Assembly (NCBI GenBank): GCA_964188305.1
Contig: OZ076894.1
DNA: 64,000 nt
From: Podarcis bocagei
Lineage: Eukaryota
Reading direction: 5' to 3' (one strand)
Shown here: piece by piece, positions 1-64,000 of the stretch
How positions within the stretch are numbered: position 1 is the stretch's first letter
How the letters are laid out: every line of letters begins with the position of its first letter
Program-made: the position numbers and the translations under genes
The notes under the pieces: model-generated
Databases searched by the model: none
Told to the model about the DNA's origin: nothing
What the model saw: only the letters and a program-made list of their open reading frames with translations

Positions 1-164
1 CACATCTTGGTATATTACATCTCCCATTAAAGGAGACACAAGCCAGGAAGAACTGTTCTTCGCTTGTGTCTGTAGCATTTGGGTAGTGAAGACTCCTTAA
101 GGAAGAGACCCAATTTGCACCAAATGCTAAGCTATAGTTAACATTAAGGTTTATATAGTATTTA

Positions 165-383
165 CAGAGGTACCTCAGGTTAAGAACTTAATTTGTTCTG
201 GAGGTCCGTTCTTAACCTGAAACTGTTCTTAACCTGAGGTACCACTTTAGCAAATGGGGCCTCCCGCTGCTGCCGTGTGGCTGCCGCACAATTTCATCCT
301 GAAGCAAAGTTCTTAACCCAAGGTACTATTTCTGGGTTAGCAGAGTCTTTAACCTGAAGCATCTGTAACCTGAAGTACCACTG
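165..383. mobile_element. Tc1/mariner (Tigger-like) MITE, same family as 50726-50967
   Basis: Termini CAGAGGTACCTCAGGTTA / TAACCTGAAGTACCACTG with TA on both sides; internal TAACCTGA repeats. Confidence 0.85.
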
Positions 384-994
384 TACAAACATTTATTAAC
401 AAGCAACCTTTAATTCTAATTAATAAATTATAGTTAAACTGCTGTGCTGGGTTCACACATAAGCATAGTTTAATAAACCATCTTTTAGGGTTATGTATGA
501 ACCAGGCCATTGCATAAGCACAAGATCAGAGATGCTGATTGTCTGCCATCCCAATTAATATAGTTATATAGCATTTCCAGAATACAATATGAAATTTGAA
601 TGTAATACCAAATGATACAAATAGTATAAAAAAGAATGGAGAGCCATTTCTAAGCCTTAATTTGCAAGCTCCAAACCCAATACTTAAAAAAAAAATGTTA
701 CAGTGCTTAAAGGTTGTCTTTGTGCAATCGATGCATTTGGTGATATGAAGCTACATAAGCAGCCAGGTCTCCTGTAAGACATGCATCACATAAGGAAGGG
801 AGATGTTATACAACGCTTGATGGGTTCATGAAAATGGAAATGCCTAACCATGGTAGCACTGGTCAGGAGTAGTAATGGCCCCTACTTCTAGACCCTTGTG
901 CTGCACTGGTTTAATTAAATAGGTGAACAATTTAGCAGTGTTACTTCCCCCCTCTCCTTCTTTCCTCTCCCTTGGGTTATGCGTATCAAGCATC

Positions 995-1133
995 TATGTT
1001 GTTGGGAGCCAGTAGTCCTCCAGATGTTGTTGGGCTACAGATACCACGATCTCTGTCCACTGGCCATCCTGGATTGGCTGATGAGAGCTGGAATCCAGCA
1101 ACATCTTGAAGTCCACAATATCTCCACCCCCTG
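995..1133. mobile_element. Short hairpin-type non-autonomous DNA element (hAT-like), decayed
   Basis: Self-complementary arms CCAGATGTTG...CAACATCT; related copies near 24348/25095, 28140, 30485, 36040 and 50600; ends approximate. Confidence 0.6.
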
Positions 1134-2616
1134 GTGTAGGGACCGGTACATTTGGATATGTGCACCTGTCCTGGATTTTACATGTACACATCACTAGTTC
1201 CTGCACTTCCAAGCTCTTTAGGAGCAACAACTTCACACCAGCACAGCTTTCTATTACAAGAGAGGATTTGGCAAGTACCGGTAGTTTCCTGCCATATGGA
1301 TGGGCTATTGTTTCAGAGCTGGGATTCTGTCATGGATTAAATAGACAGTGACTCCATCTAAGCCTTTATTTACTTAATAACAATGAAATCCAGTAAGAGA
1401 TTGATCTGGAAGATGAAGGAAAAGTTATCATAATAGCATGAAAAGCTCCAGTGTGCTAAGTAGTGCATTTCTTCAAGTGTGTGAGAGTACAATGACCTGC
1501 CGTGGCAGAGCTATCACTACAAAAGAAGCTATTATGGTGACTCGGCAATCTATACTGTCCATAGGAACAATGTTAGCAGTAATGATACTAATTCTGAAAC
1601 ATGCTGTTTTGTATCATTAGCTTCAGAATGCTGTTTATTTCACTAGACCCAGTGTAGCATAGAACATGATTTTTTCTAAGTACCTTTCCCTAGCTTTCTG
1701 TGACAGATATATTTGTTCTGGCCAACAACACTGAGGATAGTCGGCGTTATGGGGGCGGGGGGTTTCTTCCACCTTACAGAGAAAACAATCGGTTGAACAG
1801 AAGCTTCCCATGCGGGAAAAAAATATGGATTGCTCATATCCTTCCAATGTTATCTTAGAGTATTTCAAACTTCTGGAATGCTACGAGTCCTGTTTGTATG
1901 CATAATAATTTAAGCAGAAGTCACAAATCCTTTTTATTGAAAAGAAAAAAAGTGGGTATGATAGAAATAATAAATAAATCTTAGAAAAACATTTATAATA
2001 TCCAGTGGTTCTGCTCGGGCCAGAATACCAGGCACAGGGTCCAATAATACTAAATGACAGCATCATAAGGGGCAGGCGATACATCTGATTTTCTTTGTAA
2101 GAATGTGTTGCTGCACTTGGAACAGTCATACCCACATGGTTCCAGAGGCACTTTGAGGTACTAAAGAGACAGGCACAACTGTTTGGGCCATTGCTTGATG
2201 CATTTTTCTTTTTATTTTAAGAAAGATGCTGCAATAGAGATGGCCAATATTTGGTAAGGAGGAGGGGAAGAGAAGGGAGGGGAGAGATGGAGGATAAGGA
2301 ATGGCCCAACCAGGCAGGCAGCAGAGAAAGGACCCTTCTATTTTTATAATCTTTCTTAATAACATTTTATATGGGTTTGGGGGAGTGCTGGAGACCTCAT
2401 GCCAACAACCTCTGTATTGGGTTCCAAAGAAAGGTCAGAAAAAATGGGAGGGGTCTCTTCCTCTTAGGGTTGGGGGAGAAATTCAATTCATTTTGCATTT
2501 AAAGATGACTCCACCTAATTCCACCTGAAACACAGTCATCCTTCAAAAGCTGCACATGTGCACAGCTGGAGAACTGCATTGCAAAATGTGGACATGTGCA
2601 AATTTTGCAGGATAAC

Positions 2617-3230
2617 AGTGGTTTTGACCTATAAAGCTTTAAATGGCTCAGGACCACAATACCTGAAGGACCGCCTCTCCCCATATAAACCATGGTGGAC
2701 TTTGACCCTTCTTTGTGTGTCTCCTCCACATGAGGTCTGGAGGGTGGCAACATGAGAACGGACGTTCTCTGTAGTGGCTCCCCATTTGTAGAATGCTCCA
2801 GCAGCTTCATTATACAGTGGACCCTCCAGATACGAATTAAATTAAAGATAAACAGTGGGGGGGGGGTCCATCTGCAACCTGAAAAGTCCATAGGCAGAGG
2901 TGCCACTTCTGCACATGTGACCGCGGCAAAACCCGTGAGTATACATTTCTGGGTTTGCCGCATTCGTAACCCAAAAGTTACGTATCCAGAGCAGTACGTA
3001 ACTAGAGGGTCCACTGTATAACTTTAGGCAAAAACATTCCTCTTCAGCCAAGCCTTTGACTCATTGATATTCTACACCCTTTTAATACGTATCTGTGGGA
3101 AGGGAAGGGGTTATTGCTTTGTTGTTTTGTTTTACTTATTTACTAGTTTTTATCCTGTATTTTATTCATTGAAATGGCCTGAGATCTTATGATGAAGGGC
3201 TGTATATAAATCTAATAAAAAATAAAAAAT
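2617..3230 (+). mobile_element. Decayed L2 LINE 3' end interrupted by a MITE
   Basis: Translates LTYKALNGSGPQYLKDRLSPY, matching LTFKALHGLGPSYLRDRL of the 47.1 kb L2; T-rich 3' UTR and A-rich tail; ends approximate. Confidence 0.8.
2815..3016. mobile_element. Tigger-like MITE nested in L2
   Basis: TIRs CAGTGGACCCTC / GAGGGTCCACTG, TA duplication. Confidence 0.85.
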
Positions 3231-3249
3231 AACATCAGATAGCTCTTAA

Positions 3250-3399
3250 CATAGGAGCCAACTCCTAAGGACAGCGGGGGCTTCGGCCCTCCACAATAAA
3301 ATATTTGAGGGGGCTGGGGCCCCCCAAGTTGATGGGCATTGTCATTCAAATGGTGTGTGTGCGCCCCCCCCCCATATTTTATTCAAGTTGTCACCCCTG
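3250..3399. mobile_element. hAT-type MITE (150 bp)
   Basis: Perfect 8-bp TSD GCTCTTAA (3242-3249 and 3400-3407); imperfect TIRs CATAGGAGCCAAC / GTTGTCACCCCTG. Confidence 0.8.
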
Positions 3400-4375
3400 G
3401 CTCTTAAACTATACTGGTTTTAGAATGTGAGAATCTTGTTCTCATCTCTCACTAAAATAATATTCCTGGTTAAGCTGCTTTTCGTAGAATGACCTAATTT
3501 GAAGTCTTTCTTCATTGGGAAAGAATCGTTGAAGTTCTTTAGAGGGGGACGGGACTCCTTCTTCTTTCCAAAGATTAATATGTAAGAGAGGTACTTTATC
3601 AAAGCAAGTTCTGAGTACTTCCTGTTTGTTTTCCATTTTTAAAAAATATCAATTCCCATTCCTCCAAAACACTGGCATTTTTTGAAAGGGCTTACTGTCT
3701 TTCCCCTTGAGTAACTCCAGTTTTAAAAGATTTGCCTGACAAGTCTGTTAGTGCTTTGGGAGGGAGTGAATGTTTCTGTGTAAAACTCCCGCAGATCTGA
3801 GACTTCTGCAAAGGACAAACCCTGCTGTTCATTTATTACTCCAATGAAACAAAAATTAATAAAGGGAGGAAAAGTAATTTAGAGTTATGATGGGTCAATT
3901 TTATTCCCTAGTATATTAACTTGTTAAGACTTGTTAGGCCTTACTGAAGATAGGCAAGAACTTTGATTTAAACGATGAAGGAGCAGAGCTATTGCTTGTC
4001 CATTGTGCCAAAAATCGTAGGGCCATATGGATTCTCATTAAGAGTGCTATGTCAAAAGTAAATTCTAGAAGAAAAGCAAATTCCACAGAGATATTTATGA
4101 AATAGACCTGATTGCAGACCAATCTGTAATCAAGATCTGACAATGATAAGGCATATGATATCACGAAGGGTAAGGAAGAAATGTGATTTTGTTTCCATTT
4201 TAATGAGAAACTATCAAATTCACACTTCTCAACCTAAGGTGCAGATGAAAACACAGGTGCATTTCAAAATTTGGTCCAGAAATCAAGAGACTGGTATTTG
4301 TTGCAAGAAGAGGACCAGGAAAAAGGGGGAGAGGAAAGACTTCAGTTCTCTATTATCTACAACTACCTGCTCTCT

Positions 4376-4723
4376 GTGGACACGGGTGGCGCTGTGGGTT
4401 AAACCACTGAGCCTAGGGTTTGCTGATCAGAAGGTCAGCTGTTCGACTCCCCGTGACAGGGTGAGCTCCTGTTGCTCAGTCCCTGCTCCTGCCAACCTAG
4501 CAGTTCTAAAGCACAAAGTGCAAGTAGATATATAGGTACCACTCTGGCAGGGAGGTAAATGGCGTTTCCGTGCACTGCTCTGGTTCACCAGAAGCGGCTT
4601 AGTCATGCTGGCCACATGACCCGGAAGCTGTACGCCGGCTCCCTCGGCCAGTAAAGCGAGATGAGCACTGCAATCCCAGAGTCGTCCACGACTGGACCTA
4701 ACATTCAGGGGTCCCTTTACCTT
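4376..4723 (+). mobile_element. Sauria SINE
   Basis: Head GGACACGGGTGGCGCTGTGGGTTAAACC, B-box-like GTTCGACTCC, (ACCTTT)n tail; TSD TACCTGCTCTCT (4364-4375 and 4724-4735). Confidence 0.93.
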
Positions 4724-4906
4724 TACCTGCTCTCTCCTTCTACCCTTGCAGATGCTGAGCCACTCACCATAATGCAAGTCAGCTCCAGCAGCTGAGAGCA
4801 GCCACAGTCTTATTATCTCTGCCCCTGCAGCTAAATCTCTTGGCTGCAGCACCAGCTACAAAGCAGAGACAGCTGCTGCTACAAATGGTTTTAACCGCCT
4901 TAACCC

Positions 4907-6173
4907 TACCCTCCAACATTCCTCAGATGAGAATAGGGACATCTCTTACTCCCCACAACTGACCCTCCTTGCCCCCCTTCCCCCCTGCTGAGCATTTTCT
5001 ATCAGAAGGAGGGTGGATGCTGCCACTACCACACCAATGGGACACAGCACACATGCCCCCCCCTCAACGCTGTCCAGAGAAAACCGCTTAATCCCAATTT
5101 TATTTTATTTTAGTCTTTGGTAGATTTACAGAAAGTAAAACACAAGCCAATAAATAAATGTCAGAAAGGGGCAAAATTAGACGCAGGTGCACAAAGCATT
5201 TTTTTTTAAAGCAAAAAAACCTGAAGACTCATTGCTCTCTGCTCTGCTCCCCCTTTCTTTCTGCCCAGGGCAGCCCTGCCCTCTGCCTGCCCCTCAGAGC
5301 CATCGCTGGGCCTTGGTAGTGGCAGCCTCTCCTGGTGTACAACACTTTCCACAGATAAATAGAATGAAATAGAATTTTAGCTGTAAGCTGCCTTGAGCCT
5401 CTGTCAGGGGAAAAGGTGAGATATACTGAGAGCCAGTGTGCTGTAGTGGTTAAGAGCGGTGGACTTGTAATCTGGTGAACTGGGTTCGCGTCTCCGCTCC
5501 TCCACATGCAGCTGCTGGGTGATCTTGGGCTGCTCACACTTCTCTGAAGTCTATCAGCCTCACTCACCTCACAGAGTGTTTGTTGTGGGGGAGGAAGGGA
5601 GAGGAGATTGTTAGCTGCTTTGAGACTCTTTCGGGTAGTGATAAAGCGGGATATCAAATCCAAACTCTTCTCTTCTACTAATGATAATACTAATAGAAAC
5701 TGTGAGAATGCTTCTGAGTAATGCTTTGAATTGCAGTGTAAGGCTGCCCAGTCTTTACCTAGTTACCTGGGAGTAAGCTCCACTAAATACAGTGGGACTT
5801 ACTTCTGAGCAGACAGTGTAAGTCTCCATTTACAACAAAGGAATCAACATGTCCTGTGTTTCCTAAGAAATTACTGGCTGCTGAAGCATTGCAATTAAAG
5901 AATTTAAATTGGATTGGTGACCTTTTCCTACAAAATTATAGGGAGGGCTTCGTATGCCAGTGTCACCATTTGCTTCTTATGGTGCATGCATTTTATTTTC
6001 AGGTTAAACAAGACTCCATTTTTGCACACACACACATCGCTTTTAATTGTCCTCCGAGACGTGGAGGGGAGGAAAAAGGAAAAGCGGGACATTTCCGGGA
6101 TCAAATCAGAAACTGGGACAGTTTCTGTAATTAAGGGACTGTCCCTGGAAAATAGAGACACTTGGATGGTATG
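4907..6173. mobile_element. Termini of the (CAT)ACCCTCCAA-type MITE family; may be one large composite or two separate fragments
   Basis: Left end TACCCTCCAACATTCCTCAGATGAGAATAGGGAC; right end GGAAAATAGAGACACTTGGATGGTATG; same ends as 23830 and 59881; no TSD seen. Confidence 0.5.
5429..5676 (+). mobile_element. tRNA-derived SINE with an L2-type 3' tail (Squam3/POM-like)
   Basis: A-box-like TGCTGTAGTGG, B-box-like GGTTCGCGTCT, tail GCTGCTTTGAGACTC...AAAGCGGGATATCAAATC followed by a CTT-type repeat. Confidence 0.8.
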
Positions 6174-8778
6174 GGAACTGAATCCTATTAAGTTCAGTAG
6201 CACCTGTTCCCAAGCAAGTTTTGACTGGATTCCAGCTTAAATGTACATGTAAGTTAAGTGAAAAAAGGGGTTTTAGCCAACCATGTTCTGTTGATTTCTT
6301 TCCCTTTCCCTCATGGTTTGATTTCTGCCACTTTGGTGAAAGAGGGCTGTAAAGAGTTAGGCAAGTGGTTACTTAACACAATTTGTGTACCCATTCTATT
6401 TATTTCATTTATTTATTTTTTCCTATTATGTAGTTAGGAAAGGCCAAGCATGAAATTGGAGCCGCAAAGCGAGTCAGAATTTATTGATATGAATCTGCGG
6501 CTGAGGGCTCAATAGGTGTGCAGCAAAGCAGGAAGGGTAAAGGGGCTGAATAATTCATTGAACCTTTAAGCATCAACAAATACCACTTACAGTGAGGAAT
6601 ACCTACTTCACAACAGTGGATGTGAAGTGTGCACATAAAAGAGAATCGATGTTTCATGGACATGTTAGAGGAGAACATTACAACAAACACGGCCCTGGTG
6701 GTTTTCTGGTAATTCTTGAAGGAAAACACAATACGCAAGTTATTTACCGAAAGGAATGGGGATTTCGCTTTTATTTAGCATTTAGTATTCTGTCTCCAAA
6801 GCCGCAAATCTAACATGGCAAAATCTAAAGGGAACTTGCAAGTCTGATGAAAAAATAATGCGATAAAAAAGAGGAAGGGGGTGGGGGGAGTCCGCGGAAT
6901 CAAATAGCTGCAGTAAGGCAGTAGTAATATTAATAGGAATTTATATTTGGTTACACAATCTTGCAAGCTGATGTGTATTGTAGCTGGAAAACACAGCAGA
7001 GAGTCAATCTCCCTTCAGAGCACAGATGCTAAATTTCAAAAGCAAACTCCTTTGGGGCAGAAATTTGTCATGCTTTCTGCTCGTCTTAAAAGGTGTTTTG
7101 TAAAGCAATATGTGAAGTTTAAGTGAAATTGGTACAGTTCTTACTGAGTTGTTCCAAAAGTGTGATAAAAATATACTTTAAAAGTCTTTTATTTTACACA
7201 TGTCTCATGAGGAGCTGGGAATGCTGGCGGGGGGTGGGGGTGGGAATCAGTGCAGGTGTGAACGGTTTAGTGTGGCATCTTGTTTCAAAATTGTGTCCAG
7301 TTCTATCTGAACATAAGAATATCTGCTCCTTGAACTCAGGAACAATTGTCCAAAATTTTATTATGATATATTAAGAGATGTCCAAATGCACAGATAATGA
7401 ACAAGCATACAAAATATATAGCGGGTTACTTTAGGGGTTTATTATTATTAAGCAGCAGATAGATCTTTGTACATGAAATAGATAGCAAGCAGAAATAGAA
7501 TTCTTGTGTTAGGTTTTCCCTGAATTATCTACCAGCTTCTGAATGGGCATAGATTTCCCTGTAGAAATGTTACTTGGAAGGAGAGCATTAAAATGCCGAA
7601 GAACCATAGCAGTGGCAAAGTCCCTGGCGAAGAAAGGAACAATGAATTTTCGAAGAATGCCTGATATGTTTTTTAAAAAATGATATTCAGCCGGGTGTTT
7701 GTGTGTGTGTGTGTGGAGAGGCGAATATTAACGCTTTTTATTCTGATAGCAGCAGCTTGAACTTTTCACTTGGAGGATGCTCTGTCAATTTCACATTACT
7801 TAACACAAGGTAGTGAGGACAGAAAAGAAGTGTCTGGAGTTCATTCTGGCTCCACTGTTTTAGATACGCCTGTTCAAATCCCATTATTAGTTAAGCTCAC
7901 ACCTTAATTTTAATGTCCTCTTTCCACTGTGTGTTTTGAATGCCAACAAGGGTGTTACTCAAAACAATCTGTTGAATCTGAAGCATTTAAAATTGCTTTG
8001 CATTTTGGATACTTCTACATAACTCATAGAAACCTCAAATCTTCAACACCTATTCTCTCGCATTAACTGCAATTTTTCTTTGAGACTTAACTTGGGGCAA
8101 GCTTTCCTGCTCAGACACCACCTGTACCTTCCTTTAATGAGTCACTGAAACTTTATTTTACTGCGTTTCTTCAGGGAATGTAACAGTATAGTTCTCTTCT
8201 AGGTGTCAAGTAAGAGAGATGATAAAAAAAAAAAATGACCACAGAAAGGTAGGTTCTCAACAGAATTGTACGGAATAAATTGCATAAGTTGATGCTGAAT
8301 ATTGAAAAGTCAGGAGTTTAGCTGGTTTTAGTTGTATGTCTAAGCCATGTAGGCATCCTTGCACAATAAGGACTATCAGCAAACATAGGGGAACCCTTGA
8401 GAAAGAAGCTTTCTTCCAAAAAACTGCATGCCCATTGGGCTCAAAATGCTAGCTGATGCTCTCTGAGGGAAACATAAAACAGGGAAACATGGGATGGAAT
8501 AGAATGTTTAGAGTGCTGAACAGGGAGCATGCCACAGGGCAACATTTTTTTACCAATCCAAATAATGGTGTGCAACTTGTGCTAAAAGAGAGGAAAAAAA
8601 TTATTTGGCAAGGTAACTGGCACTCAGCACCAAGAAAAGCTTGATATAATATTTGCATAATTTATTCTGTTGCTAGCGGCTTTGGGAAGTGACAGCTTTG
8701 GATTCTGGAAATGTTATTTAACCACCCCCTTTATTTCTGCTTCTGTGGTCTGTCTTTGCAACCACAAGGGCTACAAGC

Positions 8779-8793
8779 TTCTTTCTCTTCTTT

Positions 8794-8841
<48 letters not shown>

Positions 8842-8852
8842 TTTCTTTTTTT
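8779..8852. repeat. (TTTC)n microsatellite
   Basis: Direct reading. Confidence 0.95.
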
Positions 8853-9465
8853 AAAAAAGAATTAAAACTGAAATTCCAATGTAACTAATTTCATCTACTT
8901 GTTTGCCCTATCAAGAAGGGTTCACCCATAATTTGGACCAGGCACCAAATTTTGCACCAATGTCCTAGATTGGGGGGGACGACCCCAGTCACTCATCTCA
9001 GCAAGATTTTGCCACTCATCTACCATGGATCCACCATGATAATCCAAAACCTTCATCTAAGCAAAGAGAATAAGGACCAGGTTTCTACTGGAATAAAATG
9101 CATAACTGAAGCCTGAGTAATCTAACTTGTAGCACTTCCACAGGAAGAATCCTTCTCAACTGGTCATAGCCCTCTTTAGGATGTATTTTATGGTGTCAAT
9201 TGAACAAGTAGGGTGGGCTGCAGGGACAAGCACACAAGCTCTGCCCCCATCCCCTGTCACACGGGGTTTCAAAAGATTCCCTATGATGGACTGCCATCAT
9301 CCAAAAGCTGCAAGGCAATTGAAACAGCATCAGAGGAGCACCGAGCTAGTATGCTTGCACCACTGTCCCCATTCAGGTATGGATTAACACCTGAAGACTG
9401 CTAGAGACACAGTCCTTTCCCAAATTGAAATATAGCCCATATTACATTGGATATGCTTTACACTT

Positions 9466-9466
<1 letters not shown>

Positions 9467-9494
<28 letters not shown>
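9467..9494. repeat. (CA)n microsatellite
   Basis: Direct reading. Confidence 0.95.
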
Positions 9495-9499
<5 letters not shown>

Positions 9500-11489
9500 A
9501 AGCCAATGACATACACAATGTCAAGATTTCCAGCCCGTCTATTCTCGCCACACATCATCAACACCAGCTGTAGCCCAATTAAGCTCACCAGTGCACATCT
9601 GTTCACAGGAATGACTAACAAAAGTACAGTTCCCTTTAGGGCTTTCAAAAAAATATGAGAGGATTCCCCCCCCCGCCCGCCTTTGAACATACAGGCTAAA
9701 CAGTGTAACTGTAGAAAAAGAATTTAGATCCAGTCATTGTGGGGGGTGGGGGAGAGAGACAATCAACATAAGTGGGAGCCTAATTAAACGGAACAGGTTA
9801 CAGGCATGTATTGTGCAGAATGCAGGGCAGAATCATAGAATTCGGGAGCTGGAAGCATGCTTGCATGTTACATGCATAAATTAAGGTATCTGAAAGGGCA
9901 CTGGATGGTAAGACCTGATTTTCTCTCACACTCTCATTTTCTGACACTCTCTTTTATAAAACCTACATCTTTTAAATTTAGTAAAGTAGATCTGCAGTAA
10001 GACTACGATTACCAAACTCATTCCAGTGTAGATCGCAAAAATCACGAAGAGCACTATTCTGAAATTGTGCTTTGATCCAAAATCCAGCTGATTTGATGTT
10101 TCACAAGGCGCAATACTGAACAGAAGATTCATCAGAATCTGCCAGGGCTATGCTATTGTCCACTTATGCGAAACATGCACAGGTGCTTCCCAGGCCACTG
10201 CAATCTAGTAAGAAGTGGACATTCAGATGCAAAACCCTACTCCAGGGATGAGGAACCTGTTGACTGTCTTGATGCTATTAGATTCCATGTGCTGCCAGTT
10301 CCAGAGAGCAGAGCCATTAGCAGTGGCAATAGCACAGGTTCACCCACTCCAAACCCAACCACGAATTCATTGTTGTTGCTGCTCCAGAAGCAGCAACTCC
10401 TTGGGAAGCCTGGTCACTATTTTTCATCCCCCACAACACATGAGCACAAAGCATCATTCTAGGGCATTGTGTGTGTCAAATTGCAGGCACATTTTTTAAA
10501 AATGTGGAACGTTATGAGAAAATTCTATCAAGTGGCCTTTTTCTGATAGGCGAGCGAGAAGAAAAAGCTCAAAAATGTTCTCAGGAAAACATCTCTGAGA
10601 AATGTTTGGCTCAGTGGTACCGTGAATAGTGCAAAGGATACAATTGGTACGCATGTTGGGTCATAGGTGCTGCTGCTGGAATAAGTAAATTAATTGTCTT
10701 CCCCAGCCTCATAAACCAGCTCATTGAGTTTTCTTCCAAGCTTGGGTAGGAGGAAAAATGATCCCCTTTGGGACTAAGCTTTGACAAACGTGGAACTAAG
10801 CTTTGAAAAACATGTGACTAAATTCCAAAGGGAATGGTTGAGAACAGCTCCCCCCCCCCCCGTTTCTGCCCTGCTGTCATTCTCACTGTTCAGCAATGCA
10901 ACTTTCTGAAAGATCTACAGATGTGTTTTAATATGGAGGAATAAATGTAAGCAGAGATGAAAGAAAGTTTGGGGGAATCAACTATCAGAGGGGAAATGGC
11001 AAAGTACTATTTATCAGCACCAGTGACTCGCCACATGGGTCAACGCTAAAGAGAACTTCTCTAAAAGGCCATCTGAATGGTGCCTTGTGCCTGACAAAAC
11101 GATAAGTAAAATTTCTAAAAATTGAGGTGTGGTAAGAAAAATCTGGTTTCAAATACAGCCGGCCAGCCATGACTTATTCCAGGCTACTCCATCCCATTTA
11201 CCTTCTACCTGGTTTTCTATTTTTATTTTCTGACTCACATGCTTTTCTACTATGCAATGGCTACTATTTTATTTATTAAAAATATAAAGTAATTATAAGT
11301 CATCATTTTGGGCATAGTACTGCATGGCTATTTTATTGACATCTAAGCTCCATCTTAAATTTCACCTGATCCCTCTGTGTTGATGTATTTGTGATGTACT
11401 TGTTTAATGAATATAATATTACTGCTGTTCACTGCCATTATATTTCCCCTCTTAATATTAGTGATATATATTTGCAAATAAAAATAATC

Positions 11490-11770
11490 CACCCAGAGTG
11501 GCTCACAACAGCATTAAACAATATAAAATCTAACATATTAGAATTGTGGTGATATTAACAAGCCTTTAAATATCTAGACTCATTAAAACCATTAACAAAC
11601 ATCTATATAAATTATCACCCAATTGTATTATAATGCAAAACCACTTTTGTTGAAACAAACATTTCTGAAAGAACAGTCTTAAGAGACATGTTTTTAAGAC
11701 CTACTTAAGCACTGGCAAGGAGGGGCCATGGTGCACCTCAGTGAGGAAGGAGTTTCACAATCTGGATTGA
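11490..11770 (-). mobile_element. Old L2 3' fragment
   Basis: Reverse complement resembles the L2 ORF2 end and 3' UTR (GTGAGCCACTCTGGG); ends approximate. Confidence 0.5.
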
Positions 11771-11794
11771 CCATGCCCACCAGAGAAATAACAG

Positions 11795-12372
11795 CCATGC
11801 TTTGAAATTCACATTTTTCTCTGAATTTTGCAATGCAGTTCTCCAGCCAAGCATTGTGTACGAAAACACATGTACAGTTGTACCTTGGTTGTCAAACGCC
11901 CTGGAACTTGGACGTTTTGGCTCCTGAACTCCGCAAACCTGGAAGTGATTGTTCCGGTTTCCAAACGTACTTTTGAAACCAAAACATCCAACGAGGCTTC
12001 TGTGGCTTCCGATTGGCTGCAGGAGCTTCCTGCAGCCAATCAGAAGCCACAGTTTGGTTTTCAAACATTTTGGAAGTTGAATGGCCTTCCGGAATGGATT
12101 CTGTTCGACTTCCAAGATACAACTATATTACGACAAAGTCTCCATAAAAAGGCATATATTAGTGAAAATTCCATAATGCATTGCTTGGGGAAATGTGTGT
12201 ATTAGGCAAAATTAAAATATGTGTTTGTTATAAGAAACCCACTCTAAAATGTTGATGAATTTTCATGAGGATGTTTTTATTTTAATCAAAAACAGTGATG
12301 TGGATATGTGCAGAACTTTGCTTAAGACTGAAAAACTGAGAAAAAGCACAAGTGACAGATTTACTCTTCCCT
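11795..12372. mobile_element. Dispersed AT-rich DNA-transposon-like repeat with TAGGG/CCCTA ends; related copies near 2465-2615, 35328-35650 and 57175-57468
   Basis: Shared core AATTTTGCAATGCAGTTCTCC and terminal GACAGATT...CCCTA among copies. Confidence 0.55.
11875..12125. mobile_element. Tigger-like MITE, same family as 60276-60522
   Basis: CAGTTGTACCTTGG / CCAAGATACAACTA with TA flanks; internal palindrome GATTGGCTGCAGGAGCTTCCTGCAGCCAATC. Confidence 0.85.
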
Positions 12373-13159
12373 AATGAAGAGTCTTTGTTAACTTGAAAGC
12401 TTGCCCATGTCTTTATGACTCTTGTTGAGCCTAAGAAAGATACTGTCCTACTGTTAACTTTTGATATAAAATTGTTACACACGAAGGCTTGGGGGCTGAT
12501 GCAAGGCTCTGTTTATTTGCATCCTGCGGTGATTCAGTCATTGCTGCAGATAGAAATCGAAGGGGTTCTAAGGTTTGCTTTCTGAAGCCATTATCTGTTT
12601 ACTGCTAATGGATAGCTTTTTCAAAGAAAGCTTTTACATAGGGAGGAGAAGTTGGTTTAAAATGCAAGAAAGAATGGGATTAATTTTGTTGCTCATTGAT
12701 CTCTTCCTCTCCACTCCCTTCTTGGTAGCATATTAACCTAATGAATTTATCTCTGAACATTATGTGGAGCCAATACACCCTCCATGAACAAAAGTAAATT
12801 CTCTCACTTAAGTAGTTTTCTGCTCTCTCTCTCTCCTGATTTATCAAATCTTGACAGCATGACTGAAAACAATATGAGCGTTGGTAGATGTTAGATGGGA
12901 AAAATGTGCATGGACCACTGAGAATTTATTGTAAGCATAATTTTTAACAGATGCAAACATTGGGCTATATAAATATTGAAGACCTGAAGAGAGATGGATG
13001 ATAGGCATATCCCAACAAGCTCTTGCAAATCAGAAAACAAAAAATCAGCTTAAAAGTTGCAAAGAAAACACTCAAAGGGCAATTTTCCACAATGTATTTT
13101 CTTATACATGTGAGCAATTACCACCATCCTTGTGAATACTTCTGCATTGTTGGTGCTTA

Positions 13160-14120
13160 TCCAGGATATGTGTTTGCAAATGATAAAGCCTTGGCAGGGC
13201 ACTCCAAGAAAGCTCTACAGAGTCTCATCAACCATTTTGCCCAAGCTTGCATAGAGTTTGGCCTCACCATTAGCCTGATGAATACCAACAACTTGGGTCA
13301 GGATGTGCCAGCACTCCACACATCAGCATTGGTGAGCACACAATTGAGGTGGTAGACAATGTTGTTCACCTGGGCTCCACCATAACCAGTAACTTTTCCA
13401 TTGATGCTGAGTAGGACATCCTCATAGGCTTGCCTCTCCAAAAGGGTATGGGGGAATATGATACTAATGACCAATACCAAGATGAAGGCTTGGCATGTTG
13501 AATGCACTGCTTTATGGAAATGAGTCATGGGCAACTTAAACCCACGAAGAGCGATGCCTCAATGTCTTCCATATGCGCCGTGCCAGGAAGATTTTGGGCA
13601 TCACATGGCAGCATAGAGTCTCAAACAAAGCTGTGCTCTCCTAAGCCCACAGTCCCAGCATGTTCACAATTCTGTCTCTGTGCTATCTAAATTGGCTTGC
13701 TGAGGTCAACAGTATGGAAGGTGGCAGAATCTCCAAGGATGTTCTTTACAGGGAGCTGGCTTCAGGCACCACTTTGTGTTATAAGGATGTCTGCAAATGT
13801 GACATCACAATATAAACTCCACTGTGTGGTAACCCCTTACAGATGACAGCAGATCCTGGAGACAGGTAGTATGGTCATGTATCCACAGCAGTGACCAGAG
13901 GAGAAATGACTGCTGGGAAGAGTGCAGAGAAACAAAATGCCATGGTGCATCTGCAACACTGAAACCAGACATCTTCATCTGCCCTAGCTGCAATAAAATG
14001 TGTTCCTCCTGTATTGGTCTCTATAGTCAACATCAGGCGCTGTTAACTCTCCAACGATTTGACTTTACCCCTAGCGGTGCACTCTTCCATTGTCCCTCAG
14101 TACAGACAGATGCCAACAAG
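13160..14120 (+). mobile_element. Decayed RTE-clade (BovB-like) LINE, 3' ~1 kb
   Basis: Frames give VFANDKALAGHSKKALQSLINHFAQACIEFGLTISL (decayed LFADD..LQ..F...FGLTISL of RTE RT) and a C-terminal FICPSCNKMCSS zinc-finger remnant; frameshifts and stops; ends approximate. Confidence 0.85.
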
Positions 14121-15470
14121 AGCTATGCCAAAGTTCAGACATAACAATAAACCATGGTGTATTTTTAAAAGACAGAGCTGCAAAGACACAAAGGAGTCAA
14201 GAGCGTCTGTGGTCATCACTTACACAGGCATTAATAATAAATATGGGTAGAATGAATATTGGCAGCAATCATCCTGCACACAAGGCCCAACCACAAATTT
14301 CAAATTGAATTATATTGCATTAACCCTCAGGCCAGGTTAACTGGTGTTGTGCACACACCCCAAACATATACCCTTTAAACAAGTTCTCATAAACACTTTG
14401 GCAAAGGATGCATCCAAGTCAGCATAAATTGCACCTGAGCACATTTTTCGCACAAGTTTGTAGATTGATCCTGCCGTGCCGGTCATGAAATGTTGCCTCC
14501 CCTAAATTGTTCAGTCCAAAATTGTTTAGCAAGGATATAGTGCACATGAATCTAATGTGATCCAAAGTGTGTGAGAAAGGAAATTAAGCAAGTATGAATT
14601 ATTCAGGGTGGGATATAGTTGCAACCAAATATCATCAGAAATACGGAGGGTGTGTTTTGTTTTGCTTAAATAAAGACAACTCGTTTTCCCAAGGAATGCA
14701 TGGGGATGGTGAAGAATGACTTCCCCCTGAGAACTCTCACAAGGCTAACAATTATCTTAACTGCTGCCTTCTTTGGGGAAAGCTTTTGCTGGAACACTTC
14801 CTAGCACTTAACGCATGTGTCTCTGTGGGTGAACGCAAGTTCGCCAGAGAGCCGTCTTCTTCCGCTGTCCTTTTCCCTGCTTACGCAGGAGGACTCCCTA
14901 ACGGGGCCACCCATTTTGGCAGCGTGATAAATCAAGACTTCCATTTTAATCTACTGCCAAATGAAAAAGCAGTTCACAGTTAACTGCATTAAAAACACTT
15001 TACTCTCTACAAAGCCATCTCTCTGCTGCACCTGCAACTCATGAACTGTAGCTTTAGATCAATACAAAACCCAGCATTATTTAGTCGGGGAGGAACAGCA
15101 GCCTGCAATAATAATGCCAACAAAAGGCATCCCTCTGAGAAGTGTGAAAAGGAATGACACTGTTTTCAGGCTGGGCTGGGCTCTCTCAATTTTTCAAGGC
15201 TGTAGCAAGGCTGAGAGCAGCCTTTTGACAAAGGAGCTTGAAGAGGGAAAGCAGCAAAAGGTTTAAAAATTCATATCCAGCACCTAGGACTTTCTCCCCG
15301 AAAACTATTGTGTTGCTGCCTGTCAAAAAAGCAGGTCACCGTGGCAGTAGGGAAAAGATAGGATTATGGGGCTAAAAACATTTGAAGCAAGTTTCATTTT
15401 CCATTGGCGAATCACATCTACACTGACAAATCGAGATCTTAGCAAATTTAAACAAGCAAACATGAAACCC

Positions 15471-15690
15471 AAAACAAAAAGATTCCTTCCAGTAGCACTT
15501 TAGAGACCAACTAAGTTTGTTATTGGTATGAGCTTTCGTGTGCATGCGCACTTCTTGGTATCCAAAGAAGTGTGCCTGCACTCGAAAGCTCATACCAATA
15601 ACAAACATAGTTTGTCTCTAAGGTGCTACTAGAAGGAATCTTTTTATTTTGTTTCGACTACGGCAGACCAACACAGCTACCTGCCTGTAA
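15471..15690. mobile_element. Penelope-like element remnant (inverted pseudo-LTR palindrome)
   Basis: ~90-bp arms GTAGCACTTTAGAGACCAAC...GAGCTTTCGTG / CTCGAAAGCTC...GTCTCTAAGGTGCTAC, centred at ~15560. Confidence 0.75.
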
Positions 15691-16204
15691 ATGCAACCCA
15701 AAGGCATCATTCCATGAGAATCCAGATTCAAGAGGATGCTTTGTTGGCACCATCTAATGCTAGAAGCACATGGTAGAGGAGACACTTGGCTGCAACAGGG
15801 AAGAGCATCCATGTGCTGTGTCTTCACTTCTCACAAGAGCATAACTCCTTACCCTCTGCCTCAAAAATGGCAATCCTTTGATGGGGAACTTGTTGAGGTT
15901 CTCCACACCCTGAGGTTCAGTCAGCCTTTACTGGGGACCAAGCCTTTGACAGGACAGGCTCTTCCCAGTAGAACTGCCTGCCATTTAAGCATCAGCACGA
16001 ATCACTCCTGCCTTATTTTATTATCTCCTAAGCAAAGAAATTCACGTTGCAAAGGCCTGTCTGAATAACAGGCAGGTCTTTGGGATTTGAATTGCTTTTT
16101 ACAAACCAGCACGCAGTGATGCTTCTACTGATGTTTTACAGTATGCTGTATACTGCCTTGATGTATTTTTATGGAAGTGCAGCCTATAAATATTCCAATA
16201 AATA

Positions 16205-16465
16205 AATAGCCCTGCTGAATCAGGTCGGTAGCTGCTCTAGTCCAGCATCCTATTCTCACAGTGGCCAACCGGATGCCTATGGGAAACCTGCAAGGTGGAC
16301 CCGAGTGCAAAATCACCCTCCCCACCTGCAATTCCCAGCAAATGGTATTCAGAGGCATATTGCCTCCGACAGTGAAGGTGAGGCACAGCTACTATGGCTA
16401 CTAGTAGCCAATGATAGCCTTATCCTCCAGGAATTTGTCTAATCCTCTTTAAAGCTGACCAGGTT
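16205..16465 (-). mobile_element. Older CR1 3' end fragment
   Basis: CTAGTCCAGCATCCTATTCTCACAGTGGCCAACC...TCTAATCCTCTTTAAAG; same family near 39335, 43255 and 59680. Confidence 0.7.
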
Positions 16466-16517
16466 ACTGCAGAATATTATGGTACCGCAGCACAGAATTG
16501 TACTTTAGGTTAGCCAG

Positions 16518-17047
16518 CGTCAGGGCTGGTTCAGATGCAGGTCAGCACTCAAGATGCTGAGATGAGCAGAAAAGTTAGCTCTTTATTCCAGGAAGCAGCA
16601 TACAAGGCAGCAATGCCTCTGAATATGACTGGTCCCTATGAAACAGTTGCCAGGGCTGATGATCCGCACCTCCTACGTCCCCCTAAGTCTCCTCCTCCTC
16701 AGCCAGATGTTTCCCAAGCAGCCTTAAGCTATATTAGGGAGTGGCCACCTGTGCTCTTTGTTCTGCTACTCGTAAAGCTCTCTGTGACCTTGGAGAAAAG
16801 AGGGAAGGGGAGCTTCCTATAGTAGGAATGACAAGATCCATGGGTGCTTCAAGATCCATGCTCTATCTCTTCTTGCTTGCTAACACTTCTTGCCTCTTCA
16901 GCCTCCAACCACTCCTCCTCCTCTGTCCTGTCCTCAATGTCCCACCACCATTCCCCGGGCTCTGAACCTTCCTCCTGTGGGTCTTCTCTAGGAGGTTCCC
17001 TGGCTAGAGCCTGCCAACATTCCTCATCATCCAGCCAATCCCTGACA
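16518..17047 (-). mobile_element. Solo LTR (Gypsy-like) with a decayed internal reading frame
   Basis: Minus-strand termini TGTCAGGG...CCCTGACG, TSD GCCAG/CCCAG (4 of 5 match), AATAAA near the 3' end. Confidence 0.75.
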
Positions 17048-19149
17048 CCCAGAGGGAGAACTCAACATAGGGTTTCTAATTTTTGTTGCAGGCTGGCATC
17101 TTCAAAAACTTATAGTCACACCCAAGGCCTCAAAACTGTATCACGTTAAGTTGAAAATCTCGAAAAGCACACTGAACGGATCTTTCCAATTAGCCCATCA
17201 TCATCAACTTGATTGCCTGAGTCTATAGTCACACATCAGTTCGCATGGTTCATTTTGTCTCTTATTAAGACAGACAATTATCTAATAATGGGAGAAAACA
17301 AATTGAAGGTGTGAATTCACCCTTAAAGCACAGTCCTTTACATGATCAAAAAACACATTCTGATCGTAATTAGCTGGTATACAACTTTCGTATTTCTAGT
17401 AATGGCACATAATATCTACAAAGGAGGTTAGGATGTCCTTTCAAGTAGGACATGTCCATGAGACTAATCTTCAAATACACAAGATGTTAAGTGTCTTCCT
17501 TGTTTCAGTAGTTCCAAGTCAAGTTTAACCTTAATCTGCCCCAATGAAAAGCATTTCCAAAGTTCACCCAAACCACACTGCCTTTGTAACCATTAAAGAC
17601 ATCAGATCAAAGCTCTTCTCCACCCCCCCACATCTGAAAAAAATAAGAAAGGATTATTCAAACTTGAAAGAGCATGGCTTATCAGGATGAGAAAATACTT
17701 GCCAGCAGTGAGCCCAATATCATCTGACAGGAAGACTTTGTTGCCTTAAAACAAACTGAAAATAGAGATTTGTAGATTGCTGAGCCTTGGAAGTCACTAG
17801 AGAGTGTAGTTCAGTTGCTTTTCATTTGGCCACAGTCAAGTTCTGCGTGGGAGGCAAAGAGATGTTCAAGCAGCCTCTTGAGAAACCTTCATCAGTGACA
17901 ACCTCTGTGCCACTTTATTGTTTAAAGCTGCATTCAATAAACACTATGCGGTCGTGCTTAGGTTTCATATTCATGGCCCAAATAGAATTTGCCAGTTGAC
18001 CTAGGATTGCAGAGTAGGAGGACACATTGGCCTTGTTCATCAGTCAGAGGACTACAGGTCACTGTGATGTTGCACTTCCCCCATGCCTCCTAGGAAGATC
18101 ATCACAGCCTGGACCCAGCCAACAGCCAGAGAAGGAGCAGATGCAGGAAGCTACTTTTCCATCTCTCTGCCAGAAAGAAAAAGCTGCCCTAGCTGCTAAT
18201 TGCCCTCGCATTGCAGAAGCACACCTGGTCATATCTATTAGCCAGAAAGCTAAGCCCATTGTGGGGTGTGTATGTGTGTAGGAAGTGGTTTCCTTGTTTT
18301 GTTTTTATATGATCCACAATAGCTATGTTCCATTAAGTATAATTTATTTAATTCACACAGAAATGAAAAATGTATAGGTAGTAATGAAGGCTTAACATGG
18401 AAAATGGCTAAATCTGTATTGCTGAAGAGTTGCTAACATTGGGGTTTTTCCCATGTTGTTTCTAAATAACTCTAAGTTCTTGCTGAGTTAATGATTAACT
18501 AATTGATTATCGTTTTTCCGGCAGCTAAATGTGAGTGCTGTAACCTTAGATCATGTGATAAAGGTATTAGGTTGCAAAGCTCCATTTTGAAGAGCATTGC
18601 CTTTGAGTCAATGTTTCCCAAACTCCATGGAGTAAGGATGTAAATGAAGCTGTCTTGAAGGGAGAGTAAACAGCCTAAGATGGCAAACAGGGCTAGAATT
18701 CAGGCTGTGGAGAGGGAGAGAGAAATCTTTGCTTATAGGTCTGTTTGGGTTATTTCATATTTTCCAAGATGCTGAGCCTGTGCTGGACAGCACAAGACAT
18801 TGTATAGGATATTTTTGGATGTATCATTGATGCTTATGTTTTGTTTTTAAAGAGTTTTGCCAGTAAAAGTTTGACTAATATTTTTACAGGCCTGGACAAT
18901 GATTTATTTCCAAAATGAGTCAGTTCTTATGCTTCCAGTCTCTTCAAATTGTGCAGTATTAATATCTGCAATATGTTCTATCTTCTGAATGGCGGTTGCC
19001 AGAAACTGCAGTTGGAGACCATGGACTGTTCCAGCAGACTCTTCTTATGTGATTATGCTCATCTGGGGGGTCATTCAATTAAAAGCCAGGATATACATCT
19101 TTAAAATAAGAAATAGGATACTCTATATGCAAATTAATCACTGAATGTT

Positions 19150-19370
19150 ATATAGCGAACTTGGCATGTGAGGAGTGTAAACCAGGAGTCTCCTGTTCAA
19201 ATGTTGACCTGTCACAAGCTGAACTAGTTTTCTGTCCCCCAAATCTGAGCCTCAAGCACTATCTGCCTAAGGAGATAATACTGAATAACCTAACAGCATC
19301 ATTACAATAATTACCGACAATGTATGCACTGTCCTTTAAATGGACAAAAACTGCTGTATAAATGTTAAGT
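19150..19370 (+). mobile_element. Ancient MIR-like CORE SINE remnant
   Basis: Decayed B-box GTTCAAAT, core-like TCTGAGCCTC...GGAGATAATACT, tail TGCTGTATAAATGTTAAGT. Confidence 0.4.
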
Positions 19371-20209
19371 GGAAATATCAGGACTAGATGAGGTTGAGTG
19401 ATAAAGAGGCCAATCAGGTGCTAGTGGCATGTCCCATAGTTGTGAATTGCCACCCACTTTCTCAGCCTGAGTACCAAATTGCAGCAAGGCTATAATCCAT
19501 TGCCGGGGTTGTCAGAGGTTGGGGACTTCGGTAAGGGCACTTCAGAGAGTTATTAGCACTTTTCTTCTATGCCTCCAGTATTCACCTCTTGTACAGTATC
19601 TCCAATTAGTCTGATGAACTGCAGCTTGCTATCATTTTAAAGCAATGAAGCTCTGATTTCATCAAGGAGGCAATGCCGCGAAGCCCTTGGCTTCAGTAAA
19701 GTAAGCCCAAGTGCCTCAAAAGAGAAGAAGATAAAAAGGCCATGTCCACAGCCAGCCAGAGAGATGGAGCCTGCCTTAAAACTGTTAACACATTTCAGAT
19801 ATTCTAGCTTTGGATTCCTGGTTTTATAATTTTGCAGCACTATAAGTCACCCGTTTCAAGGCAGAAAGGGAACATAGTGACTTCTGGAACATCTAAATGG
19901 CTCATTCCTTTGAAACAATCACTCCTAGGCACAGTCTCCTGCTCACAAAGCCCATTTGGCTCCCTGCTGTAATCCTTAGGGTGAGGATACAAGCTGGGAG
20001 AAAACTTGAATGTGAGTGTAGGGAAACTCCAGTCGAATGCAATTGAACACTGGTGAAGGCTCATCACTGAACCTACCTAGAGTACGTAAAGGCAACAAAG
20101 AGGGCATTCTTTGCTGCCTCCATGGCATCCTCATAATGTCACCTAGAATGGGGCTTTTTACAGGCTGGCCGGAAGGCAGTGACAGAACCAACAACAACTT
20201 GCCTTGACT

Positions 20210-20420
20210 TGTTTGCAAACCATTTAGAGGATAAAATTGCTTGCATCTGCCAGGACCTTGACTCCACTGTTAGAGCTGATTAATATTAAGAGGTGTCCAG
20301 AGCACTGTCTAGTCCTGTTGTGTTGGACATGTTTCAGTTAGTAAGGCTCAAGGATGTGGACAAGGTGCTTAGATCTGTCAGTGTGACCACTTGTGCTCTG
20401 GACCCTTGTCCCTCTTGTGA
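20210..20420 (+). mobile_element. Internal L2 ORF2 fragment
   Basis: PVVLDMFQLVRLKDVDKVLRSVSVTTCALDPCPS aligns by eye with PVLDHFDRILPTDVDRFLQVGRPTTCLLDPCPS of the 47170 ORF. Confidence 0.8.
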
Positions 20421-21504
20421 GATTGAAAAATTTAAGGCAGCCTTTGGGTCACCTCATAACAGTGAATATTTCCTTCTGTTTTGAGGAGGCCACAATTTCC
20501 TGTGTATTTCTTTTTGTAACATTCACACATTACTGCAGAAATGTGATGGAACAGACTCAAAATTGAAAAGTTATTCCACAAGCTAAAATTAGACTGATCC
20601 ACCCACCCCTACTTCTTCAAGTCTGACATTATAGTCCAATATACAAATAGTCTTATATTACCACCAGAAGAAAATAGGTTTGTACAGTGTATACAGTTTA
20701 CATTAAGTCACACGGGGTTTCTGGGATGACAGTGGCCTTCTAAAATTCAGTGCCACAAATGTCTTGTTACATTGACTTAATGACAGAATCTATTCTATTG
20801 ATTGTCTTTAAACTTCCTTTGGTGGCTCAGCAAATTTTGCCTCCAGCTGCAATAAAATGTAAATCTGGCTTTTAGTTTCCAGACCTCTCACCGTCCTTTA
20901 AAGAACTGCACACACTTTCTTAAGATTCTGGTTGACTGCACAGTTAAAAAGGCTGCTGAGTATCTGAAATAACTAGCTAATGGCCATCAATACTGCTGAG
21001 TTGTTCTGAGACTTTTCCATAAACCTCCACTTTTCACTTTACATTTCCACAGTTCAGTAAGCCTTATGAATTGAGCCAATATCTTTTTGCAGACTTTCTG
21101 CAAAACCTTGCTCACAAAAGATCCCACTGCTGTGACAGGTTGAGAACCACAGAGCTAGGATCTCACGCTGCTCTGGCTTAGCCATTTTGATGTGTCTCAA
21201 TGTTATCTGAAACATCTGCTCTTGGGTTCTGAGCTGAAGTTAGAGGTTCTTAGACTTGGATGCCTTTTTGCGAAGACTACAGGAACAAACCAGAAAAAGT
21301 TAGGTGTGTTTCGATCAATGGGACATTAGCATCCTGTTAAGTTCTTAAATCACATTGATTTTAGTGAAGCTTAATTACACTTTAGTTTCTCTGAATTGTG
21401 CTCAAACAGCAGCAACTGCAGAAAATTAGGCTCAAGTATTTGTGCCTGTGATGGCTTAGGTAAGTCAGTGTTCTTGTTCTATTGTAACTTGGGAAGGCAA
21501 TGTA

Positions 21505-21647
21505 AATGCCCTCCCATCAGATGTCAAGGCAGCCTTGTTTAGGGAAGTTTTTAATGTTTGATGTTTTGCTGTGGTTTTATAACCCGGTGTGGCTGCAGCA
21601 ACCCAGTCAGATGGGAGGCATATTTAAATAAAGTTGTTGTTGTTGTT
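21505..21647 (+). mobile_element. L2 3' tail fragment
   Basis: AATGCCCTCCCATCAGATGTCAAGG...GTTTAGGGAAGTTTTTAAT, matching the 63015-63110 segment. Confidence 0.8.
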
Positions 21648-22370
21648 CATTCTGCATGCTTGCAGTCCTGAAATCTCTCGTCCTGGCTCAGCCACAGATA
21701 CACTGGCCTGAGATCGAGCAAACCAGCTGGCGAAAAGGGTTGTGTAAATCAAAATTTTTGTTTCCCTCTATCAGGCGCTGGCTTCTCACCTATTGGTAGC
21801 CTAGTTCCAAAACAGAGTTTGGAATAGAGGCAGGTTACTCTACCATAATTTATCCCACTGTGAATTATGTTGGCTTCCTATAGTTTGGATTGCTCTGCTC
21901 ATGTTATTGGGGTGATTCTGGACCAAAATTAGGTTCCTCGACAGATTCCAGGACCTTGATGAAAGGGAAAGAATCCCAGCCTCAGGGAAATGAAGAAAAT
22001 AACAGCAATCTTCTGCAGCTGAAGACAAACCCATTAGCTGAATTAATGCATTGTGATGATGTAACCCTCACCTAATGATAAATTATGGTGAACTTTTATG
22101 TGGCTTGCCAGACTTTGGATGTGTGTGACTGAAAGGAACCTCTTCACTTTTTGCTGCTACTATTTGACTGTCTAGTTGTTTCATTTCTATTATGTACCTC
22201 TGCATAAGAAAACATGTTGTATAAGAAAATGTGTTGTTGTGATTGATGTTCATCTACAATAATGAATGCACAAGTTAGTAAAATAGGATTTCTTATGCAG
22301 AAAGATCAGACAATGAAAGTCAGGCAGTAGGCATTATTTTAGTGAATGGCATGATGAAACTGACTGTTGC

Positions 22371-22371
<1 letters not shown>

Positions 22372-22419
<48 letters not shown>

Positions 22420-22420
22420 T
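22372..22420. repeat. (TTA)n microsatellite
   Basis: Direct reading. Confidence 0.95.
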
Positions 22421-23829
22421 GTACTGCATACTTTTAGTACATTATTACAGTTCTTTTTTTTAACCACTATGACCCCTTGCCTCGTTTCATTTTATGAAGC
22501 TATATCATTTATAATACCTACAAACCTACAAAAGTGTAAGGTGTATATGGGCAGATGGAGGCAGCTTGGCTATTTCTGTCATCATTTTCTAATGATACCC
22601 AACAAACCATCTTTGAAAAATGGCTAAATTCTTTGCTACAGCATCTTCCTTGTCGCAGGCAGTTCCATAGCTCAGCTTTCTTCAAGCTGAGTACAGACTT
22701 TTGCTCTGGAGGTCCTGTGACATATTCCCTATTTTAAGCAGAATGTGCTGATCCAGAGATTTTAAATAGGGAAGCCTTTTTCTTTCATATCTTCCTTCCC
22801 CTCCTCTACATGGCTCTTAAATGCATTCTCCCATTTCCTGAAATTTCTTCTGCTGTTATCCTTTCACATTTAATTTGTACCATATTCCACCACCACCCAG
22901 ACAGCCACTGTCTTTCTTCCCTCCTCCCTTGTCCTCTTGCATTCACTTCCTCCTTAAAACAACTTTGCTCTCTTACCCCCTTCCTTTCTCTAAGTTTATT
23001 AAAAACAACAGTAAACATTTTATCTCGCTTTTTAATTTCCTTTAACATCTACTCTGGCTTTTCCCCTTAGAGGAGGGAGATCTTCTTTCCTTTCCCTCTC
23101 CCCCTCTGAACTTCTGGGTCACTTTTACCCAGAATGCAATGAGTTTCTGGGGTTAGTCAAAAAGGCTATGGCAGTGCGAGAAGGCAGTACAGGAGACACT
23201 GGGCAGGCTGTGGCACTGAGGCCCAGCTAAAAGTCGCCCACTGTTTGAGAAACACAGACCCAAACAAGACAAACAGCCAACAAATTGCTTATATTTTCCC
23301 CACTTGTGTATAGAATATTGCTATTTGTGGAATTTCTGAAAGTATTGAATACTTTCTCCCCATTGTGCCAGAAGGACTTATTTTCGAAGCGTCTTTTTTT
23401 CCTTTGAATATTCATGGTCCCACATGGCACACATCTTTTACATTTTAAGACCTAATTGTATCAAAACTGCCTACACCTTTATCCTCATTACCCCACCGCT
23501 TTCTGGTTACCAAGGCATTTCTCTCTGGAGAATTGCTATTCATAGCTACAGTAGGGATTTCATTTACAATGCCTACTATGTCCTAATCTCCATGACAAGA
23601 ATGCAGCTCCAACGCAAATTTTTTTTTTTTGAGGAAACAGAGCTGAATCAATTAAACTTGGCAAACCTGTCATGTACAGATTTATTAGGAAATGATATTG
23701 ACGGGTCCCAGACATACAAGAACAGCCTTGCTTTTCTCAGACCAAAGGTTCATCTAGTTCCCATTGGCCAACCAGGTAATAATTGGAAACCCATGGCAGT
23801 AGCTCTCTTTCCTTTGTGAATCCCAGCTA

Positions 23830-23871
23830 CATACCCTCCAACGTTTCTCCAATGAAAATAGGAATGACCTA

Positions 23872-23915
<44 letters not shown>

Positions 23916-24181
23916 ACTATGCCCATCTGACTGGGCTGCTCCAGCCACTCTGGGAAGCTTCCAACATATATAAAAACATAATAAAACATTTTTAAAAAAC
24001 TTCCCAATAGTGCCTGCCTTCGAAAGGTTGTATAGCTACATATCTCCTTGGCACAAGGGTAATATAACATGTGGGGTTATATGTGGAGTTATATCTCTGA
24101 TGAAAATAGGGATGTCCAAAGGAAAAGCATGACATTCCAGGATCAAATCAGAAACCAGGATGGCTGGGACTGTCCCTGGAA
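23830..24181. mobile_element. Composite MITE containing an inverted L2 3' tail
   Basis: CATACCCTCCAAC head, (ATT)n plus reverse L2 tail, second TGAAAATAGGGATGTCC head, then body GGATCAAATCAGAAAC...GTCCCTGGAA. Confidence 0.7.
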
Positions 24182-24404
24182 TGTTGTCTCTGAACCTGGA
24201 AGTAGTATGCAGCCAGCATACTTTTGTCTAATCCATTTGTAAAACCAGCCAAAATGGTGGCTGCCACTGCTTCATGTAGTTGTGCAGTGTGAATACTTCC
24301 TTGTGCCTCAGTTAATGTGACTCTTTCCTCCTCTAGCACTTTGTGACAAGGTGGTGGGGAACCTGTAGCCCTTTGCATGTTGTTGGACATGTTGCATGTT
24401 GTTG

Positions 24405-25094
24405 AGAGCAGTTCATGTGAAAAGGATCTAGGAGTCTTGGTTGACCACAAACTTGACATGAGCCAACAGTGTGACGCGGCAGCTAAAAAAGCCAATGCAA
24501 TTCTGGGCTGCATCAATAGGAGTATAGCATCTAGATCAAGGGAAGTAATAGTGCCACTGTATTCTGCTCTGGTCAGACCTCACCTGGAGTACTGTGTCCA
24601 GTTCTGGGCACCACAGTTCAAGAAGGACACTGACAAACTGGAACGTGTCCAGAGGAGGGCAACCAAAATGGTCAAAGGCCTGGAAACGATGCCTTATGAG
24701 GAACGGCTAAGGGAGCTGGGCATGTTTAGCCTGGAGAAGAGGAGGTTAAGGGGTGATATGATAGCCATGTTCAAATATATAAAAGGATGTCATATAGAGG
24801 AGGGAGAAAGGTTGTTTTCTGCTGCTCCAGAGAAGTGGACACGGAGCAATGGAGCCAAACTACAAGAAAGAAGATTCCACCTAAACATTAGGAAGAACTT
24901 CCTGACAGTAAGAGCTGTTCGACAGTGGAATTTGCTGCCAAGGAGTGTGGTGGAGTCTCCTACTTTGGAGGTCTTTAAGCAGAGGCTTGACAACCATATG
25001 TCAGGAGTGCTCTGATGGTGTTTCCTGCTTGGCAGGGGGTTGGACTCGATGGCCCTTGTGGTCTATTCCAATTCTATGATTCTATGATTCTATA
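24405..25094 (+). mobile_element. Young CR1 LINE, 5'-truncated, ORF2 C-terminus open (stop at 25015)
   Basis: [47 protein letters not shown]; (ATTCTATG)n tail. Confidence 0.96.
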
Positions 25095-25229
25095 GACTCC
25101 AAGCTGCCTTAGACCCAGCCACCATGAGCAATAGTCAAGGATGATGGGTGTTCATTGTAGTTCAGCAACATCTGGGTAACCACCCAGATGTGATGCAAGC
25201 AGCTAAGCCCTAACAATTCAGGAAAGTGA

Positions 25230-25906
25230 AGGACCGAACTTTCTTTATGTATGCGACAACAGCAGCAAGAATACTCATCGCAAAGTATTGGAAGACTCAA
25301 GATTTGCCCACTCTGGAAGAATGCCAGATGCAACTGATAGACTACATGGAATTGGCAGAAATGACTGGCAGAATCCGAGACCTGGGAGAAGAGACAGTGG
25401 AAGAGGACTGGAAAAAATTTAAGGACTATTTGCAAAAGCATTGTAAACTGTATGAATGTTAAAATGATGCAGGATATAAAAACAACATGGCATTAGTAAC
25501 CTAGTGGAAAGGAGTATGAAAATAGCTGAACTATAAGAACAAGGATGAAATTTGAATAATATTATGTCAAGTTTAAATATTTTGAATATTTGATAACAAA
25601 AGGTAAAAGTTGGAGACATAATTGTTGAAATGTACAATTTAAAACAAATTTTGAGAGAAGGTGAAGAATTGCGGAACATGATTTTGTAACTAGGAACACA
25701 GAAAAGGGAGACGTGAGGAAGTCATGAAAGAGGGCTATGGAAATAATACTTAAGAAAATGAACTATTTTCTTTTTTGTGCTTTTTAAAGTATTTTTTACT
25801 TGTATTTTTGTATGCTTTCTATGCTTTTTTGTCTTTTTTTGTTTTAACTCTGGTGTATTGTTTGAATTGCTTAAAACCTTTAATAAATATTTTATTTAAA
25901 AAAAAC
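25230..25906 (+). mobile_element. L1-clade LINE 3' end, 5'-truncated
   Basis: 17-bp TSD ACAATTCAGGAAAGTGA (25213-25229 and 25907-25923), AATAAA plus poly(A); peptide nearly identical to the end of the 58347 ORF2. Confidence 0.93.
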
Positions 25907-26204
25907 ACAATTCAGGAAAGTGAGACAACCAGAGCATTCGCATTATAAACATTTGTCAAGCTTTATCTAGCAAGGTTTCCACCCAAAGAATCCTGGAAAT
26001 TGTAGTTTGGTAAGATGCTGAGAGAGATCCACAGTCCCACCTCTGGAACCTCAGTTTCCATGGTTCATTGGGAAGAAGGAATTATTATTAAACCTCTCGA
26101 AACATGCTGCAACATAAACATGTCCACAGTCAGATATGATAGCACCTCTGTCTGTATTTTTGTTTTTCACTGGTCAGTTTTGGTTTTGCATTGATAAGAT
26201 TTAA

Positions 26205-26247
26205 ATCAATCAGTCAATCAGTCAATCAATCAATCAATCAATCAATC
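26205..26247. repeat. (AATC)n microsatellite
   Basis: Direct reading. Confidence 0.9.
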
Positions 26248-27298
26248 ACAGCCAGGAATGGGGAAGTGTTGGTAATAACTCACAAATAATGGGAAGTTTG
26301 ATATTGTATTGCAAGGAGAAACACGAAGCTTCAGTGAGTTCCATTTTTAATCCCTCTATGCATAGCGAAATCCTCTTAAATAGCACAAGCAAGCAGAAAT
26401 GGGGGAAAGTAATTGTTCCAATTATCAAAGGCTCATAGGAATACATTGATCTGGGAGAAACTCACTTTGATTTAATAAACTGCTTAAAAATTAGCATTGA
26501 AAAAGCACGAAGGCAGGCAAAAGCAATAGCTTTGACTTAACTCCAATAACGCAGAGACAAATAATTATATGAACCCAATTCCAGCAAAGAAAAAATATGT
26601 GCATGAATACTAACATAATAACTTCAGCTCACTTTTTAATTTAATGGGTCCATTAATATAATGGGTCTATTCTGGACACAACCTGTGGTCACTAACAACC
26701 AAACTTTTAATATTAAATAAAAGGTTTCTCGAAACTATCAAGTTAATAATCTCTGTTTCCTCACCCCCACAGCTCCAGTTATTTTCAGACAGTATAATTA
26801 TATCCTGAAAAAAGGCATAACTAATTAGCTCTATGCCCATCACTGGTATGACAAAATTCTGAAAGAACAATGATACAGAGATAATACTCATAAGTGGCAT
26901 TTCAGTTACTGCAGTTAGTTCAGAAAGATGTAGGGACAGAACAACAATATAATAATAATAATGATTCTTCTTTGTCCTTTAAGCAATCAATAATAATGCT
27001 TATTTCCCTACTGGGAAAAATAGCTAAAAATACATTTTGAGGAACAAAAAACATTGAAGCACAACTAGAAACATAATGTTAAGATCTCCAGGAAATGAAA
27101 TAAACAAAACTCATGATGAATTTAAGCAAAGATGTTGGACATTTATGGTGGTAGGATTCTGAACTAAGAAGAAATCCCTGGCTGGATGAGGCCAGAGGTC
27201 CACCTTAGCTGAATGGTGCCACCTGAATCAGGTTACTTCACCCTGTCTATATTGATACTGAATGAATCACAAATTTGAGGCAACTTCAATTTATTCAG

Positions 27299-27646
27299 TG
27301 GTGTAAACCACTGAGCCTTGGGCTTGCCGATCAGAAGGTTGGCGGTTTGAATCCACGCAACAGGGTGAGCTCCCATTGTTCGGTCCCTGCTCCTGCCAAC
27401 CTAGCAGTTCGAAAGCACGTCAAAGTGCAAATAGATAAATAGGTACCGCTCCGGCGGGAAGGTAAACAGTGTTTCCATGCGCTGCTCTGGTTTCACCAGA
27501 AGCGGCTTAGCCATGCTAAGCCACATGACGTGGAAAAACTGTCTGTGGACAAACGCCGGCTCCCTTGGACAGTAAAGCGAGATGAGCGCCGCAACCCCAG
27601 AGTCATTCACGACTGGACTTAACTGTCAGGGGCCATTTACCTTTAC
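27299..27646 (+). mobile_element. Sauria SINE, slightly 5'-truncated
   Basis: Sauria body with ACCTTT tail; TSD CTTCAATTTATT(C/A)AG. Confidence 0.93.
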
Positions 27647-28359
27647 CTTCAATTTATTAAGGAAAAGCTCTAGCTCACTGCAAGAAGTAAAGGCCACATT
27701 TAATAGTCTTTCCGGCAATGCAAAATATACCCTATTAACACCTATGCCGAAATTGCTTCAGAAATGAACTAGTGCCAAGAGTATATACAACTTAACTTGT
27801 ATTGGATGCAACCTAAAGAAAAATCTTTAGAAATGAACAAATCGCATCAGTACCTTGGAAGATCCAGATTTAAAGGATGCATTGACATTGATTTCTACTA
27901 AGAACTGTCAACTTCAGTTTATCTGTGGTTCATATTGCTAGGAGGAAAGGCATATTAATTTCAGCCTGAAAAGCAAACTATCTGTTAGCTTTGTAAACAA
28001 ACTACCTTTAAATATCATTTTAAAAATCAAAGACAGATGAGAAGACAGCTGATATGTCAATGTGACCTCTAAAGTCATAAACCACTCCGTTTCATTTAAC
28101 CAATATATTGCGGGCTGAATTTTAGTCAACAGTTGAAGCACAATGTCTGCCAGATGTTTTGAGCCACAGCTCCCATCAGGCCCAGCCATCTTTCTCAACA
28201 GTCAGAGATTATGGGGTTTGTAGTTCCAAATATCTGGAGAGCACCATGTTGGCAATTCCTGCATTAAAGCTTTGTTTGATTAATCTGCCCATTATTACAT
28301 GGGTAGTAAACTGGACACCCCAATGACCCCCTAAGTGAAGGTGCATTATACCTAAGACT

Positions 28360-28790
28360 TGTTGGGTTTCTATTCCTCTCACTGTGCAGATATTATGTAG
28401 GATTGGTTCATCACATGTCTGTGTTATGCATTCCAGCACCAAGTGTTGGAATCACGAGAGTGGATGTTGACTGTACTCTGTTTCCGTTTGTGTTTGCTTT
28501 CACTTCTGACTACTCTCGGAGGAAGATGAGAAAGAGGAGACATGTTTTCTTCTATTCTGCCTTATGCTTAATAAAGTAGCTTTAGTGCTTACAACCTCAG
28601 CCTAGCTCTGACTGCATTTATCTCCGCTGGACTCTGAATATGTGTTTAGTGTCTCCAAGACATAAGTCATTATAAATTGTTGGGAAAGGTGGTTCGGAAC
28701 TCCCTAGAGCTGCACGCTGATGGGAGAGACAGGCTGGAATTGTTCCTGTCGTATGCCTGGGGGTTGTCCTAGCCCCCGGCCGACCCAACA
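28360..28790 (+). mobile_element. Solo LTR (431 bp) with Copia-like termini
   Basis: TGTTGGGT...ACCCAACA perfect 8-bp inverted termini; perfect 5-bp TSD AGACT (28355-28359 and 28791-28795); AATAAA at ~28569. Confidence 0.88.
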
Positions 28791-29240
28791 AGACTGGCTG
28801 AGTTATTTTGACACCTGAAGCAGATAATCCTACAAACATCTCCCCATGGGGGAGCTGCCTCACTTTGCCTAAGAGGAGGGCCAGTTCTGTTGCAGCAGGC
28901 AATATTCATGGCTGGATAGCCATTTTTAGTCAGAATGGATTGAGTAAAATGAAATCACCATCATCATCACTTAGTAGGCTTAGTCTATCGTAGTTTTTCA
29001 AACCATGCTTGGAAATTCCACCCAAGCCTTGCCTGAAATTTGGATTTGAGATGGTATCAGTAAAAGAAAAAAGAAAGTTATGGGTTCTGCCATCTAAATT
29101 CCCTTCTTCGGAACTATTCTGGGAGAGAGAGGGGGAAATTTCCTCCACCCTTTCTGCTGCACCAATTCATGTACACAAAAACTGGCAATATGGATGGGAA
29201 TTTTTGCAAGGTTTATATCAAAGCTTTGCAAATTCTAGTG

Positions 29241-29600
29241 CAGGAGTCGGCAAGGCTTACTGGCCATGGGCTGGATCACTCCCACAGAGATCGTCTGTTG
29301 GTTGGGCCCGTGCAGCGCAACGCTGGAAACTGCGTCTGCACATTCCTGCAGCACCGGCCAGAAATCGCTTCTGCGTATGCCAAGATGCCGAAAATTGTGC
29401 CTGCGTAGAAGCGATGTTCGGCGTCTGGGCATGCGCAGAAGTGATTTCCAGTGCTGCTCGGCGAGTCCCCACGCCATGCCGATTTAGCACAGTATGCGGG
29501 AGACTCGCCAAGTGGGCGGCTCGGTTCGGGGCAGCTAGTGGGCCAGTAAAACGGTCTTCGTGGGCCGCATCTGGCCCATGGACCACATGTTGCCGACCCA
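29241..29600. mobile_element. hAT (Charlie-like) MITE, CpG-rich
   Basis: Perfect 8-bp TSD TTCTAGTG (29233-29240 and 29601-29608), resembling NTCTAGAN; TIRs CAGGAGTCGGCAA / TTGCCGACCCA. Confidence 0.9.
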
Positions 29601-30484
29601 TTCTAGTGCAATACCTAACAGGCAAATTGATATAGGCTATACCATGAAGCAGTTTGAGAAGCCATTCATGACTGGCCCAAATAAGCATTCACCCATTTCA
29701 TACCTGAACTCCACGATTTAGACGGTAGAAACGATTACACAAACTGTAGCCACGATTGCATAACAAAACATAACAGATGAGGAAATGAGAAACAAAGGGA
29801 GAGGAATTGGAAAAAAGTATAAATTGCACAGGAAATTCAAATGAACAAAATGGCAACAAAATTTCAAACAGAAACATCACAGATAGAGTGGAATTAGCTA
29901 TATAGAAAAATGTCTTATTAGTCAGCTCCAGGAGGATTAAGTGCAATTTTTGAAAAAGGCCGTAGATACCAGTTCTTTCCATTTATTCTTTTCTCCATTG
30001 TTAATATTTTGTACCATGTGGAAACAAAGGTGTTAGATCAGGCCTTCAAAATCTGTGAGCTACCAACCTGCCTGTTTTAATGAATTGAACGTTTCAATTG
30101 CTCTTACTAATAATTTCATCATTTGGTGGTGTGTGCTTTTTGTGTAAACTGCATTGAGGGTTTTTTATGATCAAGCAGTATATAAAATGTATGAAATGAA
30201 TAAAATAAATAAACCTGAGCATAGCCCACCAGCTATGAATCGTATCCTGCCATGTGGCTTCACAATTTCCCTGTTGTGTCATATCTGGCAGACAGAGAGA
30301 AATAAGGATAGTTGAATCTGCTCCAACAATTTACCAGGAGCAACCCCACTGTCTGTCTCCTTTGCCATGTCAACCCGTTGCACACGGATGGTGCCAGGGG
30401 AGACAAGCACCACCACCACCATCCTGCGCAAACAAGGCACAAGGTGGATAAGACACTTGTATAATATATAACTATAGGGTGGAG

Positions 30485-30623
30485 CAAGTGTGAGGAACCT
30501 TTGGCACTCCAGCTGATGCTGGACTACAATTCCCATCAGCCCCAGTAAGCATGGCCAATGGCCATGGTTGATGGGAGCTTGTAGTTCACCAACATCTGGA
30601 GGACCAAATATTCTCCACATCTG
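30485..30623. mobile_element. Short hairpin-type hAT-like MITE
   Basis: Arms GGACTACAATTCCCATCA / TGATGGGAGCTTGTAGTTC; partial TSD GGGTGGAG/GGGTAGGG. Confidence 0.7.
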
Positions 30624-31702
30624 GGGTAGGGCACTCAGACGGTGATTTATAATGTTAGGCTAGGAATTCTTACAGAAATAAGTTTCTGAAATGTTGGATG
30701 CTTATGAAGCCCCTGATGGGCCCAACCATGTGTTGTTATAGACAGCTTTTCGTTGATGGGCCACAATTTGTGCAGGCCTGATTAGATCAGACAGAGTAAA
30801 TTTTTAATCCCCCGTTCTCACACAAGCTGTAGAATCATGTGTAGGATTTTATCTTAGGTTGATCTCAAATAACAAAAAAATGGACCACCCTTTTTAATTC
30901 ACAGTGTGCTTTTATTTCTTTATTTATTTATTTTTCATCTGAGATCATTTAATTCAAATAGTGCTGAATCTTACCATATTATTTGAAGTTTAGAACAGAA
31001 GTCAAATAATACCAAAACACATAATTTCTAGTTAATATACTGCAAAGCTTTGATATATGAGAATCTGACAGGAAATTTCTCTGTTTACCTTTCCGCATTA
31101 CGAATGACCACCAATTAGTTCTTTGTGTTGGGGAATCACACCTGGGTTATGTCTTTCATGCTTTGTGATCGACACAAAGGTATATATTTGTTATATATCT
31201 GAATAAGCATTAAAGCAATTGATGAAATTATTTTCCAACTTTTTAAAAGATAAACATGTTGCTTGCATCACAGCTTCACCGTGGAGGCACCATGATGTGG
31301 TAGCATAAACAAATTATTTGTGGCAACTTTGGTTTACATTTCATATGTACCAGTTCTTAACACTGTTCTGCAGAATGCTTAAAATTCCAAACATTCTGTC
31401 AATAAGCCTCTTACCGCTACAAACCTACATTCCCTGGGTGGGCGTCCCAGGGAGTATTGGGTATATTGGATCTCCATATCCAACACTGGAGAGGGTGATC
31501 TGATGTTGGATCACACCTCCTCCAAGCCATGGAAACCTCAGATGCTCTGTTCTAACGGGAGGCAAGAGAGAGGAAGGGATGAAAATAAGAAATATGGGGG
31601 GGGGGTTCATTCTCGCTCAGGATGGCATATTACCAAAGTCCGCCCTTGGTCCAACTGATGTCAGGGTCCAACACTATGCCATGAAGGGATCATCTTGGGG
31701 GC

Positions 31703-32139
31703 TGTCACGGGACAGACAGGGAATGCCCTTGGGGCAAGGGAAGGGGGAGTATCAGAGCAAGAAGAATCAGAAGGGAAATACAGGGAAATGATGGAAGGTA
31801 CTGGGAAGGGTGAGGCAGAGAGCAGTGAAGTGGCGTCAGGGCTCTTTGATGCTGAAAAGCCCTGTCACCAACCAGGAAGTTCAGGAACAGAAGGGGAAGC
31901 GGTGCCTTCAGCACAGGCAAGGAGAGAGTTAAAGCGCAGGGATCAAAGATGTCTCCCAAGATTCCCACGCCTGCTGTGTTGGAGAAGAAACCAAAAGAAG
32001 CCACTCCCCGAATCTGACTCCTCAGGTTCAGATGCATGATTTGGAACTGTAGCTGTTCGTACATATGTTAATAAAGAACTGTAAATATCTCTGAGTGAGC
32101 AGAGGGTGTTTATTGCAAAGAGCACACATCACCTTGACA
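31703..32139 (+). mobile_element. Solo LTR (437 bp, Gypsy-like) with an open internal frame to 32039
   Basis: TGTCA...TGACA termini; perfect 5-bp TSD GGGGC (31698-31702 and 32140-32144); AATAAA at ~32070. Confidence 0.88.
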
Positions 32140-32309
32140 GGGGCAGATCAAGGGTGTGTTCCGAAACCACTTTTTCCCAATAATATGTAACAATTTACAC
32201 TTTTGTCATCTACTAACTATTAAATTATTCACTCATCATTATGAGCAATACATTTATGAGTTCTAAAGTAAATAGAATGGCATTATATGTCTTTTTTAAA
32301 AGAAACATA

Positions 32310-33656
32310 CCATATTTTTCCATGTATAAGACAAGGTTTTTTGCTATTAAAAAAAACAGTAAAAAATTGGGAGTTGTCTTCTACACGGAACATGGGCACC
32401 CAGGGGATTTTTAAAAATATTTAAGCATATGTCCAGGATTTTGGTTTGGGCGGGCTCAGGCAGTCCCTCCTGCTGCCGTCCCCCCCTTCTCCTCCTCCTC
32501 CAGGCTGTATGCTGGTGACTGGCTCGCCTCCTGAAGCCCCCGCTGGCTCAACCACCGGATCGAGAGCAACTGCTGCCACCGCTGCCACTGCTGCCACCGC
32601 TGTCTCAGCTACCTCTCCTTGCCCGGCTTTCCTTTTTTGCCTCTTCCCCTCTCAAACTCCCACCCTGCCCCCAGCATGCTCACCACCTTCCTCAGCTCAG
32701 TTTTGTGCTGGGCCGGGGGTAATCCAAGAACCGCGGTCCAGGTCTGGTCCAGAATCCATAGGGCAGTCCAACAGGGTCAAGGCAAGACACGAAGCAGGAA
32801 ACCAGGCAAGGACAAGTACAGGATCTCAGGCAGGATCTAGCATACAGCAATGTTGCTCCCGCAACCTGCGGCAGGGTCCAACAGCCTTTTATCATTGTCA
32901 GGGTAATGGCCAGTTCTGATCCCCCAGTAACTCACCTCCCTGTCTCATCCGAAGGTGAGCACTCCTCCTGCGACTACTCAAGTCTCTCCTTCTCTCAGAC
33001 CTTAGTCTCTGCAGCTCGGGAGACGTCGGTGGGTTACTAGACCCAGGGGCCGCCTCAGCCTCTCCTGACCCAACTGGTAGTGGAGCAGCTGTAAGCGATG
33101 GCCCAGCTGAAGGCAACGAGGTAATCCCCACATCTGGAGCCAGGGCAGGCTCAGGCCCCTGACTCGGCCCAACTGGTGTTTGTTGCAGGGGAACCTGTGC
33201 AGACTGGGACTCTTCAGGATCAGGCCCCAGACTTGGTTCAGATGGTGCCTGAGGCAAAGGATCTGGTGCAGACTGAGACTCCTCTGGTTCTGAGCCCGAG
33301 CCCAAGTCCCAAGCCATCACAAGTTTGCTCAATGGCATGGCCCAGCACAGAGTGGGCGCTGCCTCCCCCTGAATCCTGCCTGGGATCCTCCTTCCCCTCG
33401 CTTCCCCGTAGCAGCAGCTGCCACTGAGGGGGAGCATGTGGTGCCCCAACCGCTGCCTTTGCTTCTGCACCACAGTGCACTGCATGCAGCTCATGCTGGA
33501 AACTTTGAAGGCGATTGCCCCCCAAAAGATAAACTTGCCACCGCAGATCATCCAGATTTTCACTTCTGTTTTAGGGTTTTGTTTTCTTAATTTTGGGTTA
33601 AAAAAATATAGGGGTAATCTTATACATGGGGGCGTCTTATACATGGAAAAATACGG
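32310..33656. mobile_element. Tc1/mariner (Tc2/pogo-like) non-autonomous element hosting a solo LTR
   Basis: 23-bp TIRs CCATATTTTTCCATGTATAAGAC / GTCTTATACATGGAAAAATACGG; TA TSD. Confidence 0.9.
32704..33321 (-). mobile_element. Solo LTR (618 bp, Gypsy-like) with an open internal frame 33320->32898
   Basis: Minus-strand termini TGTGATGG...CCAGCACA; perfect 5-bp TSD AGTTT (32699-32703 and 33322-33326); TATA-like GATAAAAG just after the stop. Confidence 0.88.
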
Positions 33657-34393
33657 TATTTTCCTCTCCTCGACTGTGTCAACCTCAGGCAGGCTTCCTG
33701 CAAAATTTCCATATGACATTTATCTTGCTCTGATATTCATTTCAAGCCTGTGGCTTCTATGTGACAATTGTCGGCACTCTGCATTTTATTACAGGTCTGT
33801 AGTGAATTCTTTCCTTGTTATTTTGTGTTTGCTCGATGTAGCTACAGTACACAGCACTAATGCTGTGATTTGCCAAGATGTACCACAGGTTATTTTCAGA
33901 GTATTCTTGATATGATCTCACTAAGTACACAGCAAGGAAAACGTATTCCTCCAGCTGAGCCTAGAATCAATTGCCAAGTCCAAATGTCAGCAAAGTGAAA
34001 GCTTGTTCAAAATTCATTATGGGATGTGATTGATATAGCAGAGTCAAAAGGAAATCATAATGGAATTGCAAATCTAAATTTGGTCTTTAAAATGAGTATA
34101 TGCATTGAAGGTGGCGGGGGGTGGGGGGTGGGAGAGGGAATCAACCATCTCCCGTTAAGCACAGATGGAAAGTTTCATACACACACCTGAAAAGTGCACT
34201 CAATTCAAAGCAATCTAAGGAAATGATAGTGCTAGAGTATCTATCCATCTATCTATAAAAAGCTGGTTGTCAGCATTCCATCACAATTCTCAACTGAGGA
34301 TGAGATTGTGCTGAAAAACAGGTTGTACGTTGTCATCTGGGAGAAGGTACCCCAACGGTACCCCAAAGTATACTTTTATTTCCTTCCAGTGTG

Positions 34394-34397
<4 letters not shown>

Positions 34398-34473
<76 letters not shown>

Positions 34474-34474
34474 A
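34398..34474. repeat. Compound (TC)n(CA)n microsatellite
   Basis: Direct reading. Confidence 0.95.
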
Positions 34475-36286
34475 TACGTACTTGCAATATTTAACCCAGC
34501 CCCTCTCCACACACAATCTACTAAACATAATGATGGGCATTGTTGCTAGTGAACTATAAAAGTCTGAGTTTGAAGTCAGTATCTGTTCCTATGATGGTAC
34601 AGAGCAAATAAATCGTTTTAATTCTCCAGTCTTCCAAATTATGAGTTTTTCAGTTCTAATTCTGCTATTAATTCAGTTCCATACTTCTCCCTCTGCAATT
34701 GCAGGTATTTGCTTTATTTCAGATCAGTAATTGCATATAAAAGTAAGGTTAGTACCATTTCTTTCGCAGCTTCACCAGCTCATTAGACAAAACAGATAGA
34801 TTAAGGTCTTGCACAAGGGAATCGGTGGTGACTCAGATAAGGGGGGAGAGAATTAATATCAAAAGAAAAAGTGCAATCTATGGAATGATGGTTCCACATG
34901 CTTGTACATCAATGGATTGTGTTGCCCTTAGTTATTGTACATTTGATGACTTGAAGCTGAACGTGTGAAGAAGTTCCACTGAAAAGCCTTGTTGTATTTG
35001 ATGTGGTGCTAGATGACATTAAAGTTCTACCTGTGATATTACATCTGCAGTTCCTCATTCACACATGCAAGTGGTTAGTCACTTTACAGTCACTGTACAT
35101 CACTTTACAGCCATCAAGTGATAACAATACATGTGTGTGTGCATCAGGAGTAAGAGATACACTACGGAGAACTTCTTTTGAATGCATGACCACAATCTAT
35201 ATATAAGATAGCAATTTGTTTGAAACGGTTTTTAATATTGCGTTTTAATTGTTGTAGCCCACATTGGGACTTTAGGGTGAAGGGCAGGTAATAGATATTA
35301 TAAATATGTATTCCCTCTGCTCATGGCTAGGGGTGAAGGAGAAATTTGGTTCAGTTTGCATTTTAATGCTATCCTTCAAAATCTACCCTTAGATTTTATC
35401 TTATAATGCAGTTTTCCAACAAAAAAAAATGTGTGAAGAAATGCATGTCAGTGAAAACAATAGCAGCAATATATATTATATTAGGAAAAATTGCTTGCAA
35501 AAAATATTTATATCACACAATGTTGCATACAGAAATGTGTATAACAGAACTGTGTGCTAACATGCTGAGACCTTTTGAGAGGGTTTTGTGTGTTTTTTGA
35601 AAAAAAGAAATTACAAACAGATGCAGAAATGTAGCAAGCTGTACAGTTAAGCCAGACAGATGAAACTCCACTTCATCATGTTAAAAATCTGAATGTTCTT
35701 AAATACTAGTAAAATCCAGATGATTTGCCCATTGGCATGCATATGATAAGCGATGTAAGCTGGCCAAATTTCACCCAGATCTATTGAGAAATGGCCTAGA
35801 TAAAATAATCATTTTTTATTTCTGCATTCTGCTCCTTTGTAGTTATTATTTGTCAGGCATAACATACTAGCATTGTGTGTGTGTCTTTCTTGACTTATCA
35901 CTGTATCATAAATTCAAGGAAATGGGAAAAGTCTTGCCTTTCTTGCAGGAGGAGAGGATTGAGGGTGAAAGACCAAGGACAAGTGTGGTGAACGGAAGCT
36001 AAGTTGGAAGCAATCACAGTATGTGAGACTCTAGAACAAGACTGGGGAGTCTGTGGTCTTCAGATGTTGTTGGACTCCCTTCAGACCCATCTAGCATGGC
36101 CAGCAGTCAGGATGATGGGAGCTGGAGTTCGACTGTCCAAGGTTCCTCACCTACAGAATACAATTGCTGCTCACATGACATGGAAAAGAAGCCGAAGTGC
36201 TTTAACTTGCAATTCCCATTTTTTCTTTTCTTTTAGTGAATGAGTGAGTTTGTAAGTGATTTACCTCTTCTGTTAAGATCAAGCAG

Positions 36287-36312
36287 ATCTATCGATCATC
36301 TATCTATCTATC

Positions 36313-36355
<43 letters not shown>

Positions 36356-36384
36356 ATCTATCTATCTATCTATCATCATCATCT
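36287..36384. repeat. (ATCT)n microsatellite, interrupted
   Basis: Direct reading. Confidence 0.95.
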
Positions 36385-39300
36385 GAATGTTGCTCTAACT
36401 TAGGTCTAGTTGTCTTAAATGGCATCAGAAAGAATAAAAATTCCCTAGACAGTACCACTCCAGTCTACAGATGGGAGTCCATTTGAATGAATGCTCCTCC
36501 ATACAAATAATCTTCTTGCCACTTGGAAAAGTAGCATGTTAGTTTTCTGCATGTAGGAACACTTTAATTTATTTTTTGTGACGAAGCATTCCATAACATG
36601 GCCCTTCACCTGGACTCTGAAATAGTACCGTCCCCTCCAGTCACAGGTTTCCCTTGAGCTGTTCATGAGAACTAGGCTTAATTCTTCAAGAGTATCCTGA
36701 ATAAGCTTCTGGATCTACTGCATTGTGTATATGTGTGTACACTAGGCTCTGAAAAGCCATATCTTTGTCTGTAAGTACACTCTCAGAAGATTATAGGCTT
36801 ATAGTCATAAATGATTGCTGTGGATTATAGAGTGTTAACTTCATGATGATCAGAGGTTTAGGATTTAGGATATGGAATCCTCTATTTTTCCCCTACTGAT
36901 TCATAGTCCATGTGAGTACCTGAATGAGTCTGTATCTATTTGCGTTTTTTCTCAATAAATTGCACTTTTGCTGTCACTGTAATTTAAAATAATTTATACC
37001 TACCCATATTAGTTCAACATTCACTTTAGGAGTTCCATTATTGTGCCATTTCATTACATACGTTGCAGAAACACAACCACATAAACAATACCACACTGTA
37101 GAGGTGTTCCTATTAGATTTTCAGGAAGTTTTAGTCACACTCCATTCCCCCCACACCACAATTCTGTCAGGAGCATCAGGGCACTGCCTGACTTTTGGGT
37201 GAGACTATAGAGCCTACAAAAAGAAGACAACTGGCTGGAGAATCCTCTTGGGTTCCAGCAGAGTTTCCAGCTCATTGTGTCTTCTTAGCATGGCCAAGGT
37301 CAGCCCATTATATTTTTCTACCTCAAGAAAAATACAAAATGGCACCTTGCCTCACTTCCATATTCAGAAACCAATTGTGTTGGCAGACAAATCATAGCTT
37401 AGGTCAACAGGGACTTCCACCACACCAGAGGGCAGCAAGCTAGTACTACATTCAAAATCTTCAAGCCATCAAGAAGTGCTCAGAAGACCCAATTTCCTCC
37501 ACCGCCTGCTATTCTATCCCCATCCCTAAGATGAAAAGACTCACTAGAGGATCCAGGACCAGATAGCAGATCACACCAGGCCTCTCTTCATTCTCCTGAC
37601 TGTTTGTGGAGTGAAGATGCTTCCAGAATAGTGATGATAGCAGCATCTTTTTCTGTTGGGGTCATGGGAGATTAAATACAATCTCCATGATCCTCAAGGG
37701 AGAATGAAATTGGCATTCAGTTTATAAGTAGTCAGGGGAAGGATGAAGAAGGCAAAATACACAGCAGCTTTGAATTCAGGCACATCCAACAAAACAGACA
37801 TTTCTGGCACTCTTCAAATGTTATAAGTAGGCATATACTTTTGGGTGAGGAGAAGTAAAAAGTGAGGTGTGTTTAATCACATCCATTGCTGTGGCTACAT
37901 TTGCCTCTTGCCCTTTCCATTATTGCCACATGGACCCAGAAGGTGACCCAGGAGAGAATGTGAACCTCAGGATGAAAATGGTTCCCCACCCCTGAGTTTA
38001 AATTAAGAAGATAAGGGTTGAGAACAACTCTCCTGTCAGAGAAATAGAACAGCTGCTACCAGCCAGAGTGAACAATATTATACTAGATGGACTTAAGGCA
38101 CATTCCTATATTCCTCGGTCCCTTTTCCTTGCACAAGCCCAGGCCAGTGCTCAATTGCACAGGAAAAGCATGGCTATGGGATTCTGTTTCCTGAACATTT
38201 CTTAATAATCTTGCCTGCTGCTTTGGACTAGCTTTGTAGAATGCCATTGTGCTTTTTATTGTAGTGTGTGTTTCTCTATTTCACAAAGAATTTGTTAGAG
38301 GATGTTCTCATTGACCTGGAAGACCTAATGCTGGAGAGATTGCATGCTCTCTCTTTCTCTCTTGCTGTTCAAAATGTCCAGTTTAAGCAAGATTAAATCG
38401 TATTAGAGAGGTACAACATTGGCTAACTGGAGGACCCCATAGGCTGATGTTGTGCAAAGGGGTCTGAACATAAAGCTTGCAGCATTTATTTAATCACCTG
38501 TAAAAGAGAAGAATATCATTTTTAAATCTGTGTGCTAATGGAGTGTATAAATGTAAATACAAAGCTATTACTCACCTATACAACTCCTTTTTCATGTGTC
38601 TCAAATTGTATTGATTGCGTTAAGAAAATGAATGGTTGTTCCTTACAAGCACATCTATTCATGTCTGCTAGAGTTCAAATCTTTCCTTTTTTCAGTCTTA
38701 AATTGCTACTTTCTCTGCAACTTGTACCCAGATTTATTTGTCCCCTCCCAGGGAGGTCTCAGAGTGGACATTGATATACCTATACAATCTCATGTAACTG
38801 AATCAGTTGCAAAGCTTGAATTCCAAGCTGTAAAGATGCATTAGCAGCTTTTGCATAATTGCTAAGGGGAACTGGTTTTAATTTTTGTTCTGATTTTATT
38901 TAAACTTTTTGACTATGTTTGTGAGCTTTCCTTCTCATTCGTGGTTTGTCCTGCGTTTTCATTTTGCCTTTTCTGAATGCTGTGCTATAGTTCTTAGAAC
39001 ATATAACGACACACATGTTTAACACTATTTTGAGAGAAAATATGCATCAAAATGCAAATATTCTTATAAAAGAAATAATTTGATTTGGTTATGGTAATTT
39101 ATTCTGGATGTTCTGATTTTATAGCTTTATTATTTTATATTTATGACGTTTTAATTACTCTACTTTACATCACCTTTATATTTTTTAATAAATAGGCAAA
39201 CTTATAAATACTCCTATAAAACAAGAAAGAAAAGGACATATTTACAAGCATATTTAAATATGCATTTTAACATTATTATTTTTAAATCAGAGATTCATGC

Positions 39301-39727
39301 AGAAAAAGCAAGGAACAAAATTATGAATAAAAACATGAATATAAGAAGAGCCATCTAATCCAGCATCCTGTTCTCACAGTGGCCAACCAGATGTCCATGG
39401 GGAAACTGTAAGCAGGACCTGAGAGCAGGCGCATTCTCCTTCCTTCTGGTGTCCAGCAGCTGGTATTCAGAATAACTCTGCTTCTAACCACATAACCTCC
39501 ATTGTGGCATAAGAACATGAGCAAGTCACATGGACTAGAAATAGACAATATGTATGTCTCTTCTTGAATGGAGATAAGCATGCTGTCACTGCCATCCAGA
39601 TGCGAAATCAAATGAGCATCATAGGAATATAGGAAGCTGTGTTACACCGAATCAGACCATCAGTCATCTAGCACAGGATTGTCAACAATGATGGGCAATG
39701 GCTCTCCAGAGTATCAGGCAAGGGTCT

Positions 39728-40325
39728 GCAGCATTAGCTACCCCTTCTAGTTTGGCATAATCTGCAAAGTCAATGGACATCCCTTCAATTCCTTCATCCA
39801 AGTAATTTATAAAGACACTGAACAACAACAGACCCAGGAGAGAACTCTGTGGCATCCCACTTGTCGCTTTTCCCAGGATGATGAGGAACCATTAATGAGT
39901 ACACTTTGGATTCAGTCAGTCAACTATCTACAAATCCACCTAACAGTTACCTGGTTCAACCCACATTGTACCAGCTTCTCCACAATAATATCATGGGGGA
40001 CTTTGTCAAAAGCCTTACTGAAATCAAGATACACTACACCCACAGCGTTCTCCTGAGCCACAGAGATTGTAACTCTATCAAAAAAAGAAATGAGGTAAGT
40101 CTGGCATGACTTGTTTTTGAGAAACCCATCTTAGCGATCACAACACTTTTCTAAGTGTTCACAGACCAACCATTTAATTATCTGTTCTAGCACCTTTTTC
40201 TGGTATTGATGTCAAGCTGACCGGTTGGTAGTTACTTGTGTCTTTCCCCCCACCTCACATTTTGAAGAAGGGGACAACATTTGCCCACCTCCAGTCTTCA
40301 GGGACCTAACTAGTTCTCCAAGAAG
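39728..40325 (-). mobile_element. Old CR1 ORF2 reverse-transcriptase fragment
   Basis: Minus frames give NAVGVVYLDFSKAFDKVP and FINYLDEGIEGMSIDFADYAKLEG (decayed FADDTKL). Confidence 0.88.
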
Positions 40326-41124
40326 GATCATAGGCTCATTTTGCATTCAAATCACATACTCTACCATTGAGCTCCTATCCACCAGAGGAAAGAATCAACA
40401 ACTTTTCCAAGTGACAGTCCCACAATGAACCTTTCTTGCAGTTACAGCCCCCACCCAATCAACTGTAACATATTTCAGCATGTCAGGAAGAACAATTCAC
40501 AGATAACCTTATTCAAACTATTTATTTAAATATAAATATGTCCACATGGGGACATATTGAGTGTAGGTCATACTAAAGAAGTGACGATCTAAATATGGGA
40601 GCAATAATCAGTGTTTGGCTGTCAGTGGGCTTCAGCTACAGATCTAGCTGTTATTTGAAGAAAGATTTGCAGGGTTAGAAGTGGCTTAATGAAATCTTTA
40701 AACTGCTCAGTTCAGAATCCTCAGCAGTTAATGAGACACACACACTTGAATTCCAAGTGAATCCTGAGGGAGCCTAAGCAGCTATCATATATTTATTTTC
40801 ATAGAGCAATTTGTGTAAGGTTTCCATAAGGTCAAAAATGAAATAATATATGTCAACCTTCATCAACCTGGTATCCTCCACCTATTTTGGACTACAAATC
40901 CCATCACCTCCAGCCAACACTGCCAACACTTCCAAGGAAGCCCCTTTTAAATTCCAACACAGTACATAATGGAGCTGATAGATCCAAAATGGACTCCAAC
41001 AAGCTTATCCTGCCCTCCCTCCCATAGAAAAGCTGTCTCCTTCCACCTGCTTTTGCTACTTGTTTTTTTCTGCAGTGATGGTGCACCTCATCCTTTTATT
41101 AAAGGAGAGGAGTAGGTTAGCTTT

Positions 41125-41478
41125 GGGACATGGGTGGCGCTGTGGGTTAAACCACGGAGCCTAGGGCTTGCTGATCAGAAGGTCGGCGGTTTGAATCCCT
41201 GCGACGGGGTGAGCTCCCGTTGCTCAGTCCCTGCTCCTGCCAACCTAGCAGTTCGAAACCACATCAAAGTGCAAGTAGATAAATAGGTACCGCTCCGGCG
41301 GGAAGGTGAATGGCGTTTCTGTGCGCTGATCTGGTTTGCCAGAAGCGGCTTAGTCATGCTGGCCACATGACCCGGGAGCTGTACGCCGGCTCCGTCGGCC
41401 AGTAAAGTGAGATGAGCGCCGCAACCAGAGTCGGTCACGACTGGACCTAATGGTCAGGGGTCCCTTTACCTTTACCTT
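41125..41478 (+). mobile_element. Sauria SINE, full length
   Basis: GGGACATGGGTGGCGCTG head, (ACCTTT)n tail, TSD TAGG(TT/CC)AGCTTT. Confidence 0.93.
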
Positions 41479-42142
41479 TAGGCCAGCTTTACAATGGCGA
41501 GATAATCTCCCCACTACACCATGGCGATCATGCAGCCTTCCATTACATGTCAGTGTGCACGTGTACAGAAGTCGACTGGCAATATTAACCTAGCAAGAAC
41601 TTAGCATGTATACAATACTGTATAATATTTTAAATGATTCATACAGTTACATGCTACCAAAATCTCCAAGTGGTGAGAGACTCCAGAGGTTCCAGCACTT
41701 ACCAAGTTTCCTTGGAATGGAAGGTAAGTGAAGACTGTGGAGCCTTTAGGGTATTTAATTTTATTTACACACACATAGAGTATATAACCTGAGAATATGA
41801 TGGAGGGCGTCACAGCATTAACACCCCCAAAAGATCTTGCTTTCCCATCAGTCTCAGCTTTGGACCCAGTACAGAGCAAGCATGTCTCTGTGTCTCCATC
41901 TTCCAGCCTGTTTCTAGCTCAGCTCTCACACACTACTCTGGCTATTGTTCTCCGACCTACATAGTAGCTGGGTGCAATGGGTGGAGGAAAGGCGCATCCA
42001 TTAGCCTGATGGAGCGCACCATCACTTAGTCTTGTAACCTAGCTCATTCTTTTGGGATGCCATGAGGGTACTAAAGTAACCAGCTAAGGTCACTATCTTA
42101 CAAAGAAACCTGTCAGGCCAGTTTAGCAACTTTCTCTAACCT

Positions 42143-42767
42143 TAGAATCATAGAATCATAGAATCATAGAGTTGGAAGAGACCACAAGGGCCATCGAGTC
42201 TAACCTCCTGCCAAGCAGGAAACACCATCAGAGCACTCCTGACATATGGTTGTCAAGCCTCTGCTTAAAGACCTCCAAAGAAGGAGACTCCACCACACTC
42301 CTTGGCAGCAAATTCCACTGTCGAACAGCTCTTACTGTCAGGAAGTTCTTCCTACTGTTTAGGTGGAATCTTCTTTCTTGTAGTTTGGATCCATTGCTCC
42401 GTGTCCGCTTCTCTGGAGCAGCAGAAAACAACCTTTCTCCCTCCTCTATGTGACATCCTTTTATATATTTGAACATGGCTATCATATCACCCCTTAACCT
42501 CCTCTTCTCCAGGCTAAACATGCCCAGCTCCCTTAGCCGTTCCTCATAAGGCATCGTTTCCAGGCCTTTGACCATTTTGGTTGCCCTCCTCTGGACACGT
42601 TCCAGTTTGTCAGTGTCCTTCTTGAATTGTGGTGCCCAGAACTGGACACAGTACTCCAGGTGAGGTCTGACCAGAGCAGAATACAGTGGCACTATTACTT
42701 CCCTTGATCTAGATGCTATACTCCTATTGATGCAGCCCAGAATTGCATTGGCTTTTTTAGCTGCCGC
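42143..42767 (-). mobile_element. Young CR1 LINE 3' end
   Basis: Nearly identical to 24405-25094; (CATAGAAT)n on the plus strand; ORF2 end open. Confidence 0.96.
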
Positions 42768-42808
42768 TAAAAAGTTCACTGAGTACAGGAACTCAAAACT
42801 GGAAGGTA

Positions 42809-43059
42809 CAGTCATACCTCGGGTTGAATAGCTTCGAGATGAACATTTTTGGGTTGCGCTCTGCGGCAACCCGGAAGTAACCGAGCACGTTACTTCCGGG
42901 TTTCGCCGCTCGTGCATGCACAGATGCTCAAAATGATGTCGCGCACATGCACGGAAGCGGCGAATTGCGACCCGCGCACATGCAGACGCATGGAGCATTC
43001 GCTTCAGGATGTGAACAGGGCTCCGGAATGGATTCTGTTCACATCCAGAGGTACCACTG
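42809..43059. mobile_element. Tigger-like MITE, CpG-rich
   Basis: CAGTCATACCTC / GAGGTACCACTG with TA flanks; internal palindrome CCGGAAGTAAC...GTTACTTCCGG. Confidence 0.85.
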
Positions 43060-43254
43060 TATCAGCCAGAAGGACCCCTCCTCCCAAAAAAATCATAACA
43101 ATATACACTGCAGCAAACCTTTCGAGACCTTCTGGAAGGTAAATCAGTACTATTGTCTCCTTTAAAGTGATGGTGGGTCTGAGAATCAAGGATGACAGCT
43201 TGCCTACGGTTGCCTAATGAGCTTATGGTATTTCTGGGCTTATAGCAGTGTGAA

Positions 43255-43625
43255 CAGAAGAAGAGCTCTGCTGGATCAGGCCAAAGGCCCATCTAGTCCA
43301 GCTGTTCTCACAGTGGTCAAGCAGATGCCTATGGACAGTCCACAAACAGGACCTGGGCACAACAGCAATTATTAATTCCAGTCAGTCAGGATCCAGAAGA
43401 ATATTGCCTCCAGCACAAAGGCTTCTACCATGGTTCACCGACCCCCAAATCCTCTTTTAAAGCTACCCAGGTTGGTAGCCAACAATATCAAGTTGGAGCA
43501 AATTCCATAGTTTAACTATGCACTGTGTGAAGATTTGCTTTCTTTTATCTGTTCTGAAGCTTCCAGGAGTCAGCTTCATTTTTATGTCCCTGGGTCCTAG
43601 TAATATGAGAGAAGGAAGAAAACTT
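43255..43625 (-). mobile_element. Older CR1 3' end fragment
   Basis: Minus frame MKLTPGSFRTDKRKQIFTQCIVKLWNLL (CR1 ORF2 end) followed by the 3' UTR. Confidence 0.8.
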
Positions 43626-44049
43626 TCCAGTGCACTACTGGTGCTGCCTCTGAGCGTGCAGGAATGTAGTGCTAATAAAAGCACTTTTATCATCTTGAAT
43701 GACTCTCCAGGTATCATGTTAGCAGCCTCCACTTTAAAAGAAAATAAGATTAGATTAATCTCCTATCCTTTAAGGAGGAAAACATTTTATCTCTAAAACA
43801 GAGAAGACTAAAGAGAGAGGTTGTGCATTTCATTTGTCTTGAAAAGTAAATTATACCCAAGCTTTTTAATAGGCCTTGTGGATAGCTATATTAACGACTA
43901 CTAAGAAATAAATTATGAATAAAAATGCAATTACATGTTACATTTCTGCTTCAATAAGGGACAATAAAAAGGCTAGTGAAGAACCAAGTGACATTAAGAA
44001 TAAACAAAGCAGTCCAGCCCCATAAGTCTGTTCCTACATTCATCTGCAT

Positions 44050-44297
44050 TATATAAATATGACTGCACAAAAGTTACAATTCTCAGAGGATAATAGTATT
44101 TTGAATTACATGCCTACAATATGGAGTTTGACAATAGGACAAGGTAAATGGATTCTTTATGCCCTTACTATGACCCAAAGACTGATATTGCTGCACTGGA
44201 AAGATAAATGTGCAGCTTCATTTGATCTATGGATTGAAGACATGACTACACTTGCCACTTATGAGCAGATTGCTTATAAACGTGGACTTTACATGGA

Positions 44298-44332
<35 letters not shown>

Positions 44333-44470
44333 TTGGGTAATAACAGCAACTATATATTAGATAAGTACACTGATAGTTCATGCTTATAGGGACATAGTAT
44401 ACCTTTCTTTTCTTTTTTTACATTTTTACTTTTACTTTTTTATTCCATGAAGTGTTGCTTTAAAAATACT
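44050..44470 (+). mobile_element. Old L1-clade 3' fragment with an internal (GT)n
   Basis: YALTMTQRLILLHWKD..FDLWIEDM..LATYE resembles YATTAARILITKHWK..LEEW..LAE; T-rich UTR; ends approximate. Confidence 0.55.
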
Positions 44471-45494
44471 ATCGTTATTTTTTAAAATGTGGGCTCACTA
44501 TATATGCCTACTTAACTAGTTGGACTTGCAGAACTGCAATTGTTACAGGTGCTACATGATACTCGGTCAATACATGTAAGAAATGGATCGTTAATGTGGC
44601 AGTTCCTACACACTTTGCAACTCTGCCTAGTGACATCAGAAAGATGCCTTCATGGTACTGTTTTCAGTGCCTGCTTATAACATTTTTCTTTCAGCAAGCC
44701 CATCCAGGCATGCAGATGTTACATGTGTTTCAATCTCTTTTTGCTTTCTGTTGATTAACTTTTGAATGTTTTTAAATACCTGTTTTTAAGTTTCCTTTGT
44801 GGGTGTGTGGGTGTGGATAAACTGCTTATAAGTTTTATCGCAATCAAGCAGTGTACAAATGCTGTGAAATAATAATCACAATGATTATTATTATTAAAAT
44901 CCTCATAAAATGCAATTAAATGCAACTTTTTAAAGCATATTTTCCTCAAGATGTGCATTTTGTAACATGTTGATACGTTTTCTGCACCAAGAACTGCAAA
45001 AGCCAGACAATAACTAAAATCCAATCCACCCATCAGTCTAAAAGAGGTGCAGGTCAACTCACTTCCACTTGGAATTCGCAAAAAAAAAAACCCCGAATCT
45101 GTCTCGAGCATCCCTGAGCAACATAACCCTTGCTGCAGAAATGGTTTCCAAAGCGCATTTCTTATTAAATGTCTGAGTACACCCAATATACTCTAAGCTG
45201 TTTCCACTAGCTGGGTTGATTTGAAAGAGAGAGAGAAATATATCCCAAGATGTAACTATAACAACAAAGCATATTTTAATTTCGATGCTATTATGAAGAA
45301 CAAGCATTTGTCTGATCAGCAGTGACAGCTGAAGAAAACATTATGTTACAGTGAAGAAATGTTTTTCCAGGCCATCAACTGGAGCATAATGTTAAATTCC
45401 ATTTTTAAGAGAAAAAGTGCACACACTAAGGGTTTTTCCTTTTGTAGCCACCTCGGACATAACATTTATAACTGTTTAGTAAATACGTTCATTT

Positions 45495-45657
45495 TTGGAA
45501 CCCCCTCCCATCAGATGTCAAGGAAATAAACAACTACCTGACTTTTAGAAAACATCTGAAGGCAGCCCTGTTTAATGTTTGATGTTTTATAGTGTCTTTA
45601 ATATTCTATTGGGAGCCGCCCAGATGGGTGGGTATAAATATTATTATCATTATTATC
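45495..45657 (+). mobile_element. L2 3' tail fragment
   Basis: CTCCCATCAGATGTCAAGGAAATAA...CATCTGAAGGCAGCCCTGTTT...GGGTATAAAT followed by a TTA-type repeat. Confidence 0.8.
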
Positions 45658-46413
45658 AACAAGGCTGTACAAAACCCTCTTTCCACTTTTTTTGGGGGGG
45701 GCACACATGGAAGGTGGGAGAGAAATCCTGGGAGATTCTGGGGTTGGGGGGACAGATGTTCTCTAGCTTGAGGCAACCGCATTATTTACTAACTGTTCTG
45801 GTTACTAATTGGTCCAAGGCCTGGTGTCTTCCCTGCTTCATTTTTTAGCTCCCCCACACCAAAAGCTTTTTACTCAGATTTTTATTTTATTTTTTGTACA
45901 CAGCATGTATAGGCCTATACAAATTCAGAAAAGTAGCAAAGAAAAAGCAGTAATACAGGCCCATTTTGTGTGGGGGTTCCATTCCTGGGCCCCCAGTGTG
46001 TCGGCAGAGTGCACCTAATCCCGCTCCATCCCATTACACCCTGCCTTCATTATGCCCTGCTATGCCCCCTGTTATGCCCTCTTTCGGGTCCAAAAGTACT
46101 CAAGCATCAGTGGTCACGCATCAATTGGGCACACACAAGATGGCCGCCGCCTGTACTTCAAGTGAAGGTGCAGCTCAGAGCAGACGACTTGGCATTGTGG
46201 GTGCCACACACTAGGATAATAGGTCTGCTAAAGCCCCTGGATATGTAGTTACATGTTATTGTACTAGTGTTCCTAGGGAATCGGGGCCACCATTTTTTCC
46301 CCATACCAAGCGATAGGTCACCAGGTAGCAAAACTCTGAAGGGTTTTCTGGGCTCATTTCTCAGGAGAGAAATGCCTTCAGCTGCCAAGACACCACTTAA
46401 AATTTGAAAATTG

Positions 46414-46477
46414 GAAGAAGAAGAAGAAGAAGAAGAAGAAGAAGAAGAAGAAGAAGAAGAAGAAGAAGAAGGAAGAA
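46414..46477. repeat. (GAA)n microsatellite
   Basis: Direct reading, about 20 units. Confidence 0.95.
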
Positions 46478-47123
46478 GGCGGCAAAAGGTATACCAGTCC
46501 AACTTGTATTATTTATTAATTCAGTTTCTTTCCCACTTGGAAGGAACAAAGTTGCAAAACAGTTAGCAAGTAATGCAATCACCTTAACTGTAACCCCCAA
46601 ACTAATGTCCATTTCTTCCTCCTGATGTCTTCCCTACCAAACATCCTGAAGATTTCTGCAAAAATGTTTACAGACAAATGGTTTCACAATTAAAAACTCC
46701 TGAGCAGAAAGCATAAAGGTGGAAAGTTAGTTAATTAGTTATTGGCCAAGTTCATATCATTTGAACCATGCTAGGGAAACTTTTATGAACTTTTTATTTA
46801 AGCCAAAGTGAGATTTAATATGCACAAATAATTCCTGGCAATATATTTAAAATGGTAAGGCCCATTCCTCTGGGAAGTTCTGCAACACAACTTTCACTGA
46901 AATGAATGATTTTCCTTTCATTGCAGCAGAGAGGACTTCCCAGAAGATTGTGTCTTAAAATTGCAACTAACTTCCATTGACACATAATTTTAGACTTAAA
47001 AAAAAAAAAAATGCTGACAAGGAATAAACTCTGTTCATTTCATTCTGAAAATCTTCTTTTCATCTCTCCTGCCCCCCTTCCTTGACTCTTTCCTTTGTAA
47101 TGTCTGCATAAAAGCAAGACATT

Positions 47124-49634
47124 ACAAGCAGGCCACACGCTGGATCTGATCTTTGGGGCTGGCATAGATGTGATCATGCTCCCCGCTGTGAAAGTGCCAT
47201 GGTCTGATCACTACGCTTTAAAAGCCAAGATTGACTTCCCGCTCCTCCCCGGCTCGGGTGCCGAGCCTATTTGGGCTCGTCCGCGAAAACTGATGGATCC
47301 TGATAGATTCCGACAAGCCTTGCGGAACCCTGCTCCTCCTGGCGACTCATTAGATGACCTTGTTGAGGACTGGAATAACCGGCTCTTGGCAGCCATTGAT
47401 GAAATCGCGCCTAAGCGCCCTCTGCGACCCCGCCGAAACCGGGCCCCTTGGTTTACTGAGGAGCTCCGGAAAATGAAGCGGGATCTCAGACGGCTAGAGC
47501 GAGTATGGCGACGGACTCATGACGGAGCCTCAAGAACATCTTATAGGACGCTTATGAAAGCCTATGAGATGGCTATGAAAGCTGCTAAGAAATCTTACTT
47601 TGCAGCTTCTATTGCATCCGCTAGCTCTCGCCCGGCACAACTTTTTAGAATAATTAGGTCAATAACGTCCTTAGGAGGACAACCAAATTTAAGCACAAAT
47701 TCGACCCACAGCTGTGAGGCATTCGCGAGCTTTTTTGCGGAGAAAGTCCTGTTGCTCCGCCGTGACCTCCCTGCTAATTTAGATACAGTGACTGAACTGG
47801 AGGCCCCTCGACTGACTTCAGGTCCAGTGTTGGACCATTTCGATCGGATACTCCCTACTGATGTGGATAGATTCCTCCAAGTTGGTAGGCCCACCACCTG
47901 CCTCCTTGATCCGTGCCCATCTTGGCTGATTAGGGAGTGTCCAGATGTTGCGCGGACCCCCCTGGTTGAAATTATCAATTTGTCCCTTGACACGGGGACA
48001 TTCCCAGGGGAACTGAAGGAAGCAGTGGTGCGTCCACTCTTAAAGAAAGCTTCATTAGATCCCTTAGACCTATCCAATTACCGCCCAGTTTCAAATCTTC
48101 CATACCTGGGTAAGGTAATTGAGAGAGCGGTTGCTGAACAGCTTGGTAGGTTTCTGGAGGAAACATCGGCATTAGATCCATTTCAGTCCGGTTTCCGTCC
48201 TGGTTTTGGGACGGAGACGGCTCTGGTTGCCCTAACAGATGATATCCGTAGACAACTGGATCGAGGCGGGTCAGGACTGCTGATCCTTTTAGATTTGTCA
48301 GCAGCCTTTGACATGGTCGATCATGATCTTCTGGACCATCGCCTTGCAGACGTGGGGATACAGGGCATAGCCCGTAACTGGTTGTGCTCTTTTATCTCTG
48401 GTCGGGGACAGAGGGTGGCACTAGGGAGGGAAATGTCGTCACGCCACTCCTTGGTGTGTGGAGTGCCGCAGGGCGCAATTCTCTCCCCAATGCTTTTTAA
48501 CATCTTTATGCGCCCCCTTGCCCAGATTATCCGGAGCTTTGGGCTGGGCTGTCATCAATATGCTGATGACACTCAGCTCTATCTACTGATGGATGGCCAC
48601 ACCAACTCAGCCCCTTACACACTGACCAGATGCTTGGAAGCTGTGGCTGGATGGTTTCGTGGGAGCCGATTGAAACTAAATCCTTCGAAGACAGAGGTCC
48701 TATGGCTAGGTCGGGATAGCATGGGGATGAGGGACCAACTCCCTTCTCTTGCGGGGGCCCAATTAGTGCCATTGCCTTCCGTTAAGAGTTTGGGTGTAAT
48801 CCTTGACGCCTCCCTTTCCATGGAGGCGCAAGTCACAGCAACAGCCAAGGCGACATTTTTCCACCTTCGCCGCATCAAGCAGTTGGTCCCTTACCTTTCC
48901 CGCCCCGACCTGGCCACAGTGATCCATGCGACAGTCATCTCCAGGCTTGACTACTGTAACTCGCTCTACGCGGGGCTGCCCTTGAAGCTGTCCCAGAAAC
49001 TCCAGCGGGTACAGAATGCTGCAGCGAGGCTCCTCACAGCGTCTCTGCCATGGGAGCATATTCATCCAGTGCTTTTCAAGCTGCACTGGCTCCCGGTGGA
49101 GTACAGGGTCAGATTTAAGGTGCTGCTTTTGACCTTTAAAGCCCTTCACGGCCTAGGACCCTCGTACCTACGGGACCGCCTCGCCTGGTATGCCCCACGG
49201 AGAGCCTCAAGGTCCATAAATAACAACACCCTAGTGGTCCCAGGCCCTAAGGAAGTTAGATTGGCTTCAACCAGAGCCAGGGCCTTTTCAGCACTGGCCC
49301 CAACTTGGTGGAACGCTCTGTCTCATGAGACCAGGGCCCTGCAGGATCTGATCTCTTTCCGCAGGGCCTGTAAGACAGAGTTGTTCCACCTGGCCTTTGG
49401 ATTGGAGCCAATTTGATTCCCTCCGCCCCCTTTTTCTTTTTTCTTTTCCTTCTCCTGCAATGAGGCTCCATTTTAATATTTTAATGTTCCATTATTTTAA
49501 TGTTGTATTTTATTTTTGTTTTTAAGTTGTAATCACTCATCTTGTTTTTATTATTGCTTGTAAGCCGCTCTGAGCCCGGCCTTGGCTGGGGAGGGCGGGG
49601 TATAAATAAAAAATTATTATTATTATTATTATTA
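47124..49634 (+). mobile_element. L2 LINE, 5'-truncated within the endonuclease domain, young
   Basis: Continuous ORF2, T-rich 3' UTR, stem-loop-like end GCCGCTCTGAGCCC...GAGGGCGGGGTATAAAT, (TTA)n tail; CpGs retained. Confidence 0.95.
47125..49416 (+). CDS. L2 ORF2 (end of the APE endonuclease plus a complete reverse transcriptase); no native start
   Basis: Frame opens at QAGHTLDLIF..WSDH (APE C-terminus); RT motifs NYRPVSNLP, FQSGFR, LLDLSAAFD, GVPQGAILSP, YADDTQLY; L2-type SRLDYCNSLY and LHWLPV. Confidence 0.92.
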   Translation, partial: QAGHTLDLIFGAGIDVIMLPAVKVPWSDHYALKAKIDFPLLPGSGAEPIWARPRKLMDPDRFRQALRNPAPPGDSLDDLVEDWNNRLLAAIDEIAPKRPLRPRRNRAPWFTEELRKMKRDLRRLERVWRRTHDGASRTSYRTLMKAYEMAMKAAKKSYFAASIASASSRPAQLFRIIRSITSLGGQPNLSTNSTHSCEAFASFFAEKVLLLRRDLPANLDTVTELEAPRLTSGPVLDHFDRILPTDVDRFLQVGRPTTCLLDPCPSWLIRECPDVARTPLVEIINLSLDTGTFPGELKEAVVRPLLKKASLDPLDLSNYRPVSNLPYLGKVIERAVAEQLGRFLEETSALDPFQSGFRPGFGTETALVALTDDIRRQLDRGGSGLLILLDLSAAFDMVDHDLLDHRLADVGIQGIARNWLCSFISGRGQRVALGREMSSRHSLVCGVPQGAILSPMLFNIFMRPLAQIIRSFGLGCHQYADDTQLYLLMDGHTNSAPYTLTRCLEAVAGWFRGSRLKLNPSKTEVLWLGRDSMGMRDQLPSLAGAQLVPLPSVKSLGVILDASLSMEAQVTATAKATFFHLRRIKQLVPYLSRPDLATVIHATVISRLDYCNSLYAGLPLKLSQKLQRVQNAAARLLTASLPWEHIHPVLFKLHWLPVEYRVRFKVLLLTFKALHGLGPSYLRDRLAWYAPRRASRSINNNTLVVPGPKEVRLASTRARAFSALAPTWWNALSHETRALQDLISFRRACKTELFHLAFGLEPI

Positions 49635-49814
49635 TAAAACAGAACACAAAGGAAAGGTCATCAGGACAAAAGTAACTGTACTGCATTTTCATGTTCCACA
49701 AGCTTGTTTTATGTAATTATGCTCTAGTTTAAGACATTATTTATCATTTAAATTCAATTGCTAATACCCTAAGAGAAATTCACATGGAATTTATGTACTT
49801 TCCTCATTCAGTAG

Positions 49815-50171
49815 TAAGGGGGTAAAGGGACCCCTGACCATTAGGTCCAGTCGTGACCGACTCTGGGGTTGCGGCACTCATCTTGCTTTATTGGCTGAGG
49901 AAGCCGGCGTACAGCTTCTGGGTCATGTGGCCAGCATGACTAAGCCGCTTCTGGCAAACCAGAGCAGCGCATGGAAATGCCGTTTACCTTCCTGCCAGAG
50001 CAGTACCTATTTATCTACTTGCACTTTGACTTGCTTTCGCACTGCTAGGTTGGCAGGAGCATGGACCAAGCAACAGGAGCTCACCCCGTTGCAGGGATTC
50101 GAACCGCCAACCTTCTGATCAGCAAGTCCTAGGCTCTGTGGTTTAACCCACAGCGCCACCTGCGACCAGAC
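49815..50171 (-). mobile_element. Sauria SINE
   Basis: Reverse complement of the Sauria SINE; perfect 14-bp TSD TCCTCATTCAGTAG (49801-49814 and 50172-50185). Confidence 0.94.
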
Positions 50172-50725
50172 TCCTCATTCAGTAGGGATGAGCAAAATCT
50201 GTAAATTGCATCCAACCAAACCATTTCACAAGGAACCTTATCTGCACAATCAAACTTCCCCACTCTCCTCGCCCCCTAAATCTGTTCTGTAAACCCAATC
50301 CTCCAAAACAGATTTACGAGGTGTGCAGCAGCACAAAGAGAAAGGTATGGATAGCTCCGTCAGTACAGTATAAGGCTCTACAGATATCCCTGTATCTCTG
50401 TGACACTTAGTGATGTTTACTACCATAACTTACTGCTATGTATCATAACATGCCAATACCCTTACATTTCAGTTTGAAAGATGGGGGCCCAAAACTGAAA
50501 ACTGGTGACTAGAATACTATGAGTCAATGGCAAAGGAGGAACTTGAATACAGGTGTCCCAAATTGACTACACCAGTCATGAATTCAAGGCTGTATTCAAA
50601 CCTGATTCTCTTTAGATGTTTCTGGACTGCAGGTCCCATCATTCATGGCCAACAGTCAAGCTGCCTGGGTCTGTAGTAGTCCAAAACATCAGGATGGCAC
50701 CAGAGATAAAATCATAAAGGCTGTA

Positions 50726-50967
50726 CAGTGGTGCCTCAGGTTAAGAACTTAATTCATTCTGGAGGTCCATTCTTAACCTGAAACTGTTCTTAACCTGAGG
50801 TACTACTTTAGCTAATGGGGCCTCCTGCTGCCGCTGTGCCGCCGCCATGAAATTTCTGTTCTCATCCTGAAGCAAAGTTCTTAACCTGAGGTACTATTTA
50901 TGGGTTAGCAGAGTCTGAAACCTGAAGAGTCTGTAACCTGAAGCGTCTGTAACCCGAGATACCACTG
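50726..50967. mobile_element. Tigger-like MITE, same family as 165-383
   Basis: CAGTGGTGCCTCAGGTTA / TAACCCGAGATACCACTG; TA TSD. Confidence 0.88.
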
Positions 50968-53025
50968 TACTGCGCCAGACTGCCTCTAATACACCCACAG
51001 AGAGAGACACCCACAGCTTGAGGTGATAGAGAGCTGGACTACCTATCCCCTTTTTCTGAAAGTAGATCAGGTTGATTGCTTTCCAAGCAGGGTTGGGCCA
51101 TTATATTTTTCACCATGGAGGCCCATGCCAGAAATAATCCTGGCCCTGAAGGCCACATATTTTAAGTGCATGTAATTAAAATAATTTGTATTTTTTTAAT
51201 TATAGCTCATCCAAATTACCTCATAATGAGTGTGCTGCATTAATTCCACAATACTCTTAATTCTGAAACTGTTAGGCTTCGTACATAAATGCTGAAACCA
51301 TTATCCCGCTCCCGTAAGGTTGACTGGCATACAAAAATGTGATGTGAACATCATTTCCAGCACTGGATCTGTGCACCCAGCTGCAAACATTGCTCAAAAA
51401 CTGGTTGTGGGGCCCAAGAGACAATCACTGAATCAACTTGCCTGAGATGGGTGTGAAAGTGTGGCAGTGAATCCAGCCCTTGTACCCCACCCAAAGGAAG
51501 ACAAGTGTCAACCATTGAACTCCACAGCTAATTCTGGCTGTCAGGCAACCACAGCAGTGCCCACGCAATGCACAACATGCCTGTTTCTGACCTGATAACA
51601 TTGTTGATTAGTCATTATTGAAGTCTTCATCTTAAATCCATCATTTCTATTGTAGAAACTCTTTAGAATGGCTGCATTTGCATATGGGACTTTGGCTCAC
51701 AGAAGACAGATGTCGCCAGCAGTTTGGTTACACAAAACTCTGGGAATCCATGTGGAAGTGAGAATAGCAGCAGAGTAGGTAGGTGACACAATGGGATGCC
51801 TCAATGAGCCCAAGGAAGGTTGTTTCATCTGGAGGAAGCGAGGCTAGAATGCCATAACACTTCAGCGGCTTCATGAGGGGAAAGCCGGTAATGTTCTGAA
51901 GTGCAATAATTGCCAATTAAGGTACTCAAGTGTTTGCCTAGAATACTACAATAGGTTCGCTGCATATTCCGTGCCTGAAGCCTACAGAGGCTCACTGTGC
52001 AAATGTACACCTTCCTCTTTTTTCATGCTCTATGAACATGGAGCTAATTTTAAAAATGTAGGTGCTACCAGCAGCTACCCTGTATTATGCATGTTTGATT
52101 TAAGGGGGCACTACTTCTCAGCAGCATGCCAATGACCAGTAATTGCTATTTCCCCTCCAACACATGAAGTGCACAGTGGCTTTTTGGCAATGCATAATCA
52201 AAGAAGTTCAGCAGTTCTTTCGGAATATCACACTGTTAATAGCTAAGGGCTGCATGTTCTCAGAAGCTAGTACTTTCTTGTGCTAACCACATCACATCTT
52301 ATTTATGGATGAGCCTAAGTAAGCCACTGATGTGTTTATATACACCAGTAAAATCAAATCATTTCTCAAGTCTGAATGGCATTTTTAAAAAGCCGACGTA
52401 GCTGCTGTGAAAGTAATAATGTGTATTATTTTAAGCTCTCCTTTTGCCTGCTGCATTTACCATGCTTATAGCACAAACTTCAGACTGCATTTAATGTGCA
52501 ATTTATTTGCAAGAGCAAATAAGGAACACCTCATTTGCAGAAGCCATGCCATGGGTGTAGAAGGGAAGTTACTATTATGGCTGTTTAATATTCAAGCAGT
52601 GTCAGAAATGTCCTAGACACGCAACAGCCAGAAAATCTGCAGGAGTCCTTGTTTAAAAAATCCTGAAGCTTAGGTCACTCTTTGTTCCTCATTTTTAAAA
52701 TCAAACCTTACATTTATTTCAATACTCTTTCATTCTACTTTCTATCCTAACTGGGTCCAGCAGTATTGTTGCTGATTGGCTACAGTTGGGAACCAGACAG
52801 AAGGAAGTTAATTGTGGTCAGGGCTCAGTTATGGATAACGACAGAACAGGCCCTGTGACCTAGAGGTTGAAATAGGATATGGGATGCAAACTCCCCTAAT
52901 TTGTCAGGTTTGAAGGTCCTTGAACAAATGCTGTGGCTGGAAGTTCAAGAAGTGACAATGAGCACCTCTTGACTGCCACTATTTTTGTGGGAAGGAATCA
53001 AATGTTTGCCAGAAATTTAGGTTTG

Positions 53026-53610
53026 GAAGAAATTTAAGAACTATCTTAAGAAACATTGCAAAATTAATGAATGTTAGAATGATGCTGGTTTAGAAATTAA
53101 ATGGATTACAGCTGTAAGGATTAAGTTAAGAGAAAAGAAAGGTTAAAAATTAGATAAATTTAAGGGTGAGGATTTGCTAAATTAAAGTTTGAAATTGGAA
53201 TGCAGAAAGGGGAGGTATGAGGAGGTCGGTGAAATAAGTTTTAAGAAAATAAGGTACTGAAACTATACTTGTTTTTTCTTTTTATTTTATTTTTGTTTGT
53301 GTTTGTGTGTATTGATATGTTTGTTATAATTTGTAAAATCCTAATAAATATTTATAAAAAAAGGATTTGCTTCAGTGCGAGCTTAGTCTGGCCTTGACCT
53401 TCCACACTGCAAGTTGCTAGTCATGGAGCTATCCAAGGTACTGCATCTATAGCCTAGCCACAATGACATCATGTTACCGACTGCTGCGTAAGTTATAAGA
53501 AAATAAGGGTTTGAAATTATACTTGTTCTTTTTTGTTTGTGTTTGTTTGTATTGTTGTGTTTGTCTGTATAATTTGTGGAACTTTAATAAATATTTTATA
53601 ATAATAAAAA
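53026..53610 (+). mobile_element. L1 insertion: 3' end + ~125 bp non-L1 DNA + a second L1 3' tail inside one TSD
   Basis: 15-bp TSD AGAAATTTAGGTTTG (53011-53025 and 53611-53625); KKFKNYLKKHCKINEC* ORF2 end; two AATAAA/A-rich tails. Confidence 0.85.
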
Positions 53611-54527
53611 AGAAATTTAGGTTTGTATAACTAAAGTGGATTAAATTGCCACAGAGCCCTAGCATAACAAACCCATTTTTAATTAAAAGAAAAACTGGGA
53701 ATAAAAACACTGTTGTGGTTAAGAAAGTATGGAGGAAACATACTGAAAAGTATGGGGTGAGCAAATAGGAAGATGTATAAACACCACACAAGAAAAATCA
53801 GGATGAATGCTTGTTTTATAGCCTCCCTGCAAAGACATCGGGGTTGGATGCTCAGTTAAGACTGGGTACATTTCACTGAATTTTTGGAGCTGATTTTTAT
53901 GTGTAATGTTAATTTGGATACTAAAAAGGATGTTCTATTTAGCTGTTAATTGTGTTTTACAGAATGTAAAAAATTATTTGTTCCCCCCCCCCTTGCTGTT
54001 TATTCTAACTTACATTGAAAACTTGAGAGTTTTGTTTAAATAGGAGCAGTATATAAATCTTCAGCAGCAGCATCTAAACACTGCATAAACTTTATGTAAG
54101 CAAATCGAGATGGAGATGAAGGATCAATAAACAGGTCATCTGGAGGAGCACTTTTCAGCTGCTGCAGCTAACAGCATTGATAAACGTCCCACCACAAGAC
54201 CAGAGTTATGCTTCTGGCAAATGGCCATATGCATTGCATGAGCCAAACCAAGCTAAAAGTTGGGGTTGCGTAGGTGTCCCTCCTTTGACTTCCCATGTTT
54301 CATAGACTAAGGAAATTGTGCAGGCTAAGGAAATGGAGGAGTTGGAATACATGATCTGGAAAGAAGGGCAAAAGTCCTTCCAGCAGAAACCGGAGACACA
54401 GAGGTTGATGACGGAATTTGTACACCAGCCCCGGAGATCTGCCACAGTATGGATATTATTGCTATGCTGCTTTCATCGTTTCCTTGTTGTCCATATTTGG
54501 AGAAGAACCAGAGCTGTGTTAAAGCAG

Positions 54528-54620
54528 AAGCCAGTGTGGCATAATGGTTAGAGTGTTGGACTAGACCCTGGGAGAGCAGGGTTCGAATCCCCACCCAGCT
54601 GTGAAACTCACTGGGTGCCC
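54528..54620 (+). mobile_element. tRNA-derived SINE head fragment
   Basis: A box TGGCATAATGG and B box GGTTCGAATCC. Confidence 0.7.
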
Positions 54621-54814
54621 TCATTGCTTGGCATCTCTGGTTAAAAGAATCATGTAGCAGGAGCAGCATAGGAATATTTATTATACTAAGTCATACCAAT
54701 GGTCCACTTAGCTCTGTATTTTATATAGTGGCTCTCCAGAATTTCAGGCAAGGTTGTCTTCCAGTCCTAATTGGAGATGATGGGGATTGGACCTGGGGCC
54801 TTCTGTATGCAAAG

Positions 54815-55070
54815 CAGTGGTGTAGCTAGCTACCCTGTGCCCGGGGCAGCCTCGCTGCCGCCTCAGCTGTAGGGTGACTGAGGGTGGGGCAGTGGGCAGA
54901 CGCAAGCCCCACACTGCTGTTTCAGGCAGCGCAGATCCTAAAGGTGCCCGAACCACCGTGCCACTCCCAGGAGAGACATATAGCTCAGGTGCGCTGCAGG
55001 ACCTGCGGTAAGTGCTACCCCCGCAGTGTGGCGCCTAGTGCCCCTGCCCCCCCCCCCAGCTATGCCTCTG
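54815..55070. mobile_element. hAT-type MITE inserted in a minus-strand tRNA-like repeat
   Basis: TIRs CAGTGGTGTAGCT / AGCTATGCCTCTG; TSD ATGCAAAG/GTGCAAAG (7 of 8 match). Confidence 0.8.
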
Positions 55071-55506
55071 GTGCAAAGCAGAAGCTCTGCTACTGAGCTA
55101 CAGTCCTGGAGTGATGCTGTACGTGGCAAAGAGTCTGTATAAGGCAGGATAAGGCAACTTTCTATGGTCCATAATTTAGAAGCTTACATAGCCAAATGTA
55201 AGGTGAGCCCTCCCCCCCCCCCCATGCTGTGATCAGGAATTGCTGCAGACAATTTTAAAGGGACTCATTCTGGAGTAAAACTTCAGCGAACCTAATTGCA
55301 GGCATGATTCCACTTTGACTAGTCCTGGTTATTATCCTAAGCATAAGATGCTTTGGCTTATTATAAAGAAGGAAGCTCATAGATTACCATTTACATATCA
55401 GAACTAAGGCAGCAGAAATGTCAAGCAGCAGATGCCTTGACTTTCTTCCGAAATGTATATCCTATAGACTCTTCCAAAGCAACAGAAAAATCAGCCTCTT
55501 CTCAAT

Positions 55507-56216
55507 TAGAATCATAGAATCATAGAATCATAGAGTTGGAATAGACCACAAGGGCCATCGAGTCCAACCCCCTGCCAAGCAGGAAACACCATCAGAACAC
55601 TCCTGACATATGGTTGTCAAGCCTCTGCTTAAAGACCTCCAAAGTAGGAGACTCCACCACACTCCTTGGCAGCAAATTCCACTGTCGAACAGCTCTTACT
55701 GTCAGGAAGTTCTTCCTAATGTTTAGGTGGAATCTTCTTTCTTGTAGTTTGGATCCATTGCTCCGTGTCCGCTTCTCTGGAGCAGCAGAAAACAACCTTT
55801 CTCCCTCCTCAATGTGACATCCTTTTATATATTTGAACATGGCTATCATATCACCCCTTAACCTCCTCTTCTCCAGGCTAAACATGCCCAGCTCCCTTAG
55901 CCGTTCCTCATAAGGCATCGTTTCCAGGCCTTTGACCATTTTGGTTGCCCTCCTCTGGACACGTTCCAGTTTGTCAGTGTCCTTCTTGAACTGTGGTGCC
56001 CAGAACTGGACACAGTACTCCAGGTGAGGTCTGACCAGAGCAGAATACAGTGGCACTATTACTTCCCTTGATCTAGATGCTATACTCCTATTGATGCAGC
56101 CCAGAATTACATTGGCTTTTTTAGCTGCCGCGTCACACTGTTGGCTCATGTCAAGTTTGTGGTCAACCAGGACTCCTAGATCCTTGTCACATGTACTGCT
56201 CACAAGCCAGGTGTCA
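55507..56216 (-). mobile_element. Young CR1 LINE 3' end
   Basis: Nearly identical to the 24405 and 42143 copies; ORF2 end open; (CATAGAAT)n. Confidence 0.96.
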
Positions 56217-56850
56217 AAAATAATTTACTTTTAGTAAAGTGCTATCTTTTTTCCTTTCTTTAATTTTACTTCTGTATGGTATAAAGGATATTTCCCCCTA
56301 AATCGCATAATTATAGCAAACACTTTCAGGGATCTATACCTTAACAGCGCATTCTTGGTAATACTGTATATTAAGCAACTATTGACTTGTGTTTTGAGTC
56401 AATTTCAAGAAGGAAATATTGTCTGTGGAGAAAAAAGGAAAATCAATATCTACCTTGAGGGTTATGCAGTCTTGATGCTGACTTACTGCAGACATCAATC
56501 AATGCCTGCTACACTGTATCTGTTTTAAAGCTTTTGTCCTTAAAACAACAAAACTTCAGTAATGCCTACAAAGATTATCTTCACCAGAAGCTTAAATCCA
56601 CCAACACACAAGTCCAGGTCTGTAATGCGCTGAATCTCATGTTGAGTTTATCTATAAATACCAGCCAAGTACTACCCCAGGGCTCCACTTGGGTCCAATG
56701 CCAACCCAAGGTGAGTTGGGTAGATCAGGGTAGGGCAACTACTATTGTCATTAGAATGTGCAGTGTGCTGGCTGCCATTATTTTGAGGGTGGGATTCAAT
56801 CACATACCAAAAATACAGGTTGCATAATTACAATGAATTGGCACTCTTAC

Positions 56851-57099
56851 CAGTGGAGGCTGGTCCATTAGGATGAATGGGGCATTGCCCCAACAACCTC
56901 CTGCATTCCTGTCTTCAGCACAACTAGTCCAAGGCACTGACTGTCAGCTTCCTCCTCCTCAGGCTCAGTAGAACTCAGCAGGGAGGATGGAAACAAGGCT
57001 AGAATTAGTTGGCTCCTCCTGCCATTGGCTTTGGCGCCACCTGCTGTTGGTCTCCCTGCCTTCTGCCCTACCAGTCCCAATGGACACTAGTCACCACTG
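56851..57099. mobile_element. hAT-like MITE, decayed
   Basis: Imperfect TIRs CAGTGGAGGCTGGTCCA / TGGACACTAGTCACCACTG; no clear TSD. Confidence 0.5.
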
Positions 57100-57612
57100 C
57101 TTTCCCCCAGAATCAAACTTCTGACTAGAAAATTCACTGGAAAGTGTGAAACAATAGCTTGACCTGATGTCATGTAGCTTTGAAATTCACACCCTTCCAA
57201 ATTTTGTAGCGCAGTCCTCCAATCAAGTGCCCAAATGCATTTAGTTGGTAAAGTGTGCATAAAATGTATACATCGGTGAAAATAACACACAGCATGCATT
57301 TTACTGAGGAAAATTGCATACCAAAATGTGTATATTGGGAGACATTCACTCAAATACTGCTGGATTTTCATGAGCCCCTACTCCCCCCCCTTAAAAAAAA
57401 GTGGAGAACTGAACTTAAGAGTGAAAAACAACAACAGGGTGAAAGAATTGACAGATTCACCTGTCCCTAATCATGACCTACACATTCTCCCATTTCACCT
57501 CTGTCTGGCCCCATATAGGAAGAAAGTATCTTAGAAACTAACTAATGCCACTGAAAAGTACACTGCTGCTGTTTTCTTTTTTATGCTTTTACATTTCTTT
57601 ACAGAAACTCAC

Positions 57613-57837
57613 CTTCGAAAACCCTGGAGGCACAGAGCAGGGAAAAAGCTCACAACTGCAATCTCTGACAGTAAAATAATGTGAGAATTTACGATAAGTC
57701 TGAAAAATGATGACTCTGTCATTCCCAATACCATTCAGTGTGCAGGAGTCATCATTTTTCATTGAAGACTTCAAGCCAGCAGGTGTGAAGCTGAGCGGGG
57801 AGAAACTTAGCATGTGGCATACTGAGATCATCTCCAT
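57613..57837 (-). other. Candidate host-gene exon: 11-nt microexon 57623-57613, or a 75-codon ATG-initiated exon 57837-57613
   Basis: Donor AAG|GTGAGT; acceptor CTTTTTCCCTGCTCTGTGCCTCCAG| 11 nt upstream; in-frame Kozak GCCAACATGG at 57837; host gene not recognised. Confidence 0.4.
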
Positions 57838-58346
57838 GTTGGCGGTGGGAGGTGGAGGAAAGACATGGGCAATGTCACTTGTTGAAGGGTGCAATTACAT
57901 GGACTGGGCAGCTGGTGCAAGCATTTACTGCCCAATCCATTTGCTCTTGGCAAATTAAACCTTTGCACTGCATTTTGCATATGACTCTGCCAAACAAAAA
58001 AGAGACTCACTTGCAGTAGGGCCACATTCACACCATAGTTCAAACCAGAGTTTTAAGGAGATCCCTATTCCTCACCCAGAGCTGCAGTTTAGTGTAGTTT
58101 AACAAACAATCCCTCTTCACAGGGACTGCAGCTCTGTGACGGAACTAGGACAGAGTAGGGCTGTTGAGGCTGCGGCCTTGGGAAATGGGATGTGCTCTGT
58201 GCACTGTCCTGAGGGCCAGACTTAGAGACCTGGAGGACTGTAGTTGGCCTGAGAGCTTCAGGGTGTAGTTTTCTCGCATTGCACACCAACGTTCTCATCT
58301 GCCACAATATCCCTCTTGCATTCAACCCATGGAAGAGGCCTGATGA

Positions 58347-59558
58347 CAAAGTGCGAGATTGGTTACATTATGCTCAGATCAGGGAGGTCTTTAATTTGGA
58401 TAAAAAAACAGGTTTCCAGGTGGAAAAATCGAAATTAGAAACAGAACTGTTAGAACCTAAGACCAAGGTACCTTCAAAAATGTATAACTTGCTGTTGAAA
58501 TGGAATACGCAGGATGAAACTGTCAAATCAGCTATGATAAAATGGGCACAGGACATTGGGCACAATATTATGTTTGCTGACTGGGAAAAGTTATGGACCA
58601 CCGGAATGAGGTTCACGGCATGCAATGCCTTGAAAGAAAACATTATGAAAATGATATACAGGTGGTACATGACCCCAGTCAAGCTGGCAAAAATATATCA
58701 TTTGCCTGATAATAAATGTTGGAAATGTAAAGGAACTGAAGGAACATTCTTTCACCTCTGGTGGACGTGCCCAAGGGTTGAGGCTTTCTGGGAAATGATC
58801 TATAATGAGTTAAAAAAGGTATTTAAGTATACCTTCCTTAAGAAACCAGAGGCCTTCCTTTTGGGCATTGTCGGCCAAGGGGTGCTAAAGAAAGATAGAA
58901 CCTTTTTTATGTATGCAACAACAGCAGCAAGAATACTCATCACAAAGCACTGGAAGACCCAGTATTTACCCACACTGGAAGAATGGCAGACGCAACTGAT
59001 AGACTACATGGAGCTGGCTGAAATGACTGGCAGAATTCGGGACCTGGGAGAAGAGACGGTGGAAGAGGACTGGAAAAAATTTAAAGACTATTTACAAAAA
59101 CACTATAAAGTGTATGAATGTTAGGAGAATGCACGATTGAAAGTAACATGGCAGCAGTAATTTTGTTGTAAGACATATGAGAATAAGTGAGGTTAAAGGA
59201 AATGATGAAACTCGAAGCAATATTATGTTCAAACCAAGCAGTTTAATTTACGATAAAGTTATTTAAAATTTGGGACATAATATCTGAGATTTATAAAATA
59301 AGAACTGAAATAAGGTAACAAATTGCTGTCTATAACTATGTGACTGAGAACGCAGGGAAGGGTGATGCGAGGAAGTCCAAAGATTATGAAAATATGACTT
59401 ATGAACAACTGTATTTTATACGTACTCTTCTTTCATTCTTTGTTTACCTCTTAATTTTGTTTTGACTTTTTCTGTGTGTATGGTGATGGTATTTTATATG
59501 TTTGGTGGTTTGTTTGTTGTTTAAAAATTGCAATAAATATCTTTTTTTTTTAAAAAAA
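58347..59558 (+). mobile_element. L1-clade LINE, 5'-truncated, young
   Basis: 16-bp TSD GGAAGAGGCCTGATGA (58331-58346 and 59559-59574); AATAAA and an A-rich tail. Confidence 0.95.
58348..59124 (+). CDS. L1 ORF2 C-terminal fragment with a CCHC zinc knuckle; no native start
   Basis: Open frame with YRWYMTPVKL and CWKCKGTEGTFFHLWWTC (C-x2-C-x8-H-x4-C). Confidence 0.85.
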   Translation, partial: KVRDWLHYAQIREVFNLDKKTGFQVEKSKLETELLEPKTKVPSKMYNLLLKWNTQDETVKSAMIKWAQDIGHNIMFADWEKLWTTGMRFTACNALKENIMKMIYRWYMTPVKLAKIYHLPDNKCWKCKGTEGTFFHLWWTCPRVEAFWEMIYNELKKVFKYTFLKKPEAFLLGIVGQGVLKKDRTFFMYATTAARILITKHWKTQYLPTLEEWQTQLIDYMELAEMTGRIRDLGEETVEEDWKKFKDYLQKHYKVYEC

Positions 59559-59679
59559 GGAAGAGGCCTGATGAACTCCACAAGCTGTCCCTTTAATGTC
59601 AACTCTCGTCACAAACACAGAATGGAAATTATTGATTTCATCCTTGTAAACTCTTTAGAAGCCATTTTGTAAACAAACA

Positions 59680-59880
59680 TTGGATCAGGCCAATGGCCCA
59701 TCTAGTCCGGCATCCTGTTCTCACTGATGCGCATGGAAACTTTGCAACCTGAGCGCAAAAGCCCTCTCCCCTCCTGTGCTTTCCAGCAACTGGTACCCAG
59801 AAGGGTTACTGCTTCAGACTGCAGAGCATAGCCATAGATAGCCTTATCCTCCATGAATAGCTCCAATCCTCTTTTAAAGA
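59680..59880 (-). mobile_element. Older CR1 3' UTR fragment
   Basis: GGATCAGGCCAATGGCCCATCTAGTCC...AATCCTCTTTTAAAG. Confidence 0.7.
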
Positions 59881-60229
59881 ACACCCTCCAACATTTCTCC
59901 GATGAAAATAGGGACGTCCCATTCCATAATGATAATTTAACTATTTATACCCCCCCACACACACACACCTTATTTAGTTTCCCTAGTTCTCTGGCCAGGT
60001 TCCAACATACATAAAAACAGAATAGAACTTTAAACATTAAAAAAACAAAAAACCCTTCCCTATACAGGACTGCCTTTGGGTGGCTCCAGGGGTTGGATAA
60101 CTCCATACCCTTGAATGAAAATAAGGACATCCTAAGGAAAAGTGGGACATTCTGGGATCAAATCAGAAGCTGGGATAGCTTCTCAAAATCAGAGACATCC
60201 CTGGAAAACAGGGACACTTGGAGGGTCTG
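59881..60229. mobile_element. Composite MITE containing an inverted L2 3' tail (second copy)
   Basis: TIRs ACCCTCCAA / TTGGAGGGT; same head-L2 tail-head-body layout as 23830. Confidence 0.75.
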
Positions 60230-60275
60230 TTACTGCTTTCTCTGGGAGTTTAACTCTAAGCTGCATGAAGAAGTT

Positions 60276-60522
60276 CAGTCATAGCTTGGTTCTTGTACGC
60301 CTTGGTACGCAAACGTTTTGGCTTCTGAACACTGAAAACCCAGAAGTGTTCCGGTTTTTGAACGTTCTTTGGAAGCCAAACGTCCAATGTGGCTTCCACG
60401 GCTTGCGACTGAGTGCAGGAAGCTCCTGCAGCCAATCGAAAGCTGCACCTTTGTTTTTTAATGGTTCTGGGAGTCAAACAGACTCCTGGAATGGATTAAG
60501 TTCGACAGCCAAGGTACCACTG
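60276..60522. mobile_element. Tigger-like MITE
   Basis: CAGTCATAGCTTGG / CCAAGGTACCACTG-TA; body matches 11875-12125. Confidence 0.82.
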
Positions 60523-60859
60523 TACGTGCTTTTCTGTGTCCTGAATCTTTCAACATAAATTAATAGATTAATGATTAAAAATGATAAATATAAATTAACC
60601 ACCACAACACCACCTAAAAGGCCATCTTTTTCTAAAGAGATTTTGCCCTCTTGGCATCTCTAAAATGAATTGAGTAAGGAGTGATGGAAAGTAACTGAGA
60701 GCACCATGAAGGCTTTTTGCATCAGCAGAGCCGTTTTCTTTCCGCTTTCCTTTCTCTTTCCCATTTAGAAAGAGATAGAAATTTCCTTGCCTGATTTTCT
60801 GTTAAACTGCTTCAGTAATAGGACTGGGATGAATTTTAATATAGACTTGGTCCCAGTAT

Positions 60860-60890
<31 letters not shown>

Positions 60891-61996
60891 TTTAAAAGAA
60901 GTGGCTGAGATGGGGAATGGCTGTTTTGCAATAGCTGAGAACTATTGCATTTTAGCTGAGGGAATTTAGAGTTAGAAATTTGAAATGAAATGTTTTAGTG
61001 CCACGGTTAAAATTCAGTAAGCACTCAATAAAACACGGAGCAGCTCCATTTTATTTTACATTTTATGGAAAGCTCTTTTCAATATATGTGGAAATATGAG
61101 TTGCATTTATACCAGTAATGGACAAATATTGCTTTCTAAAAACCAAACAAACAAAACTCCCTATGCATTTCATATTTCTGATCTTCTTTACCCCTTTTTG
61201 GGAGGGGTAGGAATATTCATCTTTAGGGCACCAGCTCAGTTAAAACATCACGCCAGAGCAGCAATTACAATGACCGTGATACAGCAATAATCTCCCATTT
61301 CTACAACCCAAAGATACATCATCTTGCTCATCAGAAGCCAAGGCAATAGCACAGAACATGGAGCAGTTGTGGAACTGCTTTTGTGAATGATTTGGTACTT
61401 GTTGCCCATGACAAGATCCAGCCAGCTACAAAATTTTATGGATTATCCATAAAATTCTATGATGACAAACTCATTAAAACACACACACACACACTCTAAA
61501 AACTAAAGTGCACCACATCTTTATTAAAGAACTGATATCTGCAGAGGACACCATATCTATCACTCAGAGACAGGCATAAGTGGATCTGTAAATCTCAGTT
61601 TCTCATTTTCCAGCCCTCGGTTTTTTTTTCCTCCAATCTTTATTTAATTAATTTATCAGCTGCCCTTGCTCTGTGGATCATAGGGCAGCTTACGTTATAC
61701 ATTCCTGCATCAGTTTGCAATTGTTGAAAATGCCTTTAACTATCCATGGCCTTTCAGACATGGGTGGGATGTTTTAACGTTTTATTAGTATGCTGTCTAT
61801 TATTATGCTCTGTATTGTGGTGTGATTTTTTTTTGCACTCCATAAAATATGTTCTTAATGTCATCCACAACCCTGGGATCTCTTGTTAAAGGGCGGTATA
61901 TAACAAACAAACAGACAAACAAAATATTAATTTTTCCTCTTGGTGTTAATGTATGTATTGTGGGGCTGAATTGTGTGTCTGTCTGTTTGGTTGAAA

Positions 61997-62593
61997 TAGG
62001 GTTGCCATATGTCTGGGAAATCCTGGGCATGTCCTCTTTAGGGGGCCTATATTCCCATCGGGGGGGGGGTTGCAGTTTATAGTAAACACCTGGTTGCTTT
62101 GGCTGGAGGTGAGGCCCGCATGCTACCAGCGTTGCTGCCAGACCTGTGCATGTCTTCCCTGGCTCAGGCTGGCAGCGGACACTAAGGAAGCCGCTGCTGC
62201 TGCTGCTTCCTGTTCTTGCTCTGTTCCGGGGTTCCAGAGTCTGAAGTCTGAGTAGTGGCGGGGCTGGGAGCACTAGAGGAGGTGGTGGCAGAGCCTCCTG
62301 ATGAGAGACCCAGGTGGAATTTGGGAGCTGTACTGGACTGGAGCTGCCAGAGCCCACATCTCAGGAGCTGCCGCCGCCTCTTCCCTGTTGTGTGATCAGT
62401 GTGACGATGGTGGGACCAGTGCAATCGGCGGCTGCGCCCAGTGGGGGGTGGGGGGAGAGAGGTAAGCAGGTGATTGCCCCAAGCAGGGGGCCCCAAGGTC
62501 AACAACTCATGCCAATCGCCCAAATAAAGCTCAACAACTTTTGTCGAGCCACTGATCGTCTGGATTTTCACTTCATGAAATATGACAACCCTA
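61997..62593. mobile_element. hAT (Blackjack-like) non-autonomous element, GC-rich
   Basis: TIRs TAGGGTTGCCATA / TATGACAACCCTA; flanks GTTGAAA/GTTGTAA. Confidence 0.75.
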
Positions 62594-62851
62594 GTTGTAA
62601 GTCATTTTAGGTTGCCCTGGGCAAGATAAGGCAATTTATAAATTTAATAAATACATAATTTACAGGGCCTTTAACAACCTGGGTCCAGGATACGCTGTGG
62701 ACCGCCTGATCCCTTTTATTCCCTGCTCACTGAGAGTTTCCGGGGAGTCACTGTTAGTGGTTCCCCCACAGTTCAGTTGCTTGATTCATACCTACCATGT
62801 GTCACATGTTCAGTATTGTGTGCTCAATTATATGGAACTCCCATTTGAGAT

Positions 62852-63214
62852 CAGCCTCGGTCCTGTGTACCTGAAGGAATGTCTCCACTCCCATCGTTCA
62901 GCCCGGACACTGAGAGCCAGCGCTGAGGGCCTTCTTGTGGTTCCCTCATTGTGAGAAGTGAGGTTACAGGGAACCAGGCAGAGGGCTTTCTCTGTAGTGG
63001 TGCCCGCCCTGTGGAATGCCCTCCCATCAGATGTCAAGGAAATAAGCAGCTATCCTATTTTTAAAAGACATCTGAAGGCAGCCCTGTTTAGGGAAGTTTT
63101 TAATATTTAATGCTGTATTGTTTTTAACACTCGATTGGGAGCCGCCCAGAGTGGCTGGGAAACTCAGCCAGATAGGTGGGGTATAAATAATAAATTATTA
63201 TTATATTATTATTA
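62852..63214 (+). mobile_element. L2 LINE 3' end
   Basis: LGPVYLKECL..RQRAFSVVVPALWNALP..FKRHLKAALF*; 3' UTR and TTA-type tail. Confidence 0.9.
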
Positions 63215-64000
63215 TCAGACTGGCCCTCTTGCTGCAGAATGTCCAGCACTTACTGAAGACTTTTATCCCAGCAGGCTTCTGGAATTGAACTCTGTTTTTA
63301 TAGTTCTAACTCATTTTTAGTTTCACTGTATTGAGACGACAATCACCACTTAGAGACAAGTGTAATTAAGTGCTCTATAAATTGACAAAGTTAGTAAAAA
63401 GATTTTTTTAAAGAATGAATTGAGTATTTATCACTGTATGCTCGCATGTTCACTTGCAAGATCAGCACTTAACAAAACTATAAGCATGGTGCAAGCCTAT
63501 AATAACCATCTCTTTCTAGGTTCTTAATCCATTCTGCCCTCTCTAATCCATAGTAACTGAAGAATCTGCTTTTTATATTGAGAGAGCAACCACCCCACTT
63601 TGGCAGGTTCGTGCAGGATGCCCAGAGTAAAGTCAAACCAACCGCAGAGATGAAAATACTGATCTATCAGATCTCCTTTTCAATATCCTGCCTAAGATAT
63701 GAGCCACTTCCAGCTGACAAAAGAAGAAATCCAGCAGTTTCCACCTACTCACTTTATGCTACTTCCTTGTTATTTCCTAGCAGGATAAGATCATTAAGGC
63801 AAAGATCTTTCCCAAGGCTGAGGCACCAAGCATCCTGTCAATGCTCAAAAAGAGATGGCGATACTGGCTTTGGTATATGCACACAATGAAAGATATATTC
63901 ACACCAAAGATACATGCTTTTTCATGAGATATAATCCAAAGTTCATCCACAAGATATCCAAAGTTCCACTTTAAGGCTGTTTGTAAGTGTGATTCAACAA

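Follow-up and report, generated by a model that had tools for sequence, protein, structure and literature searches.

Gag-pol read-through into the 3' LTR of lizard chromoviruses and a candidate HMGN-like anchor at the integrase C-terminus

Introduction

How vertebrate LTR retrotransposons choose their integration sites is largely open. A stretch of 64,000 nucleotides from the lizard Podarcis bocagei (assembly GCA_964188305.1, contig OZ076894.1), which we call the window, raises the question of whether an LTR can itself encode part of the targeting machinery. A preliminary description of this sequence had reported three dissimilar solo LTRs, here A, B and C, sharing a reading frame that starts at LTR base 2 and ends in an RRSxRL-like basic motif, and had proposed that their parents read through the polypurine tract (PPT) into the 3' LTR. 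Here we ask what this frame encodes, in which lineages it is kept and what the encoded peptide might do.

Results

The solo LTRs concerned are the following.

16518..17047, minus strand: solo LTR A, 530 bp, TG..CG ends, TSD matching at 4/5 positions, older family
31703..32139, plus strand: solo LTR B, 437 bp, TG..CA ends, exact 5-bp TSD GGGGC
32704..33321, minus strand: solo LTR C of a Tf1/sushi-type chromovirus, 618 bp, TG..CA ends, exact 5-bp TSD AGTTT
28360..28790, no strand assigned: fourth solo LTR, 431 bp, TSD AGACT, unclassified, without the motif and outside the system described here

The coordinates and lengths first given for A, B and C were confirmed, and the three families are indeed dissimilar in DNA, with no BLASTN match except to separate neighbouring or nested insertions. 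The 5-bp TSDs ascribed to all three are exact in B and C but imperfect in A. The fourth LTR had been offered as an internal control; it does lack the motif, yet it too has an open base-2 frame, of 72 codons and with a basic patch, and because the LTR is unclassified it is not a demonstrated control.

LTRs of the C and A types are joined to integrase and a chromodomain at loci L091 and L251, respectively, and a chromodomain also lies upstream of A-type and B-sister LTRs. In a Pfam scan, the single frame of a C relative contained gag, protease, RT, RNase H, integrase, SH3 and Chromo domains, the last an integrase C-terminal chromodomain (PF00385, E 8e-15), and no env; this PR-RT-RH-IN order without env is that of a Ty3/gypsy chromovirus of the Tf1/sushi type (V-clade). 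The PBS is self-priming, with a 10-nt match to the LTR in 4/4 intact elements examined. C-clade chromodomains have the three cage aromatics of a type I chromodomain, Y, W and Y, at positions that we take to be those of HP1, and the first and third cage aromatics are missing from the chromodomains of B-sister families. On a midpoint-rooted integrase tree, built without named Sushi or Amn elements, the squamate elements group together (SH-aLRT 97) beside frog and fish relatives. We conclude that A, B and C are real solo LTRs of lizard Ty3/gypsy chromoviruses of the Tf1/sushi type. The parents are chromoviruses without env and not retroviruses: an endogenous retrovirus was rejected because no env domain was found, the frame leaves no room for one and the PBS is self-priming, not tRNA-primed. 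Membership of CRM group A was also rejected, given the chromodomain and the self-priming PBS; only the read-through design is common to both.

As first described, the base-2 register is open in all three LTRs.

32901..33320, minus strand: integrase tail of C, encoded in U3; 140 base-2 codons, the second an ATG, for an acidic Pro/Ser linker followed by the basic block
16852..17046, minus strand: start of the A tail, 65 base-2 codons, acidic and Trp-rich; a frameshift breaks the frame afterwards
31704..32036, plus strand: B tail, open over 111 base-2 codons

Dinucleotide shuffles reached these open lengths in 76/2000 (A), 48/2000 (B) and 11/2000 (C) cases. When copies are compared, an open base-2 frame of 80 codons or more is present in 7/29 (A), 5/13 (B) and 25/32 (old C), as well as in 21/21 young C-relative LTRs, and each other sense frame reaches this length in only 0-2 copies of these sets. 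Aligned with residues 1441-1547 of the intact L245 gag-pol, the window C tail shows 43% identity.

The source of this frame is seen in intact relatives of C, whose LTR pairs are 98.6-100% identical in 4/6 stretches examined. Their single gag-pol frame of 1,558-1,654 codons crosses the chromodomain and the PPT, enters the 3' LTR in the base-2 register and stops 307-352 nt (~115 codons) inside it, which leaves no room for env. The frame leading from the chromodomain is open into the LTR at 29/30 C-clade loci and reaches R(R)SARL at 26/30; the register is kept in 8/8 and 11/16 loci of sister families of B and in 0/3 of B's three closest chromodomain-bearing junctions. One of the locus-search queries carried PPT residues, which favours in-frame matches. 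Read-through is therefore directly observed in the C clade, where full-length relatives do carry pol/IN in frame across the PPT. Of the two sources proposed for the tail, integrase stands for this clade and a separate accessory ORF is rejected, as the tail is the end of a single gag-pol frame in intact relatives.

For A, the last chromodomain segment and the PPT are in frame with the LTR in decayed L251 and in sister LTR L273, evidence that consists of two decayed junctions with frameshifts further upstream. No long parent frame appeared among the 150 protein matches listed for either A (longest 241 codons) or B (longest 251 codons). Integrase was absent near 50 A loci; of the 8 loci picked up by a first PPT pattern for A, none had a recognised internal region, and a second pattern gave integrase at 2/26 loci. 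Read-through is likely for the parents of both A and B, less firmly so for B.

The tails contain the following basic blocks.

32952..33023, minus strand: C basic block SPELQRLRSERRRDLSSRRRSAHL; it ends in the HMGN-like motif (six codons, 32952-32969), which here has His in place of the anchor Arg
16716..16796, minus strand: A basic block SPRSQRALRVAEQRAQVATP*YSLRLL, in the base-3 frame after the shift and interrupted by a stop
31905-31988, plus strand: B basic block of a different type, RRxLKRR..LxCWRR, without RRSxRL

An RRSxRL-like motif had been ascribed to all three LTRs, which holds for the C and A lineages but not for B, whose conserved columns are RRxLKRR..QR and LxCWRR. Nor is the A motif in the base-2 register, as had been thought, and the three peptides originally quoted stand in the order C, B, A rather than that of the LTRs. 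The HMGN-like core is intact in 0/3 window copies: C reads RRSAHL and lacks the anchor arginine, A is frameshifted with a stop and B has no such core. Among relatives, RRSARL is found in 21/21 young C-relative LTRs, C relatives end in RRSARLKA, and the anchor Arg is kept in 14/32 old C copies; the strict motif occurred in 1-4 of 2000 shuffles. The motif is intact in A copy L241, and across 29 A copies columns 3-6 read S in 19, L in 23, R in 23 and L in 28, with columns 1-2 mostly non-Arg. By sequence, the motifs of C and A fit the acidic-patch motif of HMGN, Dsup and Dot5.

Beyond these families, Anolis relatives have RRS[A/L]RI at the tail end, including the ending RRSARIAA, in both representatives and 4/5 chromodomain-bearing members listed; a frog family has RRSPRL there in 2 representatives and 3/5 members listed, the Anolis and frog tails being placed in the LTR by PPT-like peptides without their DNA. 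One further database record ends in RRSARLAA. In all of these the motif ends tails that are otherwise unlike, and it is rare, occurring in 5/102 parsed homologues (of 120) in one set and 1/135 parsed in another. The C-clade tail is laid out as an acidic linker followed by a basic block. The tails of B, two other lizard families, a viper, a rattlesnake and an amphisbaenian have this same layout without the motif, so the charge layout may be what is selected. A Pfam scan of the three window tails gave no family, a protein atlas search gave no usable match, and 0/2162 candidates passed when the window C tail alone was the query among longer proteins.

Since transition bias puts many NG86 controls at 0.6-0.8, we used K0/K4 as the main test of selection. 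Between young and old C it is 0.36 [0.18-0.61] (controls 2.39 and 1.63) in a protein-guided alignment that favours low K0, and among young C copies in an unbiased DNA alignment it is 0.43 [0.19-0.95]. Between young C subfamilies, the basic block gives 0.14 [0-0.50], the first 20 codons 0.17 and the middle 0.96, and both ends of the C-clade tail are under purifying selection. Old C copies alone give 0.68 [0.47-1.02], with one control frame at 0.72. The A tail gives 0.72 [0.55-0.95] (controls 0.96-1.24), and B gives no clear signal at 1.04 [0.71-1.58]; NG86 for the B tail is 0.54 (controls 0.90 and 0.68). Tail indels that copies share have lengths divisible by three in 2/2 cases in B, 1/1 in young C and 4/9 in A; of the singleton indels seen in the old C tails, 9/12 are frameshifts. 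Purifying selection in this frame is upheld for the C clade and more weakly for A, but not for B by K0/K4.

Two further features concern transcription of LTR C.

32887-32893, minus strand: TATA-like GATAAAA, within 32853..32893, the putative start region suggested by L245, L246 and L249
32853-32862, minus strand: 10-mer complementary to the self-priming PBS of relatives, 31 nt downstream of GATAAAA, read in the window

Transcription of LTR C would start within 32853..32893, downstream of the tail stop codon. Raw RNA reads of a related species gave low, mainly one-strand coverage over the integrase, PPT and LTR of a young element; no start site was found from these reads, and none of the sequence-bearing records listed is classed as RNA.

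Discussion

Our data lead us to favour, as the probable reading, that gag-pol of these chromoviruses runs past the chromodomain and PPT and 110-140 codons into the 3' LTR, as observed for intact C relatives and likely for A and B, and that in the C and A lineages it ends in an HMGN-like RRSxRL motif that would likely tether integrase to the nucleosome acidic patch. The tail would remain on mature integrase as a disordered extension, its arginine anchor docking on H2A/H2B; with a chromodomain that would read methylated H3, this would amount to two-point capture of the nucleosome, and serine phosphorylation would switch off docking, as proposed for HMGN. B-type lineages have another basic block in place of RRSxRL.

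Among elements already described, foamy-virus Gag has a chromatin-binding peptide, and HIV nef and MMTV sag are frames that overlap U3. KSHV LANA is an acidic-patch binder (PMC13347269). The lizard tail resembles LANA and foamy-virus Gag as a short arginine anchor by which a parasite would hold chromatin, and nef and sag in its overlap with U3; unlike all four, it forms the end of Pol, in a retrotransposon that lacks an envelope, and is neither a separate gene nor part of Gag. The regions consulted of accounts of V-clade (Tf1/sushi) vertebrate chromoviruses, Sushi and Amn-like (PMC2774666, PMC4131045, PMC6317226), describe the same gag-PR-RT-RH-IN-SH3-chromodomain order, lack of env, TG..CA ends, 5-bp TSD and self-priming PBS, but make no mention there of an 85-140-residue acidic-then-basic integrase tail in U3. 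Read-through into the 3' LTR is already known from plant chromoviruses: the gag-pol frame of CRM group A (CR motif) and of beet Bingo1-4/7 extends into the 3' LTR, and in CRM the LTR-coded part is the putative chromatin-targeting domain (PMC3059260, PMC3605345). The likeness is one of design; the CR motif replaces the chromodomain in CRM, whereas the lizard elements keep theirs upstream of the PPT and add the tail, and CRM group A has a tRNA-Met PBS where the C relatives are self-priming. Binding to the acidic patch is described for HMGN RRSARLSA, Dsup RRSSRLTS and Dot5 RRSARIAT (PMC12487698, PMC13347269). RRSARLKA of C relatives is identical to HMGN at 7/8 positions and RRSARIAA of Anolis to Dot5 at 7/8, the motif lying in each case in a low-complexity region; unlike those proteins, it here stands at a retrotransposon integrase C-terminus, in a tail otherwise without Pfam match. 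The literature searched yielded no retrotransposon integrase with an HMGN-like nucleosome anchor.

Read-through could also be real and the basic block serve nuclear import or general DNA/RNA binding, with RRSxRL incidental or a kinase site only, a reading that we consider rather unlikely though worth weighing. Integrase C-termini commonly carry basic NLSs, and every tail profiled, 5/5 from squamates and the two open ones of the window, has 7-12 basic residues among its final 40 behind an acidic front, motif or not; fish relatives, moreover, extend only about 10-30 residues past the PPT-like peptide and have their Arg-rich stretch before the PPT instead. Against this, the pattern R-R-S-x-R-hydrophobic, with x = A, L or P, is fixed in lineages that stand apart on the integrase tree, and an NLS needs neither the Ser nor the hydrophobic residue, columns that match HMGN, Dsup and Dot5. 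It is improbable that the tail is a by-product with no protein role, left by the lack of a stop before the G-rich PPT and by a purine-rich U3 conserved for promoter function. The open lengths of single A and B copies, only modestly beyond shuffles, would suit such an origin, as would the neutral middle of the tail between young subfamilies and the missing K0/K4 signal in B. Constraint is nonetheless confined to the base-2 frame, where it acts on non-synonymous sites, other frames giving ratios of at least 1 in between-lineage tests, and shared indels are multiples of three in B and young C, though not consistently in A; for the C clade the by-product reading is largely refuted.

The preliminary description had further suggested that each solo LTR disseminates a promoter together with a ready-made peptide, and such mobile modules might lend host proteins a chromatin tether. 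C-type LTRs do have the codon-2 ATG, three database gene models (P0124, P0125, P0127) begin at it, one of them joined to a host G-protein-coupled receptor, and RNA reads of a related species cross from the flanking DNA into the start of the LTR. These models are predicted genes, however, two of which (P0125 and P0127) exit the tail ahead of the motif. No start codon stands at the LTR edge in A or B, and the window copies are damaged or lack the motif. As the tail lies upstream of the putative start site, solo LTRs would not be ready-made peptide modules, and we regard this possibility as very remote. The window solo copies are decaying passengers.

Returning to the nucleosome-anchor reading, a broader version can be put forward tentatively: vertebrate chromovirus integrases may be two-point nucleosome readers that combine a chromodomain with an LTR-coded HMGN-type arginine anchor, gained more than once (in squamates, in a frog family and in a further lineage) and switchable by serine phosphorylation, with U3 doubling as a fast-evolving targeting module, an animal parallel to the CR motif of plants. 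Annotation calls for caution, since the ATG of the LTR can prompt gene predictors to open false exons there. If the reading is correct, an HMGN-like anchor on integrase would provide a concrete mechanism for integration-site choice and would extend the HMGN motif to transposons. The U3 of very abundant lizard LTRs would then be protein-coding DNA, which would explain how related LTRs diverge greatly in DNA and yet retain the frame.

The U3-coded tail and its parent elements

Three solo LTRs lie where the preliminary description placed them, alongside a fourth LTR.

16518-17047 (-), solo LTR A
31703-32139 (+), solo LTR B
32704-33321 (-), solo LTR C
28360-28790, fourth LTR

A, B and C belong to dispersed families with at least 55, 43 and 40 matches, respectively (the best 40 candidates were scored). 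Of the 5-bp target-site duplications reported for all three, those of B and C are exact and that of A matches at only four of five positions; B and C have TG..CA termini and A terminates in CG. A scripted check found exact 5-bp duplications at 21 of 30 C loci. The frame starting at LTR base 2 is open for 65 (A), 111 (B) and 140 (C) codons, lengths equalled by 76, 48 and 11 of 2000 shuffles, respectively. A shared RRSxRL motif had also been proposed, which B does not contain; window C reads RRSAHL, and the motif quoted for A sits in another frame and contains a stop. The base-2 frame of the fourth LTR is also open for 72 codons (window 28361-28576, +) and includes a basic patch, RRKMRKRRH, that could be chance; this frame had no Pfam match.

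Parent elements of C were sought by a pattern search combining the polypurine tract (PPT) with the LTR start, which yielded two loci. Locus L091 encodes integrase, chromodomain, PPT and LTR peptide, the last three in a single frame, and its chromodomain end used as a query gave 150 listed matches, 52 of them in frames of at least 1,500 codons (counted from the table). The predicted passage of pol/integrase across the PPT into the 3' LTR was borne out in C relatives, the frame being kept in 29 of 30 fetched loci and R(R)SARL reached in 26, although the query contained PPT residues and biases the in-frame share upward. Among six longer stretches, four contain one frame flanked by paired LTRs of 98.6-100% identity, with the stop 307-352 nt into the 3' LTR. 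A fifth has two overlapping frames that terminate in a similar way, and the old C copy showed neither arrangement. Pfam identified gag, protease, RT, RNase H, integrase, SH3 and Chromo domains in a C relative and no env; the nearest named match is a Podarcis muralis protein (97%). Read-through is thus demonstrated for C, and database proteins such as P0002 carry the tail without any annotation of it.

For A, a protein search found integrase nearby at none of 50 loci. A looser PPT pattern returned 26 loci, two with integrase: L251, whose LTR is 73% identical to A across the first 150 nt, and L273, which bears a sister LTR. At both, a single register runs from the last chromodomain segment through the PPT into the LTR peptide; copy-specific frameshifts lie farther upstream. 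B is represented by one internally deleted insertion in three duplicates that retains a remnant of integrase; in two of the three, this remnant shares the frame of the LTR peptide. At three independent chromodomain-bearing junctions of B-sister elements the G-run varies in length, and none of the three is in register. Two B-related families keep the register at 8 of 8 loci and 11 of 16, respectively; both terminate in basic blocks of other kinds, one of which has LCWR in common with B. On this junction evidence, read-through is likely for A and probable for B, the least secure of the three families.

Several other repeats were seen. Very short deletion derivatives (L035-L037, L114) consist of the LTR start, an integrase scrap or nothing, the PPT and a full 3' LTR, and the LTR families at L111, L251 and L230 appear to be nested in each other at several loci. 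One family's chromodomain matches concentrate on a single contig (C19 of G000) as many near-identical copies, which may reflect either segmental amplification or targeting. The window also holds a frame of 771 codons that includes an RT domain (47101-49413, +), and another young repeat is present in three copies that are 98% identical (24402-25093, 42142-42767, 55506-56205).

Selection on the tail

We compared real copies pairwise, with partial copies and duplicates dropped, using 29 of 36 A copies extracted from 80 loci, 13 of 27 B copies from 50, all 32 old C copies and 21 of 23 young C relatives from 29. With intervals bootstrapped over codons, ignoring kinship of copies, K0/K4 in the base-2 frame was 0.43 (0.19-0.95) for young C, 0.72 (0.55-0.95) for A (five controls, 0.96-1.24), 0.68 (0.47-1.02) for old C and 1.04 (0.71-1.58) for B. 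Between lineages, 11 young tails were set against those old C copies whose frame stays open past the motif (18 of 32), giving 0.36 (0.18-0.61; controls 2.39 and 1.63). Constraint on the U3 frame is seen in young C, between young and old C and, more weakly, in A, with no clear signal in B. Between young subfamilies, K0/K4 was 0.14 in the basic block, 0.17 in the first 20 codons and 0.96 in the middle, a pattern consistent with constraint at both ends and a flexible linker between them.

Solo LTRs had further been proposed to spread a promoter plus a ready-made peptide. The evidence speaks against this: window copies are damaged or motif-less, comparison of old C copies with one another reveals no clear constraint, and the frame lies upstream of the inferred start. 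In all four elements examined the primer-binding site is complementary over 10 nt to an LTR site, a self-priming signature of the Tf1/sushi group in the excerpted text of PMC6317226; in the LTR of element L245 the tail stops at position 349, ahead of a TATA-like box (361) and the complementary site (392), whose position puts the C tail upstream of that start. C has an ATG at codon 2 where three gene models begin, and exaptation may occur in rare cases. Database models P0127, P0270 and P0271 fuse element sequence to host genes, in Podarcis lilfordi to a G-protein-coupled receptor and in Anolis to isoforms of PCBD2 and KCNQ5; they may be real chimeras or prediction errors.

The motif and its possible role

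All 21 young C relatives carry RRSARL followed by KA, and the anchor arginine column of old C (n=32) holds R in 14, H in 11, C in five and other residues in two. In A, CpG decay would account for the make-up of motif columns 1-2 (for the most part Arg, stop, Gln, His or Trp), and the last four (n=29) retain S in 19, L in 23, R in 23 and L in 28. RRSxR[L/I] occurs near the C-terminus of five of 102 parsed homologues (120 in the set): one is from Podarcis, two represent Anolis clusters of 94 and 366 members, and two are frog proteins; additional members agree. In a second set of 135 parsed records, whose query contained the motif, one record ends RRSARLAAAH. A quick, midpoint-rooted integrase tree of 65 rows unites the squamate elements, motif-bearing and motif-less families alike (SH-aLRT 97), and places the frog motif family among frog elements, which suggests separate gains.

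Other tails have features of their own. The front of the A tail has repeated acidic-tryptophan motifs (DWxxEEEWW, EPGxWWWD) kept across divergent subfamilies. Fish relatives (P0003, P0064, P0079, P0104 and others) have an RPRGRP stretch, which we take to be AT-hook-like, before a PPT-like peptide, and a short ending, R-x-[P/L]-S-P-[E/D/V]-[Y/F].

In plant CRM group A and beet Bingo the frame likewise extends into the 3' LTR, according to portions of PMC3059260 and PMC3605345. The portions of the full-text literature covered (including PMC3601003, PMC5053271, PMC2774666 and PMC4131045) contain no report of this U3-coded tail, although repeat databases may already annotate read-through, nor of a retrotransposon integrase bearing an HMGN-like motif.

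Excerpts of PMC12487698 and PMC13347269 describe arginines of HMGN (RRSARLSA), Dsup (RRSSRLTS) and Dot5 (RRSARIAT) binding the acidic patch, and serine phosphorylation as a proposed block to HMGN binding. The main rival to such a role is that the basic block serves nuclear import or DNA binding, which stands because the charge layout also occurs in several motif-less families. A nucleosome tether is plausible. Most likely, the tail would remain attached to integrase, the acidic linker would provide reach and the arginine anchor would dock on H2A/H2B, while the chromodomain, judging from the type I cage in the excerpted PMC6317226, would read methylated H3 at the same time.
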